64,000 nucleotides of DNA from assembly GCA_965248355.1 (NCBI GenBank), contig OZ252098.1:3360001-3424000 (forward strand), written 5' to 3'. Positions 1 to 64,000 of this stretch are shown here, in pieces. This DNA comes from Candidatus Latescibacterota bacterium (GTDB lineage: Bacteria; Latescibacterota; UBA2968; UBA8231). Each line of letters begins with the position of its first letter. Positions within the stretch are counted from its first letter, which is position 1. The notes under the pieces are model-generated. The model had not been told where the DNA came from, did no database searches, and was given only the letters and a program-made list of their open reading frames with translations. The translations under genes and the position numbers were made by a program.

Positions 1-81
1 CGCCGCAGCGCGCCCACCCGGCGCCCGGCGGTGCGGTCCTCGGGCCCGGTCGGCACAGCCCTGGATCCCGCGTCCCACGGA

Positions 82-1245
82 CTAGGGGGAGGCCCCCTGC
101 CGCCGCCGCTCGAGCAGGTAGTCGGCCACCAGACGAGCGGCCAGGTCATGCCCCTCCGGCGTCCAGTGGCTCTCCTCGTAGTAGAGCCGCCGGTGCCCGG
201 CCTGTTTCCGGAATCCCTCGGACAGGTCCAGCAGGGGGATGCCGGTCCGGGCCGCCTCGGCGGCCAGCCGGCGGCTGGGCCTGGCCAGGTCGAACTCGCC
301 GATGAGGCCGAAGAGGTCGCGCTTCATCCGCCAGTTCCCGTCCTCGATCTGCACGATGGACGGCACGTACACCAGGATCAGCTCGGCGCCCGCCCGGGAG
401 GCGCCGTCCCGGAAGGCCCGCAGGATCTCCCCGGTCAGCCGCCAGTAGCGGTCGATCGCCGGATCGGGACCTGTTCCGTAGAGGACTTCGTAGAAGCGCT
501 GCCGGGACCCGGCCGGGATCCCGGACCCGGACAGGGACTTGCGAACCAGGGCGTAGACGTGGAGGCGCTCCTTCAGGTGCTTGTCCAGCCTCCCGTGCCA
601 CGGCCAGGCCCGTGAGCCGTCCCAGAAGCGGCTCCTCCGCACGGGGACGCCGAGCAGGCGCAGCCGGCCCCTCGGATCGACCCGGAAGTGCGGCTTGTAC
701 CCGCGCTCGGAGCCGATGCCCTTGTCGCTGGCGTTGTTGATCAGGTCGTTGGCGTAGAAGAACAGCAGGACGTGATCGGGCCGGTACTCCTTGCCCCCCT
801 GCTCGAACAGCAGCAGCTCCTGATCGGTGCCGTACCCCGCCACGCCGAAGTTGATGCCCTCCACCAGGGTGCCGGCCATCTCCGACTGCAGCCGCGCCTC
901 CAGCCGGCTGCTCACCGCGTCCTCCGCCCGCACCCCCCATCCCTCGACGAAGGAGTCGCCGAAGAGGAGCAGCCTCCAACTGCCGGGCCGCCTGTCGACC
1001 GGGTAGCTCCGGTCCCGCAGCCCCTCGGCGTTGATGCGCATCTCCACCTCGAACTCCGGCCGCCGCATCCATCCCGAGGCGCCGGGGACGTGGTGCCAGC
1101 CCAGCCGGTCGTCGAACCGCCACACGGACGGCTGGCGGGAGACCTGCGGCTTCCACCAGCTCAGCAGCCCTTCGCACAGCAGCAGTCCGGCCGCCAGACC
1201 GGCGACCCCCAGCAGGATCTCCCTGCCCCTCACCCAGCGCCTCAC
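82..1245 (-). CDS. SGNH/GDSL-family hydrolase (AlgX/AlgJ-like), N-terminal membrane anchor
   Basis: Motifs LLFGDSFVEG, INFGVAGYGTDQE, FYANDL and C-terminal SHWTPEGH; hydrophobic N-terminus. Confidence 0.8.
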   Translation of the reverse strand: MRRWVRGREILLGVAGLAAGLLLCEGLLSWWKPQVSRQPSVWRFDDRLGWHHVPGASGWMRRPEFEVEMRINAEGLRDRSYPVDRRPGSWRLLLFGDSFVEGWGVRAEDAVSSRLEARLQSEMAGTLVEGINFGVAGYGTDQELLLFEQGGKEYRPDHVLLFFYANDLINNASDKGIGSERGYKPHFRVDPRGRLRLLGVPVRRSRFWDGSRAWPWHGRLDKHLKERLHVYALVRKSLSGSGIPAGSRQRFYEVLYGTGPDPAIDRYWRLTGEILRAFRDGASRAGAELILVYVPSIVQIEDGNWRMKRDLFGLIGEFDLARPSRRLAAEAARTGIPLLDLSEGFRKQAGHRRLYYEESHWTPEGHDLAARLVADYLLERRRQGASP

Positions 1246-1254
1246 CCCCCCTGC

Positions 1255-2379
1255 CTACTTCAGGGCGAAGACCACGGGATCCAGGCCCTCCACCTCCACC
1301 GTCAGGCTGTTGCGATTGGGAGGGACGTCGAACAGGAGCAGAAGCCAGGTCTTCTCACCGGCGCCGAGGCGCAGTTGCAGGGCGCCCGTGAACTCCGGAT
1401 TCAGCAGCGAGGACCCCTCCCCGGGGGCGCCCGGAAGCCCGAAGGCCTTCAGTTCCTCCGGCCGCTCCAGCGTCTTGCGGCCATTCAGGAGGAGCGCGCT
1501 CGACGTCGTGGCCAGCGTTCCCTCGAAGGTGAGATCCCGACTCCCGGCCGCCTGGTTCTCGAGCTGGACCGTCACCTCCTGGTAGGCCCCGGTCTCCGGC
1601 GCGGGCCCATCGGCCTCGCCGTAGGAGACGGCGGCGGCGTCCCCTCCCTGGAGGAAGGACCAGGCCGAGCCGGAGCCGGCCGGCGCGCGGCCGTCGTAGT
1701 GCACCCACGAGCGCGCTCCGGCGGCGGCGGCGCGGATCCCTGGAGACCCGCGCCGGCGCGCTTCCTCTGCGTACTTGCCGTCGGGGAAGCGCTCCAGGAA
1801 GGCCTGGTAGGCCTCCGGCGTGCCGGCCGAGCGCGCCTCCAGGAAAAGCAGCCGCTCGAGGACGGCCCGGGCCCGGTCCGCGACGGGTCCGTCGGGATTG
1901 CGCTCCAGGAAGGCCTCGTAGTCGGCCGGATCGCGGCTGCGCCCGAGCTCGGCCAGGAGGAAGGGGGCCATGCGCTCCTGCGCGTCGTCGACGAAGCGGC
2001 CTTCGGGGTAGGCCTTGAGGTAGTGCTCGTAGGCCCCCTGCGTGTTCTGCCGCTGGGCCTGGACCCAGTGCATCATCTCCACCGCCTTCCACGCCTCCTC
2101 GGTGTGCTGGCCGTCGGGGTGGAGCTCCAGGAACCCGGTGAAGGCTTCGAGGGTGTTCTCCTTCTGGGCCTGCTTGAAACGCAGGGTCTCCAGCGCCTTC
2201 CGGGCGTCGGCGGCGAACTCGCCCTCCGGGTAGCGCTCCAGGAACTGCTCGTAGCCCTCGGCGCTGCGCTTCATCCTGGCGTCCTGCCAGACCCTCTCCT
2301 CGGACTCGCCGCACGCCAGCAGCACCGCCGCCAGAAGCAGGGGCCACGGTCCCGGCCCGGGGATCTTCGACCTCGTCAT
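1255..2379 (-). CDS. Putative lipoprotein with five helical (Y/F)xx(F/Y)LxxxPxG repeats (TPR/BamD-like) and a beta-rich C-terminal domain
   Basis: Lipobox LLAC; repeats YEQFLERYPEG, FTGFLELHPDG, YEHYLKAYPEG, YEAFLERNPDG, YQAFLERFPDG; RBS AGGAG. Confidence 0.7.
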   Translation of the reverse strand: MTRSKIPGPGPWPLLLAAVLLACGESEERVWQDARMKRSAEGYEQFLERYPEGEFAADARKALETLRFKQAQKENTLEAFTGFLELHPDGQHTEEAWKAVEMMHWVQAQRQNTQGAYEHYLKAYPEGRFVDDAQERMAPFLLAELGRSRDPADYEAFLERNPDGPVADRARAVLERLLFLEARSAGTPEAYQAFLERFPDGKYAEEARRRGSPGIRAAAAGARSWVHYDGRAPAGSGSAWSFLQGGDAAAVSYGEADGPAPETGAYQEVTVQLENQAAGSRDLTFEGTLATTSSALLLNGRKTLERPEELKAFGLPGAPGEGSSLLNPEFTGALQLRLGAGEKTWLLLLFDVPPNRNSLTVEVEGLDPVVFALK

Positions 2380-2470
2380 GTTGCGCTCCTCGCCTTCGCT
2401 TCGGTTCCTGGTGTGCGGATTTTCGGACGGCCGCGGGCAAAGGATAGGCCGGCGCGGCTCGATGGACGAA

Positions 2471-3043
2471 CTACCCGGCCATGGCCCGCGGCCACAGCCA
2501 GGCGAAGGTCCCGGCGGTCACCAGGGCGTACAGCAGGGCGTCGAAGAGCTGCTTGACCTGCTGGGACCACGGCAGGCCGAACCACACCGACTCCAGGACG
2601 CGCCCCCAACCGTACAACAGCCAGGCCACGGCCCCGGCCAGTCGGAAGACCTCCATGCACTCCGCTCCGGGGGCCAGGGCGCGGCCGGTCACGTAGGCCA
2701 CGGCGGCCCCGGCGATCAGGAAGTACACGAAGGTCGTCACCATCCTGCCGGCCATGGCCGGGTCTCCGTTGGGCAGCACGGTCATGAAGGCCACCGGGCC
2801 CTCGGCGAACTTCCTCTGGTTCTCCGGCTCCTTCATCGCCTCCCGCGAGGCGATGTTGGGGATGTTGTAGAGTCCGGGCGCCAGGTTCTGCGGCTGCAGC
2901 GCCCCGCGGGCGGCCTCCTCGTCGGGCAGGCCGCGGTAGTCGGACTTGTGGTGGGGCAGCGCCATCCAGACGACGGCGCTGACGATCCAGACCAGGGCTC
3001 CCGACAACAGGATGGGGAGCCAGAGATCGGGCAGGGTTGTCAC
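2471..3043 (-). CDS. Conserved hypothetical integral membrane protein
   Basis: GTG start with GGAGG RBS; LWLPILLSGALVWIVSAVVWMALPHHKSDY; about 4 TM segments. Confidence 0.7.
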   Translation of the reverse strand: MTTLPDLWLPILLSGALVWIVSAVVWMALPHHKSDYRGLPDEEAARGALQPQNLAPGLYNIPNIASREAMKEPENQRKFAEGPVAFMTVLPNGDPAMAGRMVTTFVYFLIAGAAVAYVTGRALAPGAECMEVFRLAGAVAWLLYGWGRVLESVWFGLPWSQQVKQLFDALLYALVTAGTFAWLWPRAMAG

Positions 3044-3047
3044 GGGA

Positions 3048-3980
3048 TCATCCTCCCTTGGCGAGTACGGGTGAAGACACGTCTTTGCATTCCTCCGCGA
3101 GCGGGCCATCCAGCGGCGGCAGTCCGAGGGCGCGCACCGCCCAGGGCAGGGCCGTGCGCAACTGCTTGCGCTGCACCTCGCGCACCCGCGGCGCCGTGGG
3201 GATCTTCGGCAGCCCGGCCCTCTGGGCGAAGTAGCCGCTGATCACCGCGGCCAGGGGGCCCGCGCCGGGCAGGGTCTCCTCCGGCGCCGGACCGCCCTCG
3301 GCATGCAGGCTCGGCGCCCAACCGGCGATGTCCAGGTCCGGGTGGGCGACGACGGCGTGGTTCCAGTCCACCAGCACCGCCCGGCCGTCCCGGAAGCAGA
3401 GGTTGTCGCTGCGCACGTCCAGATGGGCCGGGAACGACCCATCGAGGGCCGCGCCTTCCGAGGCCTCGGCCAGCGCCGGGGCGTTGTCGCGGAGCCATCG
3501 CTCGGTGGCCAGCCCCAGGGACAGGAACGGCGCCGCTTCCTCGGCCACCCGCTGCCAGCCGCCCGTCAGCTCCCGCTCGATCTCGGCCACCGGAGGCAGG
3601 GCGCCAGCGGGATCGACGGCCCGCAGCGCCGCGAGAGCGTCGAGCACCTGGTCGACCCTGCGGTCGTCCCAGGGAGGCGGCCAGAAGCAGCCGCTCAGGT
3701 CTTCCAGGAGCAGCAGCGGCCGCTCGCCGTCGTCCCACCCCCGCAGCCGGGGCATGAAGTCGCCGGCGATGGCGGCGTAGGCCCGGTGCTCGTCGCGCAG
3801 CCACCCCGCCGTCGTCGGATCGACGCCGATCTTGGCGAAGGCCCTGTCGCCGCCCTCCAGCTCCACCACCCAGCGCTCGGCCGGGGTATAGCCCCCGGCG
3901 GCGCGGCGGAAGCCGGTGGGACGCCGGCCGGTGAGGTCGCCCATGCGGGCGATGTCCTCGCTCCGGGGTCCCTCCTTCAA
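3048..3980 (-). CDS. Aminoglycoside phosphotransferase / choline kinase-like protein
   Basis: AFAK, LLLLEDL, Brenner motif HLDVRSDN and LVDW; TTG start overlaps the upstream TGA (TTGA); start uncertain. Confidence 0.75.
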   Translation of the reverse strand: MKEGPRSEDIARMGDLTGRRPTGFRRAAGGYTPAERWVVELEGGDRAFAKIGVDPTTAGWLRDEHRAYAAIAGDFMPRLRGWDDGERPLLLLEDLSGCFWPPPWDDRRVDQVLDALAALRAVDPAGALPPVAEIERELTGGWQRVAEEAAPFLSLGLATERWLRDNAPALAEASEGAALDGSFPAHLDVRSDNLCFRDGRAVLVDWNHAVVAHPDLDIAGWAPSLHAEGGPAPEETLPGAGPLAAVISGYFAQRAGLPKIPTAPRVREVQRKQLRTALPWAVRALGLPPLDGPLAEECKDVSSPVLAKGG

Positions 3981-4984
3981 GGGTTCCACACCCGCTCGAA
4001 GAGAGACAGCCAGTTGCCCCCCAGCAGCTTGGTGATCTCCCCGGCGCCGTAGCCCCGGTCGGCCAGCGCGTCGGCCAGATTGGGAAACTCCGCCGGGCTG
4101 TCGATCCCCCTGGGCTGGAAGCTGAGCTCGGTGTACGGCATGGACCCGTCCACGAAGGTGGAGGGGAACTTGGTGCCCTGCTGCGATCCGATGTACCGCC
4201 AGAACTCCGAGGGCTGGTCGTGGGTGGAATCGGTGCCGATGGCCACGTGGTCGATGCCGATGCGCTGCACCATGTCGTCGATGGCGTCGACGAAGTCCTC
4301 CACCGTCGAGTCGAACCCCTTGGGAAGGAAGGGGGCAAAGGAGGTGGCGCCCACGACGCCCCCCTTCTCGGCGACGGCCACGAGGGCCTCTTCCTCCTTG
4401 TTGCGCGGGTGGCCGCAAAGACTGCGGGCGTTGGCGTGGGTGATGGCCACCGGCTGCTCGGAGGTCTCGATCGCCTCCAGCGTCGTCCTCGGGCCCACGT
4501 GGGACAGGTCGATGAGGATGCCCAGGCGGTTCATCTCGCGCACCGCGTCGACGCCGAAGTTGCTCAGACCGGCGTCGTTGCGCTCCCAGCAGCCGCTGCC
4601 GAGCAGGTTGGTCTCGTGGTAGGTCAACTGGATGACCCGCACGCCGAGGGCCAGGAACAGCCCCAGGCGGTCGAGCTCGTTCTCTATGGGCGAGGCGTTC
4701 TGAAAGCCGAGGATGATCCCGGTCCGGCCGAGCTTCTTGGCGGCGAGAATGTCGGCCGTCTCCTTCACCTGCAGGATGTCGTCCCGCTCCCGGAAGCGCC
4801 GCATCCACGCCGACAGGTGGGCCATGGTCTGCACGAAGTTCTCCCACGTGGCCACCGTGGCGTTGATGGCGGTGACGTCACCGGCCCGCAGCCGCTCGAA
4901 GACGGCGTCGCTCTCCCAGTTGCTGACGTTCAGACCGTCGATCACCACCGCCTCGTCGTAGATCCGCCGCGCTTCACTCGACAT
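3977..4984 (-). CDS. Membrane dipeptidase family M19 protein (IDGL subtype)
   Basis: GIILGFQN, IQLTYH, IDLSHVG, ITHAN, HPRNK, DHVAIGTD, KLLGGNW; TGATG coupling to upstream gene. Confidence 0.9.
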   Translation of the reverse strand: MSSEARRIYDEAVVIDGLNVSNWESDAVFERLRAGDVTAINATVATWENFVQTMAHLSAWMRRFRERDDILQVKETADILAAKKLGRTGIILGFQNASPIENELDRLGLFLALGVRVIQLTYHETNLLGSGCWERNDAGLSNFGVDAVREMNRLGILIDLSHVGPRTTLEAIETSEQPVAITHANARSLCGHPRNKEEEALVAVAEKGGVVGATSFAPFLPKGFDSTVEDFVDAIDDMVQRIGIDHVAIGTDSTHDQPSEFWRYIGSQQGTKFPSTFVDGSMPYTELSFQPRGIDSPAEFPNLADALADRGYGAGEITKLLGGNWLSLFERVWNP

Positions 4985-6126
4985 CACACCGCTCCCTTCT
5001 CGAAACGTCTTCCGATCCTGAACAGGTCCCCGAGGTGGTTCTCCCGGTCCTCGAGGGCGTCGGCGATCACCGGGCCTATGGAGCCGCCGAACTTGAAGCC
5101 GTGGCCGCAGCCGCAGCCGGCGATCAGCACCCGCTGGCACCCCGGGGCCCAGTCGATGACGAAATCCTCGTCCTCCATTTCGGCCATGTTGGTGTAGAGG
5201 CAGGAGCGGCCGCCGACGAGGTCGGCGCCGTCGAGGGCCGGGATGCGCTCGGCCACGAACTCCCGCGCCCACGCGAGAAAGGCCGGTGTCGGCTCGCGGG
5301 GGACATCGACCGCGGCGTCCTCCACCTTGCTGTCCTCGGCCACCTTCACGAACCCCTCGTGCAGCCAGGGGAACCCGTACCAGAGGTTGCCGGGCGACAG
5401 GATCGACCACACGGGGAAACGGCCGCGCTCGAATGGGGCCGGATCCTTGGGGAGGAAAAAGGCCATCTGCTGCCGCGTGATGCGCACCCGGGGCTTCATC
5501 ACCGGCAGCAGCTCCGCCACCCAGGGGCCGGCGGCCACGATCACGCGGTCCCAGTCCCGGGACTGCGAGGCCCACCTCACCCGGGCGCCGGAACCGGTCT
5601 CCTCGACGGCGGCCACCAAGGTGTTCTCCCGGACCTCCACACCTGCGTCCCGGGCGAGGCCGGCGAGGTCGGTCAGCGCCTGGCCGCTGCGCAGGTACCC
5701 GGCCCAGGGGTCGTGGAACAGGCGATCCTCGCCGCTCACGGCGAACTGCGGAAACCGTTCCTCCACCTCCCCGGCCGTCAGCTCGGTCACATCCTTGCCC
5801 AACCGGCTCAGCGTCTCCCAGCCGGCCAGGGCCTCGTGCTCCGGCCCGAAGCCGCGCACGGCGATCAGCTTGCCGGTCTGGAAGTAGATGGACCGGCTGG
5901 TGCGCTCGTGCCACTCCCGCCACTGCGCCGCCGCCCGCGTCACCAGCTCGACGTAGATCTCGTTCGGGTAGTTGGTGCGCCGGATCGCCTTGGAGACGTC
6001 GGTGCTCGACGCCTCCGGGTTGGGGATCCCGCCGCGCTCCACGAGGGTCACCTCGTGACCGCGCCGCCGCAACTCCAGCGCCGCCGCCAGGCCGAAGATC
6101 CCGGCGCCGACGATGCAGACGTTCAT
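4984..6126 (-). CDS. FAD-dependent oxidoreductase, monomeric sarcosine oxidase / fructosyl-amino-acid oxidase-like
   Basis: GAGIFG Rossmann motif, ASSTDVSKAIR, VAAGPW, SCLYT (flavinylation-type Cys), GHGFKFG. Confidence 0.85.
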   Translation of the reverse strand: MNVCIVGAGIFGLAAALELRRRGHEVTLVERGGIPNPEASSTDVSKAIRRTNYPNEIYVELVTRAAAQWREWHERTSRSIYFQTGKLIAVRGFGPEHEALAGWETLSRLGKDVTELTAGEVEERFPQFAVSGEDRLFHDPWAGYLRSGQALTDLAGLARDAGVEVRENTLVAAVEETGSGARVRWASQSRDWDRVIVAAGPWVAELLPVMKPRVRITRQQMAFFLPKDPAPFERGRFPVWSILSPGNLWYGFPWLHEGFVKVAEDSKVEDAAVDVPREPTPAFLAWAREFVAERIPALDGADLVGGRSCLYTNMAEMEDEDFVIDWAPGCQRVLIAGCGCGHGFKFGGSIGPVIADALEDRENHLGDLFRIGRRFEKGAV

Positions 6127-6139
6127 GATGGCAGGCCTT

Positions 6140-7414
6140 TCACCGCGGTTTCAGACATCCGTAGAACACGTCGTTGCTGTTGCCGTCCAGGGGACCGGTC
6201 CAACAGGCGTCGATGACTTCGGCGCGGGTGGCGCCGGCGCGGGTCGAGCTGAGGAACAGGTGCCAAAGGGGCCCCACGCCCTCGAGTTTCACCGGCTCGC
6301 TGACGCGGCCCCAGTCGCCGGGATCCCCGGCGGCGTACCACACCGACTCGGCCGCCGAGCGACGGCCCCGGGTAAGCAGGTAGTGGATGCGTCCGTCCGG
6401 GGTCTGGTAGAGGCGGCCGCTGTTGAAGACCCCCAGGCACCAGGCCCGGAAGGGGCCGCCCGGCGGTCCCACGGCGTGGTAGAGGCGCGCGCGGCCCGGA
6501 TCCTGATCCGTGGCCGCCCACACGCTGCGGGCCGGCTGGCGGTTCTCGTAATAGATCAGATGGATCAGCCCCTCGTCGTCGGCGAACAGGTCCTGGTGGT
6601 CGGTGGTGCCGCGCACTCCCGAGTCCTCGTCGAAGGTGTCGCTCACGTCGCTGACCAGCGTGCACCGCCAGTCTCCGGGGGAGCCCGGCAGGTCGGGGTT
6701 GTAGTAGTACCAGGCCTTCAGGACCGGGTAGATGCCCCGGGGTGTCCGCTGCGTGCGGGTGCCGCCCGTGGCCGGATCGGGCAGGGTGATCCGCTGGCTG
6801 GGAAAACGGTCACCGGCGAGAAAGTAGTCGTCGGAGCACAAGGTGTGGGCGGCGCCGTCCTGAAAGAGGACGAACTGGTAACCGCGATCGGTGGGATGCC
6901 GGATCTCTCCCTCGGCGGCCGGGGCGAAGTCCGCGGAGCCGTCGAGGACGTACCAGGCCAGGCGCGGCAGCCCTCCGGAGACCAGCAGGCGGTCGCGGCC
7001 GTCCATGGCGGCGCCGAAGCGGGAATCGGCGCTGACGCGCCGGCGCAACTCCCAGCGATCGAGACGGCCGGGCTCGTCGAAGCGCACGTGCCAGCTGGCG
7101 CACTCGCCGCCGATGACGTGCAGCCGCCGCGACGAGTCGACCAGGAGGTTTCCGCTCTGGGGGACCGGGGGCAGCACGGGGCCCTCCTCCCAGGTCCCGC
7201 CCGGCAACCGCCGGAAGACGCACAGGGTAAGGTCGTCGCGCCAGCTGAGAGCGTGGAGATCGTCGCCGCAGCGGACCAGGTTGGACTGGTTGTAGCCCCA
7301 GCCGCTGGCGCCGCTGCCGCCCGAGAGCCGGTGCCCGGCGGTGTCCGTTATGGCCTCGACGCGCCAGTCGAAGCGCGCCTGGGCGCCGAGACGAACCTCC
7401 GGCCGCTCATCCAT
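6140..7414 (-). CDS. Hypothetical protein, beta-rich (possible beta-propeller)
   Basis: 424 aa ORF co-oriented with the operon; recurring DxxGRxHhh-type strands (DSSRRLHVI, DDEGLIHLIY, TPDGRIHYL). Confidence 0.6.
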   Translation of the reverse strand: MDERPEVRLGAQARFDWRVEAITDTAGHRLSGGSGASGWGYNQSNLVRCGDDLHALSWRDDLTLCVFRRLPGGTWEEGPVLPPVPQSGNLLVDSSRRLHVIGGECASWHVRFDEPGRLDRWELRRRVSADSRFGAAMDGRDRLLVSGGLPRLAWYVLDGSADFAPAAEGEIRHPTDRGYQFVLFQDGAAHTLCSDDYFLAGDRFPSQRITLPDPATGGTRTQRTPRGIYPVLKAWYYYNPDLPGSPGDWRCTLVSDVSDTFDEDSGVRGTTDHQDLFADDEGLIHLIYYENRQPARSVWAATDQDPGRARLYHAVGPPGGPFRAWCLGVFNSGRLYQTPDGRIHYLLTRGRRSAAESVWYAAGDPGDWGRVSEPVKLEGVGPLWHLFLSSTRAGATRAEVIDACWTGPLDGNSNDVFYGCLKPR

Positions 7415-7439
7415 GGGGGTTCACGAGGGCAATGGCCTA

Positions 7440-8610
7440 GTGTCCCGTCCGAGAATTAAGAAGAATCAACAAGGGCTGTCCGATGTCGCCGCCACCGTCT
7501 CCCGAGCGCGCTGGATCTTGCGCAGGATGGTCTCGCCGTCGGCCTTCCAGCGGTAGGGTTTGGGGGCCAAGTTCCGCTGCGCCAAGTAGGCTTCGATGTC
7601 GCGCACCAACTCCCCGACGCTGGCAAAGCTGCCGTCCCGAATCACATCCTGCGTCAGCTCGCCGAAGAACCGTTCGACCAAGTTCATCCAGGAGGAACTG
7701 GTGGGGGTGAAATGGACATGGAAGCGCCGATGCCGAGACAACCAATGCTGCACGCTCTCCTCCTTGTGGGGGCCGGCGTTGTCCACGATCAGGTGCAGCG
7801 ACAGGTTCTTGGGCGTCTCGCGGTCGATCTGCTTGAGAAAGCGGAGCCATTCGACGTGGGTATGACGCGCCTCCAGACGCGCGATGAGCTTGCCGTCGAG
7901 GTAGTTGAGCGCGGCGAACAAGGTGATCGTACCGTGGCGCTTGTAATCGTGGGTCCGGGTGCGGATGTCGCCGATCCCCAGCGGCAAGCCCGGCTGGGTC
8001 CGTTCCAGCGCCTGGCACTGGCTCTTCTCGTCACAGCACAGCACCAGCGCGCGCTCGGGGGGATCCAGGTAGAGCCCGATCACGTCCCAGAATTTTTCCT
8101 CGAAGTGCGGGTCCGTGGAGACCTTGAAGGTCTTGGTCAAATGGGGCTTGATGTCGTTGGCCTTCCAGATCCGGTGCACGCTGTCCGGCGACATCCCCGC
8201 CGCCTGGGCCATCGAGCGCACGCTCCAGCGCGTGCGCGGCTTCGGCGGCTGCGTGACCGCGGTGAGGACCTGCTCGACCTTGTCCGCCGGCAAGCTCGCC
8301 GGCCGGCCCCGGCCCTTGGCGTCGTTCAGTCCCGCCAAACCCTCGCGATCAAAGCGTTGCGACCACTTGTTCACACACGCCACACTGGCGCCCAACTCGG
8401 CGGCCACCTGCACCTGCTTGATCCCTTCGGCCCGGCGCAGGACGATGGCCGCGCGCAGGCTGTCGCGCTGGGACGCGGAGGGGGCCCTGACGCGACGCTC
8501 CAACTCCTGTCGCTCGGACGCGGTCAACTCAAGGCGGGACACCGGGCGGGCCATGGCCTGAAGATAAGGCCTTGACTCTGTTTTTACAACTCATTTGTCG
8601 GACGCGACAC
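7440..8610 (-). mobile_element. IS630-family insertion sequence (about 1.17 kb)
   Basis: Imperfect TIRs GTGTCCCGTCCGAGAATTAAG and GTGTCGCGTCCGACAAATGAG (reverse complement of right end); TA duplication at 7438-7439 and 8611-8612 in a CTAG target. Confidence 0.93.
7466..8554 (-). CDS. IS630-family transposase
   Basis: N-terminal HTH; DDE motifs LCCDEKSQ, LIVDNAGPH, WMNLVERFF; uninterrupted 362 aa. Confidence 0.95.
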   Translation of the reverse strand: MARPVSRLELTASERQELERRVRAPSASQRDSLRAAIVLRRAEGIKQVQVAAELGASVACVNKWSQRFDREGLAGLNDAKGRGRPASLPADKVEQVLTAVTQPPKPRTRWSVRSMAQAAGMSPDSVHRIWKANDIKPHLTKTFKVSTDPHFEEKFWDVIGLYLDPPERALVLCCDEKSQCQALERTQPGLPLGIGDIRTRTHDYKRHGTITLFAALNYLDGKLIARLEARHTHVEWLRFLKQIDRETPKNLSLHLIVDNAGPHKEESVQHWLSRHRRFHVHFTPTSSSWMNLVERFFGELTQDVIRDGSFASVGELVRDIEAYLAQRNLAPKPYRWKADGETILRKIQRARETVAATSDSPC

Positions 8611-9011
8611 TAGTAGTCCCCCCGCTCCATGAGAGTCGTGATCCTCTGCGACCCCCCAGTTCTGAGAGTGCCGAGGAATTCGCGTAACGGGATGAGATCT
8701 TCAGACAGGGAGAAATGCATGTCCAGCTCGGCGCTCCGGAAGGCCCTGGCGAAATTACGCACCTTCAATGCGAAGACACGGTCGAAGAGTTTGTCCCGCA
8801 ACAACAGGTCAGCACGCCGCGCGGACAGCACATACCAATCGGCATTCAGAATGCGCGCCAGCGTTTGCTCGTAGACTTCATCACCCTTGTCGACCATGTA
8901 ATTGATGGCCGCGTCCTCAAAGTCTCTACAAGGGCAATCGTCTCGACGAGTGGTGAGCTCAACTGCTCACCGACCGCGGCACCAGTCAGATGAGGTACGC
9001 CTACAATGGAG

Positions 9012-10567
9012 GGGTGTAGCCTTCACTTTACGCAGATTGTCGATAAAAGGGGGACCCCAAGTCCGGGCACGAATGTATCTTTGGGTGTAAGGACTTACGC
9101 CCAAACCCGGAAAGGGGTCCCTGATGGAAGATACGAAGGATTTTCACGCTCGCCTGACAAAGTTCGAGGAAAATGTCCTCCAGTGGGAGCATCGCCTGCA
9201 ATCCCCGGAGGCCGGCCCGGAGGACTTTCGCGAGAGGGTGAGCGAGTTGCGAGATGCTTTGGACGACCTCGGTCGAATCGGTTTCCAACGGCTGGCGCAG
9301 GCGTGCGAGATCGCCGACGACACCGTGGTCCACCACGGTCGGGTCTACCGGTTCAAGCAAGTGGTCCACAAGGAATGGATGACCCTGTGGGGCAAGGTCC
9401 AGGTGCCGCGTCGGCTGTATCAGCCCGATCGGGGCGGCCCCAGCCGGGGGCCCTTGGATGAGCGCTGCGGCATGGTCCACCGATTCATGGTGCCGGCGCT
9501 GGAGCGTTTCACGGCCTTTCTGGGCGCCCGCCTGGTCCCGGCCGAAGTCGAGGCCAGCTTGGCCGAGCTGTTGCCGGCGTCCCCGTCGCGCACCGCCATT
9601 CAGCATCTGTTGACCACCGTCGGTCAGTACGCCGAGGACCACGCCGAGCAACTCGAGCTGGCCTTGCAGGAGGCGGCGCCCCTAAAGACCGAGGGCGACA
9701 CCCTGGTGGTCAGTTGGGACGGCGTCACCGTGCCGCTGCGGGAGCCGGCGCCGAAACGCGGACGGCCCGCCGAACGACCGACGGATCCCGACCCCGACCG
9801 CGCGCCCACCGCCTGGAAGGAGGCCGGGGTAGGGATGGTCGCCACGTATGGGACGCCGCTGGACCCGGCGACGGAAGACCCCCAACGCGTCGATGTGCGC
9901 TACGCCGCGCGCATGCCGGAGCCCAAGATGAAGACCCTGGTCCACGGCTTGGTGGAGGAGACGGCCCGGGCCCTGCAGCGGGGGGAGTATGACCACCGGG
10001 TGGTGTTGGCCGACGGCCAGCGCCAGATCTGGCGCAGCGTGGATCGGCAGCCGGTGTTCGACGGCTTCACCCGGATTCTCGACTTCTATCACGCGGCCCA
10101 CCACCTGTCAAAGGCCGCCGAGCCCCTCTTCGGCAAGCGGTCGTCGAAAGCGGCTCGCTGGTACCGATCCTGGCGGCACAAACTGCGTCATGAGCCCGGG
10201 GCCGTTCAGGGCCTGATCCGCTCCCTGGCCTACCACCGCCGCAACCTTCGTCCCGGCTCCCAACGCCATCGTCAGGTGACCACCGAGCTGGGCTACTTCC
10301 GGAACAACCGGGACAAGATGGACTACGCGCGCTATCGCGCTTCGGGGTTGATCCTCTCCAGTGGTCCCGTGGAGGCCGCCGCCAAGACCCTGGTCGGCCA
10401 TCGACTCAAACGCAGCGGCATGCGCTGGACCCGCCAAGGAGGCCAGCAGATCCTCAATCTACGAGTCCACGTGCAATCCCAACGATGGGAGGCCTTCTGG
10501 AACTGGTACCTCCATCAGACTACACAACAGACCGACAAGACGGCTGCGTAAAACCGAGGCTACACCC
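9012..10567 (+). mobile_element. ISKra4-family (UPF0236-type) insertion sequence (about 1.56 kb)
   Basis: TIRs GGGTGTAGCCTTCACTTTACGCAG and GGGTGTAGCCTCGGTTTTACGCAG; 8-bp target duplication CAATGGAG at 9004-9011 and 10568-10575. Confidence 0.92.
9124..10551 (+). CDS. ISKra4-family transposase
   Basis: VSWDGVTV, WKEAGVG, VLADGQRQIW, ILDFYHA, SGPVEAAAK...RLKRSGMRW. Confidence 0.92.
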   Translation: MEDTKDFHARLTKFEENVLQWEHRLQSPEAGPEDFRERVSELRDALDDLGRIGFQRLAQACEIADDTVVHHGRVYRFKQVVHKEWMTLWGKVQVPRRLYQPDRGGPSRGPLDERCGMVHRFMVPALERFTAFLGARLVPAEVEASLAELLPASPSRTAIQHLLTTVGQYAEDHAEQLELALQEAAPLKTEGDTLVVSWDGVTVPLREPAPKRGRPAERPTDPDPDRAPTAWKEAGVGMVATYGTPLDPATEDPQRVDVRYAARMPEPKMKTLVHGLVEETARALQRGEYDHRVVLADGQRQIWRSVDRQPVFDGFTRILDFYHAAHHLSKAAEPLFGKRSSKAARWYRSWRHKLRHEPGAVQGLIRSLAYHRRNLRPGSQRHRQVTTELGYFRNNRDKMDYARYRASGLILSSGPVEAAAKTLVGHRLKRSGMRWTRQGGQQILNLRVHVQSQRWEAFWNWYLHQTTQQTDKTAA

Positions 10568-11124
10568 CAATGGAGAAGAAGTACGGCAGTTTCTCCTCCT
10601 GCTGTTTGATGAGTGCTCCATTGATCTTGTAGGTCGCCAGGGCGAAACAGTCCTGTGGTTCGAGGCCGACCAACTCGCGAGCTCGCCTGAACTGAGCTCC
10701 ATGGAATTTGATATTGATCCGGTAAATCGGTCTTCCACGTCCGTTGTACAAACGGTAGTCGGTATCGGTCCTGCCCTCCCCAAGTCTCGCAACTCAAACT
10801 CGTCGGATTCCATTTCTGTCTTGTAGATCCGCTCAAAGGCCAATTCGGCACATCGCCCCAGGAGCAATCCGCCGAGCATCTGCGCTGACCTCTGCCGATT
10901 GGCTACAGTTACCTCTCTCAGGCCCACGTGCAGAAGCTCCCTTACGGGGTCCTCCGAGTCGACCGCAGCCTTCACGCTCCTGACAGTTGTCCCGACATGT
11001 CTTGCCGCCTCAGCCGGAGTGGCACCCTCGTTGACCAGGTTCACGGCCTTGAGTACATGAAAGGGCTTGGGCCATTGATGGTTCCCGAACAATGCCTCAA
11101 TTGTCTGGAGAAGTTCGGCGCGAG

Positions 11125-12075
11125 TCACTGCAATTCCATACCAAACCGGAGAGCCGAGTCTTGCAGGTATTCTTCGCAGGAGTCAATGGCCAGCCATCGA
11201 CGAGCAAGAGACTCGGCAACCATCCCCGTTGTATTGCTACCCGAAAATGGATCAAGGACAAGCGCTTCTTCCTCGGTCAGCATCTTGATAAAGAATTCAG
11301 GGAGAGCCGACGGAAAACGAGCCGGGTGCGCTTGTCGTCCCTTCGTTGCACATGTCCTCATATAATCCGAGTTGCTTTCGCTATTCCCTCGTTCAATCAT
11401 ATTGGAGGGAATGGCACCCCTGTTCTCTTTCTGGAACTTGCTTGTTATGTTGTGGCCGCTAGGCCTGCGTTTGGCCTTGTATCCTTTCTTGAACAGTCGC
11501 TTCATGTCATTGCTGTAGGGCACAAGCACTCTGCGATTGTCTGCGGCCGGCCACTCTGTCGGAGAGAGCCACCAAACGTACTCCACCGAGTCCTTTATGC
11601 GAATTCGCCTGACGTTCACCCACTCAGCCGGTGCCGGGAGCTTCGCAGGATTGCTCCAGAAACACTCCTGGGCCAAGTGAAAGCCGACATCTTCGCACAA
11701 GGCGATGAGTAACTTGAAATGGTATAGTGATCGTGTCGGGGTTCCCTTGTTGTAGCTTCCGCCGATGTTCAGGACGAAGCTGCCCTCGGGCTTGAGTATT
11801 CTGTGGATCTCCCTCGCAAATGGAAGAAACCAATCGACATACTCACTCTTCTCCGCGTTGCCGTACTCCTTCTTGAAGTGCAGGGCATAGGGCGGGGATG
11901 TAACGACCAGATCCATGGTGCCGGTGGGAAGTCGTGACATCAACTCTCGAGAGTCACCCAGGAAGGCCGCACCATAGGTCGTCTCGTACATGGGTTCGAC
12001 CCCGGGGAGAAGCTCGCGGGGATGGTCTTTCGAAGGACCAAAGAGCGTTGATTGGGGTGGTGCTGCTGTCGGCAT
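11125..12075 (-). CDS. Site-specific DNA methyltransferase, beta class, probably N4-cytosine (M.PvuII-like)
   Basis: Motif IV TSPPY precedes motif [18 protein letters not shown]; intact ORF; AT-richer than flanks. Confidence 0.92.
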
Positions 12076-12244
12076 TGTGTCGGATCTCTAATGGGCTGGA
12101 AGGCGGTCGGCCAAGCTTGCCTTGTGCCAACCTAGGAGGGCCCTGTAACCGAGACCAGTTCTTTTTGGGACTCGACCTCGTGATTTGGCCGGTGCCCCCC
12201 GGAACTGCTACGGCCTCTCCCTGAATCAGACATGCCCCGGAGTC

Positions 12245-12904
12245 TCAGCTGTAGGGGGGCATGTGCAGGGCCAGGGCCAGGGAGACCTCGATGTCCGCGA
12301 TCGCCTGCGCCATGGCCTGGCTGATCAGGTCGAGGCCGCGCACCTGGTCGATGCGGGGGGCGATGTGCTCCACCTCGCGGGCGGAGAGGATCTGCTCGAA
12401 GAGGTTGCAGGCATGGGCCAGGCCGATGATCACCACGTCCCGCGGCGTGGGGATCTGGTCGCTGAAGAGGATCTCCATGATCCGCAGCTTGACCTCGCGC
12501 TCGACCCGGTCGTCGATGACCGGGTAGCGCCGCGACCGGAAGACCCACAGGAACCGGTCCTCCTGGCGCTGCAGGATCCCCCGTTCCACCAGGCGGTCCA
12601 GGGGCCCCTGGCGGATCTCGTCGGCGCTGCGCAGGGCGGTGCGCTCCACCCAGAAGCGCGCGTCGTGGGTCTCCGTCGCCTCGGCGACGTCGGCCAGGGT
12701 GGGGTCGAGGAGGCTGTCGCCGAGGGGGCTCGAATCGACCAGCATGAGTTGCTTGAGGTCGGTGTCGATGCGGTTCTCCAGGGCCAGATCCATCAACACC
12801 CCGCCGGCGAGGGCGTAGCGCAACTGCCGGTCAGGTACCCGGGCGAACTTCCCGTCCTCGTCGTCGAGGATGAGCAGCATGAGCTCTTCCGGGAATCTCA
12901 GCAT
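12245..12904 (-). CDS. GOLPH3/Vps74 (GPP34) family protein
   Basis: EELMLLILDDEDG, ALAGGVLMDLALENRI, LVERGIL...FLWVFRSRRYP. Confidence 0.85.
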   Translation of the reverse strand: MLRFPEELMLLILDDEDGKFARVPDRQLRYALAGGVLMDLALENRIDTDLKQLMLVDSSPLGDSLLDPTLADVAEATETHDARFWVERTALRSADEIRQGPLDRLVERGILQRQEDRFLWVFRSRRYPVIDDRVEREVKLRIMEILFSDQIPTPRDVVIIGLAHACNLFEQILSAREVEHIAPRIDQVRGLDLISQAMAQAIADIEVSLALALHMPPYS

Positions 12905-13017
12905 GGAAGTCGGCCCCTGTCGTTAGGTTAGATTTCGAGTGCTTCCCGTACTCCTGGGACATCGCCAAAGTTGGCGCACCTGCCGGGCAGCGGCAAGGCA
13001 CAAGCGAGGGGTGAGAC

Positions 13018-13841
13018 ATGGCATTCTCCTACTGCCTCAACACCAGCACCATCCGCAGCGAAGGCCTCTCGATCGTGGACGCCATCGACACCGCCGCCGA
13101 CGCCGGCTGGGACGGCATCGAGCCGTGGGTCCAGGAGCTGGACGACTGGGTGGCCGGCGGCGGGACCCTGGGGCAGGTCCGCGCCCGGGCCCGGGAGCGG
13201 AACCTGGGCATCGTCAACCTCATCGGCTTTCCGGAGTGGGCGGTGCCGGAGGACGACCGGCGGCCCGCGGGCTGGAGGAGGCCGCCCGCTGCTTCGAGAT
13301 GGCCCGCGAGCTGGGCTGCCCCCACCTGACCGCCCCGCCCTCCGGGATCCACGACCGCCGGGTGGAGCTGCGCCCCGTGGCCGAGCGCTTCGCCGCCCTC
13401 GTGGACCTGGCCGCCACGTCGGGAGTGACCCCGCTGCTGGAGTTCTGGGGAATCGCGCAGACCCTGGGCACCGCGGGCGAGACCCTGCTGGTGGCCGCGG
13501 AGTGCGGGCGGCCGGGGGTGCGATTGCTGGCCGATGTCTTCCACATGTACAAGGGCAGCGGCCACCACTTCGGATTCGAGCACTTCGGCGGCGGCCGCCT
13601 GGGCCTCGTGCACGTGAACGACTACCCGGCGGCGCCGGCCCGGACCGAGGTGACCGACGCCGACCGGGTCTATCCGGGAGACGGGCTGGCCCCCTGGCCG
13701 CGGATCGTCGCCATGCTGGAGGCCATCGGCTACGACGGCATGCTCTCGCTGGAGCTCTTCAACGAGAGCTACCGCGCCAGGGGTCCGGCGACCGTGGCCC
13801 GCGAGGGCCTGGAGAAGCTGAAACGCTGTGTGGAGGGGTAG
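13018..13841 (+). CDS. Sugar phosphate isomerase/epimerase (xylose-isomerase-like TIM barrel); one frameshift near 13262
   Basis: LNTSTI, GWDGIEPW, LLEFWG, DVFHMYKG, HVNDYP, DRVYPGDG, LSLELFN; adding one G to the GG at 13262-13263 joins the two frames. Confidence 0.85.
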
Positions 13842-13942
13842 GTGGGGCTGGATGGGGCTGACCGGGGGAAGCCACCGGCCGGAGCTTGCCTGTTCTGTAG
13901 AAAATAGCCTCCAGGGCTCTTCGCGTCAAATCAGAAAGATTC

Positions 13943-13974
13943 GTAAGTGTAGTACTTACAAATAGTTATTGACA
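13943..13974 (+). promoter_or_regulatory. Palindrome GTAAGT-N5-ACTTAC next to a TTGACA -35-like hexamer
   Basis: AT-rich intergenic patch; inverted repeat at 13943-13959 and TTGACA at 13969-13974; no convincing -10. Confidence 0.4.
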
Positions 13975-14026
13975 TTCTTCACTCCTGGCTTCTTCTTCGT
14001 ATTGCCCGCAGAAGGAGGTGCCTGGA

Positions 14027-14800
14027 ATGGCCGATGCCCGTGATTCCTCTTCGTCCGAAGCCGTCCGCGTCGAAGGATCCCTCGTCCGCTCCGGAGACTG
14101 GTCGAAGAGCCTGTCCGAGCTCTCTGCCGACAGCCGGCAGCTCCACCAACTGCTGGCCGGGAAGCGCTTCGACGAGGCCCGCGCCCTCCTCAGGTCCCGG
14201 TCCGCCGAGGAGCAGGCCGCCCTCGTCTCCATCGACGCCGACCCCGAGCAGGTCCTGGCCCTGACCGCCTCCGACCGCCGGGGTCTGCCCGCCTACAGCC
14301 GCGACGTGGTGGACCGGCTGCCGTCCGAGCTGCTCGCCCGGCTCGCCGCCCCCGGCGACCGTCACAGCCGCTACAACCCCGAGATCCTGCGGGCCATGTC
14401 GCCGCAGGTCTTCGACCGCGCCGTCCGGGACGTGCTCGATCCCATCGACAACCCCGACCTGCGCACCCGGGTGGCCTGGGAGTGGCTCGAGGCCGTCGCC
14501 GCCATCGGCGACCCGAACCAGGCGGCCCCGCTGCTGCGCGGCGTCGATCCCGCCGCCCTGGAGGACGCGGTCATGGACCGGCTGACCGACCTCGACCTGG
14601 GAGGCACACTGCCGGGTACCGAGGTCGCCGCCGTCAGCCGCTACCAGGCCCTGACCGAGGGCTTCGCCGGGGACCGGCCCGGGGAGTACGTCGCGGATCC
14701 GGCCACGGCGGAGGTCCTCGATGCCCTGTGGGAGGCGGCGCCCGAGCTGCTGGCGCCGGCGGTCGTCAACGCCACCCGCCGCCTCCACGGCACCGGATGA
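14027..14800 (+). CDS. Hypothetical helical protein (resembles the DUF6178 N-terminal half)
   Basis: AGGAGG RBS before ATG 14027; EILRAMSPQVF...AWEWLEAVAAIG...LRGVDPAAL. Confidence 0.6.
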   Translation: MADARDSSSSEAVRVEGSLVRSGDWSKSLSELSADSRQLHQLLAGKRFDEARALLRSRSAEEQAALVSIDADPEQVLALTASDRRGLPAYSRDVVDRLPSELLARLAAPGDRHSRYNPEILRAMSPQVFDRAVRDVLDPIDNPDLRTRVAWEWLEAVAAIGDPNQAAPLLRGVDPAALEDAVMDRLTDLDLGGTLPGTEVAAVSRYQALTEGFAGDRPGEYVADPATAEVLDALWEAAPELLAPAVVNATRRLHGTG

Positions 14801-15744
14801 CCAGCCTTGCACACCCCGATCTCAACCGCATCGCGGCCGGCACCGACCGCTTCCTGGGGCGGGTCCTGCTCATCGGACGAGAGCACGGCCGGCTGCCCCG
14901 GGGCCTGGAGGACGGACTGATGGCCTTTCTCCGCCTCCACGCCAGCGGCCACGCCCGGCGGTACCGCACCGGCATCGCCATCGACCGGGACTCCCTAGAG
15001 GCCGGCGTGCGGCAGGGCTTCACCTGCCTCGAGGCGGGACTCGAGGGCGCTGCCCGGGGCGACGTGGAGCAGGCCATCGACCAGCTCGCCGTGGCCGACC
15101 TGGAGGATCTGCGGCGGCAGGGCTGGGAACGGATCTGGAACACTCTCGACGAGATGCGCCGGGAATCGGCGGGACATCTGCGCAGCCCCTGGTCGGCGCT
15201 GCAGGACCCGTGGAGGCCGGAGCTCGAACGCTGGACGACGCTGGTCCCGGAGTCCTGGACCGCCACCGACGGCGGCGATTCGCCCGAGCCCGTCGACCCG
15301 GCGGGGGAGTTCGCCCGCTACGTCCACGTGTCGGAGCGGGTGCGTTTCCTCGACAGCCTGCCCGAAGACGCCCTCCGGCCCCTGCTGCGGAAGTGGCATC
15401 CCCCGGCCGACTTCGCGCTGCTCCTGCGGCACCTGGTCGCGGCCCTGGCCCTTGACCGGCTGCGCCTGCCGGTGGCCCGGGCCGGCCTCGAACGCTTCGC
15501 GAGCGCTTGCTTCGAGGGCTCGGCGATGCCCGCCGCGACGCGGGCGAAGGTCCTGCAGCAGCTCGAGGGCCATGTGAAGGCCCAGCCGCCCGACACCACC
15601 CGGGAGCGGCCGACCCTGCCACTCCCCCGGGGGCGGGTCACGGTGCTGAAGGAGACGGTGGGACAGATCGAACTGCTGGAGAAGGCCGATGGGCCTTCCC
15701 GGATCGCCCTGCTGCAGTTGCCGGGCCCTGCGCAGCGGCGCTGA
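14797..15744 (+). CDS. Hypothetical helical protein (resembles the DUF6178/DUF6179 C-terminal region)
   Basis: ATGA overlap with previous gene; CLEAGLEGAARGDVEQAIDQLAVADLEDLRRQGW. Confidence 0.55.
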   Translation: MTSLAHPDLNRIAAGTDRFLGRVLLIGREHGRLPRGLEDGLMAFLRLHASGHARRYRTGIAIDRDSLEAGVRQGFTCLEAGLEGAARGDVEQAIDQLAVADLEDLRRQGWERIWNTLDEMRRESAGHLRSPWSALQDPWRPELERWTTLVPESWTATDGGDSPEPVDPAGEFARYVHVSERVRFLDSLPEDALRPLLRKWHPPADFALLLRHLVAALALDRLRLPVARAGLERFASACFEGSAMPAATRAKVLQQLEGHVKAQPPDTTRERPTLPLPRGRVTVLKETVGQIELLEKADGPSRIALLQLPGPAQRR

Positions 15745-15750
15745 GCCGCC

Positions 15751-17451
15751 TCAGGAGCGCAGCCGCCGCGTCTCCTCCTCCTCCACTTCCCAGCGCTCCA
15801 CGTCCACGGCCACGCCGTACTCCCGCCGGGCCGCCTCCACCGACACCCGGCCCTGGCGCACGTCCTCCAGCACGGCCCGCGGATCCCGCTCGAAGGGCGG
15901 CCCGTAGCCGCCGCCGCCCGGCAGCCGCAGCGTCACCTGCTGCCCGGGCTGCAGCAGGTACTTCCGCTTGGGGTGCAGGGGCGTGCCGTCGGAGAGCACC
16001 ATCTGCCCCACGGCTCCGTCCCCTCCGCCGGCGAAACCGCGGGCGGCGCAGCGGGTGCGGTCGTACATGGGCGAGTGCAGGGCCGGCTCGTCGCTGTCCA
16101 CGGCCAGCACCATCTCCTGCCCCAGCCCGCCGCGAAAGCGCCCGGCTCCCCCGGAGTCGGGGCGCAGCGCCCGTTTGAGCATGAGCGTCGGCGAGACCGA
16201 CTCGATGGCCTCCACCGGCACGCCGCGGATGCCGCTCGGAAAGGCCGTGGCCGAGAGCCCGTCGGCCGTGGGGCGGGCCCCCATGCCGCCGGCGGAAAAG
16301 AAGATGTAGGCGAACAGCCGGCCGCCGCGGTCCCGGCCTTCCAGCTGGGTGTTCCACAGGCCGGCCGAACCGTCGGCGAGGACCCGTCCGGGGACCACCT
16401 GGGACAGGGCTCCGAAGACGGCCTGCGACAGGAAGTGGCCGATCAGGTGGCGGGCGCCCACCGCACAGGGACGGCGGGCGTTGAGGATCGAGCCCTCCGG
16501 CGCGGTCACCGTCACCGGCCGGAAGCTGCCCTCGTTGTTGGGCACGTGGGGGCTGATGGCGCAGGCCAGGGGATAGGTGGTGTAGGCGTGGGTGTAGTTG
16601 TAGACCACGTTGATGCCTCGGTCCACCTGCGGCGAGGTTCCGGCATAGTCGACGCGCAGCCGCCGGCCCTCCACGGTCAGGGCGATGCGGATCGCGAGGG
16701 GTTCGTCGAAGCCGTCGATCTCCACCTCGTCCTTCCAGGTGCCGTCGCCCACCGCCTCGATGGCGTCCCCCGTGGCCTGCTCCGAACGCCCCCTGATCTG
16801 CTCCCCGAGGTCCTCCACGTCCTCGAGGCCGTACTCCTCCATCATCTCCGCCAGCTTGGCGGCGCCCACGTCGTTGCCGGCCTGCTGAGCGTAGAGGTCG
16901 CCAACCACGGCGTCGGGCTCCCGCACGTTGGCCCGCACGATGCGCACCAGGTCGTCGTTGATCCGCCCCTGGCGGAACAGCTTCATGATCGGGATGGCCA
17001 GGCCTTCCTCGAAGACCTCGCGGGCGTCGGCGCCGAGGGTGCGGCCGCCGATGTCCATGGCGTGGCAGGTGTTGGCGAACCAGCCGATCCCCCTTCCGCC
17101 GTGGAAGACGGGGGTGACCACGGTGATGTCGTGGAGGTGCCCCGACACCATCCACGGGTCGTTGGTGAGCAGGCTGTCCCCCGGCTCCAGGGAATCGATG
17201 GGATGGGCCCGCACGAAGTGCCGGACGCCGGTGGCCATGGTGTTGATGTGGCCCGGGGTGCCGGTCACGGCCTGGGCCAGCATGTTCCCCCGGCGGTCGA
17301 AGATCCCGGCCGACAGGTCGCCGGCCTCGCGCACGACGGTGGTGAAGGAGGCGTGCATCAGCGCCGCCGCCTGCTCGTTGACGATCGAGATCAGGCGGTT
17401 CCAAAGGACCTCGAGCAGCACCGGATCCATGGCCGGACGGGAATCGTTCAT
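15751..17451 (-). CDS. Hydantoinase B / oxoprolinase family protein
   Basis: DPVLLEVLWNRL, VREAGDLSAG, TNDPW...HLHD, DSGGAGRFRGG, PGGGGYGPPFER. Confidence 0.93.
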   Translation of the reverse strand: MNDSRPAMDPVLLEVLWNRLISIVNEQAAALMHASFTTVVREAGDLSAGIFDRRGNMLAQAVTGTPGHINTMATGVRHFVRAHPIDSLEPGDSLLTNDPWMVSGHLHDITVVTPVFHGGRGIGWFANTCHAMDIGGRTLGADAREVFEEGLAIPIMKLFRQGRINDDLVRIVRANVREPDAVVGDLYAQQAGNDVGAAKLAEMMEEYGLEDVEDLGEQIRGRSEQATGDAIEAVGDGTWKDEVEIDGFDEPLAIRIALTVEGRRLRVDYAGTSPQVDRGINVVYNYTHAYTTYPLACAISPHVPNNEGSFRPVTVTAPEGSILNARRPCAVGARHLIGHFLSQAVFGALSQVVPGRVLADGSAGLWNTQLEGRDRGGRLFAYIFFSAGGMGARPTADGLSATAFPSGIRGVPVEAIESVSPTLMLKRALRPDSGGAGRFRGGLGQEMVLAVDSDEPALHSPMYDRTRCAARGFAGGGDGAVGQMVLSDGTPLHPKRKYLLQPGQQVTLRLPGGGGYGPPFERDPRAVLEDVRQGRVSVEAARREYGVAVDVERWEVEEEETRRLRS

Positions 17452-19556
17452 CCCCTCGTTCTCCTGACGATGAGATTGCTCGCGCCATCCACTTCGAGGG
17501 CCCAGCCGGGGGGGACCACCGTGGTCGACTCCGCTTCCTCCACGATCGCCGGACCGGGGGCGCGGAAGCCCGCCGACAGGACGTAGCGGTCGTACACGGG
17601 GGTCTCCCCGGAGTCGTTTCCCGGCCTCTCGAAGCGTACCCGCCGCGCGGGCTTCTCCACCGGGCGGAGTCCTTCGGGCGGGTCCTGGTGCAGCCGGCCC
17701 AGGGCCGGCCGGGGCCCCGACACCGTCGTGCGCCAGTGCATGCACTGCGCGTCGACGCCCTCGCAGGTGCGGCCGTAGAGCCGGATGTACTCCTGGTCGA
17801 AGCCGGCCTGCAGCCGGTCCATGGCGGCCTCGTCCAGCTCCCCGCCACAGACGGGCACGCGGATCTCGTGGCCCTGGCCCACGTAGCGCAGGTCCGCCGT
17901 CCGCTCCACCTGCACCTCCCCCGGGGAGACGCCGGCCTCGGCCACGATGCGGCGCCCCTCGCCTTCCATCTCCTCGAACAGGGCGCGCAGCCGGCCGATG
18001 TCCACCTCCTCGAGGCGGGTCACGTAGCTGCGCGCGAAGTCGAAGCTGATGGGGGCCAGCATCAGGCCGAGGGCGGATCCCACCCCCGCCGCGCCGGGCA
18101 CCACCACGGTGTCGATCCCGAGGCGTTCCGCCACGCCGCAGGCGTGCACCGGCCCGGCGCCGCCCGTGGCCACCATGGCGAAGCCCCGCAGGTCGATTCC
18201 CCGCTCGGCGCCATGGACACGGGCGGCGTTGGCCATGTTCTCGTTGACCAGCTGGTGGATCCCCCGCGCCGCGGCCACCGCATCCTGGCCCAGACGCCCA
18301 GCCAGGGAGAGGACCGCGGTCTCGGCGGCGCAGGCGTCCAGCTCCATGCGCCCTCCCAGGAAGAAACCCGGGTTCAGCAGGCCGAGCACGAGATCGGCGT
18401 CGGTCACCGTCGGCTCGCGTCCCCCCCGTCCGTAGCAGGCCGGCCCGGGTTCGGAGCCGGCGCTCTCGGGCCCCACCTGGGGCAGGCCCAACTCGTTGAT
18501 CCGCGCCAGACTGCCGCCCCCGGCGCCGATCTCGATCATGTCGAGGACGGGCACCAGCAGCGGCAGGCCGCTGCCCTTCTTGAAGCGGTAGACGCGGGCC
18601 ACCTCCGACTCGGTGGTCACCGGAAGCTCGCCGTCCCGGCTCAGACAGGCCTTGGCCGTGGTGCCCCCCATGTCGAAGGCCAGCACCCGCTCGAAGCCCG
18701 ACTGGCGGCCGGCGTGGATCGCCGCCAGGACGCCGCCGCTGGGACCCGACTCGACCAGGCGCACGGGGAATCTCGCCGCCGTGTCGGCGGCGCAGGTGCC
18801 CCCGTTGGAGAGCATGATGTGCAGCGGCGCCTCGATCCCGCAGTCGGCCCGCAGACCTCGCTCGAGGTTGGCCAGGTAGGCCGAGGCCATTGGCTGCACG
18901 TAGGCGTTGGCCACCGCGGTGGAGGTCCGCTCGTACTCGCGCAGCTCCGGGGCCACCTCGTGGGAGAGGGAGAGGGCGATTCCGGGAAGCTCCTCGCGCA
19001 CGATCGCCGCGGCCCGGCGCTCGTGGTCCGGGTTCGCGTAGGAGTGCAGAAAGGCCACCGCCACCGCCTCGACGCCCGCCTCCCGGAGGACGGCGCAGGC
19101 GCGACGCAGGGCCTCCTCGTCGAGGGGCGTCATCACCTGACCGCTGGACTTGAGGCGCTCGGCCACCTCCAACCGGAGCCGGCGCTCGGCGAGGGGCTCG
19201 GGAAGCTGCAGGAACAGATCGTAGATGTCGTACCGGCCCTCGCGGCCGATCTCGAGGACGTCCCGGAACCCCTCGGTGGTCAGCAGTCCGGTGAGCGCCC
19301 CCTTGCGCTCGATCAGGGCGTTGGTGATCAGCGTCGTGCCGTGGATGAGGCGGCCGATCTCCCCGGCCCCCGCACCCCCTTCCAGCAGTTGCCGGATGCC
19401 GCCCAGCACCCCCGCGGACGGGTCCGGATCGGTGGTCAGCACCTTGGCCACGGAGATGCGGCCCGTCCGCTCGTGGCACAGCACGAGGTCGGTGAAGGTC
19501 CCGCCGATGTCGACGGAGAGGATGGTCCGGTCCGCCTGCTCAGGCGCCCCGTCCAC
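17448..19556 (-). CDS. Hydantoinase A / oxoprolinase family protein
   Basis: VDIGGTFTD, HGTTLITNAL, ESGPSGG, FDMGGTTAK, EIGAGGGS, GGAGPVHA; GTG start with GGGAGG RBS. Confidence 0.93.
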   Translation of the reverse strand: MDGAPEQADRTILSVDIGGTFTDLVLCHERTGRISVAKVLTTDPDPSAGVLGGIRQLLEGGAGAGEIGRLIHGTTLITNALIERKGALTGLLTTEGFRDVLEIGREGRYDIYDLFLQLPEPLAERRLRLEVAERLKSSGQVMTPLDEEALRRACAVLREAGVEAVAVAFLHSYANPDHERRAAAIVREELPGIALSLSHEVAPELREYERTSTAVANAYVQPMASAYLANLERGLRADCGIEAPLHIMLSNGGTCAADTAARFPVRLVESGPSGGVLAAIHAGRQSGFERVLAFDMGGTTAKACLSRDGELPVTTESEVARVYRFKKGSGLPLLVPVLDMIEIGAGGGSLARINELGLPQVGPESAGSEPGPACYGRGGREPTVTDADLVLGLLNPGFFLGGRMELDACAAETAVLSLAGRLGQDAVAAARGIHQLVNENMANAARVHGAERGIDLRGFAMVATGGAGPVHACGVAERLGIDTVVVPGAAGVGSALGLMLAPISFDFARSYVTRLEEVDIGRLRALFEEMEGEGRRIVAEAGVSPGEVQVERTADLRYVGQGHEIRVPVCGGELDEAAMDRLQAGFDQEYIRLYGRTCEGVDAQCMHWRTTVSGPRPALGRLHQDPPEGLRPVEKPARRVRFERPGNDSGETPVYDRYVLSAGFRAPGPAIVEEAESTTVVPPGWALEVDGASNLIVRRTRG

Positions 19557-19759
19557 GCCGCCTCCCGTGGACCGCCGCTGCGGAGCGATCTCCAAGTCGT
19601 CCTCCCATGGGTTGGTGTGCCCGGGAAGATAGTGGCGCCCCGCCCGCACCACACGGGCTCGTATCGACCGGGTTCGAGCGGGCCTTTACTATAGGAGCCG
19701 CCGCCCGTGACACGCCCCGGCCGCGCCTGATCGCGGCACCCGCCACCCGACTGCGATCC

Positions 19760-21181
19760 ATGGCTTTCCAAGAGCTGAGCATCCTCATCCCCGCGTACAA
19801 CGAGCGCTTCTCGATCCGGGAGATCGTCTCCCAGGTGCTGGCCCAGGAGCTTCCGGGAGGCCTGCAGAGAGAGCTCGTCATCGTCGACGATGGCTCGACG
19901 GACGGCACCCGCGACATCCTTCAGCAGCTCCGGCAAGCTCACCCGGAACTCATCCGGATCCACTTCCACGAGACCAACCAGGGGAAGGGGGCGGCCATCC
20001 GGACCGCCATTGAGTTGGCCACGGGTGACCTGTGCATCATCCAGGACGCCGACCTGGAATACGACCCGGCCGACTATCCCCGGCTCCTTCGGCCGATCCT
20101 GTCCGGAGACGCGGACGTCGTCTACGGCTCCCGGTTCGCCGGCAGCGACTACCGGAGGGTCCTGTTCTTCTGGCACTCCATCGGCAACCAGTTCCTAACC
20201 CTCGTATCGAATGCCTTCACCAACCTCAATCTGACGGACATGGAGACCTGCTACAAGGTCGTCAAGACGAGCCTGCTCAAGTCCATCCCCATCCGCAGCG
20301 ACCGCTTCGGCATCGAGCCCGAGCTCACGGCCAAGCTCGCCAAGCGAGGCTGCCGGATCTACGAGGTCCCCATCTCCTACCGGGGCCGGAGCTACCAGGA
20401 AGGGAAGAAGATCACCTGGCGGGACGGGGTGAAGGCCTTGGCCACCATGGTCCACTACTGGATCGTCGACGATCTCTACGAGGAGCGCTACGGCCACGCC
20501 GTTCTCCATTCCCTCTCCCGCACGCACCGGTTCAACCGCTGGACGGCGGACGTCATCAGGGCCCACGTGGGGGATCGCGTCCTCGAGATCGGGGGGGGCC
20601 TGGGCAATGTCACCCTCCAGCTCATCCCCAAGGACCGCTACGCCGTGACCGACTCGGATGAGCTGCACCTGGAATACCTGGAGAACCGGTTCCGGGGCTA
20701 TCCCTATGTCGACGTACGGCGCGTGGACCTGGAGGAGGAGAGGGACTTCGATCCGCTGAAGGGACGCTTCGATACGGTCGTCTGCCTGAACGTCCTGGAG
20801 CACGTGGAGCGGGCCGACCGGGGTCTGGCCAACATCTTCCACGCCCTCGAGCCGGGGGGAGCCGCCATCCTGCTCGTGCCCCGGGGCCGGTTCCTCATGG
20901 GCTCCCTCGACCGGGCGCTGGGCCACCACCGGCGCTACTCGAAGAAGCTGCTGCGGGAGAGCTGCGAAGAGGCGGGGTTCCAGGTGGAGAGGTTGTTCGA
21001 CTTCAACCGGATCAGCTGCCTGCCGTGGCTCGTCAGCGGCAGGATCCTGAGGAGAAGGCGCTTCGGCCTGATTCAGCTCAAGATCTTCGATTCCCTGGTA
21101 TGGCTGTGGCGGATCCTCGACCGGGCCCTGCCCCTCCCGGGCCTGTCCATCGTCGCCGTGGCCAGGCGGCCGAAGTGCTAG
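19760..21181 (+). CDS. Bifunctional GT2 glycosyltransferase / class I SAM methyltransferase
   Basis: LIPAYNE, VDDGSTDGT, NQGKGAA, QDADLEY, DMETCYK; C-terminal VLEIGGGLG and CLNVLEHV. Confidence 0.9.
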   Translation: MAFQELSILIPAYNERFSIREIVSQVLAQELPGGLQRELVIVDDGSTDGTRDILQQLRQAHPELIRIHFHETNQGKGAAIRTAIELATGDLCIIQDADLEYDPADYPRLLRPILSGDADVVYGSRFAGSDYRRVLFFWHSIGNQFLTLVSNAFTNLNLTDMETCYKVVKTSLLKSIPIRSDRFGIEPELTAKLAKRGCRIYEVPISYRGRSYQEGKKITWRDGVKALATMVHYWIVDDLYEERYGHAVLHSLSRTHRFNRWTADVIRAHVGDRVLEIGGGLGNVTLQLIPKDRYAVTDSDELHLEYLENRFRGYPYVDVRRVDLEEERDFDPLKGRFDTVVCLNVLEHVERADRGLANIFHALEPGGAAILLVPRGRFLMGSLDRALGHHRRYSKKLLRESCEEAGFQVERLFDFNRISCLPWLVSGRILRRRRFGLIQLKIFDSLVWLWRILDRALPLPGLSIVAVARRPKC

Positions 21182-21190
21182 CGCCGCCGA

Positions 21191-22105
21191 TCATGCATGG
21201 CCGGCAAAGACCCCCATGCCCATGAGCGTCTTCACGGTGATGGCAAGGCCCACGAGGATGATGATGGCCGCACTCGCCACGGGCAGGCGCTGAATCCACT
21301 TGCCGTCGCCCGAAAAGCGCTCCATGAGGGGACGCGCTTTGACGATGAGCACGCCCACGGCGATGAGCACCGCCGCCAGCCCGAAGCTGAAGGCCACCAG
21401 GAGCACCAGTCCGAAGGCGATGCGATGCAGGGCCACGGCCCCCAGCAGGATCACCAGGGCCGCCGGACACGGCACGATGCCGCCGGAGATTCCCAGGGCC
21501 AGCAGGCTTCCCAGGGTCACCTTGGAGGGGATCTCGTGGCTGTGGCCATGGTCATGGTCATGATCGCCGTGATGATGATCCCCGTGGTCATGATCCTCGT
21601 GGTGATGGTGATGACCCTGGCCGGGGCCCGTGCCTCTGAGTTGATTGACCAGGAGCCACCCGCCCAGGCCCATGATCAGGAGTCCGGAGGCGGTGCCGAG
21701 CCAGGGGAAGATCTGCTCGGGAAGGATGTACTGGGAGGCGAAGAGGGCCACCAGGCCCAGGAGAATGATGCTGAAGGTATGGGTTATGGTGACCACGCCC
21801 CCGAGGAACATGGCGTTGCCCACGGTGCCGCGGGTTCCCACGAGGTAGGCGGCGACGATGGTCTTGCCGTGGCCGGGCTCCAGGCCGTGGGCGGCGCCGA
21901 GAAAGAGGGCGAGGGCCAGGGCTCCGACGACGAGGCCGGCGCTCAGCTCCTCGGAGCGCAGCATCCTGCTGAGGGCATCCGTGCTGTCGTCGTCGATGCC
22001 CGCGGCGCCGTGGTCCGCGGGGGACCCGGCCTCGACAGTGGTCATGGGGGCAGCAACCAGCAGTGCCGTCAGGAGGATCCGTCGTACGCCCTTGGTCTGG
22101 TTCAT
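21191..22105 (-). CDS. Ni/Co transporter, RcnA/NiCoT-like, with His-rich loop
   Basis: [52 protein letters not shown]. Confidence 0.85.
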
Positions 22106-22186
22106 GCTCGTCTCCACGGAGATCGCGTCCACAGGTGAGGCGGAGCCACCGCCCTCGGCCCCTATCCACACGGAAGGAAGGGTAAA

Positions 22187-22936
22187 GTGACCGCTGCAAC
22201 CAACCACGTCGACATCGATGCGGTGATCTCCGAGATCGACGACCGTGGCTATCACATCCTCCCGGATGTCATCTCCGCCGAGAAAGCCGATGAGGCCCGC
22301 GCCATTCTCGAAGGGCTCCTGGAGGCGGAGATCGACGACGGCGCCCGGGAGAGAAACCATCAGCGCGTCGGCGGCATCGCGTACAAGGACCCGGTCTTTC
22401 TCGAGCTGATGTGCCATCCGCTCATCCTGTCGCTCTGGAAACGGTACCTCGGGGACGACATCATGTGCGCCTCGTGGACGGCCAATACCATCTACCCGGG
22501 CCACGACGCCGTCGGCTGGCACGTGGACTACCCCTACTGGTCCGTGAAACCCCCCTGGCCCGAGGGCAACTTCGCCGGCCAGACCATGTGGCTCCTCGAC
22601 GACTTCACCGAGGAGAACGGGGGCACCGGGGTCGTCCCCTTCTCGCACCGGAAGGGACACCCGCCCGATGCTCCCACCGACCGCTGGCGCCCTGACGGCG
22701 AGGTCCTCACCGGCTGCCGCGGCTCGGTCGTGGTCGGCCACGGGGCCTGGTGGCACACGTCTAGGCCGAACCGGAGCGACAGGCCGCGGTCCTGCCTTCT
22801 GGGCATGTACCTGATGCCGTGGTTCATCCCCCAGGAGGACATGCGCAGTCAGCTCGCCAGGATCGACAACCCTGCCGACCTGGTGACGCAGCTGCTGTGC
22901 GGCCGCCAGCACACGCCCAGGGTGATCGGGGAGTGA
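22187..22936 (+). CDS. Phytanoyl-CoA dioxygenase (PhyH) family Fe(II)/2OG oxygenase
   Basis: WHVDYPYW (HxD), [24 protein letters not shown]. Confidence 0.9.
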
Positions 22937-22965
22937 TCCATGGATCCACTGCCAAGGAGCGATTC

Positions 22966-24081
22966 GTGAAGAAGGCGATAGCAGCAGCGGTGCTGGCCTG
23001 TCTACCGGGCTGGATTGACCACGCCCCCGCCGCCGAGCTCACTCCCTACGGGTTTGTCCGCTTCGACGCCGTGTTGGACGACTCGAAGCTGAACCACCAC
23101 CAGTACCCCAACTGGGTGAAGTCGGAGCCACCGGGCGCCGGGAACAACGGCAATCTGACCATGTACCCCCGCCTGACCCGGCTCGGGGCCAGGCTCACCC
23201 CGGTCGAATTGGGAGAGGACAGCGAGATCGGCGGAGTCATCGAGACCGATTTCCAGAACGGCGGCAGCGAATCCCGACAGATTCTGCGCCTGCGGAAGGC
23301 GTACTTCAACCTCAGGAAAGGGGATTGGCACTTCCTGGCCGGTCAGACCTGGGACCTGATCTCTCCCCTGTTCCCGGCGGCCAACAACGACGGCATGATG
23401 TGGAATACCGGCAATCTCGGCGACCGTCATCCCCAGGCGCGGCTCACCTACAAGCCGGGCACCGGCTTTTCCGCGGCCGTCGCCGTCGGCCAGACAGGGG
23501 CGGTGGACAAGAAGGATCTGGACGGAAACGGGGTTCTCGACGGCTCGGAGGCCATGATGCCCTTCGTGCAGACGCGGGTCGGGATTGAGCAGAGAAGGCT
23601 CGAGGCCGGCGCCTGGGCCCATTGGGCGACGGAGGAGACAGCCACCCCGGTGGCCGGCCAATCCAGCTTCACCTCGACGGTGGTGGGCCTGGACTTCTCG
23701 GTATCCCCGGCCGACATGCTGACCATCGAAGGAGAGGGCTGGACCGGCAGCAATCTCTCCGATATCCGCGGCGGCATCGGTCAGGGCATCAACCAGGAGA
23801 CGGGTGAGGAGATCGCCTCCTCCGGGGGCTGGGTCCATGTCATGGTCAAGCCGGCCGAGGGTTGGAAGCTGTACGCCGGAGCGATGATGGACACCCCCGG
23901 TGAGGAGGCGGTGCCCGAAGGCGGGCGCACCAGGAATCAGGCGGTCTACCTCGTGAATCGCTACCGGCCCTGGAAGAGCTTCCAGGCGGCGGTCGAGTAT
24001 GTGAACTGGACGACCGAGTACAAGGACCTGGACGACGGCACGGCCAACCGGGTGGGTCTCCACTTCACCTACGATTTCTGA
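22966..24081 (+). CDS. Outer-membrane porin, DcaP-like
   Basis: GTG with AAGGAG RBS; signal peptide; YGFVRFD, TRLG, IETDF, LRLRKAY, LAGQTW; C-terminal YDF. Confidence 0.8.
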
Positions 24082-25426
24082 ATGAGCCAGCCCGAGGATT
24101 CCGGCGAAGTGTGGGTCCTGACGCGCAGGTCGCTGATCCGCCGCGGCCTGGCCGGGCTGCTGGCGGCGCCCTGGATGAGGTGGGGCGCCGGATCCGGGGC
24201 CCCCGGACTGGGCGTGCTGTTCTCGGCGGACCGGTCCGGCGGTGCCGAGCCGTACCACGTGTCAGAGGACGAGATCGTCCTCGGCATGTCGGCCGCCTTT
24301 TCCGGCCCCTCCCGGGGCCTGGGCAGCGAGCTCTACCGCGGAGCCAGGGCCTGCTTCAGCCACGTCAACGAGAATGGAGGCGTGGGCGGGCGCAAGATCG
24401 TCCTCAAGCTCTACGACGACGGATACCAGCCGGATCCGTGTGTTCGAAACACCATGCAGCTCATGCTGGAAGACCGCGTGTTCCTGCTCTTCGGCTACGT
24501 GGGGACGCCTACCGTGACCCGGGTGCTGCCCCTGCTCAAGAAGTTCCAGGACGAGCGGGTCTACCTGTTCTTCCCCTTCACCGGCGCCCAGCCCCAGAGG
24601 GAGCCCCCCTACGGCGACTTCGCCTTCAACCTGCGGGCCTCCTACCGCCAGGAGACGGCCGGCCTCGTGGACAACTTCGTTCAGGCCGGCCGGAGACGCA
24701 TCGCCGTGCTCTACCAGGCCGACGCCTACGGCCGCAGCGGCTGGGCGGGCGTCCGGGCAGCCCTGAGAAAGCACGACGAGCAGATCGTCGCCGAGGCGAC
24801 CTACCGCCGCGGCCAGCGGTTCACGGCCAGCATGAGGCGGCAGGTGGAGATCCTGGCGGCCTCCTCGCCGGACGCCGTGATCTGCATCGGGTCCTATGCC
24901 GCATGCGCCGGCTTTGCCCGCGACGCCGTCGACCTGGGCCTTCGGGTCCCGATCGCCAATCTCTCCTTTCGTGGGCAGCGAGAATCTGCTCAAGCTGCTC
25001 ACCGAGAGCCGGGACGACGCCGAGGCCTATACCCGTCTGCTGGTCAACTCCCAGGTCGTGCCCAGCTACGAGGACACCTCCATTCCCGCCGTGCGGGAAT
25101 ACCGCGAGTTGATGGCCCACTACGATCCCGAGGTCCCCCAGGAGCTCGTCAAGGAGCCCTACAGCCCCTTCCCGCACAGCTTCGTGAGCCTGGAGGGATA
25201 CCTCGACGCCAAGCTGATGACCGAGATCCTGCGGCGACTGGAGGGAACGCCCGACCGGGCGGGGCTCGAGGAGGCCGTGTTCTCGGTGCGGGACTTCGAC
25301 CTCGGGATCGGAGAAAAGGTCTCCTTCGGTCCCACTCGCCGACAGGGACTGCAGAGGGTCTACTACACCGTCGTCGAGGGCGACCGCTTCGTGACCCTGG
25401 AAGACTGGCAAGGGTGGCTATCCTGA
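24082..25426 (+). CDS. Periplasmic ligand-binding protein (LivJ-like, type 1) with Tat-like signal; frameshift at about 24968
   Basis: TRRSLI; GMSAAFSGP, DDGYQP, GYVGTPT, NLRASYRQE; removing one T from TTT at 24967-24969 continues NLSFVGSENLL...SLEGYLDA. Confidence 0.85.
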
Positions 25427-25427
25427 C

Positions 25428-26168
25428 ATGAAAGTCCAGAGGCTCTTTCAGAAGACCCGCTTCGGCATCTTCGCCCTCTTCGGGCTGATCGTCCTGTCCA
25501 CCTCCGTTCTGTGCATCTACACCGTCGACACCCAGCTGTCGGCGGAGTACGAGACCAACTGCAGGAACATCGCCAAGAGCATCGCCGACTCCAGCGTCGA
25601 CATCCTCCTGAACAGGAACCTGGCGACGCTGCAGTCGCTCATCGACCAGTTCGTCGAGATCCAGGGAATCCGCTACATCTACATCACCAGCGAATCCGGC
25701 GAGTACCTGGCCCATACCTTCGTGCCCGGCATTCCCGAGCAGATCCTCGCCAGCGATCCGTCCAGCACCGAGCCCGTCCAACGAAGCATCCCGGGAATGG
25801 GCGATTTCATGGAAGTGGGCAGCCCCATCCTGGCCGGCGTCGCCGGCACCGTGCACATGGGCATGGACCTGGACATCGTGGCCCTCAAGATCCAGCGGGC
25901 CATCGGCCAGCAGGTGATCCTCATCAGCATCTTCCTCGTCGTCGGAGTCCTGGCCTCGATCTGGTTCGTCAACCTCGCCGCAAAGCCCCTGGGCGCACTG
26001 CTCGCCTACGCCGTGGAGCTGGCCGGCGGCCCGGGGGAGGAAGAGATCTCGAAAGAGGAGCTCCTGGCCCGCGATGACGAAGTGGGAGACCTGGCCCGTC
26101 TCTTCCGCCACGTTTCCGGTTCCTCGGGACCGGAAGAGCCGGGCCCGGCGCCGGAGAGCCCTCGCTAG
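25428..26168 (+). CDS. Membrane-anchored sensor-like protein (2 TM, periplasmic domain, HAMP) without an output domain
   Basis: Two TM segments; KPLGALLAYAVELA...RDDEVGDLARLF; stop follows shortly after HAMP. Confidence 0.8.
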   Translation: MKVQRLFQKTRFGIFALFGLIVLSTSVLCIYTVDTQLSAEYETNCRNIAKSIADSSVDILLNRNLATLQSLIDQFVEIQGIRYIYITSESGEYLAHTFVPGIPEQILASDPSSTEPVQRSIPGMGDFMEVGSPILAGVAGTVHMGMDLDIVALKIQRAIGQQVILISIFLVVGVLASIWFVNLAAKPLGALLAYAVELAGGPGEEEISKEELLARDDEVGDLARLFRHVSGSSGPEEPGPAPESPR

Positions 26169-26183
26169 AGGCGAGGTTCAGCG

Positions 26184-27488
26184 GTGCGCATTCCGCGAAG
26201 CGCCATCGCCTTCTTCTGCACGGTTCTGCAGATCTGCTTCGGCACCGTGTACGCCTGGAGCTTCTTCCAGACGATGCTGGTACGTCAGGGCGGCTGGACC
26301 CATACACAGACAGCCTGGGCCTTCAGCATCGCCATCTTTTCTCTGGGGGTGTCGGCGGCCTGGGCGGGCAACATGCTGCCGCGCCTGGGGCCGAAACGGC
26401 TTGCGCTGGCCGGCAGCCTGATGTTCTCGGGCGGGTACCTCATTGCGGGCGCCGCCCTTCACCTGGACTCCGTAGCGCTCTTCTACCTGGGTTACGGAGT
26501 GGTGGGCGGAGCGGGCATCGGATTGGGATACGTGACGCCGGTGGCCACGGTGGCCAAGTGGTTCCCTGACCGCAAGGGACTGGCCACCGGCATCGTGGTC
26601 ATGGGGTTCGGCGTGGGGGCCTTTCTCCTCAGCAAGGGTCTGGCGCCGTTCCTCATCGTCCGCACGGCCGGAGCCCTGCCCCTGGTCTTCATCTGGCTTG
26701 GGATCCTCTTCGCCTGCATCCTGGTTCCCTGCAGCCTCGCCTTGAGCGATCCCCCCCGGTCCGCATCGTCCGCAGGTGCCCGTTCGGAGGAGGCCATGGG
26801 ATTCGGAGAGCCGGACTCCGCCGGACCCTGCCTTCGCACCACCCAGTTCACCATCATGTGGATCGTCTTCTTCTTCAACATCTCCGCCGGGATCTCCGTG
26901 ATCAGCTTTCAGTCGGAGCTCCTTCAGGAGATCTGGGGCCTGGCCGACGCCACCATCGAGCCCACCACCCTCGCCGAGTACGGCGCAACCCTCATCGCCG
27001 CAAGCTCCATCTGCAACGGCCTGGGGCGTCTCTTCTGGGGATTGCTCTCCGACCGCTTCGGCCGGGTCACCATCTTTCGGGTTCTGCTGGCCAGCCAGAT
27101 GGTCGTCTTCGGGATTCTCATGACCGAGACCAACCCCTTGCTGTTCTCCGTGCTGGTCTGCTATGTCCTGCTCTGCTTCGGGGGAGGCTTCGCCACCATG
27201 CCTCCCTTTGTCCTCGATGTCTTCGGCACGCGAAAGATGTCCACCATCTACGGCGCCGTCCTCACGGCGTGGGCCGCCGCCGGGATCGCCGGTCCGTTGT
27301 ATGTGGGATACCTGAAAGACGTGTACCCCGACCGCGCCGTCATGTACTGCTTCATCATCGGGATCCTCATGCTCGCAGCCGGGTACCTGTTCTCCTACCT
27401 GCTGAACGACGGCCGGATCCGTCTGGGACGGCCGACGACGGAGAGCACTCTGCACCGGTACGGGATTCCGGCGGCGGGCCAAGGATGA
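26184..27488 (+). CDS. MFS transporter, oxalate/formate antiporter (OFA) family
   Basis: GTVYAWS, GLGYVTPVATVAKWFPDRKGLATG, NGLGRLFWGLLSDRFGR, FGGGFATMP. Confidence 0.9.
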   Translation: MRIPRSAIAFFCTVLQICFGTVYAWSFFQTMLVRQGGWTHTQTAWAFSIAIFSLGVSAAWAGNMLPRLGPKRLALAGSLMFSGGYLIAGAALHLDSVALFYLGYGVVGGAGIGLGYVTPVATVAKWFPDRKGLATGIVVMGFGVGAFLLSKGLAPFLIVRTAGALPLVFIWLGILFACILVPCSLALSDPPRSASSAGARSEEAMGFGEPDSAGPCLRTTQFTIMWIVFFFNISAGISVISFQSELLQEIWGLADATIEPTTLAEYGATLIAASSICNGLGRLFWGLLSDRFGRVTIFRVLLASQMVVFGILMTETNPLLFSVLVCYVLLCFGGGFATMPPFVLDVFGTRKMSTIYGAVLTAWAAAGIAGPLYVGYLKDVYPDRAVMYCFIIGILMLAAGYLFSYLLNDGRIRLGRPTTESTLHRYGIPAAGQG

Positions 27489-27551
27489 TGCCGTCGGAAC
27501 GGGGCCGACCCCACCCCCCCCCTTGGCCCCATTGCGGCGGTCTGGAACTCC

Positions 27552-27580
27552 TTGACAGGCCCAGGGTCAGTCCATATAAG
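27552..27580 (+). promoter_or_regulatory. Candidate sigma70 promoter of the squalene synthase-ispH operon
   Basis: TTGACA (27552-27557), 17-nt spacer, TATAAG (27575-27580), 27 nt before the ATG. Confidence 0.6.
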
Positions 27581-27607
27581 AAGCGCCCCTCTCTCAGGTA
27601 GCTGAAG

Positions 27608-28732
27608 ATGGCCGCGTCCTCTTCGAACGGTTTGCGAAGCACCGACCTCGCCTACCAGGAGAAGATCCTTCAGGGCGTATCCCGAACCTTCGCCCTCACC
27701 ATTCCCCAGCTTCCCGATCCGTTGCGCGAAGTGGTGGGCAATGCCTACCTCCTGTGCCGCATCACGGATACCATCGAAGACGAGCCGGCCCTGTCCCCCC
27801 TCCAGAAGCAGGCCTTCTCGGAGCGCTTCGTCGAGATCGTCGCCGGCCGCCAGGACCCGGAGTCCTTCGCGCGCGGCCTCGGCGCCTTGCTGTCGGCCTC
27901 GACCACCGAGAGCGAGCATGACCTGATCGCCAACACCGCCCGGGTCATCCGCGTCACCCGCGGCTTTCGCCCCGCCCAGCAAGGCGCCCTCGAACGCTGT
28001 GTGAGGATCATGTCCCAGGGAATGGCGGAGTTCCAGCAGAACGCGACGCCCGACGGACTCGATGATCTTCCACACCTCGACCGCTACTGCTACCACGTGG
28101 CCGGGGTGGTGGGCGAGATGCTCACCGAGCTGTTCTGCGACTACTCCCCCGAGATTGACGAACGGCGCGAAGATCTGCTCGCCCTTTCCCTCTCCTTCGG
28201 CCAGGGGCTGCAGATGACGAACATCCTCAAGGATGTGTGGGACGACCGCCGCCGCGGCGCCTGCTGGCTGCCGCGGGATGTCTTCCTCGAGGCCGGAGCC
28301 GAGATACGCTCCCTGGCCGCGGGGAGAGACGACCCCGCCTTCATCAACGGGCTCTTCGAGCTCGTGGCCATCGCCCATTGGCACCTCGAGAACGCCCTGC
28401 GCTACATCCTGATCATCCCCACCCGTGAGACCGGCATCCGCCGCCACTGCCTCTGGGCCCTGGGGATGGCCGTGCTTACCTTGCGCCGCATTCAGGCCAC
28501 CCCGTCCTTCAGGGACGGGCAGGAGGTGAAGATCTCCCGTCGCAGCGTGCGCGCGGTCACCCTCGTCACCAGCACCCTCGTGCGCTCGAACCTCGCCCTG
28601 AAGCTCCTTTTCAAGGCGCTCACTCGCGATCTGCCCCGAGCCGCCATGGAAACGCCCTTCGAGCCACCCTCCTCACCTGACCTGAACGGACGCGACAGCC
28701 AGCCTTTGAAGAGTGTCCCGGGCGCCTCCTGA
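27608..28732 (+). CDS. Squalene/phytoene synthase family (farnesyl-diphosphate farnesyltransferase-like)
   Basis: [46 protein letters not shown]. Confidence 0.9.
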
Positions 28733-28745
28733 AAGGGTACGAACC

Positions 28746-29684
28746 ATGCGAGTCATCCTGGCCCAGCCACGTGGATTCTGTGCCGGCGTTGAACGAGCCA
28801 TCGAGATCGTCGAGGCGGCCCTGGAACAGTACGGCCCGCCGATCTATGTGAGACACGAGATCGTCCACAACCCACGGGTCGTGGAAAACCTGAAGGCGAA
28901 GGGCGTACGCTTCGTGGAGGAGATCGACCAGGTCCCCCGCGGAGCGATCGCCGTCTTCAGCGCCCACGGCGTTTCGAAAAAGGTCGAGGAGGATGCGTCG
29001 ATGCGCGATCTGCGATCCCTCGATGCCACCTGTCCCCTGGTTACGAAAGTGCACAAGGAAGGCCGGCGCTACGCGGCCAGGGGCTACGACATCATCCTCA
29101 TCGGTCACGAGAACCATCCCGAGGTGGAGGGCACGGTAGGACAGATCCCGGGACCGGTCCTCCTGGTCAGCGACGCGAAAGGGGTGGAGGCCCTGGAGGT
29201 GCGCGATCCCGGGAAGGTCGCCTACATCACCCAGACGACCCTGTCCGTGGACGATACGCGGGAGGTGATCTCGGCCCTGCGCCGGCGCTTTCCGAAGATC
29301 GTCGGGCCGGACGTCAAGGACATCTGCTACGCAACCCAGAACCGCCAGGCCGCCGTGCGCGCACTCGCCGCCCGGGTGGACCTCATGCTGGTGGTGGGCG
29401 CACAGAACAGCTCCAACTCCAACCGCCTGTGCGAAGTCAGCAGTGACAGCGGCGTGCCGAGCTATCTGATCGAGGATCCTTCAATGCTCGATCCCGGCTG
29501 GCTGGTGGGGATGGAAAGCATCGGCATCGCCGCCGGGGCCTCAACGCCCGAAGAGCTGGTGCATGAGCTGATCGACAAGTTGCGGGAGCACGCCGACCTG
29601 GAAATCTCGACGATGGACGGCATCGAGGAAAACGTGCGTTTCAGCCTTCCCGATTCCCTGGACCCCGCCCCCGCTTCCGGGTAG
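28746..29684 (+). CDS. ispH: 4-hydroxy-3-methylbut-2-enyl diphosphate reductase
   Basis: [49 protein letters not shown]. Confidence 0.97.
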
Positions 29685-29688
29685 CAAC

Positions 29689-30957
29689 CTACAGGCTCCA
29701 GACCAGGTCCAGATCGACGAAGCTGTCCCGGCGCGTGTCGTAGTGGAGATCCGCTTCGTCGATGCCGAGTAGCTCGATCGCCTCCAGGCGCAGGGACCAG
29801 CGGCCTGAGATCCGCCGGTTCACTTCGACGGCGAGGGTGCGAGTGGCGTGGCCGGCGTCTCCCAGAATGCCGGCGAGAACCTCCGTTCCCTGCATATCGT
29901 TGAAGGCCAGGCGCCCGCCGAGAAAGAGGTCGTTCTCCAGGGTGTTCGGCGAGCGCCTCGGCGTCGCATCGGCGCCCCGTCCATCGTAGTTCCATTCGCC
30001 GAGCAGGCCGAGATCGCCCGTGGAACCAAGCACCGAGTAGAGGGTGTACTCCGAGCCGACAACAACAGCCGTGTAGTCCTCTTCCTGGCCGAGGCGGTTG
30101 CGGGCGCCGGCGCGCTGAATCGCTTCGAGCTTGAACAGCCAGGAGCCGGTGGTCCACTGGGCATCCAGCCCGAACTGCCGGATCTGCTCGTAGTGCTGGA
30201 TCAGGGCCGGCACCCCCCCGGGGTCCACGCCCAGTCGCAGAGAGGGCTCCCGGCTGGTGCCCTCGAACAGGCTCACACCCGCGTCGACGGGGCCCATGCC
30301 GTGGCTGTACCGGGCGGCGAGATCCAGGTGCCGCGCCCGGGCTTCGCTCTCGTACTCGACCTGCTCGTCCTCCACGACAAGGGGGAGACGCAGCCGGCCC
30401 GCCCGTCCGGGAAAGGTGCGGGCGCGGTGCCAGGGCAGGCCGAACAACTCCAGGGCTCCCCAGCCGCCGGACCAGGTGAGATGGATCATGGGCTGGCCCA
30501 GCTTGGCCTCGCCGTCGGGATGCTCCACGAAGTCGACCTGGTTTACGATGTCCACCAGGTGCTGGGATTCCGCGACGCCCCAGAAGACCTGGTCGATGCC
30601 CACGCGCAGCTCCCACTCCCCAGCGCCGACTTCCCCGAACAGCAGGAGTCCCGCCTCGCGCAGATCGGCGTGGGTGCGGCGGGGGTCTGCGGAGTCGTAG
30701 CGAAAGAACGGCGCCAGGGTGAGGCTCCGGCCGTCGGCGTCCGCAAGGGAGAGCCTCGGCGCCGCCACGAACCCGCTCGCATGGCGGCGTTGTCCGTCGT
30801 GGGCCGCACTCTCCGGGAACCAGCGGGTCTCGAGGCTGGAGCGCCCGGAGAACTGGTGATCCATCCAGGTGCCCCCATCGGCCCCGCCGGCAAGGACCGA
30901 TGCCAGGATCCATACCGCTACGGGAGCCGCGCGGTATGGATCGCCTCCAGGCCGCAT
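29689..30957 (-). CDS. Putative outer-membrane beta-barrel protein associated with MMPL/LolA-like genes
   Basis: ADLREA, VFWGVAE, VDIVNQ; alternating amphipathic strands; ends LVWSL; TGATG coupling. Confidence 0.7.
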   Translation of the reverse strand: MRPGGDPYRAAPVAVWILASVLAGGADGGTWMDHQFSGRSSLETRWFPESAAHDGQRRHASGFVAAPRLSLADADGRSLTLAPFFRYDSADPRRTHADLREAGLLLFGEVGAGEWELRVGIDQVFWGVAESQHLVDIVNQVDFVEHPDGEAKLGQPMIHLTWSGGWGALELFGLPWHRARTFPGRAGRLRLPLVVEDEQVEYESEARARHLDLAARYSHGMGPVDAGVSLFEGTSREPSLRLGVDPGGVPALIQHYEQIRQFGLDAQWTTGSWLFKLEAIQRAGARNRLGQEEDYTAVVVGSEYTLYSVLGSTGDLGLLGEWNYDGRGADATPRRSPNTLENDLFLGGRLAFNDMQGTEVLAGILGDAGHATRTLAVEVNRRISGRWSLRLEAIELLGIDEADLHYDTRRDSFVDLDLVWSL

Positions 30958-31778
30958 CAGCGGGTACGTCTCAGCCCGGTCCGTGTGAAATCGCGCTCGT
31001 CGAGGTCGGTGGCGAACTGGTACTCCGTCCAGGTCAGGACGGTGCTCTTCCCGGTGAGGTGGTTCTCCATGGTCATCTCGCCAGCGCGCCAGTATCTCCC
31101 AAGGTACTGGTTGTAGTTGGCCAGAGTGAGCGTCTTCAGATGGGCATCCTTGCGGTCGTAGTACTCCACTCTCCAGACGCGAAGCTCATCCTTGTCGCGC
31201 CACACCAACTGCCGGTTGTAGCCGGACTTCCTGTCCACGGGAAACCGTTCGGACACGGTGCAGGTCATCTGGCCGCACGGTTCGTCCCGCAGGTACCGGT
31301 AGGTGTATTTCTCCACCGCCTGGGCGGTCAGATCCTCATAGGCGAACTCACTGCCCATGAAGGAGCCGGACCGGTTGGACGAGCTGATGCGCTTGACACG
31401 TTTCAGGGCCGGCAGGTAGAACCACTGATCGTCTGCGCTCTCCGGGTGAGCATGGATGAGCAAGGCGGTGCCCTGCACGTCCCGCGGCTCATCGAACACG
31501 AAGAGGCTCTTGTCCCCCTCTCCGGCCACCTCCAGAACCCTCACGCGAAGCTGGCGCCGGCTTTCCTGCCCCTGCCTGTTCCGCAGCACCATGGACTGCC
31601 GGGCCGTGAAGTTGCCGAAGCCGACTTCGCGGGAACTCGCATCTTTGGCGATCCTCAGCCCGGTCTCCTCGGGGCTAGCCCCGAGGGAAGGAGCGGGAAT
31701 CGCTGCCAGGAATGCCGCCAGGATAGCGAAGAGCCCGAGATGGCGGGGCACCGGCCCGGCCGGGGGTGCGGGGATCAT
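30957..31778 (-). CDS. Outer membrane lipoprotein-sorting (LolA-like) protein
   Basis: DEPRDVQGTALL, DDQWFYLPALKRVKRI, SFMGSEFAYEDL; ATGA coupling. Confidence 0.9.
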   Translation of the reverse strand: MIPAPPAGPVPRHLGLFAILAAFLAAIPAPSLGASPEETGLRIAKDASSREVGFGNFTARQSMVLRNRQGQESRRQLRVRVLEVAGEGDKSLFVFDEPRDVQGTALLIHAHPESADDQWFYLPALKRVKRISSSNRSGSFMGSEFAYEDLTAQAVEKYTYRYLRDEPCGQMTCTVSERFPVDRKSGYNRQLVWRDKDELRVWRVEYYDRKDAHLKTLTLANYNQYLGRYWRAGEMTMENHLTGKSTVLTWTEYQFATDLDERDFTRTGLRRTR

Positions 31779-34066
31779 GGATTCCTCCGGTCGATGGCGA
31801 TGAGCAAGGTCGGCAGGATCAGGAAGTCGGCGGCCAGGGCGAAGAGGATCGTCATGGTGACCAGAAGACCGAGAGCCCAGCTCACCTCGAATCCCGAGGT
31901 GGCGAAGACCAGGAACCCGGCGGACAGTACCGCGGTGGTCGTCCACAAGGCATGGCCCACGGTATGGAAGGCGGAGCGCACCGCCTCGGGTGCCGCCTGG
32001 CCCTCCCGCCGGGCCTTCAGGTACTTGCTGAGGAAGTGAACCGTGTCGTCCACGACGATTCCGAAGACAACGGCGATGACCACCGACGAGGCAATGCCCA
32101 CGTGGCCCACGAGATAGCCCCACAGGCCGAAGCTCATGATGGCGGGGATGAAGTTCGGCAGCAGGCTCAGCAGCCCGATGCGGACGCTCTTGAAGATCCA
32201 GATGAGGATGAAGGAAATGAGGGCCATGGCCAGGATCGTCCCGCGCAACATGCTGTGGACATTTCGCAATGACAAGTGGGCAAAGACGATGCTCAGGCCC
32301 GATGCCTCCTGCGCAAAGTCGGGGACATTGTCCTCGAGCCAGCCCTGGGCCCGCTTGTCGAGCTCCCGCAGATCCCGGGACCAGGCGTTCTTCGTCACCA
32401 CCACCATGCGCGTAGCGGACTTTGCCACATCGATGCGATCGTTGAGATCGCTGCCGAAGGGAAGGGAAAGCTCGTAGAGCAAGAGGTACTGCGCCGCCAG
32501 AGCCGGGTCTTCGGGCAGGCGATGGAAGGCTGGATCGTCGCCGTGCATGTTCTTGTTGAGGCGCTTCATGATGTCCGAGAAGACCTGCACGTGGGTGACT
32601 TCGGGCTGTTGGCGATACCATTCGGCGAAGGCGTCGGCCTGGCGCAGGTAGTCGGGATCCGTAATGCCGCCCTCCCGGCCCGAATCCAGGGAGTATTCCA
32701 GCTTGTCCACGCCCGTAAGGTGCTCGATGACATAGTCCGTATGGCGCCGGAACTCGTACCGGTCGTCGAAGTACTGGGCCATGTTGTCGCTCAGCTCGAT
32801 GCGGGAGATCCCCATGGCCAGGACGACCACCACCGCGGCCAGGGACCACAGCAGGGATGTGCGCCGGGCGATGACGAAATCCGCGAAACGGTCGAAGAAG
32901 GCCTTTCCCTCCGACCTGGCACGGGGCGCACGCAGGGGCAGAATAGAGAGCAACGCCGGCAGGAGAGTCATGGTGTAGAGGAAGGCGCAGAGCACGCCGA
33001 AGGCCACGGAGTTGCCGAGGACCCGAAAGGGGGGCGAATCCGAGGCATTGAGGCTCAGGAACCCAACGGCCGTTGTGACCGAAGTGATGAGTACCGGGTA
33101 GGCATTGATGCGTATCGATTCAAGGATCGCCGCATTCCTGTCCAGGCCGCGCCGGAGGCCCAGCAGGACACCGGTGACGATATGGATGGAATCGGCGATG
33201 GCTATCACCATGACGATGATCGGTACGCCAGCGTTGGTGGGGCTGAAGACTACGCCCATCCAGCCGGCGAAGCCCATGGTCGAATTGATGACGAAGACCA
33301 GCACGGCCACGATGGCCATGGCGCCCAGGAAGGAGCGGAGAATCAGGACGGAGAGGCCCACGATGATGAGGAACACGATCGGCGTCAGGGTCTCCAGGTC
33401 GTCCTGGGTGGCGTCGGAGAAAGCCCGGTTCATGACCACATCGCCGGTCAGGTAGTATTCGATCCCCGGGTGGTCGGCGCGCGCCTGCTCCAGTTGCGAA
33501 CGCAGATAGTCGGTGATTTCCACCACCGCCTGGTCCGGGTTGTCGGGGAGGATGAAATGGATCGCCACCCCGGCCGTGCGCCCGTCGCGGGAGACCAGGC
33601 GCCCGGCGACATCGATTGCGCCCAGGGCGGTCCTCTCGATCCGCGGCAGATCGGCGTCGCCCAGCGCCTGCGCGTCCTCCACGAGGGGACCCACCACCAG
33701 CTCGTCCCCCCATCCCTCGCTGTGAGTGTAGTTGGTGAGGGAGGTGACCCGGCCGGAGTAGGGCGCCCGCCACCCCGCTTCGGTCAACTCCGCAACGGCC
33801 CCAAGAGCCTCTCGGGTGAACACCTTGCCCTCCCGGGGCGTAACGGCAATCAGGGCCTGGTTGGAGGCGGAGTACGTGTTCTCCAGGGCGTCGAATGCGA
33901 GGAGCTGCGGATTGTCCTCGCCGAACAGAATGCGGTAGTCGTTGGTAACGGTGATGAATCGCATGCCTGCGGCCATGGCCAGCATGACCAGGGAGGCGAG
34001 CAGAACGGTCAACCAACGCCGACGCAGAATGGTGGCGGTGTAACGTTCCAACGGTGGAGGAGTCAT
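31775..34066 (-). CDS. MMPL/RND family transporter
   Basis: Two repeat halves with IAIADSIH and GIVVDDTVHF, about 12 TM; alternative GTG start at 34081. Confidence 0.92.
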   Translation of the reverse strand: MTPPPLERYTATILRRRWLTVLLASLVMLAMAAGMRFITVTNDYRILFGEDNPQLLAFDALENTYSASNQALIAVTPREGKVFTREALGAVAELTEAGWRAPYSGRVTSLTNYTHSEGWGDELVVGPLVEDAQALGDADLPRIERTALGAIDVAGRLVSRDGRTAGVAIHFILPDNPDQAVVEITDYLRSQLEQARADHPGIEYYLTGDVVMNRAFSDATQDDLETLTPIVFLIIVGLSVLILRSFLGAMAIVAVLVFVINSTMGFAGWMGVVFSPTNAGVPIIVMVIAIADSIHIVTGVLLGLRRGLDRNAAILESIRINAYPVLITSVTTAVGFLSLNASDSPPFRVLGNSVAFGVLCAFLYTMTLLPALLSILPLRAPRARSEGKAFFDRFADFVIARRTSLLWSLAAVVVVLAMGISRIELSDNMAQYFDDRYEFRRHTDYVIEHLTGVDKLEYSLDSGREGGITDPDYLRQADAFAEWYRQQPEVTHVQVFSDIMKRLNKNMHGDDPAFHRLPEDPALAAQYLLLYELSLPFGSDLNDRIDVAKSATRMVVVTKNAWSRDLRELDKRAQGWLEDNVPDFAQEASGLSIVFAHLSLRNVHSMLRGTILAMALISFILIWIFKSVRIGLLSLLPNFIPAIMSFGLWGYLVGHVGIASSVVIAVVFGIVVDDTVHFLSKYLKARREGQAAPEAVRSAFHTVGHALWTTTAVLSAGFLVFATSGFEVSWALGLLVTMTILFALAADFLILPTLLIAIDRRNP

Positions 34067-34446
34067 CGTCCCGGCCGTCACCGGGTCGGTGGGGCGGCGG
34101 GTTCTCTCATGCGAGAGCGCGGCGCAATGGACACGGTCGGACGGTCACACCAGGCACTCACCAGGGGCTGGACTTCGATGTGTAGACGTGGTCAGGCATC
34201 TTGTAGCTCACTCCCTCCTCGTCATACACCGAGATTTTCAGAAGCTGAGTGAAATTCTCTGACCGGACCACTTGTCCGGCCTTCAGAAATCTTATGGCGC
34301 GTTGCTTCATTCGGTACAAGAACAGTGTTCCCACACCGAAGTGCTTTGGAAACTCGAACTGGTCAGCGAGCCGCCCGCCTATGAGAGCTCGCGAAAGGCG
34401 GTAGGACAAAGCGGTCAGTTTTTCCTTTTCAACCGGATCTGTCACA

Positions 34447-36084
34447 GTAACCGTTCAGTCCCCTACGGGTGGGTCCACATGTTGAGAAATTGCTGTTCTG
34501 ATTTGGCCTTTGTGGGTATCTTGGGACCGGTTTCTGGCACAGAGTCCTTTAGACCCGGGCAAGGCCGTGGAGAGCCCCCCTCAGATTTCGGTGTCCGACA
34601 GCGACTGGCAGCGCACGCCGCGGGCCGTGCAGGGGCTGGTGGTCCGCTTGGGGGAGCGGGTGGCGCACCTGGAGCAGATCGTGGAGCAACAAACCGCCCG
34701 CATCGCGGCCTTGGAGCAGGAACTGGCCCGCCGCAAGGACGAGGCCGCCGCGGCGCCCAAGCCTCGGCTTCTTCGGGCTCCAGCGACCGCGCCAGCCAGC
34801 GCCGATCCTCGGGACGTTCGCCGGGAGGACAGCCGGGGCACGAAGGCCATGGCCGGTCGCTGATGCCGGCCGAGCGCGTGGATCAGTGGACCCCGGTCAA
34901 GCCCAGCGCCTGCCACCGATGCGGCCAGCGGCTGACGGGCGAGGACCCCCATCCGCGGCGTCACCAGCAGGTCGTGATCCCGCCGGTGCGAGCCCAGGTC
35001 ATCGAGTATCAGTTGCACACGCTGCGTTGTCCGGCCTGCGACCGGCTGACCGAAGCCGACTGGCCCGTGGGGGTGTCCCGGCGCACCTTCGGGCCCAGCG
35101 TGCAGGCCTGGGTCGGCCTGTTGGCCGGCGCCTACCGCTTGAGTCATCGCAACATCGTAGCCCTGTTGTCCGACGCCTTTGGCGTCGAGCTGTCGGTGGG
35201 CACGGTCAGCCCGTTGCAGCAAGAGGTGTCGGCGGCGCTGGCCGCGCCGGTGCAAGAAGCCGGCGCCTACGTTCGTCAACAAGCCCGAGTCAATGTGGAC
35301 GAGACGGGCTGGCGGCAACGCCGCGCCCGGGCCTGGTTGTGGACCGCGGTGACGGCGGGCGTCTCGGTGTTCGCCATTCGCAACAGCCGCGGCCGGGAGG
35401 TGGTCGAGGAGTTGCTCGGCGCCGACAGCCCGGCGGTGGTCGGCTCGGACCGGTACTCGGCCTACGGGCATTTGCCGCCGGCGCGCCGGCAAGTGTGCTG
35501 GGCTCACCTGCGGCGCACCTTCGAGGACTTTGTGGCCCGCGGGGGACAGGCCGCCGACATCGGCCAGCAGTTGCTGGCGTGCACCGATCAGATGTTTACC
35601 TGGTGGCATCGGGTCCGCGACGGCACCCTGCAACGCGCCAGCTTCCAGGTCTATGTCCACGCTCTGCGAGTGCGCCTTCGTCTGGCCTTGTGGTCTGGGC
35701 AGCAGTTCGCCGACGCCCGGACGGCGGCGACCTGTGGCAATCTGCTCGACCTCGAGCCGGCGCTGTGGACCTTCGCCCGCCGGCCGGGCGTGGAGCCGAC
35801 GAACAACGAGGCCGAACGAGCCCTTCGCCATGGCGTGCTGTGGCGCCACACCAGCTTCGGCAACCACAGTGCCGACGGCAGCCGCTTCGCCGAGCGCCTG
35901 CTCACGGTGCGCGACACCCTGCGCCAGCAACAGCGCAGCGTCCTCGACTATCTCATGACGGCCTGTCACGCCGCCCTCCAGCAGCAGCCGGCGCCGTCCC
36001 TGCTGCCCCAAACCAGCTCCGTCCTTCGGTAGTCCTCTCCGCACCACTCCTCCGCCTCCATCAGCTTGGAGACTGAACGGTTAC
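34447..36084 (+). mobile_element. IS66-family element, single-transposase (ISBst12-like) type (about 1.64 kb)
   Basis: TIR GTAACCGTTCAGTC at both ends; 8-bp TSD CTGTCACA at 34439-34446 and 36085-36092; no tnpA/tnpB accessory genes. Confidence 0.93.
34567..36032 (+). CDS. IS66-family transposase, one frameshift near 34737
   Basis: Coiled-coil N-terminus, GGQPGHEG, CxxC zinc finger, NVDETGW, SDRYSAY, CWAHL, TNNEAERALR; AAGGACGA needs one more G to join the frames. Confidence 0.88.
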
Positions 36085-37085
36085 CTGTCACATCCCCAAC
36101 CGCCGGAATGGCTTGGATCAGCATATTCGCCACGGCTATCGAATCGGCATCGGGCGGCGGCTCGCACATATAGCTGATCTTGTAGACTTCCTCCGCGTCC
36201 TCGGCATCGGCATAGAGGATGGTCTCGGGTATCCCCATGAGATAGCCGGTGTAGCGCCAGACATCGAGAATGCTCCTGTTTTCCTCGCTATTGAAACTCG
36301 CCCCCACCCCTGCCGAGTACTCCAGGAGGCGCTTGGAGAAGACGGAGATGGCAAACCCCAAATGCGCCGCGCTTACCGGCGTGCCCCAGGCTTCGTGATT
36401 CCAATCGTCGGATTGGGCCAGCATGCTCCTTATACGAGCATGAACAAAGCGAATGCGCACGGACAGCTTCCAGCCATCACCATTTCTTTGCAGGCCACCG
36501 GGGAAGAAAATATCCATCATGTGGCGGTTGTTCTGCTGAAGGCGCCTCCTGGTCGACGCCACCCGCCCGGTAATATTGAAAGACTTGGCGATAAGCGTGG
36601 AAAAGCCTTCCACCAGCACTCCGGTAACGAATGCGACGAGTATGAGGTTGACATTGGCATGGAATGCGCGGCGTCCTGCCTGAAAGGCCTCGTAGTCCAG
36701 CCAGGGAGGATCTTCAAGATTCTCGAAGAAATCGCGCAGAGGCTGCGGCGCTCGGCGCAGCACCTCGTCCTGCTGCTCTATGCCGGCCCTGATGAACCGG
36801 TGCAACTCACCGGGAGGCAAGGAGGAGAGCTCCTCCATAACCGGATCCAGCGCGGGATCGCCGATTGCGGTGTGCCTGACATAGTTGTCGGCCGCTGCCT
36901 GGTCGTAGAGGCGGGCCTTCTCATAGCCCTTGGTGTATGCCGAAGGCGATGATGGCATTTCCATTTCCAGCATCCTTTGAGATGTCCATGGCCAATGGAC
37001 AGTGGGGGAGATCTCGAGGGACAACCTGTAATATAGCCTCTCTTAGTCCTGAAAACCCAACCATTCGGGGCAAACGAGGGCCAAA

Positions 37086-38828
37086 CTAGGGCGGTCCCTC
37101 GACCTGCACCGTGACGATGTCCACGTCGTGGTACTTCTGGTGGCCCACGGAGGTGGCGTAGTGGCGCAGCAGGCGGAAGGAGATCTCGCGCTCGTCCGGC
37201 AGCTCGGGCTGCTCGCTCAGGTAGGCGAGCCGGTCTTCCAGGTTCGCCACGTCCGAGGCGGCCAGGAACTCCAGCTCCGCCCCCTTCTCGGCCCGGTGCG
37301 CGGTGACGATCAGTCGCCGCCCCTTGCCGTCCGTCCTGTCCTCCTCGACTTGCTGCAACAACACCGCCAGGGTCTCCTCTCCCGCGGAGCGCAGCCGTCC
37401 CTCCGCCGCCTCATTCCAGCCGATCCTCGCGGAGAAGCCCCGGAGGAAGGCATCGATCTCCGGCAACGCCCCGGCGGCCAGCTCGACCTCCAGCCGGCGG
37501 CGTCGGGGAGCTGTCAGCTCCATGAAGGCGGTCAGGGCGATCGCCGCGAGGCAGCCGGCGGTCATGCCATTGCCGAGCAAGGTGCCCCAGGTGCCGCTGC
37601 CCAGGAGATCCGCGAAGATCACCTGGTTCTGGAAGCCGACGCCGATCCAGAAGGCCAGCCCCACCACCGCGGCCTTGCGATGATCGAGTCCATCCGCGAC
37701 GACGATCTTCATTCCCTGCACGAAGAGCAGGCCGATCAGCAGGGTCACATAAGCCGCGGCCACGGGGTTGGGAATGGCGATCAGGAGGGCCGTCACCTTC
37801 GGGGACAGGGCCAGGAAGACGAAGATGAGGCCGATATACACCCCCACGCGCCTCGCGGCGACACCGGTGAGCTCGGCGAGGGATATGCTGGTGGAGTAGG
37901 TCGTGTTGGGGGGCGTCGCCATGAGCCCGGACAGCAAGTTGCCGACCCCGTCGGCGTTCAGAGCCCCCTGGACCAGACGGAAATCGGTGGCCCGCGGCTG
38001 GCGCCTCGAGACCCGTTGAATGGCCACACCGTCGCCGATGGTCTCGATGGCGCCCACGAGGGTGACCACCGCGAAGGCCGGCAGGAGCACCCAGAACTCC
38101 GCCCCCGGCGTCAGGTCCAACCCGGGCCAGCCGCCGTCCGGAAGGCCGATCCAGGGGGCTTCGAGGAAGGGCCGGATGTCATACAGTCCGAAAGCAGCGG
38201 CCACGGCACACCCTACCGCCACGGCGATGAGCGGAGCCCACAGCCGCCAGGCCACGGGAGCGCGCAGGGTCAGCACCGCCAGCACCGCCAGCGTCGTCCC
38301 GGCCGCCATCGGGGCCGCGGCCGTCGGCGTGCCCTCGGGCACCTCCTTCAGCAGGCCGAAGACGATGGGCATGACCGTCACCGCGATCAGCATGATCACC
38401 GTGCCGGAGACCACCGGTGTGATGATCCGGCGCAGCAGGGAAAGCCTCGCCGCCAGGGCGAACTGAAAGAGCGAGGAGACGACGATCAGGCTCGCCATCA
38501 GGGCCGGTCCGCCCCTTGCCAGGGCGGTGATGCAGACCGCGATGAAAGCGCCCGAGGTGCCCATGATCAGCACGTGCCCGGCCCCGATCCGCCCGACCCG
38601 GACCGCCTGGAGCACCGTGCTCACGCCACTGATCAGGAGCGCCGCGAAGGCGACCCAGGTCAGGTAGCTCGCGGGCTGGCCGGCCGCGCGGCCGATGATG
38701 ACGGCGCCGAGCACCACCGGCGCCAGGACGACCACCGCGGCCTGGAAGCCCACCCCGGCCGCTACGGAGTGGGGAGGGCGGTCCTCCGTCTCGAAGCGGA
38801 TCGATTCATTCTCCCCTGGTGTTTCCAA
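37086..38828 (-). CDS. NCS2 (xanthine/uracil permease-like) protein fused to a degenerate HATPase_c_2 (RsbW-like) C-terminal domain
   Basis: STVLQA, PVVSGTVIMLI, IETIGD, GALNADG, PNTTYS...TGVAARRVG; the roughly 140-aa tail aligns by eye with the RsbW-like protein at 47960-48409. Confidence 0.88.
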   Translation of the reverse strand: METPGENESIRFETEDRPPHSVAAGVGFQAAVVVLAPVVLGAVIIGRAAGQPASYLTWVAFAALLISGVSTVLQAVRVGRIGAGHVLIMGTSGAFIAVCITALARGGPALMASLIVVSSLFQFALAARLSLLRRIITPVVSGTVIMLIAVTVMPIVFGLLKEVPEGTPTAAAPMAAGTTLAVLAVLTLRAPVAWRLWAPLIAVAVGCAVAAAFGLYDIRPFLEAPWIGLPDGGWPGLDLTPGAEFWVLLPAFAVVTLVGAIETIGDGVAIQRVSRRQPRATDFRLVQGALNADGVGNLLSGLMATPPNTTYSTSISLAELTGVAARRVGVYIGLIFVFLALSPKVTALLIAIPNPVAAAYVTLLIGLLFVQGMKIVVADGLDHRKAAVVGLAFWIGVGFQNQVIFADLLGSGTWGTLLGNGMTAGCLAAIALTAFMELTAPRRRRLEVELAAGALPEIDAFLRGFSARIGWNEAAEGRLRSAGEETLAVLLQQVEEDRTDGKGRRLIVTAHRAEKGAELEFLAASDVANLEDRLAYLSEQPELPDEREISFRLLRHYATSVGHQKYHDVDIVTVQVEGPP

Positions 38829-38872
38829 AGGCCCTCACTCCCGATCTGAGGTCTGAGGACGGCCGGGCGGCC

Positions 38873-39200
38873 TCATGGGCGCCATACCAGCAGCAGCTGG
38901 GCGACATCAACAGGTGGGGGGCTCCGAGAATCGCACGACCCAGGTCCCAGGTGAACTGCGGCTGGGCGAGGATCGACCCCTTCACCTCCCGGCCGAGCTC
39001 GTCGGTGCTGCGGCCCAGGTACTCGGCATGGCCGGCGACGGAAAGGGATTGTCCGCCGACCTCGAAGGGGCTGTTCCCGGTCTCGGGGGCGCCGCCGGCG
39101 GTGAGATCCGTGTTCAGAAGAGAAACCAGGGCAGATCCCAGGACACCCTGAGTCCGGGCAGGTACTTCACGACTCCGGCGTCCCCACCCGCGTTGCCCCC
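38873..39200 (-). pseudogene. 3' relic of a Tsx/OmpK-like nucleoside-channel outer-membrane protein
   Basis: Frame-hopping segments GNAGGDAGVVKYLPGLRVSWDLP / LNTDLTA / PFEVGGQSLSVAGHAEYLG...ILAQPQFTWDLGRAI / DVAQLLLVWRP*; family call is from recalled motifs. Confidence 0.55.
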
Positions 39201-39214
39201 GGCGGCGGCCGGGA

Positions 39215-41434
39215 TCAGGTGGCGGGCGCCCCGGAGCTGAAGCCCTTCCGGGCCAGCACGATCCTGAACTCGGTGTATTCCCCCTCTTCGGTCTCCACCT
39301 GGAACTCCCCGCCGTGCTCGCGCACGATCTCGTGGGAGATGGAGAGCCCCAGACCGGTGCCCTGAGTGCCGGACTTGGTGGTGAAGAAGGGGTCGAAGAT
39401 CTTGTCGACGATGTGGTCCGGAATGCCCGTGCCGTTGTCGCGGATGGATACGCTGACGCTGGTCTCGCTGCCCTCGGTCCTGAGCCACACGGTGGGCTCG
39501 TAGGTGCCCTCGGTCTCCTTGCCGCGCGCGATCGTGGCATGACAGGCGTTCGTCACCACGTTGAGGAAGACCCGGCTCAGATCCCGGGAGACGGCTTCCA
39601 CTTCGCCGGCGGCGTCGTCGAACTCCTTGACCAGATTGATGTTGAAGGTCGAGTCCGTTCCCCTGAGACCGTGGTAGGCGAGCTTGGCGTACTCGTCGAG
39701 CAGCAGATTCACGTCCACCGATTCCACCTGTCCCGCCTCGTTGCGGGAGTGGGCCAGCATGCCCTCGACGATGCGGTTGGCGCGCTCGCCGTGCTCCTTG
39801 ACCTTGACCACGTTGCCGCTGAGGTCGCCGAGGATCTCCTCCACCAGCTCCTCGTCCATGCCGCCCTCACCGTCCCCCTCCCCTTTCAGCTCCTCCCGCA
39901 GCTCTTCGATCAGCTCCGAGGACAGGCCGGCGAAGTTGTTCACGAAGTTGAGGGGGTTCCTGATCTCGTGGGCGATGCCGGCGGTGAGAGCGCCCAGGGA
40001 GGCCAGCTTCTCCTGGCTGATGACCTGCTGCTGGGTGCGCTTGAGGTCTTCCAGGATGGTCTCGAGCTCGGCGTTCTTGGCCTGGACCTCAGCCGCCAGC
40101 TTCTCCACCAGGTTGAGGCGCTGCACCTCCACGGCGTGCTTCCGAAAGACCTCCAGGGCCTCGGCCATGTCGGTCACCTCGTCGTTGCCGTCGATCCGCA
40201 CCTCCACCTCGAGGTCTCCCTTCGACATCCGCCGGGTGGCGTCGAAGAGTCCGGCCATCCGGACCAATAGACGCTCGCCGAAGAACCTCCAGGCGAAGTA
40301 GGCGCCCACGAGGGTGACCAGGGTGACCCCCAGCAGGAACCAGAACCCGATGCGCACCAGGTTCCGGGAGCGATTGGCCGCGTTGTGGGTGGAGACCTCG
40401 GCGTCCTTCACCAGGCCTTCCACCATGGCCACCAGATCGGCGGTCGTCTGCTGGTTGCGCGCCAGCAGGTCCTCTGAGCGGCGGACTTCCATCAGCTCGC
40501 GGGTGCGGGTCTCGAAGGCGCCGTCCGGGGCGGCGTAGAAATCGTCCAGGGTCGCCACCCGCGGCTGGAGCCGGGCCCTGATCTCGGGCCTGATCCCGGC
40601 CAGGGCCCGCCGCACGTCGCTCATGGCGGTTTCCACCCGTTCCCGGTTCGCCCGCAACAGTTCCGGATCGTTCTCCGTCATCGCCTGCTGGATGAAGGTG
40701 GTGGTGAGGTTCTGCGAAGCCTGGAAGTCGAGGAGGCCGGTGTAGTGGGCGAGCTCGGTCCTCGACGTCCGCCGGCCCGCGGGGACCGGAACATCGTCGA
40801 GGCCGCGGAGCCCGGTGTGCATGAAGAAGTGCTGATCGTCGACCAGCTCCTCCAGCAGGAGCTGCAGCTCGAGGCCGAGGCTCTCCACCTGACCTTCCAG
40901 CTCCCTGAGGCGGGACCGGTACTCCATCCTGCGGGCTACCGACTCCTGGATCTGGTTGATGCTCTCCACCAGGCTGTCGGCCAGCGGCACGACCGCGCTC
41001 CCGACGCCCCCCTCCACACCTCCCTTGGATTCGGCCCGCATCACCTCCACGAGCCACCGGCGAAGCGTCTCCTCCTCCCGGACCACGTCCCGGCCCACCT
41101 CCTTCAGGTCCGCGGGATCGTCGGCGGCCAGGAGCCGCGGCGAGGCCCGCACCAGCTCGGAGCTGCTGCGGGCCACCTCGAAGGCGGCCACCAGGGCCGG
41201 CATGTGGCCTTCGGTGACCTCGCTCTGCCGGGAGCTCACGATGCTCATCAGCAACAGGGCCAGGACCACGGCGCCGATGGTCATGGTCACCCCGACGCCC
41301 AGCCCCACCGCGATCTGGCTGCCGATGCCGAAACGCCCTCCCGTGGCCTGGCGGATCCGCTCGCCGAGACGGCCGGGGAACCGTTCCAGGAACAACTCGA
41401 AGGCGGAGTGGATTCGCTGGTCCGTCGTCTTCAT
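39215..41434 (-). CDS. Sensor histidine kinase (large helical TorS-like periplasmic domain, HAMP, HisKA, HATPase)
   Basis: EKLASLGALTAGIAHEIRNP, NVVTNA, DNGTGIP, FDPFFTTK, GTGLGL; ATGA coupling to the binding-protein gene. Confidence 0.93.
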   Translation of the reverse strand: MKTTDQRIHSAFELFLERFPGRLGERIRQATGGRFGIGSQIAVGLGVGVTMTIGAVVLALLLMSIVSSRQSEVTEGHMPALVAAFEVARSSSELVRASPRLLAADDPADLKEVGRDVVREEETLRRWLVEVMRAESKGGVEGGVGSAVVPLADSLVESINQIQESVARRMEYRSRLRELEGQVESLGLELQLLLEELVDDQHFFMHTGLRGLDDVPVPAGRRTSRTELAHYTGLLDFQASQNLTTTFIQQAMTENDPELLRANRERVETAMSDVRRALAGIRPEIRARLQPRVATLDDFYAAPDGAFETRTRELMEVRRSEDLLARNQQTTADLVAMVEGLVKDAEVSTHNAANRSRNLVRIGFWFLLGVTLVTLVGAYFAWRFFGERLLVRMAGLFDATRRMSKGDLEVEVRIDGNDEVTDMAEALEVFRKHAVEVQRLNLVEKLAAEVQAKNAELETILEDLKRTQQQVISQEKLASLGALTAGIAHEIRNPLNFVNNFAGLSSELIEELREELKGEGDGEGGMDEELVEEILGDLSGNVVKVKEHGERANRIVEGMLAHSRNEAGQVESVDVNLLLDEYAKLAYHGLRGTDSTFNINLVKEFDDAAGEVEAVSRDLSRVFLNVVTNACHATIARGKETEGTYEPTVWLRTEGSETSVSVSIRDNGTGIPDHIVDKIFDPFFTTKSGTQGTGLGLSISHEIVREHGGEFQVETEEGEYTEFRIVLARKGFSSGAPAT

Positions 41435-42621
41435 CGCGAGAGCCGTGTCACCGGGGCGAATCGGCCTTTGCGGATCATGGTCAGGAAGACCCGGTCGGAC
41501 CCCTGGTTGTCTCCAGGTCCGTACTCGACCAGGAACCCGCCCAGGTCGATGGGGCCCGCCTCCTCCAGGGTGCGGAGGAAGGCCTCGCGAGTGGGCGCGG
41601 CCGGTCCGCCGCCATCGCCGGAGGCAGCGGCGGCGCTCAGGGCATCGACCACGAGACGGCCGGCCAGGTAGCCCTCGAGGGAGACGAAGCCTGGTTGGGC
41701 TGTTTCGTCGACCGCCTCCAGGGCGGCGTGATAGCGAACCACGACCGGGATCCGGCTGTCGCGCGGGAAGGGCACCACCTGGGTCACCACCACTCCGTCG
41801 CCGTGGGGGCCCAGCTCCTCCAGGAGGGCGTTGCTGCCGACGAAGGATATGTTCACGAAGACGGCGACCATGCCGATCTTGCGGGCCCACTTGATGAAGT
41901 GGGCCGCCGGCCGGTAGGCGCCGATGATGATCACCGCCTCCGGGTCACTGTCCAGGAGGCCGAGAAGGGCCCGCTTCACGGCCACGGTGTTGCGCATGTA
42001 CGTGACCTCGCCCACCAGCTCCATGCCGCGCCGCTCGAGGGCCCGGCGAACCCCCGTCAGGCCGGCCATCCCGTAGCTGTCGTCCTGGTAGAGGATGGCG
42101 ATGCGCCGGATTCCCAGGTCACCGGTGAGCCGCTCCACCATCTCCTCCGTCTCCTGGAAGTACGAGGCGCGCACGTTCACCACGTAGCGCTGGTCGTCTC
42201 CCCGGAGCAGCTCGGCGCCGGTGAAGGGTCCGATGTAGGGAACCGACGCGCCGCTGGCGATCGGCTCGGCGGCGTTGGAGGTGGGCGTGCCCACGGCCCC
42301 GATGAGGCCGAAGACGCCATGGGCGATGAGCTCCCTGGTGTTGGTTACCGCGGCCTCGGGCTCGTAGCCGTCGTCCCGTACCAGGAGCCGGAGCCGGCGG
42401 CCGTGGATGCCGCCGGACCGGTTGGCCTCCTCGAAGGCGGCGCGGATCCCCAGGTTCATGTTGCGGCCCAGCTCGGCGGCCGGACCGCTCAGCGCCGCCG
42501 ACTGACCGAAGAGGATGGAGTCGGGATACACCCCGTCGCCGCCCCCCCGCATCCCCTGGCCGGCCGCGCCGGCGGGGACGAGCCCGAGCGCCGCGGCGGC
42601 GAGGAGGGCCAGGCGGGTCAT
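41431..42621 (-). CDS. Periplasmic ligand-binding protein (LivJ-like), paralog of 24082-25426
   Basis: Signal peptide; GQSAALSGP, DDGYEP, GAVGTPT, NVRASYFQE, NISFVGS, SLEGYLAG; alternative start 42633. Confidence 0.9.
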   Translation of the reverse strand: MTRLALLAAAALGLVPAGAAGQGMRGGGDGVYPDSILFGQSAALSGPAAELGRNMNLGIRAAFEEANRSGGIHGRRLRLLVRDDGYEPEAAVTNTRELIAHGVFGLIGAVGTPTSNAAEPIASGASVPYIGPFTGAELLRGDDQRYVVNVRASYFQETEEMVERLTGDLGIRRIAILYQDDSYGMAGLTGVRRALERRGMELVGEVTYMRNTVAVKRALLGLLDSDPEAVIIIGAYRPAAHFIKWARKIGMVAVFVNISFVGSNALLEELGPHGDGVVVTQVVPFPRDSRIPVVVRYHAALEAVDETAQPGFVSLEGYLAGRLVVDALSAAAASGDGGGPAAPTREAFLRTLEEAGPIDLGGFLVEYGPGDNQGSDRVFLTMIRKGRFAPVTRLSR

Positions 42622-42622
42622 C

Positions 42623-43783
42623 TCAGGAGGCATCTCCCAGGTAGCGCAGGGTCATGCAGGTGATGTCGTCGGACTGGGGGGCCTCGCCGGCATGGGCATG
42701 CACGGCCTCCACCACGCGGCGGCTGAAGTCGGCGGCGCTCGATCCGGCGGCCTCGGCCAGGACCCCGGTCAGCCTCTCGTCGCCGAACTCGACGCCGTTC
42801 GTGTCCATCGCCTCGTTGACGCCGTCGGTGTAGTAGAACAGCACGTCTCCCGGCTCCAGATCGAGGGTCCCCTCGGGGAACTCGAAGTCGGGCAACACCC
42901 CGAGGACCAGCCCCGGCGCGCAGTCGATCTGCCGCACCTCGCCGGACGGCTTGACCACGAACGGCAGGTTGTGGCCGGCGTTGGCGAACTCGAGGTGCCC
43001 CGTCATCGGATCGAGGTTCGTGTAGAACACGGTGACGAACATCGCCTCCTCGTTCGACTCCGCGAGCAGCTCGTTGACCTCTTTGAGGCACTTCGCCGGG
43101 TTGCTCTCGCCGATGGCGGTCCCCTTCATCAGGGTCCGGCTCACCATCATGAAGAGGGCGGCCGGCACTCCCTTCCCGGAGACGTCCGCCACCACGAGCC
43201 CCATGCGCTCGTCGGCGAGCCGGAAGAAGTCGTAGAAGTCGCCGCCGATCTCGCGGGCCGGGGTCATGGAGGCGTGAAGCTCGTACCTGGGGTTCTGGGG
43301 AAAGTCGGTGGGAAGGATGGACTCCTGCATCTGCGCCGCCACCCCGAGCTCCTGGCGCAAAGCCACCAGTTCGTCCCGGGACCGCAGCGCCTCACGCATC
43401 ACCAGAAGATGCTCGAGGGTCTTGTCGATCGTCGCCTCGAGATCGTCGAAGTCGATGGGCTTCGTCACGAAGTCGAAGGCGCCCCGGTTCATGGCGGTGC
43501 GGATGTTCTTCATGTCCCCGTACGCGGTGACCATCACCGCCCGCAGGTCGTACTCCAGATTGCCGAGCTGCTGCAGAAGGGTGAGCCCGTCCATCTCGGG
43601 CATGTTGATGTCCGACAGCACCAGGTCGACGTCGTCGTGTTCCTCGAGCTGCCTCAGGGCCTCGACCCCGTTCTGGGCGAAGATGAGGATGAGCTGTCCG
43701 GACCGGGTCTTGCGCCGGAACTTCTGCCGGAGCAGCAGTTCCAGATCCGGCTCGTCGTCCACGACAAGGATCTTCGGTACCAT
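42623..43783 (-). CDS. Response-regulator receiver + SpoIIE/PP2C phosphatase (RsbU-like)
   Basis: ILVVDDE, LSDINMP, FVTKP; EIGGDFYD, ADVSGKG, ANAGH, YTDGVNEA, QSDDIT. Confidence 0.95.
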   Translation of the reverse strand: MVPKILVVDDEPDLELLLRQKFRRKTRSGQLILIFAQNGVEALRQLEEHDDVDLVLSDINMPEMDGLTLLQQLGNLEYDLRAVMVTAYGDMKNIRTAMNRGAFDFVTKPIDFDDLEATIDKTLEHLLVMREALRSRDELVALRQELGVAAQMQESILPTDFPQNPRYELHASMTPAREIGGDFYDFFRLADERMGLVVADVSGKGVPAALFMMVSRTLMKGTAIGESNPAKCLKEVNELLAESNEEAMFVTVFYTNLDPMTGHLEFANAGHNLPFVVKPSGEVRQIDCAPGLVLGVLPDFEFPEGTLDLEPGDVLFYYTDGVNEAMDTNGVEFGDERLTGVLAEAAGSSAADFSRRVVEAVHAHAGEAPQSDDITCMTLRYLGDAS

Positions 43784-43958
43784 CGTCGCTCCAGGGTTGG
43801 ACATCTCGGTCGGCGATCTAAGGTACGCAAGACGATGATTGTAGCGCACGGCCTTTCTGAGCCGCAAGTGTACCCTCCCACGGGGCCCGCCTGGTTCTCT
43901 TTCACATTTTCCTGGGTATGATTTCCAGGATCGGCGGACGTCCAACGAGGAGGCAACG

Positions 43959-44291
43959 GTGACCCGGCCAGATGGCGGATTGAATCCTTCCGGAGCCCCC
44001 CGTCGGTCCGCGCAGCCGATTGCGATCATGGGCATGGCCTGCCGGTTCCCGGCGGAGGATCTCCCGGCCTTCTGGCGTCTGCTCGAAGCCGGCGGGAACG
44101 CGGTCACCGAGGTCCATCCGGGCTCAGGTGTCGGGAGAGCGGGCGAGTTGTTCCCGGACCCCGAGGCGCAGAACAAGGCCTGCCTCCTCGCCGGAGGGGT
44201 CCACTCGAAGAGAACGCGCCGGCATGAGTCCCGGTGTCCTCGGCTTGCCACCAGGGGCCGGCTGGCGAACACCCGGAGGACGGTTCCCTAA
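43959..44291 (+). pseudogene. N-terminal relic of a type I PKS ketosynthase (SupA-like)
   Basis: GAGGAGG RBS + [16 protein letters not shown]...[15 protein letters not shown]...[13 protein letters not shown]...AC, then jumps to LLAGGVH; no catalytic DTACSS motif. Confidence 0.8.
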
Positions 44292-44510
44292 CGCGTCACT
44301 CGCACCGTAACGACATCCAGTCCAGGAACTCCATCTCCACGGACCCTCCCTCGGGCTGGTCACCTCCAGGAAGGCCGTAAGGGCAATCGCCGTCGCCGTG
44401 CCAGGGGCCGACCAGCACGTCCTCGAAGATGTTGTGGTGCTTCATGCCGAGGCCGATGGAGAACGCCACTCCCGCCACGATGGCCTTCTGCAGATCGAGG
44501 CAAGCCATGA
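44288..44510 (-). pseudogene. Collapsed 3' relic of a second NCS2/RsbW-like fusion gene
   Basis: Segments LDLQKAIVAGVAFSIGLG, TAIALTAFLEVTSPR, EGGSVEMEFL and LDVVTVRVTR* match, in order, LDHRKAAVVGLAFWIGVG, AAIALTAFMELTAPR, EKGAELEFL and VDIVTVQV of 37086-38828. Confidence 0.85.
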
Positions 44511-44570
44511 GGATGCCCGTTGGCGTAGATCGACCCTGGAAGCGTCAGCCCCTTTCGAGGCGGATTCGGC

Positions 44571-45827
44571 TCAGGGCGCGAAGCGGTAGACCACCGGCAG
44601 CTTCGCGGTGTCCGTGACACCCGTGTCGGTGTGGTGGTAGATGTTCACCCTCCCCGTGCCGCAGTCCCCGAACTCGTCGCAGGAGAGAGCCCCGATGAGG
44701 CCTTGGAAGCCCTCCGTCGCCCCCAGTTCCTCGCGCAGGACGGCGCGGTCCACGCTCAGGGTCCCGGCGTCTTCCTCCGCGGCGGACTCGACGGCGCTGA
44801 GCAGCACCGTCGTGGCGTCGTAGGCGTGGGCCCAGTAGGGGGACGTGGGGGAGCCGCCGTACGTGGATTCATAGGCGGCAAGGACCTCCTCTGCGCTCTT
44901 TCCCGTGGCCCCATTGACGTTGGAGCCGAGGTCCGTCTCGGGCCCCGCGAAGTAGATGCCCTCCGATTGCGGCGTCCCCAGGAACTCCGACACGAGCAGG
45001 GCCGCGCCCGTGATGAGCGTCACCCCTTCCAGGCCGTCGAAGGACCGCGCCTGCTCGGCGAAGGGCGTGCCTTCGCCCTCGAAGAGCGGGAAGAAGAGGC
45101 CATCGGGCCCGGATTCCGCGAATTCCACCAGGACGGAGGTCATGTCCGTGGCGCCCTTCTCGATCGTGGAGATGGCCGGGACCTCACCCCCGATCTCGCG
45201 GAAGGCCGCGGCAAACGCGCTCACCAGGGCCGTGGTGTACGGGTCGCCGTCGTCGACGGCCGCCATGCGCCGCAGGCCCAGCTCGTTGTAGGCGAAGTCG
45301 GCCACCGCCCGCCCCTGGTAGAGGTCGTTGTTGGAGACGCGGAAGTAGCCGGGGTGGTAGTCGCGACTGGCGGTGCCGGCCAGGTCGGAGGTGAGCAGCG
45401 GCGAGGTGTTGCTCGGCGAGACCATCACCCGCCCCGCCTCGCTGAGCACCGGCGACGCGGCCACGGCCGCCGCCGAGCAGGAGGTGCCGATGACGCCCAG
45501 CACCTGGGCTTCGGCGGCGATCTGCTCGGCGCCGGTGCGGCCGCCCTCCGGCGTGCACATGGCGTCCAGGGATTCGCCGAGGTCGACGGCGTGACCCTGG
45601 ATGCTGCCGTAATCCCGCACGGCCAGCTCGCAGCCGTGGCGCAACGCCCCGCCAAGGGACGCTGCGCCGGTGATGGAAAGGAGCGACCGGATCTGCACCG
45701 CCTGGCCGGCGCCGATCTCCACGGCGCCGAGGGGTCCCGCCTTGCTGCCTGCCGGTTCATCCTCGCCGCATCCCGTCACCAGGACTAGGAGGAAGGGAAG
45801 CTGGACGCTTCTGATGGCCCTGGACAT
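44571..45827 (-). CDS. Branched-chain amino-acid-type ABC substrate-binding lipoprotein (no cognate permease nearby)
   Basis: Lipobox VTGC; GTSCS, SPSNTSPLLT, YFRVSNND, AHAYDA, CDEFGDCG. Confidence 0.9.
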   Translation of the reverse strand: MSRAIRSVQLPFLLVLVTGCGEDEPAGSKAGPLGAVEIGAGQAVQIRSLLSITGAASLGGALRHGCELAVRDYGSIQGHAVDLGESLDAMCTPEGGRTGAEQIAAEAQVLGVIGTSCSAAAVAASPVLSEAGRVMVSPSNTSPLLTSDLAGTASRDYHPGYFRVSNNDLYQGRAVADFAYNELGLRRMAAVDDGDPYTTALVSAFAAAFREIGGEVPAISTIEKGATDMTSVLVEFAESGPDGLFFPLFEGEGTPFAEQARSFDGLEGVTLITGAALLVSEFLGTPQSEGIYFAGPETDLGSNVNGATGKSAEEVLAAYESTYGGSPTSPYWAHAYDATTVLLSAVESAAEEDAGTLSVDRAVLREELGATEGFQGLIGALSCDEFGDCGTGRVNIYHHTDTGVTDTAKLPVVYRFAP

Positions 45828-45879
45828 GATCGTTCACCTCCTCGGGCTGCGGGCGCCCTGTGGACGCCACAGCCCAGGG

Positions 45880-46056
45880 TCAAGGGGTGGTCCGTAGCCG
45901 CCTCGTCTGCCGACCGAAGGTCTCGATGACCTCCAGTGTCTCGCGCACGTCGTCCCAGGTCAGCGAGAAAGTCCCCCGGAGCAACGTGGACGACACAAAG
46001 GCGCGGAAGGAGCGGCTCAACTGAAGGCCGCGGTCCGAGAGGTTGGGGTGGTTCGT
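45880..46056 (-). pseudogene. Collapsed 3' relic of a PLP-dependent (group II, aromatic-amino-acid-type) decarboxylase
   Basis: NHPNLSDRGLQLSRSFRA joined to FVSSTLLRGTFSL joined to TWDDVRETLEVIETFG; these motifs are normally far apart. Confidence 0.7.
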
Positions 46057-46105
46057 AGGCTTCGAAGTTCATGCTTGGGGCCGGGCGGTGAATCACATAT
46101 CGGCT

Positions 46106-47483
46106 TCAGTCCGGGTCGCGGTAGTCTCCCCCCTGGTCGGGGTCAACCATGAGGGCGAACTCGGGGTAGGCGTCGATTCCCAGCTCGCCCGCGTCCTGCC
46201 CGATCTCCTCGACGTCGCGCGAGACCCTGAGGCCCAGGGCCCGGCTCAGACCCAACCACACCAGGAGGGAGGCGAAAAAGACAAAGGCGCCCACGCTCAG
46301 CACTCCGATGAGCTGCACCAGGAAGTTGCCCCCCCCCGGCGATGCAGACCGCCAGCGTGCCCCAGACCCCGGCGAAGAGATGGGCGGGGACCGCCCCGAC
46401 CACGTCATCGATCCGCATGCGCTCCAGCAGTTTCAATCCGGCCGTGCACAGGGCCGCGCCCACGGCGCCGATGACGATCGCCCACCTGGCATCGAGGATG
46501 TCCGGTCCCGCCGTGATCGCCACCAGGCCGGCGATGGCGCCGTTGAGGGCGGCGAAGAGATCGGTGCGGCCCAGGATGGGCCGGGACACGAAGATCGCCG
46601 TGACCACGCCCGCGGCGGCGGCGAGGTTGGTGTTGACGAGGATGTTGCTCATGGCCACCGCGTCGGCCACGCCGGAGAGGGCCAGCTGGGAGCCGCCGTT
46701 GAAGCCGAACCAGCCCAGCCAGAGGATGAAGACGCCGAGAGTGACCGCGGGGATGTTGGAGGGAGGCGTGATCTTCACCGAGCCGTCCTTGCGGAACTTG
46801 CCCCACCGCGGGCCCACGACGATGGCGCCGGCCAGGGCCGCCCAGCCCCCGGTCGAGTGGACGATGGTGGAGCCCGCGAAGTCCTGGAAGCCCATCTCCG
46901 AAAGCCATCCCCCGCCCCAGGTCCAGGCCCCGACGATGGGGTAGATGATCCCCGTCAGGACCGCGGTGAAGGCGAAGAACGCCCAGAGCTTGACCCGCTC
47001 CGCCAGCACCCCCGAGACGATCGAGGCGGTAGTGGCCACGAAAACCATCTGGAAGAACCAAAAAGACATGGTGGAGTAGTTGTTGGCCACCACCCCGGCC
47101 AAGGCCCCCTCGTCTCCGTCCAGGAGGGCGATCTCTCCGTCGGACAGGCCGTAGAAAAGGTCGAGAGAGCCGATCAGGGCCCCCACGTCGACGTACATCA
47201 GGCTGTAGCCCAGGATGTAGTAGGTGAGCCCGGCGATGGCGTACAGGCCGATGTTCTTGAGGCAGATCATGGAGGCGTTCTTGGACCGCACCGAGCCGGA
47301 CTCCAGCATGGTGAACCCGGCGCACATCCACATCACCAGGGCGCCCCAGACCAGGAACGAGAATGTGTTGAGGACGAAGCCGGTCTGCTCCTCCGTGGCC
47401 GCGGCCGGTGACGGCGCCAGCAGAATCCCGACGGCGAAGAGGCCGGCGGCGGCCATGGCGGATCGGTGTTGGCGCAGGTTCAT
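46106..47483 (-). CDS. amtB: Ammonium transporter; +1 frameshift in a G9 run (46329-46337)
   Basis: FFQMVF, DFAGSTIVH, WLGWFGFNGGS, IDDVVGAVPAH (twin His kept); a G8 run would continue GNFLVQLIG...GLRVSRDVEEIGQD. Confidence 0.93.
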
Positions 47484-47627
47484 CGGGTGTGCTCCTCAAG
47501 CAGGTTTCGTGTTCCCATTCCGGGGTTGAGATGCAGTACGCCCGATCGGCGGCCCCAGGACGGGGTGCTGCGCCGGCGGACATCCCGCGGCGGCGAGAAG
47601 GCCGGTCCGGTGCACGCCATGGGAGTC

Positions 47628-47963
47628 TTATCCGAAACTGTCGCGGGCCTCCTCGACCGTGTCGAAGACCTTCGCCAGGCGCGAGAAGCCGCTGATCTCC
47701 AGCACCTCCAGGATGTGGTCGGGCACCCGGCACAGGGCCAGCCCCCCGCCGGCGGCGCTCGTCTTCCTGATGGCGATCAGGAAGACCCGCAGCCCCGCAC
47801 TGCTGATGTAGTTGAGCTCGCCGCAATCGACCACGAGTCCGGTGGACCCCTTGTCGATAATGGCGCTCAGCTCTTCTTCGAATTCCTTGGCGTTCGCGGA
47901 ATCCACGCGGCCGCTGACTGCGGCGACGGCCGTGGTTCCGGTGTGACTGGTCTCAACGTTCAT
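47628..47963 (-). CDS. STAS-domain anti-sigma factor antagonist (RsbV/SpoIIAA-like)
   Basis: SGRVDS, NYISSAGLR (phosphorylatable Ser), LEISGF; ATGA coupling. Confidence 0.93.
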   Translation of the reverse strand: MNVETSHTGTTAVAAVSGRVDSANAKEFEEELSAIIDKGSTGLVVDCGELNYISSAGLRVFLIAIRKTSAAGGGLALCRVPDHILEVLEISGFSRLAKVFDTVEEARDSFG

Positions 47964-48409
47964 GCATCGTCCTCCGGAGTCTCCAAGGGCTGCACGAGGT
48001 TCAGGCGATTGCACCCGTCCACCCGCTCATACGTGAGCTTGTGAACGAATGCCTTGGTGAGATGGATGCCGAGGCCACCGATGGGACGGCCCGAGGCAGG
48101 AAGGTCCACATCGGGGTCGGCGGCGTCCTCGAGCGGGTTGAATGGTTTTCCATTGTCCTGAATGACGGCCTCCACTTCGGTGTCGCTGAGGTGGAGGGTC
48201 ACGGTGATGATCGGATCCCGCGTGTCCTCCTCGAACCCGTAGGAAATCACGTTCGTCAGTATCTCGTCCAGCGCCAGCTGGAACCCGAATATCGTCCTCT
48301 CCGGAAGCCCGTTCTCGGCTCCGAAACGTTCGAACTGCTCCGCGATTCGCCTTGGCTCCTCGCTGTCGAGCCCGACGTCAAACTTCAGATTGACATCCAT
48401 TTTGGTCAT
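47960..48409 (-). CDS. Anti-sigma regulatory Ser/Thr kinase (RsbW-like, HATPase_c_2)
   Basis: LALDEILTNVISYG, QDNGKPFNP, GGLGIHL. Confidence 0.93.
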   Translation of the reverse strand: MTKMDVNLKFDVGLDSEEPRRIAEQFERFGAENGLPERTIFGFQLALDEILTNVISYGFEEDTRDPIITVTLHLSDTEVEAVIQDNGKPFNPLEDAADPDVDLPASGRPIGGLGIHLTKAFVHKLTYERVDGCNRLNLVQPLETPEDDA

Positions 48410-48563
48410 CCCCAGCCCGGACAGCCGCCCCTCGGCCGCCAGGAAAGATCATAAGGTCTCCTGCCGGCCACAAGAAGCCTGGCAGGGCGTGAAATTGTTA
48501 CTCGCCAAGTTTGACCGGCTGTCCTACAGTAGGGGGGTTCAGCAGCAATTGCAAAATTGCTCT

Positions 48564-48580
48564 TGCCTAAAAAATAGGCA
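48564..48580. promoter_or_regulatory. Perfect 17-bp palindrome TGCCTA-AAAAA-TAGGCA (NtrC/Fis-like box)
   Basis: TGC-N11-GCA geometry in the divergent rsbW / TonB intergenic region; a second inverted repeat AGCAATT-N4-AATTGCT lies at 48544-48561. Confidence 0.55.
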
Positions 48581-48587
48581 TTGTTTT

Positions 48588-49441
48588 GAACCTATCTCAA
48601 AATCACTACACATAACCTTGAGTTCTGATTGCTGATGATGTACCATTACTGTATGGTTACTCTGACCGACCAGCAATGGGAACGGATCCGTCATCACTTT
48701 CCTGAGGAGCATCGCCCCGGGAGCCATCCGGGTCGTAAACCGATTGCCACCCGTGACGTTCTTGAAGCTGTGCTTTGGATTCTCAATACCGGGGCTCAAT
48801 GGCATATGTTGCCGCAGTGCTATCCGAACTACAAAACCGTGCATCGCCGTTTTCAAAATTGGTGTCGTCAAGGGGTGTTACGCGAAGTTCTCGTGGACCT
48901 GGCCCAGACTCTTCACGAGCAAGGGGACTTGGACGAATCGGAAGCTTTCATTGATGGCATGTTCTCGGCGGCCAAGGGTGGAGGTGCCGATATCGGCCAC
49001 ACCAAGCGAGGCAAGGGCGTACGAGTCATGGGGATCGTGGACCGCCATGGGCTTCCCTTGTCGGTGAGCACGCATGCAGCGAACCATCATGAAGTGACGC
49101 TGGTTCAGTTGACGTTTGACTTCTACCTGATCGAAGACAAACCCAAGAACTTGATTGGAGACAAAGCCTACGACAGCGACCCGTTAGATGAGGAGCTGAA
49201 GAAAGAAGGGGTCGAGATGATCGCTCCCCATCGCCAGAACCGAACCAAGAAAAAGACTCAGGACGGACGCCGATTGCGTCGCTATGTGCGGCGTTGGATG
49301 GTGGAGAGATTCTTCGCTTGGCTTCAATGGCAGCGTCGAGTGATCACTCGCTGGGAATTGTATCCGGAGAATTTTCTTGGCTTCGTCCAACTTGCCTCCA
49401 TCCTGATTTTACTTAAGCAATTTCAATTTTGAGATAGGTTC
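48588..49441 (+). mobile_element. IS5-family insertion sequence (854 bp)
   Basis: Perfect 16-bp TIR GAACCTATCTCAAAAT (48588-48603, 49426-49441) flanked by TT on both sides; AT-richer than host sequence. Confidence 0.92.
48653..49432 (+). CDS. IS5-family transposase (single ORF)
   Basis: LTDQQWERI, TGAQWHMLP, FIDGMF, GDKAYDS, RWMVERFFAWL. Confidence 0.93.
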   Translation: MVTLTDQQWERIRHHFPEEHRPGSHPGRKPIATRDVLEAVLWILNTGAQWHMLPQCYPNYKTVHRRFQNWCRQGVLREVLVDLAQTLHEQGDLDESEAFIDGMFSAAKGGGADIGHTKRGKGVRVMGIVDRHGLPLSVSTHAANHHEVTLVQLTFDFYLIEDKPKNLIGDKAYDSDPLDEELKKEGVEMIAPHRQNRTKKKTQDGRRLRRYVRRWMVERFFAWLQWQRRVITRWELYPENFLGFVQLASILILLKQFQF

Positions 49442-49474
49442 TTAATACCATTTGGTCGGGAATGGAGGTGCTCC

Positions 49475-52139
49475 ATGTTTCCATTTGGCCTGGCGCCCCT
49501 GAGTCTTGTCCTCGTCGCTTCACTCCTCGTCGGGATCCCGGCCTGGTCCGAGGAGGCTGCGGAGGAGGACGAGGGCACCGGCAAGGACGGGGCCTACACC
49601 GACGATGTGTACATAATGGAGGAATCCATCGTGGTGGGGACCCGGCATGCGCCCCGCTCCGAGAAGGATTCGGCCGCGCCCGTCGACGTGCTCAACTCGG
49701 AAGAGTTGCTCACCCAGGCGGCCGTCGACATGGACGACATCCTGCGCAACCTGACCCCGTCGTACAACATCCAGCGCCACGGCATCGACGACGAGGCGAC
49801 CCTGGTGCGCCCCGCCACCCTCCGGGGTCTGCCGCCGGACAACCTGCTGGTGCTGGTCTACGGCAAGCGGCGCCACCGCTCCGGGGGTCATCGCCCTGCT
49901 GGGCAGCTCCCTCAATACCGGCTCGCAAGGTCCCGATCTGAGCGTGATCCCGGCCATCGCCATCGCCCAGATGGAGCTTCTCCGGGACGGCGCCGCCGCC
50001 CAGTACGGCTCGGACGCCATCGCCGGTGTCCTCAACCTGAGGTTGCGGGACGCCTCCGAAGGGGTGCGGCTGGAGACCCGGGCGGGGGAGTACTTCGAGG
50101 GGGACGGCCGCCTGACCCAGGTCGCCGCCAACGTCGGCCTGCCGCTCACCCGGGACGGGTTCCTCAATCTCAGCGTCGAGTACCGCCAGAGCGATCCGAC
50201 CATCCGCAGCGGCCAGCGGGCCAACGCCGAGGCGCTCAGGTCCAGGGGATATCCCGTCCAGGAGCCGGCCCAGATCTGGGGCAGCCCCGACATCGACGGC
50301 GTCTGGAACACCTTCCTCAACACCGGTGTGGATCTCGGCATCGGGGCGCAAGCCTACGGTTTCGGAGGCTGGGCGAAGCGGCGCGCCGAGGGGGGCTTCT
50401 TCTTCCGCGCCCCGGGCACCTCGTCGGCGCGCAGCAGCGTCTTCCGGATCGGCACCGAACGGGCCGTCGCCGATCTCGACCTCGACGACGATATCGATCC
50501 CGCGGAGCTGGAGGTGCCCTCCCTGGACGCCGGCTTCGAGGAGGTGGAGGCTTTCGTCTCCCAGTACGAGGGCAAGCTCTTCCTCTTCAACGAGCGCTTC
50601 CCCGGCGGCTTCACGCCCCGCTTCGGGGCCGAGATCCGCGACCTGAGCCTGGTGGCGGGCCTGCGCGGCGAGCGCCCCGGCGGCCTCAAGTGGGACGCCA
50701 GCCTCAGCGGCGCCCGCAGCAACATCGAGTTCTTCATCTTCAACACCATCAACGCCTCCCTGGGTCCGGACACGCCGACCTCCTTCCGCCCCCGCGACTA
50801 CATCCAGACCGAGGTGGCGGCCAACCTCGACTTCTCCTACGCGGTGGAGGTGGCCGCCCTGGCCTCGCCCCTGGGCCTCGCCTGGGGGGCGGAATGGCGC
50901 CAGGAGACCTTCGAGTCCGTGGCCGGGGACGAACCCTCCTACGTGGTGGGCCCCTTTGCCGCCCAAGGCTTCAGCAGCGGCTCCAACGGCTACCAGGGGC
51001 TGGATCCGAGAAACGCCGGCCAGTGGGACCGCCCCAACTACGCCCTCTACCTGGACCTGCAGGCCGACGTGGTGCCGCGGCTGCAGCTGGGCACGGCGGT
51101 GCGCTACGAGGACTTCTACTCAGACTTCGGCAATACCCTCAACGGCAAGCTCTCGGCCTTGTTCCGGGCCACCGACCGGGTCAACCTGCGCTCGACGGTG
51201 AGCACCGGATTCCGCGCCCCTTCCCCCGGGCAGGCGAATCTGCGCGCCGTCACCACCGGGTTCTCGGGCACCGGCGGTCTGACCGAGCAGGGGCAGGTGC
51301 CGCCCACCCATCCCATCGCCGCGGCCCTGGGCGGCGTGGAGCTGACCGAGGAAAAGTCCCTGGGATTCTCGGTGGGCACCGCCATGGAGCTCTCCGACGA
51401 CATCGATCTCACCCTCGACTACTTCGACATCGCCATCGAGGACCGCATCGCCCTGACCGGGAACATCAGCGTCACCGACCAGATCGCCGGGATCATCCGC
51501 GAGGAGGAAGCCCTGCAGGGCGTCAGCGTTCTCCAGGAGGTCAAGTTCTTCTCCAACGACTTCGATACCCGCACCCGGGGCCTCGACCTGGTGCTGTCGT
51601 GGACGCGCACCTGGAACCGCCGGTCCCAGTCCCACCTCGATCTGGCCTGGAACTGGACCCGGACCACCCTCGAGGATTTCTCCGAGAAGCGGACGGTCGG
51701 CGGGTTTCTCGGCAAGCCCCTGGACGAGCCGATCGACTTCACCCTCATGACCCCCCGGCGCGAGGTGGAGCTGGAGGAGATGAACCCCGAGCACCGCCTG
51801 GTGCTCACCGGCAGCCACCAGCTGGACCCCTGGAACGCCATGGTGCGGCCCAGTTACTTCAGCGCCTGGAAGGCCTGCCGCTTCCAGGACAACACCTGTG
51901 GAGATCTCGATCCCTTCGACGGCGGCGTCATCGTCGACGCCGAGGTCGGCTACCTCCTCGGCGAGCGCTACCGGATCGGGGTGGGAGCGCAGAACATCCT
52001 CGACTCGGTGCCCGAGGTCGTCCCCGGGACTCCAGACAATCCCTCGGAGACCGAGGGCCAGGGCAACCTGCGCCCGGAGAGCACCCCCTGGGACTACAAC
52101 GGCGCCTTCTGGTACACCCGCTTGTTCATCGATTTCTAA
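49475..52139 (+). CDS. TonB-dependent receptor 1; +1 frameshift in a G5 run (49883-49887)
   Basis: EESIVVGTR, LRGLPPDNLLVLV.GKRRHR, LRDGAAAQYGSDAIAGV, STGFRAPS; C-terminal F. Confidence 0.9.
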
Positions 52140-52187
52140 CGCATTTTCTTCCCCGAACCAACATTCCCCGGACGGAGGACCACTCCG

Positions 52188-54758
52188 ATGAAAGACCTGC
52201 CCCAAGCTGGAAACTTCGCTCTCGCCTTTGGCGTCAGCGCACTGCTCTTCCTGGGTGCCGCACCCGCGGCCCTGGCGCAAGAAGCGGAAGAAGACGACGT
52301 AGCGGAGTTCGAAGAAGAGATCGTGCTGGAGGACGTGGTGGTCACGGGCTCCCGGGCGCAGGCGCGTTCGGTGACGGAGTCGGCCGTGCCCATCGACGTC
52401 GTCAGCAGCGAGGAGATCGTCAAGCAGGGAGGCACCGACCTGGCCGACCTGCTGCGAAACATCGTGCCCTCCTACAATGTCAATACCCAGCCGATCAGCG
52501 ACGCGGGAACCGTTGTCCGGCCTCCCAACCTCCGGAGCCTGGCGCCCGATCACGCCCTGGTGCTCGTCAACGGCAAGCGCCGCCACCGCGCCTCCGTGAT
52601 TCACTGGCTGGGCAACGGCGTGGCCGACGGCGCCCAGGGTCCCGACCTGTCCGCCATCCCGGCCATCGCCCTCAAGCGGGTGGAGGTCCTGCGCGACGGG
52701 GCCTCGGCCCAGTACGGATCCGACGCCATCGCGGGGGTGCTGAACTTCCAGCTGAGGGACTCCCACGACGGGATGTCCATCCAGACCAAGACCGGCAGCT
52801 TCCTCGACGGGGACGGCAAGTTCCTCGGCGACGGCGAGCTGTTCACCATCGCCGGCAACATGGGCCTGGGGAACGAGAACGCCTGGGCCAACCTCAGCCT
52901 GGAATACGGCAACTCGGGGGCGTCGGTGCGCTCGGTGCAGCGCACCGACGCCGCGGCCCTGACCCGCGCCGGCAATCTCGAGGTGGCCAATCCCGCCCAG
53001 ATCTGGGGCCAGCCCTTTGTCCGGGACGACATCAAGTTCTTCGCCAACTACGGCGCCGATCTCGGCGAACGCCTCGACTTCTACGGCCACGCCAATTATG
53101 CCAACAAGGAGACGGAAGGAGGGTTCTACTTCCGGAACCCCCATACCCGCAGCGGCGTGTTCAGGGGGCCGGTGATCGACTGGAACGGCCAGCAAGTACC
53201 CTCCTTGCTGGTCGGCGATCTGGACGGGGTCGGCCAGGGCAATGAGTGCGCCCAGGTTCCCATTATCGACCACAGGCCGGACCCGGAGGCCTGGCTGCAG
53301 GTCCGCGACGATCCCAACTGCTTCTCCTTCCTGAAGGTGTTCCCCGGAGGCTTCACGCCGCGGTTCGGGGCCTTCACCACCGACGAGTCCCTCCTCCTCG
53401 GCCTTCAGGGTTTCGAAGCCGGTGTGCGCTGGGACCTGAGCGCGTCGTACGGACGGCACGAGGCGGACTACTTCATCTTCAATACCGTGAATGCATCCAT
53501 GGGTCCCGATACGCCGACCTACTTCGATCCCGGTACCTACGTCCAGTCGGACGTCAACCTGAACTTCGACATCGCCTACCCCGTCAACCAGAACCTGCTG
53601 TTGGCGGCGGGTCTGGAACGTCGGACGGAGACCTTCGAGATCGTGGAGGGGCAGATCGAGTCGTACATCATCGGCCAGCCTCTCGCCAGCCAGGGATTCC
53701 AGCCCGCCACCAACGGGTTCTCCGGCTTCAGCAAGGTGGCCGCAGGGATCTGGGACCGGTCCAACTCCGCAGTCTACGTGGAGAGTGACTTCTTCCCCAT
53801 GGACCAGTGGTTGCTCTCCCTGGCCTTGCGCACCGAGAACTTCGACGACTTCGGGACCACGGCCAACTACAAGGTGGCCACCAACTACGGCATCACCGAC
53901 GACATCAAGGTGCGCGGCAGCTACAGCACCGGGTTCCGGGCCCCCACGCCTGGCCAGCAGAACGCCTTCAACATCACCACGGAGTTCAACTTCGAGAAGA
54001 ACGACCTGGTCAACAACGGGACGGTCCCCTCGACGAGCCGCGCCGCCGAGCTGAAGGGGGGCAAGCCTCTCGACTCGGAGAAGTCGGTCAACCTCTCCGG
54101 CGGTCTCGTTCTCGACCTGGGCATGGTCAGTGCGACGATCGACTACTTCAACATCAAGGTGAAGGACCGCCTGACGGTCTCGCAGGACTTCATCCTGACC
54201 GACGCGCAGAGGCAACAGTTGATCGACGAGGGCATCACCAGCGCCGCCGGCCTGCAGGAGTTCCGCTTCTTCACCAACGACTTCGATTCCGCCACCCAGG
54301 GGATCGACCTCGTTCTCTCGGCACCGGTGGGTTCGGGCATGGCCAGCCTCGCCTACAACTACACGAGCTCCGGGGTCACCGACTACAACCCGGATGTCCT
54401 CGACGATCTCCGGATCCAGGAACTGGAGAATAACCTCCCCAAGCAGCGCGGGAACCTGACCCTGACCCAGTCCCTGACCCGCCGCTGGGACGCGCTGGCG
54501 CGGGCCAGCTACTTCGGCTCCTGGTACGACTCCGAGGACGATCAGACCTATGACGGCAAGCCCCTGTTCGACCTCGAGACGAGCGTCTCCTTCGATGACG
54601 GTGCGTCCTCCATCGGGGTGGGCGCCCAGAACATCCTCAACACCTATCCGGACGAGAATCCGAACGCCGCCGACAGCATCGGCAACACGTACAGCCAGTT
54701 CAGCCCCTTCGGCTTCGGCGGCGCGTTCTGGTACGTGAAGTACCGCTACAGCATGTAG
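52188..54758 (+). CDS. TonB-dependent receptor 2 (tandem paralog)
   Basis: VVVTGSR, LVLVNGKRRHR, LRDGASAQYGSDAIAGV, STGFRAPTPGQ, SPFGFGGAFWY. Confidence 0.95.
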   Translation: MKDLPQAGNFALAFGVSALLFLGAAPAALAQEAEEDDVAEFEEEIVLEDVVVTGSRAQARSVTESAVPIDVVSSEEIVKQGGTDLADLLRNIVPSYNVNTQPISDAGTVVRPPNLRSLAPDHALVLVNGKRRHRASVIHWLGNGVADGAQGPDLSAIPAIALKRVEVLRDGASAQYGSDAIAGVLNFQLRDSHDGMSIQTKTGSFLDGDGKFLGDGELFTIAGNMGLGNENAWANLSLEYGNSGASVRSVQRTDAAALTRAGNLEVANPAQIWGQPFVRDDIKFFANYGADLGERLDFYGHANYANKETEGGFYFRNPHTRSGVFRGPVIDWNGQQVPSLLVGDLDGVGQGNECAQVPIIDHRPDPEAWLQVRDDPNCFSFLKVFPGGFTPRFGAFTTDESLLLGLQGFEAGVRWDLSASYGRHEADYFIFNTVNASMGPDTPTYFDPGTYVQSDVNLNFDIAYPVNQNLLLAAGLERRTETFEIVEGQIESYIIGQPLASQGFQPATNGFSGFSKVAAGIWDRSNSAVYVESDFFPMDQWLLSLALRTENFDDFGTTANYKVATNYGITDDIKVRGSYSTGFRAPTPGQQNAFNITTEFNFEKNDLVNNGTVPSTSRAAELKGGKPLDSEKSVNLSGGLVLDLGMVSATIDYFNIKVKDRLTVSQDFILTDAQRQQLIDEGITSAAGLQEFRFFTNDFDSATQGIDLVLSAPVGSGMASLAYNYTSSGVTDYNPDVLDDLRIQELENNLPKQRGNLTLTQSLTRRWDALARASYFGSWYDSEDDQTYDGKPLFDLETSVSFDDGASSIGVGAQNILNTYPDENPNAADSIGNTYSQFSPFGFGGAFWYVKYRYSM

Positions 54759-54804
54759 CGGCTGTCTGAAGCACCGGCTGCGTATTGCAGGACCGCTCCA
54801 GGGC

Positions 54805-54838
54805 GCCTCAGGGCGCGGCGAAATCCGCGCCCTGAGGC
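54805..54838 (+). terminator. Strong hairpin after the TonB receptor pair (terminator or RNA-stabilising stem)
   Basis: GCCTCAGGGCGCGG-cgaaat-CCGCGCCCTGAGGC, 14-bp perfect stem; no U-tract. Confidence 0.5.
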
Positions 54839-54986
54839 ACACCCCTGGGGCAGCGATCGCCGCTCTGGCCAAGCTCTTCTGGGGGGCGGCACACCTCCCA
54901 GTTCAGATCCTGCCGGGCCTCCCCTGGCGCGGCGTCATGGCAGAGGACGGTCCTCTACGGTCCTCTGCGGAAAGAGAGAGGTCCGA

Positions 54987-55811
54987 TTGCTCAAGGCGGG
55001 CATTTTTCTGGACATGGAGAACCTCAACCGGTGCGGCGGCTACGCGATCCAGTACCGGCAGGTCAAGGCCCTGGCCGAGGCCCAGGGCGCCGTTGTGGTG
55101 CGGGCCAACGCCTACATGGCCATCGACCGTGAGCGCGAGAACCTCGATGCCGAGTACGGGCAGAGAAAGGCGGACTACCGCAACCGGGTGCGGCGCGAAG
55201 GGTTCCACCTGGTGCTCAAGGAGGTTCAGATCTATCGCGACAGCGAAGGCCAGGTCATCACCAAGGCCAACGCCGACCTGGAGCTGGCGGTGGACGCCCT
55301 GCTCCAGACGGAGAGACTGGATTACGTGCTCCTGGGCAGCGGGGACGGCGATTTCGTCCGCCTCGTGCGGGCCCTGCAGAATCGCGGCAAGCGGGTCGAT
55401 CTGGTGTCCTTCATGAATACCAGCACGCGGTTGCGCCAGGAAGTGGACAACCACTTCTCCGGGTACCTCGTGCCGGGCCTGCTTCCCGAGGACCGGGGAG
55501 AACCCGGACGCCTGCGGGGCATCGTGCACGCCGTCAACGAGGACAGAGGCTTCGGATTCCTCACCGTGCAGACCGGCATGGGCATGGACAGCATGCTCGA
55601 GGACATCTTCCTCCACATCACCGACCTGCGCTCGGCGGAGGGACGGCCCCTGGACAATGCCCAGTTCGCCCAGTACAAGACCCGGGGAACGATCGTGGAA
55701 TTCGAGATGCAGGAAGATGGCACAGGCAAGCGAAAGGCGGTGAACGCCGTGGAGTTCCGCCCCGAACTCTGGGGGATCGCCCGGGGGGACCGCCCGGCCG
55801 TGCCCTCGTGA
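54987..55811 (+). CDS. NYN (LabA/DUF88, PIN-like) domain protein with C-terminal cold-shock domain
   Basis: IFLDMENL, KANADLELAVD, SGDGDF; GIVHAVNEDRGFGFL...DIFLHITD...VEFE...KAVNA. Confidence 0.88.
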   Translation: MLKAGIFLDMENLNRCGGYAIQYRQVKALAEAQGAVVVRANAYMAIDRERENLDAEYGQRKADYRNRVRREGFHLVLKEVQIYRDSEGQVITKANADLELAVDALLQTERLDYVLLGSGDGDFVRLVRALQNRGKRVDLVSFMNTSTRLRQEVDNHFSGYLVPGLLPEDRGEPGRLRGIVHAVNEDRGFGFLTVQTGMGMDSMLEDIFLHITDLRSAEGRPLDNAQFAQYKTRGTIVEFEMQEDGTGKRKAVNAVEFRPELWGIARGDRPAVPS

Positions 55812-55957
55812 GACTGGCCCCGCTCAAGCGCGATCGTTCCATCGCCCGGGCGCCGGTGCTCCAACGGCGCCTCGGGACTCCACCATCCGCTTGCACGTCT
55901 TCCAGATCCCGAGCCGGGGCTGACCCGCCATCCGGCCCCTTCGCGCCCGGACCGGCC

Positions 55958-57361
55958 TCAGCCCGCCGCCGCCCCTTCCTGGGATCGCAAATAGCGCGCG
56001 CTCTCGCCGTTCATCCACGGGTACCGGAAGTGCTCAGCCAGCTCCTGGTTCTCCGGCTGCCGGAGCAGCTCTTCCAGGGCTCCGAAGGCCTGGTCGTAGG
56101 AACGTGTCTGGTGGTTCTGCAGGGCGTTCCACAGCAGCATGCTGCGGTCCCCCGTGCGGTAGGCCTCCAGGCCGCGCTCCATGCCCAGGATCATGGGGAG
56201 CAGCTGCTCCAGCATGATCTTCTTCGGCAGGGGCTCGACCCGCAGGGGCTGGATCCCCTTGCGGTCGATGACCGCCGGCACCTCGACGACCACGTCGTCC
56301 TCCACCCCCGGCAGGGCGCCGCGGTTGGGCACGTTCACCTGGAAGGTGCCCCCCACGTCGTTGGTCAGGGCGTCGATGATGGGCACCTGCTGCTCGCGGG
56401 TGCGTCCCGTGCCGAAGACCTCCGTCATCCGCGCCGACGGATCCTCGCAGGCGGCCCGGATCTGGGCCAGCCGCTGCTCCAGGCGGTCCACGTGGACGGG
56501 CCTGGCGATGTGGGTGTCCGGTCCGCCGTAGGGCTCGCCGAACCAGTGTTTCTTCGTCTCGATGTCGGTGTGGTACCACCAGCCCCCGAGGCGCGGGGAA
56601 TCGCCGATGGGGAACAGGCCGTACATGCGGTACTGGTGCACGGCCCCGCGGGACAGCTGAATGTCGTGGGTGCCGTCGGCTTCGTGGGTCCTCCAGTAGT
56701 CCTCGCCGTGCTCGTCGATCCAGCGGTCGATCCGCGGGTAGGCGTCCTGCCCTTCGTAGAGGAAGTGGGTCATCCAGATGCAGTGGTTGACCCCCGGCGC
56801 CTGGAAGTCGACGCGTTCGAGGTCCATTCCCAGGACCTTGGCGATGCGGTGGTAGCCGTAGTGGCCGTGGCACAGGCCGCAGACCTTGACCCCCGTCTCC
56901 CGGGTCATCAGCGTGCAGCCGTCGAAGACGGGGTTGCCCGACTGGATGAGCCAGGCCTCCGGAGACAGCCTCTCCATGTCGCGGGCCACTTCCATCATCA
57001 GTCGCAACTGGTAGAAGGATCCGGCCGACACACCGTTGTAGTAGTAGCCGTTCCGGGCCATCAGGCGGCGCATGTCGGCCTGGTGGTGATGGCTCTGGAC
57101 CATGGCCGTGTTGATGACGAAGTCGGCCTCCCTGAGCGCGTCTTCCCGGTTCGTGGACTGCCGGAAGCGCAGGTCGGCTCCCACCTCGCCGGTGTAGCGG
57201 GAGGCCATGCGGGTCACCGCGTCGAGACGGCCGGCGTCGATGTCCATGAAGTGGACCTCGCTGCCGGCCAGGTTCGCGGTGAGGCACAGATCCTTCACCA
57301 GGCCGAGGGAGAAGGTGGCGGAGCCGGCGCCGATGACGCCGATGCGGACGGGTTGAGGCAT
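55958..57361 (-). CDS. Family 4 glycoside hydrolase (NAD+-dependent alpha-glucosidase/galactosidase-like)
   Basis: IGAGSATF, MDIDAGRL, ADFVINT, QSGNPV, GLCHG, GVNHCIW, VVEVP. Confidence 0.93.
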   Translation of the reverse strand: MPQPVRIGVIGAGSATFSLGLVKDLCLTANLAGSEVHFMDIDAGRLDAVTRMASRYTGEVGADLRFRQSTNREDALREADFVINTAMVQSHHHQADMRRLMARNGYYYNGVSAGSFYQLRLMMEVARDMERLSPEAWLIQSGNPVFDGCTLMTRETGVKVCGLCHGHYGYHRIAKVLGMDLERVDFQAPGVNHCIWMTHFLYEGQDAYPRIDRWIDEHGEDYWRTHEADGTHDIQLSRGAVHQYRMYGLFPIGDSPRLGGWWYHTDIETKKHWFGEPYGGPDTHIARPVHVDRLEQRLAQIRAACEDPSARMTEVFGTGRTREQQVPIIDALTNDVGGTFQVNVPNRGALPGVEDDVVVEVPAVIDRKGIQPLRVEPLPKKIMLEQLLPMILGMERGLEAYRTGDRSMLLWNALQNHQTRSYDQAFGALEELLRQPENQELAEHFRYPWMNGESARYLRSQEGAAAG

Positions 57362-57472
57362 GGGAATCGACTCCTCGGTTTATTTCACATGGGATGCAAT
57401 AGATAAGGAAAAAGCCCGGAGGCAGGTCGCCGGCCGATGCACTTGTTTTCCGACGGTGAGGAGCCGGGAGCG

Positions 57473-57796
57473 ATGAGCGGTGACAGGAAGTTCGACGAAG
57501 AGGCCGTGGAGCTGCCCATCGACGGCACCCTCGACCTGCACACCTTCAGGCCGAGGGAGGCGGCGGATCTCGTGGCCGACTACCTCTCCGAATGCCGCAA
57601 GCGGGGGATCCTGGATGCGCGCATCATCCACGGCAAGGGCACGGGCGCCCTGCGCCGCACGGTCCACGCCGCCCTGGACCGGCTCCCCTTCGTCGAGCAC
57701 TACGCCCTTGCCGGCACCGGAGGCGGAGGCTGGGGCGCAACCCTCGTGCGCCTGCGGCCCCCTCCCGGGCGCGGCGGGGGCGGCTCCCGGCCATGA
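57473..57796 (+). CDS. Stand-alone Smr domain protein
   Basis: LDLHTF, IIHGKGTGALR, GGWGATLV. Confidence 0.92.
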   Translation: MSGDRKFDEEAVELPIDGTLDLHTFRPREAADLVADYLSECRKRGILDARIIHGKGTGALRRTVHAALDRLPFVEHYALAGTGGGGWGATLVRLRPPPGRGGGGSRP

Positions 57797-58371
57797 CCGG
57801 ATCCGGATACTACGACTACGCCCCTACTGTCACCCTGTCCCGGCCCGTGGCGTTCTGCGGCCATCCGGGATGCGGCTACCGGGAGGTCGTCTACGACCTG
57901 GCCTCCCTCACCGGCCTTCCCCTGCACGACCTGGACCGGTGGGTCGAGCACGAGGCGGGACGGTCGCTGTGGTCGCTGGCCCGCCAAGCGGGAATAGGCG
58001 CCCTCGAGGCGGCCGAGGCGAGACTCCTGCCGAAGGTGCTGGCCAGCCGGCCCCCGGGACTGATCCTCTTCGGCGAGGCCACCCTGACGGGCCCGGACCC
58101 GCTCCGGCGTGTGAGCCAGGCGGCGGCCCTGGTCTTCCTGCGGCTGCCGCCCACCTCCTGCTACTGGGCGCTGCGCCGGCGCGGCGAGGCCCAGGGCGGG
58201 ATCCTCGCCCATCCTCACCTGCCGGACCGGCTGCGCGACGCCAACGATCTCCGCCCCCTCATGGACCGGCAGCGGCCGATCGCCGAAGCCGCGGACCAGG
58301 TCCTCGACATGGAGCGCCGCTCCGTGCACGAGGCGGTGCTGGAGCTGCAGCGGGCCCTGCCCGGCCTCTGA
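57793..58371 (+). CDS. Shikimate-kinase-like protein with degenerate P-loop
   Basis: GHPGCGYR, DLDRWVEHEAGRS, EARLL; ATGA overlap with the Smr gene. Confidence 0.7.
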   Translation: MTGSGYYDYAPTVTLSRPVAFCGHPGCGYREVVYDLASLTGLPLHDLDRWVEHEAGRSLWSLARQAGIGALEAAEARLLPKVLASRPPGLILFGEATLTGPDPLRRVSQAAALVFLRLPPTSCYWALRRRGEAQGGILAHPHLPDRLRDANDLRPLMDRQRPIAEAADQVLDMERRSVHEAVLELQRALPGL

Positions 58372-58457
58372 GGGGTCGGACCGCACCTTGCCGGGGCGCG
58401 GGCCTGCGGCTATGGTAGCGCCCCGAATCCTTGAACCGCCCCCAGGAGGAAGAGCCC

Positions 58458-59930
58458 GTGATCGATCCCAGATACCTGCTCAGCGACCAGCAGATGCGCG
58501 ACTACATCACCAGGGGCTACCTCGTGCTCAACACGAGCCTGCCGGCCGCCCTGCACGAAGAGATCTACCGGCGCACGTCGGAGATCATGGAGAAGGAGGG
58601 CAATCCGGGGAACAACATCCTGCCCCGGGTGCCGCAGCTCAGGCTGGTCTTCGAGGATCCGGCAATGCGCGGGGCGCTGACGAGCGTGCTCGGCCCCGAC
58701 CACATCATGCACTCCCACCGCCACTGCCACGTGAACCGGGGCGGCAGCGACGGCGGCGGCACCCACAAGGACAGCTACTGGGGCTTCCAGCGCCTGCGCA
58801 ACCACCGCACCCGCTGGGCCATGCTGTTCTACTACCCCCAGGACGTGTCCGAGGCCAACGGCCCCACCGGGGTGGTGCCGGGCTCCCAGAACTACCTGGC
58901 CAGGGAGTCCTGGGAGACGGTCGGCGATGCCGTGCCCTGCCTCGGCGCCGCGGGTACCGCCGCCCTCGTCCACTTCGACCTGTGGCACCGGGCCTTCCCC
59001 AACCAGACCGACACCACCCGCTACATGATGAAGTTCCAGTTCACCCGCATGTCCGAGCCCACGGCTCCGACCTGGCGCTCCGAGACCGGCGAGTGGCCCG
59101 GCGGCAACGGCCTGGGCAACCGCCACGACGCCATGTGGAGGTCGGCCTGGAGCTGGCACCGCGGTGAGTCATTCGATGCCCCGGCCGCCGCAGGCGGCGC
59201 CGAGACCATCGAGCGCCTGCGCGGCGGCGATCTGGACGAGCGGCTCGAGGCCGCCGCCTCTCTGGGAGGGACCGGGGCCACCTCCGCCGGGGTGGCCGCC
59301 CTGCGCGACGCTTTGCGGGACGAGGCCGAGCCGGTACGGCTGAACGCGGCCTACGGACTGGGGGCGGTCGGCGAGAGCGCCATCGACGCCCTCCTCGACG
59401 CCCTCGACGACGAGGTGGAAGCCGCCCGTCTGAACGCATCCTACGGACTGGCCGCCGCCGGCCCCGCGGCCGAGCCGGCGCTGATCGAGGCCTGCAGCGC
59501 GCCGACGGAATCGAGCCGCGGGTACGCGGCCTTCGCTCTCGGGGAGATGGGGGCGGGTTCCAAGGCCGTGGAGGCGGTGGCGGGGCTGGCGCGGGATCCC
59601 TCGGAGGTCGTGCGGCGCAACGCGGCCGACGCCCTCGGCACGATGCAGGGGCGGCCGGAGGCGGCGGTCCCCGCCCTGGAGAAGCTGCTGGCCGACGATG
59701 ACGACCAGGTGCGCTTCGACGCGGCCTACGGACTGGCGCGCCTCGGACCCGAGGCGGCCCCGGCCACCGAGGCCCTGGTGGCGGCCCTGGAGGACGGCAA
59801 CCGCTACGTCCGCAACCACAGCGCCGAAGCCCTGCAGAGGATCGGCACACCGCAGGCCAGGGAGGCGCTCTACGACTTCCTCACGGTCTCCCGCTGGTGC
59901 CCGATCACCAACCGCGAAAGCACGTTCTGA
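58458..59930 (+). CDS. PhyH-family dioxygenase fused to PBS-lyase HEAT repeats
   Basis: HKDSYW, YYPQD, GPTGVVPGS, DLWHRA, RYMMKFQF; repeats VRLNAAYGLG, VRRNAADALG, VRFDAAYGLA; GTG with AGGAGG RBS. Confidence 0.9.
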   Translation: MIDPRYLLSDQQMRDYITRGYLVLNTSLPAALHEEIYRRTSEIMEKEGNPGNNILPRVPQLRLVFEDPAMRGALTSVLGPDHIMHSHRHCHVNRGGSDGGGTHKDSYWGFQRLRNHRTRWAMLFYYPQDVSEANGPTGVVPGSQNYLARESWETVGDAVPCLGAAGTAALVHFDLWHRAFPNQTDTTRYMMKFQFTRMSEPTAPTWRSETGEWPGGNGLGNRHDAMWRSAWSWHRGESFDAPAAAGGAETIERLRGGDLDERLEAAASLGGTGATSAGVAALRDALRDEAEPVRLNAAYGLGAVGESAIDALLDALDDEVEAARLNASYGLAAAGPAAEPALIEACSAPTESSRGYAAFALGEMGAGSKAVEAVAGLARDPSEVVRRNAADALGTMQGRPEAAVPALEKLLADDDDQVRFDAAYGLARLGPEAAPATEALVAALEDGNRYVRNHSAEALQRIGTPQAREALYDFLTVSRWCPITNRESTF

Positions 59931-59964
59931 GCCCCGGACAAGCTCCCAGAAAGGACTCCACGCA

Positions 59965-61545
59965 ATGGCGCAGACACAGCCGGTCCTGATCGCCGGTCAG
60001 TGGCGGCACTCCCGGGCCGCCGGCACCTTCGAGCCGACGAACCCGCGCACCCGGCAGGCCACGGGAGAGACCTACCCCGTCAGCGGTCCGGAGGAGGTCA
60101 CCGAGGCCGTCGAGGCGGCGGCCGCCGCCTCCGAGGCGCTCCAGGATTCCCATCCCGCCGGCGCCGCCGCCTTCCTCGAGGCCTTCGCCGGCCGCATCGA
60201 GGCCCGCGCCGGCGAGATCGTCGCCATGGCCGAGACCGAGACGGGCCTTCCCGCCGCGCCCCGGCTGGCCGGGATCGAGCTGCCCCGAACCACCAGCCAG
60301 CTCCGCCAGGCGGCGGCCGCGGCCCTGGCCCGGTCCTGGAGCCTGCCCACCATCGACACCGGCAGCGGCATCCGCTCCATGTACCGGGCCCTCGAAGGGG
60401 GCGTCGCCGTCTTCGGGCCGAACAATTTCCCCCTCGCCTTCAACAGCGTCTCGGGCGGTGACTTCGCCGCCGCCATCGGCGCCGGTTGCCCGGTGATCGC
60501 CAAGGCCAACTCCTCCCACCCGGGCACGACCCGCCTGCTCGCCGAGGAAGCCCTGGCGGCCGTCAGGGAGACGGGCCTGCCGGAAGCGACGGTGCAGCTC
60601 CTCTACCGGACCGACCACGAAGTCGGCAAGAGGCTGGTCTCGCACCCGCAGATCGGGGCCACGGGCTACACCGGGTCGAGGGCGGCGGGCCTGGCCCTCA
60701 AGGCGGCGGCCGACGCCGCCGGCAAGCCCATCTACCTGGAACTGAGCTCCATCAACCCCGTGTACGTGCTGCCCGGGGCGATCCGCGAGCGGGGCTCCGA
60801 CATCGTCGGGGAGTTCCAGACCTCCTGTCTCATGGGGACCGGGCAGTTCTGCACCAACCCGGGGATCGTCGTGGTCCTGGCCGGCGACGAGGCCGAGGAC
60901 TTCATCGCGCAGACCGCGGACGGCTTCGACAACGCTCCGGTGGGAACGCTGCTGGCCGAAGGCGTTGAGAGCGGGATGGAGGCGAGCGTCCGCGCCCTGC
61001 AGGCCGCCGGCGCCGAGCTGGTCACCGGGGGAAGGGCCGGCGCCGGCACCGGCTACAGCTACAGCAACACCCTGCTGCGGACCACCGCGAGCAGGTTCCT
61101 GGGCGACCCGGAGGCGCTGCAGACCGAGGCCTTCGGCAACGAGAGCCTCTTCGTGGTGGCCGACGACGTCGACCAGGCCGCCGAGGTGGCGCGCCGACTC
61201 GAGGGCAACCTCACCGGCTGCATCTACTCCGACACGGGCGGCTCCGACGACGACGCCTACGAGCGCATCGCCCCGGCCCTGCGGCGGCGGGTGGGTCGCC
61301 TGCTCAACGACAAGATGCCCACGGGCGTGGCCGTGGTGCCCTCCATGAACCACGGCGGGCCGTACCCGGCCACGGGACACCCCGGCTTCACCGCCGTCGG
61401 CATCCCCGCCTCCATGCTGCGCTTCGCCATGCTCTGCTGCTACGACGAGGTGCGCCCCCACCGCCTGCCGGTGGAGCTGCGGGACGAGAACCCCGGCCGC
61501 GTCTGGCGCCTGATCGACGGGAACTGGACGCAGGCGGACGTGTAG
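59965..61545 (+). CDS. NADP-dependent aldehyde dehydrogenase (2,5-dioxovalerate / KGSA dehydrogenase-like)
   Basis: FGPNNFPLAF, GYTGS, ELSSINP, GQFCTNPG, EAFG, HGGPYPAT. Confidence 0.92.
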   Translation: MAQTQPVLIAGQWRHSRAAGTFEPTNPRTRQATGETYPVSGPEEVTEAVEAAAAASEALQDSHPAGAAAFLEAFAGRIEARAGEIVAMAETETGLPAAPRLAGIELPRTTSQLRQAAAAALARSWSLPTIDTGSGIRSMYRALEGGVAVFGPNNFPLAFNSVSGGDFAAAIGAGCPVIAKANSSHPGTTRLLAEEALAAVRETGLPEATVQLLYRTDHEVGKRLVSHPQIGATGYTGSRAAGLALKAAADAAGKPIYLELSSINPVYVLPGAIRERGSDIVGEFQTSCLMGTGQFCTNPGIVVVLAGDEAEDFIAQTADGFDNAPVGTLLAEGVESGMEASVRALQAAGAELVTGGRAGAGTGYSYSNTLLRTTASRFLGDPEALQTEAFGNESLFVVADDVDQAAEVARRLEGNLTGCIYSDTGGSDDDAYERIAPALRRRVGRLLNDKMPTGVAVVPSMNHGGPYPATGHPGFTAVGIPASMLRFAMLCCYDEVRPHRLPVELRDENPGRVWRLIDGNWTQADV

Positions 61546-61607
61546 CCGCGGCGGGCGGCAGGGTCCGCGGCCGCAGCAGGGTCCAGGCAGCGGGGTCCGC
61601 GGGGCAA

Positions 61608-61698
61608 GCCTACTTGTGGGCGTGGTGGAAGGCCCCGGGGCGCGAGCAACGCGCCTTGCGCCGCCGCCTACCTGTGGGCGTGGTGGGAGGCCTCGGGG
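61608..61698. repeat. 33-bp imperfect direct repeat duplicating the 3' end of the adjacent gene
   Basis: GCCTACTTGTGGGCGTGGTGGAAGGCCCCGGGG (61608-61640) vs GCCTACCTGTGGGCGTGGTGGGAGGCCTCGGGG (61666-61698), 30/33 identical. Confidence 0.8.
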
Positions 61699-62858
61699 GC
61701 TCGGTACTCGACGTCGAGGTGGGGCGTCTCCAGGCGGCGGTGCCCCGCGTTCCGGGAGCGCAGGCAGCTCTCCAGGATCCCGCAGACGATGAGGGTCCGT
61801 TCCGCCGGGAAGGGGGCCGCCCCGGTGGCCAGCATCTCGTCGATCTTGGCCACCAGGCAGGCCGAGTAGGTGACGTTCGGCGTCGGCGTCAGCAGGAACT
61901 GGCACGACACCGGATCGGCCTCGCCCGCCAGCCGGGCGGCGAAGCAGTAGTCGCGCACGGCGCCGTTGATCATCAGCAGCGCCGCCCGCAGGCCGTCGCG
62001 GAACTCGACCAGGTAGGCCGCGGGCGCATCGACAAGCCGTTCGATCTCGCCCGAGCCGAGCAGGTCCTGGGTGCGGCCATCCTCCAGCGTCGCCCCCAGG
62101 GGGCTGTCCGAGCGCGACAGGGCCGCCTCCAGCAGCCGCATCGACCAGCGGCCTTCCCGGCCCGCCTCCCAGACCTCCTCCCCCTCGATGAGCTGCACCG
62201 CGGCGACGCCGGTCTCGCCCCCGCGGCGGCGCTCGATCATGCACTGCATCGCCTCCAGGGCGTGGTAGTCCATGGCGTCGGAGCCGCCCACGCCGATCAT
62301 CAGGGCCTCCTCGACGCCGGCCCCGTGGGGGATCTCCAAGTCCGGCAGCCTCCAGGTGACCGGCAGCGACGACCCGGCCAGGATGGGGAAGCCGAGGCGG
62401 CGTCCGTCCTCGACCATCTCCCGGGCGTAGTCGAAGCTGTAGGAGAGGTGCTTGTCGTTGTAGACCGGCACGGCGCGGCCATCGGCCTCGAAGACGGCCA
62501 CGCACTCCTTGAACAGCTCGTACCTCGGGTAGAGCTTCTGCCCCAGCTCGTTGTCCGGGTACTCGCCGTGCTCGCCGATGATCAGGACGCCGTCCACGGC
62601 CAACTCGCCGCCGCCGCAGCGCAGGGCCTCGGCCACCGTGGGATACACCTGGAACCCGAACTCCCGGGCCCGGTCGACGCCCTGATCGCCTTCGGGGGAC
62701 TGGTCGACGTAGAGGGATACGATCCGCCCCGGGGAACGGCGCCATTCGCCCTCGTACGGATAGCCGACGAGAAAGCGGTCGGCGAAGTGCTGGGCGTGGG
62801 ACAGGTAGCGGTAGATGGTGGCCACCACCGCCAGCCTCATGTCGCGGTCGTCGGGCAT
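61668..62858 (-). CDS. Conserved hypothetical protein, distant Gfo/Idh/MocA-like oxidoreductase
   Basis: SHAQH, SLYVDQ, DGVLIIGEHGEYP, NDKHLSY, AGSSLPVTWR, YHALEAMQCMIERR. Confidence 0.75.
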   Translation of the reverse strand: MPDDRDMRLAVVATIYRYLSHAQHFADRFLVGYPYEGEWRRSPGRIVSLYVDQSPEGDQGVDRAREFGFQVYPTVAEALRCGGGELAVDGVLIIGEHGEYPDNELGQKLYPRYELFKECVAVFEADGRAVPVYNDKHLSYSFDYAREMVEDGRRLGFPILAGSSLPVTWRLPDLEIPHGAGVEEALMIGVGGSDAMDYHALEAMQCMIERRRGGETGVAAVQLIEGEEVWEAGREGRWSMRLLEAALSRSDSPLGATLEDGRTQDLLGSGEIERLVDAPAAYLVEFRDGLRAALLMINGAVRDYCFAARLAGEADPVSCQFLLTPTPNVTYSACLVAKIDEMLATGAAPFPAERTLIVCGILESCLRSRNAGHRRLETPHLDVEYRAPEASHHAHR

Positions 62859-62866
62859 CTCCGTCC

Positions 62867-64000
62867 TCACGTGCGCCAGAAGGTGGATTCGGGGTTCGGC
62901 TGGTAGGTGACCTCGGCCAGGTGCGGCGTCTCGAGGCGCGCCTGGTCCTGGTGGAGGCTGTCCACGCCCGCGGCCGTCAGGCCCGTGGTCATCAGGGTGC
63001 GCTCCACCGGGTAGGAGGCCCGCCCGGTGAGGAACATGCGCTCCACGTTGTTGACTTGGGGGCTGAAGAAGTTGGCCAGCGAGGTGCGGGCCGGCGGCAT
63101 GGGCAGGTACATCTGGGTCGACAGGGGCTCCTCCTCCCCGGCCAGTCGCGCGGCGAAGTTGAAGTCCTGCACGAGGCCGCCCATGAGCAGCATGGCGCTG
63201 CGCAGGCCGTCGGCGTGCTCGTAGACATAGGCCACGGGGCTCTCGCAGAGCCGCTTCAGCTCGTCGATGTTGGGCCGCGCGTCGTTGAATCCCGGACGGG
63301 GCTGGGTGCGGGTGTGACTGCGGCTCAGGGCCGACTCGAACAGCTCCCGGGACCACACCCCGTCGTGATGGGCCTCCCAGAACCGCTCGTCGCGGTACGC
63401 CTGCAGCCCGACGACACCGTGCTCGCCCCCCTCCCGGCGCTCGACCATGCACTGCAGCGTCTCCAAGCCGTGGAAGTCGTAGCTGTCGACGCCGCCGTAG
63501 CAGACGCAGACCGCCTCCTCCACCCCTGCGCCGAGGGGCATCTCCAGAGAGGGCGTGCGCCAGGTGACGGGCAGCGACGAGCCGGCCATGAAGGCGAAGC
63601 CGAGCTCCACGGACTGGTCGTACATCTGGCGGGCCCAGTCCCAGTTCCAGGACAGGTGCTTGTCGTTGAAGACCGGCGCCGACTGGCCGGTGGTGCGGTA
63701 CACGGAGACGATCTGCTGGAAGAACTCGTAGCGGGGGTAGAGATGCTGGCCCTTCTCGTTGCGGTCGTACTGGCCGTGCTCCCCGACCAGCAGCACGCCG
63801 TCCACGGCCAGCTCCGACCCGCCCAGGGTGAGGGCGTCGGCGATGGTGGGCACCCCCCGCACCTCGGGGAACCGGGCGAGGCGGTCCGGCGTGAGGTCGC
63901 CCTCCGGGTGCTGGTCGACGTAGAGGGAGACCAGGTCCATCGGCGGGCGGTGGTGGCGCCCGTTCCAGCCGTAGCCCTCGAGGAAGCGGTCGACGATGTG
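62867..64000 (-). CDS. Tandem paralog of the previous gene, 5' end outside the window
   Basis: HIVDRFLEGY, SLYVDQ, DGVLLVGEHGQY, NDKHLSW, AGSSLPVTWR, FHGLETLQCMVERR. Confidence 0.75.
   Translation of the reverse strand, partial: HIVDRFLEGYGWNGRHHRPPMDLVSLYVDQHPEGDLTPDRLARFPEVRGVPTIADALTLGGSELAVDGVLLVGEHGQYDRNEKGQHLYPRYEFFQQIVSVYRTTGQSAPVFNDKHLSWNWDWARQMYDQSVELGFAFMAGSSLPVTWRTPSLEMPLGAGVEEAVCVCYGGVDSYDFHGLETLQCMVERREGGEHGVVGLQAYRDERFWEAHHDGVWSRELFESALSRSHTRTQPRPGFNDARPNIDELKRLCESPVAYVYEHADGLRSAMLLMGGLVQDFNFAARLAGEEEPLSTQMYLPMPPARTSLANFFSPQVNNVERMFLTGRASYPVERTLMTTGLTAAGVDSLHQDQARLETPHLAEVTYQPNPESTFWRT

Follow-up and report, generated by a model that had tools for sequence, protein, structure and literature searches.

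The window, the whole 64,000-nucleotide stretch of Candidatus Latescibacterota DNA analyzed here, encodes an NCS2-type permease (37086..38828, minus strand) whose final 144 residues are a kinase-dead RsbW-type Bergerat-fold domain. New here is that this tail tracks a single RsbW subfamily across genomes, that of the kinase encoded 10.4 kb upstream. As a tentative but quite plausible explanation, we propose that the tail serves as a noncatalytic receiver for the STAS protein of the accompanying partner-switching module and thereby gates transport by a working NCS2-fold carrier.

An intact NCS2-type permease with an altered substrate motif

The permease open reading frame is intact, with a TTG start and a translation of 580 amino acids, and its homologs span 575 to 589 amino acids at identities of up to 98%. 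The core comprises residues 1 to 436 (37521..38828, minus strand). Like the NCS2/NAT carriers UapA, UraA, XanQ, and SVCT1 (PF00860, TC 2.A.40), the permease matched over its whole core, both to UapA chains (E 2e-14) and to UraA (E 1e-12), and Pfam detected Xan_ur_permease (PF00860) over residues 26 to 399 (E 7.3e-46; 157.1 bits versus a cut-off of 27). Unlike them, it scored below the NCBIfam cut-offs for PbuX (TIGR03173; 196.9 versus 414.15 bits) and for the ncs2 superfamily (TIGR00801; 175.8 versus 291.8 bits), and it carries an extra 144-amino-acid cytoplasmic domain.

The NAT signature in TM10 is [Q/E/P]-N-x-G-x-x-x-x-T-[R/K/G]. Alignment with UapA did not recover this signature in the permease, where it is replaced by NTTYSTSISLAELTG; UapA QNNGVIALTR is aligned with permease TSISLAELTG, so that S/T-S-I-S stands for Q-N-x-G, and of the signature the T and the last G alone are retained. 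The replacement motif is itself conserved among 43 family members (S314 in 42, S316 in 33, T321 and G322 in all 43) and includes a new conserved Glu, E319 (39 of 43). TM1 retains Q29 in 43/43 members and reads QA in the permease, with Ala in place of His, while TM8 keeps ETIGD, aligned with E-C-I-G-D of UapA (E262 in 39/43 and D266 in 43/43). These alignments bear out the original prediction, made from the sequence of the window, that the substrate motif is rewired. The motifs it had quoted for the core (PNTTYSTSIS, TM1 QA, and ETIGD) and for the tail (RLEVEL, IDAFLRGF, RLRSAGEETLAVL, LIVTAH, ELEFL, ISFRLLRHYATSV, and DIVTV) were all present in the permease translation.

Comparison of the window gene with its four nearest relatives gave dN/dS values of 0.13 to 0.18 for the core, indicating purifying selection, and of 0.30 to 0.46 for the tail. 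With its core under such selection and the TM8 Glu and Asp retained, the permease could equally be an active carrier or a sensor. In RNA libraries from two studies, contigs showed 90 to 97% likeness to parts of the permease gene (for example, 37145-37468, 37859-38262, and 38371-38564); we did not count these matches as expression, since a contig is no proof of transcription and RNA libraries may contain DNA. The nearest ESM Atlas clusters (0.90 to 0.94), some with HATPase_c_2 or Xan_ur_permease, serve as a lead only.

The tail is a kinase-dead RsbW-type domain

Residues 437 to 580 and the stop codon (37086..37520, minus strand) encode a tail that AF2 modeled with a pLDDT of 77.2 and a pTM of 0.74. 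The top Foldseek match of this model was 8ih8_D (E 6.7e-7, prob 1.00). VIA returned Z scores of 15.0 for UsfX, 14.6 for the RsbW domain of Rv1364c, 14.3 for RsbW, and 14.0 for SpoIIAB, over 103 to 120 aligned residues at an rmsd of 2.1 to 3.0; scores were lower for SiaB (11.4) and for ordinary histidine kinases (7.2 at most). In a profile-profile alignment of 31 tails with 34 RsbW homologs, hhalign found 123 collinear columns (prob 76.8%, E 2.1e-5). Fold and profile-profile comparisons, the kind of check proposed with the original prediction, support an RsbW-type Bergerat fold for the tail, with likeness in fold and topology over the whole domain.

The tail had also been described as following the same pattern as the RsbW-like protein of the window. 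This holds at the level of profile and fold but not by BLASTP, which found nothing significant between the two (best E 3.3). The tail profile had no match among PDB sequences at E ≤ 10, phmmer found no PDB match for the window RsbW, and Pfam gave no match to the window's tail at E ≤ 1. Weak HATPase_c_2 matches were detected in 6 of the 31 tails (best E 6.1e-4) and in the tail of the L069 copy (E 3.9e-4).

Consistent with the loss of ATP-site motifs noted earlier for the window's tail, which we also observed in its relatives, the N-box Asn is present in 2 of 31 tails, DxG in none, and GxG in 1 (positions mapped by hhalign), and the G1 and G2 loops of RsbW homologs are deleted or replaced. Lacking the N-box Asn, G1, and G2, the tail would not be expected to bind ATP in the canonical manner. 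It further differs from the free-standing anti-sigma serine kinases RsbW, SpoIIAB, and UsfX (HATPase_c_2) in being fused to a membrane carrier and in its own invariant C-terminal motif, H-x-K-Y-H-D-x-D. Shared with them is an acidic pair at the N-box helix, E48 and E49, which is invariant in 31/31 tails; N93, E95, D96, S114, and R116 are likewise invariant. In the hhalign alignment, tail E49 falls on E49 of the window RsbW and maps through it to B. subtilis RsbW Glu49, which touches the acceptor Ser56 of RsbV (PMC7340262). R21 in alpha1, near-invariant in the RsbW subfamily of the window, is aligned with a variable position in the tails.

A partner-switching module lies in the same window

Between 42623 and 48409, the minus strand carries genes for three partner-switching components, namely a STAS protein with its acceptor Ser, a PP2C phosphatase, and an RsbW kinase with intact motifs. 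The RsbW-like serine kinase (47960..48409, minus strand; HATPase_c_2 E 2.2e-20 in Pfam) is canonical, and the genome has no other strong HATPase_c_2 match; its N-box, G1, and G2 motifs are intact, with D48, E49, N53, D85xG87, and G111 G112 L113 G114 as invariant residues. The ATG of the STAS gene (47628..47963, minus strand; PF01740 E 1.8e-19) overlaps the RsbW stop codon (ATGA). Its 111-amino-acid product, with a phosphorylatable Ser, is the only single-domain STAS protein found in the genome; all 33 homologs compared keep S54 and S55, and the acceptor Ser lines up with its SpoIIAA counterpart. The REC-PP2C gene (42623..44272, minus strand) encodes a response regulator joined to a SpoIIE phosphatase (SpoIIE E 8.1e-55; Response_reg E 6.1e-26). 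As its receiver domain begins at residue 168, the listed open reading frame is over-long, with the real start near 43800; orthologs are 386 to 396 amino acids.

A sensor histidine kinase with HAMP, HisKA, and HATPase_c domains in Pfam (39215..41890, minus strand) is 78 to 84% identical in loci L001 to L007; its true start is probably later, since the listed frame overlaps the upstream gene. It is paired with a periplasmic binding protein (41431..42633, minus strand; Peripla_BP_6 E 8.5e-57), a pairing also found in L066, L068, and L070, while the L067 sequence ends after the binding protein. A second Peripla_BP_6 binding protein gene (44571..45827, minus strand), identified by Pfam, directly precedes an intact tailed paralog in relatives, as gene order in L064 shows. 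An ammonium transporter (Amt) gene (46143..47483, minus strand; Pfam E 2.7e-92) is again found next to the module in L064, L066, and L069.

Closer to the permease, an MpaB/Lcp-like oxygenase-family gene (35966..37024, minus strand; PF09995 E 1.1e-14) starts 61 nt downstream of the permease stop. Seven of 50 loci contain relatives of this gene, which immediately follow the permease in four cases (L002 to L005); it is also found beside the module in L069. Using tblastn with the intact 257-amino-acid L001 gene, we detected what remains of a frameshifted gene for a Tsx-like outer-membrane channel (38876..39173, minus strand), with three pieces in three frames and the first ~119 residues missing; Channel_Tsx in the L006 gene scored below the Pfam cut-off (E 6.7e-5). 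No sigma-factor gene was found in the window; the 20 Sigma70_r2 matches of the genome all lie outside it, the nearest more than 228 kb away, and no sigma-factor family appeared among Pfam matches to the open reading frames of L066 to L070.

The fusion is widespread, and a second tailed paralog adjoins the module

That the fusion is not a one-off, as originally argued, is evident from a family of 1,775 proteins, with tail-profile matches to 705 clusters at 50% identity. A single genome can contain up to 8 tail-profile matches, and L013 carries four tandem copies. In the family tree, phyla are shallowly separated and Actinomycetota are nested within Chloroflexota. No free-standing tail was identified among the short representatives; these look like gene fragments, since 5 of the 8 fetched start with TM14 residues. 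We found no description of an NCS2 permease with an RsbW-like tail in the accessible parts of the literature searched.

A second tailed NCS2 paralog survives in the window as a mosaic relic (44288..44540, minus strand), detected with the family HMM and tblastn; TM13, TM14 with the linker, and two short pieces of the tail are left, spread over three frames. The relic matched positions 377 to 410 of the family HMM (E 1.6e-6) and was 77% and 74% identical over 35 amino acids to the intact paralogs of L064 and L065 (tblastn, summed E ~1e-14); the tail pieces matched at E 0.003 to 0.14, and the DNA is 86% identical over 101 nt. Relatives still possess this paralog in intact form. The claim that a relic paralog carries the same tail is therefore upheld as to its origin but not as to a whole tail, of which only the two short pieces persist.

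We surveyed neighbors in up to 10 kb of DNA on each side of 50 tail loci (447 ORF calls in 218 clusters) and scanned 130 of them with Pfam (77 cluster representatives and 53 adjacent singletons, with 87 singletons left out). No neighbor was common to all lineages in this survey. Our own HMMs, applied to six-frame pieces of the 50 loci, found STAS in 2, RsbW in 0, and PP2C in 6, and 42 of these 50 loci of the copy most like the window's gene had no partner-switching gene within ≤10 kb per side. A reading of no link to partner switching, drawn from this survey, was revised after genome-wide searches, because another paralog rather than the closest copy often adjoins the module. Tailed permeases from at least five genera in the window's phylum, and from four genomes in a class of another phylum, have modules of STAS, REC-PP2C, RsbW, binding protein, and kinase genes alongside, and compact clusters of module and tailed permease are present in L066 to L070. 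MpaB, MMPL, Amt, and GPP34 genes and a CP-ATP-grasp/Alpha-E/transglutaminase set recur in the same neighborhoods.

The tail co-occurs with one RsbW subfamily

Within the window's phylum, the RsbW subfamily of the window (A3) was found in 59 of 60 tail-bearing genomes versus 14 of 91 tail-less ones. The class of genome G017, in another phylum, gave 18/18 versus 3/103, and tail-bearing genomes of other phyla contained A3 RsbW in 41 of 43 cases. In the window's own genus, four genomes possess both tail and A3 RsbW and five possess neither. Since generic HATPase_c_2 was found in 34 of the same 103 tail-less genomes, the association is specific to the A3 subfamily. Fisher P values overstate the case, as related genomes are not independent samples. 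Of the 77 genomes that carry both the tail and A3 RsbW genes, 16 have them within 15 kb of each other (12/59 in the window's phylum and 4/18 in the other class); in the remaining 61 they are far apart or on different contigs. Comparative genomics therefore supports the originally proposed link to partner switching (59/60 versus 14/91 and 18/18 versus 3/103), although such genes are missing around most nearest-copy loci. This near-constant co-occurrence suggests that the module may control the transporter directly; it could also arise if tail and module merely share a mobile island or a habitat.

A model for control of the carrier and its alternatives

In the model that we tentatively favor, the permease would be a working NCS2-fold secondary carrier for a noncanonical substrate, with a tail that would be a kinase-dead descendant of RsbW. 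The periplasmic binding protein and the TorS-like histidine kinase would sense a signal and control the REC-PP2C phosphatase, which together with the soluble RsbW kinase would set the phosphorylation state of the single STAS protein. Unphosphorylated STAS may then dock on the tail, which retains the Glu pair lining the contact of RsbW with the STAS serine and presumably cannot phosphorylate STAS, and docking would turn transport on or off. A sigma factor encoded elsewhere might nonetheless be a target of the soluble RsbW. This explanation is weakened by the variability of the tail position that corresponds to RsbW R21, by the 42 loci without module genes within ≤10 kb per side, and by the 61 genomes in which the tail and RsbW genes are apart.

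NCS2 and SLC26 carriers function as dimers, and the tail might simply be a built-in dimerizing or stabilizing cytoplasmic domain, comparable to STAS in SulP/SLC26 carriers, that needs no outside partner and tracks the module through a shared island or regulon. RsbW dimerizes via beta1 and alpha1 (PMC7340262), and both elements are kept in the tail, directly after TM14 and modeled at a pLDDT of 92 to 95. The many loci without a nearby partner-switching gene, the island-like gene set that recurs across phyla, and the shallow separation of phyla in the tree point the same way. We nevertheless consider this account doubtful, since it gives no reason for invariant E48, E49, N93, D96, S114, and R116 around the former nucleotide and STAS-contact site and leaves unexplained why only A3 RsbW, and not HATPase_c_2 in general, follows the tail. 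These invariant residues, together with E95, cluster on GHKL ATP-pocket elements in the hhalign mapping, as would be expected if the degenerate pocket bound a small molecule (for instance, a metabolite derived from the transported compound) for allosteric feedback without a protein partner. We regard such feedback as very improbable because the pocket-shaping G1 and G2 loops are missing or replaced, the lid region is variable in sequence and modeled at a pLDDT below 50, and co-occurrence with the module would be left unexplained.

In its strongest form, the original prediction is a transceptor, with signaling in the reverse direction, from permease to module; substrate occupancy would alter the tail, which would then sequester or release STAS or heterodimerize with RsbW. 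Such a transceptor would draw on the same structural and co-occurrence evidence as our model, and the rewired NAT motif and the multiple tail-profile matches per genome, including the tandem copies in L013, would suit it. The module, however, has its own input in the binding protein and histidine kinase that lead to REC-PP2C, which makes the permease the more natural output. In addition, conservation is strong both in the replacement motif and at the acidic residues of TM8, as expected of the active site for a real substrate, and no downstream target of the module is visible besides transporters. We therefore find the transceptor reading unlikely, and the tail as a STAS receiver remains the explanation that we favor.

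Relation to known systems and significance

SulP/SLC26 carriers belong to the 7+7 inverted-repeat fold class of NCS2 carriers and, like the tailed permease, end in a cytoplasmic domain of partner-switching origin. They differ in bearing the antagonist half of the switch (STAS), whereas the tailed permease bears the kinase half (pseudo-RsbW), so the two are complementary and not homologous. SulP-STAS genes are present in the same genome and also adjoin the module in L066; a SulP open reading frame adjoining the module in L067 had no STAS match. Among partner switches driven by REC-PP2C, namely B. cereus RsbK-RsbY-RsbV-RsbW, Pseudomonas RssB/RssC, and SiaABC, a likeness extends to SiaB as one of the fold matches of the tail; unlike these systems, the window module has no sigma factor or known output encoded nearby, and a tailed permease is its recurrent neighbor. 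A precedent for an RsbW-type fusion is M. tuberculosis Rv1364c (fused RsbU-RsbW-RsbV; PDB 3ke6; Z 14.6), which differs in being soluble, with all parts belonging to the switch and no transporter.

Partner-switching modules are common in bacteria without a matching sigma factor, and the targets that they control are a long-standing gap. The tailed permeases may, if tentatively, represent an undescribed output class, in which a kinase-dead RsbW on a transporter would receive STAS, so that the switch would gate solute uptake posttranslationally and free no sigma factor, in a mirror image of SLC26/SulP-STAS that has spread with its cognate module over at least five phyla of uncultured bacteria. 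If this is true, a transporter with the module's own binding domain would be a concrete, testable output of partner switching, and the old puzzle of the STAS ends on SulP/SLC26 carriers would gain meaning, because the complementary half is found on a sister fold. The tailed-permease family is large and unannotated, and thus also a blank spot when the metabolism of uncultured symbionts is interpreted. Some of the uncultured bacteria that carry the fusion have sponge-related names or labels.

Permease core and tail

The minus-strand gene at 37086-38828 is a single ORF encoding 580 aa with a TTG start, and its translation contains every sequence string that the original prediction had quoted for it. 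Because homologs of equal length with up to 98% identity exist, we regard the gene as intact. Pfam places Xan_ur_permease over residues 26-399 (E 7.3e-46), and scores fall far below the cut-offs of the NCBIfam xanthine-permease (196.9 bits; cut-off 414) and ncs2-superfamily (175.8 bits; cut-off 291.8) models. Upon alignment to UapA chains, QNNGVIALTR of UapA is matched by TSISLAELTG in the permease, the TM1 His of UapA faces Ala, and ECIGD faces ETIGD. We measured conservation in 43 family sequences, comprising this permease and 42 of 51 ORFs of the same cluster after exclusion of nine with lengths outside 540-640 aa. Q29 (43/43), A30 (34/43), E262 (39/43), and D266 (43/43) are conserved, as is the replacement motif: S314 in 42 sequences, S316 in 33, E319 in 39, and both T321 and G322 in all 43. 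The proposed rewiring of the NAT signature is thereby upheld across the family. These alignments indicate a divergent NCS2 core that fails the NAT signature, with a substrate site that is altered rather than decayed, and canonical recognition of xanthine, uracil, or urate is unlikely. Calculated against the four nearest relatives, dN/dS lies at 0.13-0.18 in the core and at 0.30-0.46 in the tail, with values for more distant pairs being saturated.

Pfam gave no match to the last ~140 residues of the permease, even at E<=1, and BLASTP detected no similarity between the tail (residues 437-580) and the RsbW-like protein encoded at 47960-48409, which itself matches HATPase_c_2 (E 2.2e-20). The original prediction that the tail follows an RsbW-like pattern was borne out by structure and profile comparisons. 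An AlphaFold2 model, built from an alignment of 31 tails from related loci (pLDDT 77.2, pTM 0.74), has the predicted topology beta-alpha-alpha-beta-beta-alpha-alpha-beta-beta, with a disordered segment (104-113) between the last two helices. Among the Foldseek matches listed for this model, all 19 at E<=0.001 are RsbW, SpoIIAB, or UsfX chains, the best being 8ih8_D (E 6.7e-7). An independent all-against-representatives fold search ranked UsfX (Z 15.0), the RsbW domain of Rv1364c (14.6), RsbW (14.3), and SpoIIAB (14.0) above SiaB (11.4) and LvrC (10.4), with ordinary histidine-kinase ATP domains at Z <= 7.2. Furthermore, hhalign compared the 31 tails with 34 RsbW homologs that define the subfamily of the window's protein and aligned 123 collinear columns (probability 76.8%, E 2.1e-5), and the commonest weak Pfam match of the tails is HATPase_c_2 (6/31, best E 6.1e-4).

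Loss of the catalytic motifs, also noted earlier, holds across the alignment. At the position of the RsbW N-box Asn (N53), the hhalign mapping places Ser, Val, or Thr in tails, with Asn in only 2/31. The G1 motif, D85-x-G87, is replaced by A/S/C/T-x-S/A, with DxG in none of the 31, and the G2 motif GGLG is reduced by deletion to one invariant Ser; a GxG occurs in a single tail, within the lid loop. Other positions are invariant in all 31 tails, namely E48-E49, F85, N93, D96, S114, R116, and a C-terminal H-x-K-Y-H-D-x-D. In these predictions the tail has an RsbW fold, yet it lacks all of the catalytic motifs and scores below the Pfam cut-off, and we interpret it as a kinase-dead RsbW domain.

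Distribution of the fusion

The fusion is not a one-off, as had been anticipated. In a search with the tail alone, 1775 of 4771 candidate proteins matched at E<=0.001, and all 120 of these that were listed carry PF00860. When each cluster at 50% identity was searched through a single representative, the tail matched 705 clusters at E<=0.001, 486 at 1e-10, and 114 at 1e-30. Among 150 listed cluster matches, full-length members span 553-597 aa with the tail at the C-terminal end; five of eight short representatives fetched look like fragments, since their first residues already belong to the last TM helix. Fifty loci with a tailed permease emerged when species genomes were scanned by pattern, in records titled Latescibacterota, Gemmatimonadota, Dehalococcoidia, Caldilineaceae, Acidimicrobiia, Spongiisociaceae, and Acidobacteria. 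Copy number varies, with four copies in tandem in a Dehalococcoidia genome (L013:4888-12420), two each at L018 and L047, and up to eight tail-profile matches per genome (G292). A quick tree with 43 rows places the phyla mostly in clades (five label changes against a minimum of four). Separation between them is shallow, and the Actinomycetota permeases group as a single clade on short branches inside Chloroflexota. This nesting suggests inter-phylum transfer, and together with the shallow separation it hints at old transfers.

Gene neighborhood

The permease lies in a minus-strand cluster running from 48409 down to 35966. The cluster opens with the RsbW-like kinase gene (47960-48409; HATPase_c_2) and a STAS gene retaining the acceptor Ser, whose ATG overlaps the RsbW stop codon as ATGA (47960-47963), an arrangement typical of translational coupling. 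These are followed by Amt, a Peripla_BP_6 binding protein, the relic of a second permease, REC-PP2C, a second Peripla_BP_6 binding protein, a HAMP histidine kinase, a Tsx-like channel gene remnant (38876-39173) in three frames, the tailed permease, and finally an MpaB-like gene. The STAS protein is the genome's sole single-domain STAS, the RsbW its sole strong HATPase_c_2 match, and the permease its sole tail-profile match. The genome has 20 Sigma70_r2 matches, all outside the window, the nearest being >228 kb away. The Tsx-like remnant, from an outer-membrane channel gene, lacks its first ~119 codons; at L001, L006, and L007 an intact version (257-290 aa) sits between kinase and permease, and a nucleoside-type channel adjoining the carrier hints at the carrier's substrate class.

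We scanned five places where tail and RsbW lie close together (L066-L070) and found no sigma-factor families among their Pfam matches. L066 has SulP-STAS, GPP34, STAS, REC-PP2C, RsbW, a convergent tailed permease 86 nt away, an orf, STAS, RsbW, binding protein, TorS-type kinase, a further orf, and Amt, and the first half of this order recurs at L067. At L068, the tailed permease, a sulfatase, and a Glycos_transf_3 gene diverge from a Na:Ala symporter, STAS, orf, REC-PP2C, RsbW, binding protein, and kinase. L069, from another phylum, has MMPL, MpaB, STAS, REC-PP2C, RsbW, and then the tailed permease, with Alpha-E, Amt, and CP-ATP-grasp between the last two on the other strand. L070 has the tailed permease and an orf, followed on the other strand by kinase, binding protein, RsbW, and REC-PP2C.

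Co-occurrence with the partner-switching module

The expected tie of homologs to partner switching looked negative locally, a picture that genome-wide searches changed. Near the copy most similar to the window permease, RsbW occurs in 0/50 loci, PP2C in 6/50, all in the window's own clade, and STAS in 2/50, at L017 (33% identical to the window's STAS) and L022, in both cases immediately downstream in convergent orientation. Across 151 genomes of the window's phylum, the tail is present in 60 and the RsbW subfamily (E<=1e-20) in 73, with the subfamily in 59/60 tail-bearing versus 14/91 tail-less genomes. The one exception, G183, is 94% complete in 320 contigs. By family, the tail occurs in 22/63, 19/30, and 18/19 genomes and in 0/38 over the remaining eleven families, and it is found in 9/46 genera; within the genus of the window, tail and subfamily occur together in four genomes and are both absent from five (76-96% complete). 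In a class of another phylum, that of genome G017, the tail occurs in 18/121 genomes, and the subfamily in 18/18 tail-bearing versus 3/103 tail-less genomes. Because generic HATPase_c_2 (PF13581, E<=1e-8) occurs in 34/103 of these tail-less genomes, the tail tracks the RsbW subfamily rather than partner switching generally. Elsewhere, 41/43 tail-bearing genomes of other phyla have the subfamily. A tail copy lies <=15 kb from the RsbW gene in 12/59 genomes of the window's phylum and 4/18 of G017's class. These two co-occurrence tables with a generic-family control are new here, and their Fisher P values overstate the association, since related genomes are non-independent samples.

Common to these neighborhoods as well are MpaB, MMPL, Amt, GPP34, and a CP-ATP-grasp set; at L064, L065, and L066-L069, GPP34, Amt, MpaB-like, MMPL, and the CP-ATP-grasp/Alpha-E/transglutaminase trio recur with the module in two phyla. 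This gene set may be one mobile island and is the main confounder of the co-occurrence result, much of which a mobile island or a common habitat could produce.

Possible role of the tail

The second residue of the invariant Glu pair, E49, falls opposite E49 of the RsbW subfamily, and the subfamily alignment matches this residue to position 45 in the 6m36 RsbW chain, which has 141 residues. This position would be Glu49 if the chain is the 5-145 construct of the published study, an offset of +4 that we infer. According to that study, RsbW Glu49 contacts acceptor Ser56 of RsbV, and beta1 and alpha1 are the RsbW dimerization elements (PMC7340262). Mapping the Glu pair onto the RsbW-RsbV contact is new here. 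The tail model also contains beta1 and alpha1 (pLDDT 92-95), and alpha1 Arg R21, nearly invariant in the subfamily, faces a variable position in tails, which counts against canonical docking.

We tentatively propose that a signal sensed by the binding protein and histidine kinase would control REC-PP2C, that this phosphatase and the soluble RsbW kinase would set the phosphorylation state of STAS, and that unphosphorylated STAS would be bound by the kinase-dead tail, which could not phosphorylate it, thereby gating the carrier. This whole chain fits most of the evidence, and we hold it to be plausible while stopping short of calling it probable. The beta1 and alpha1 elements also bear on a purely structural dimerization domain, like STAS in SLC26, which we consider rather unlikely. 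In a transceptor, the signal would pass from the carrier to the module, and we find this direction more doubtful still; a small-ligand pocket in the tail seems highly improbable. The closest analogous architecture is that of SulP/SLC26-STAS carriers, which bear STAS, the complementary half of the switch to the RsbW-type tail of the permease. SulP/SLC26 carriers are a sister fold of NCS2 carriers. Our literature searches found no published description of an NCS2 permease with an RsbW-type tail.

Relic of a second tailed permease

The relic is resolved here for the first time as the remnant of a second tailed permease. Across 1311 six-frame pieces, the family HMM detected TM13 at 44299-44544 (E 1.6e-6), weakly matched the frameshifted TM14 and linker (E 0.62), and found no tail body. 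L064 and L065 carry an intact second tailed permease directly after the equivalent binding protein, and the L064 paralog is 54% (core) and 61% (tail) identical to the window permease. Aligned to the window, it matches four collinear pieces in three frames: 44505-44401 (L064 residues 422-456, 77% identical), 44402-44349 (residues 467-484), a tail beta-strand piece at 44358-44323, and the last strand at 44344-44294. The first two have a summed E of ~1e-14 and the two tail pieces E 0.003-0.14; at the DNA level, relic and paralog are 86% identical across 101 nt. The earlier claim of a shared tail on the relic is thus only partly right, in that two short tail pieces and no tail body were found.

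In relatives, the paralog is followed by a type I PKS gene (L064:12738-19991; KS-AT-DH-MT-ER-KR-ACP), and PKS, PPTase, and hydrolase genes sit between the two permease operons. A 92-nt minus-strand segment at 44019-44110 matches this PKS gene (79% over a 95-column alignment). The collinear pieces and PKS fragment therefore indicate that the window lost most of the second paralog and the hydrolase/PPTase/PKS block, a loss that shortened the distance between the RsbW-STAS end and the surviving permease to 10.4 kb, compared with 20-35 kb in five relatives. Plus-strand transposase genes of the IS66 family (34272-36032) and IS4/IS5 family (48629-49432) flank the cluster, and these together with the two pseudogenes inside it suggest recent rearrangement. 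A plus-strand ORF at 49475-53245, just past the upstream IS element, encodes 1256 aa with a TonB-dependent receptor Plug domain.
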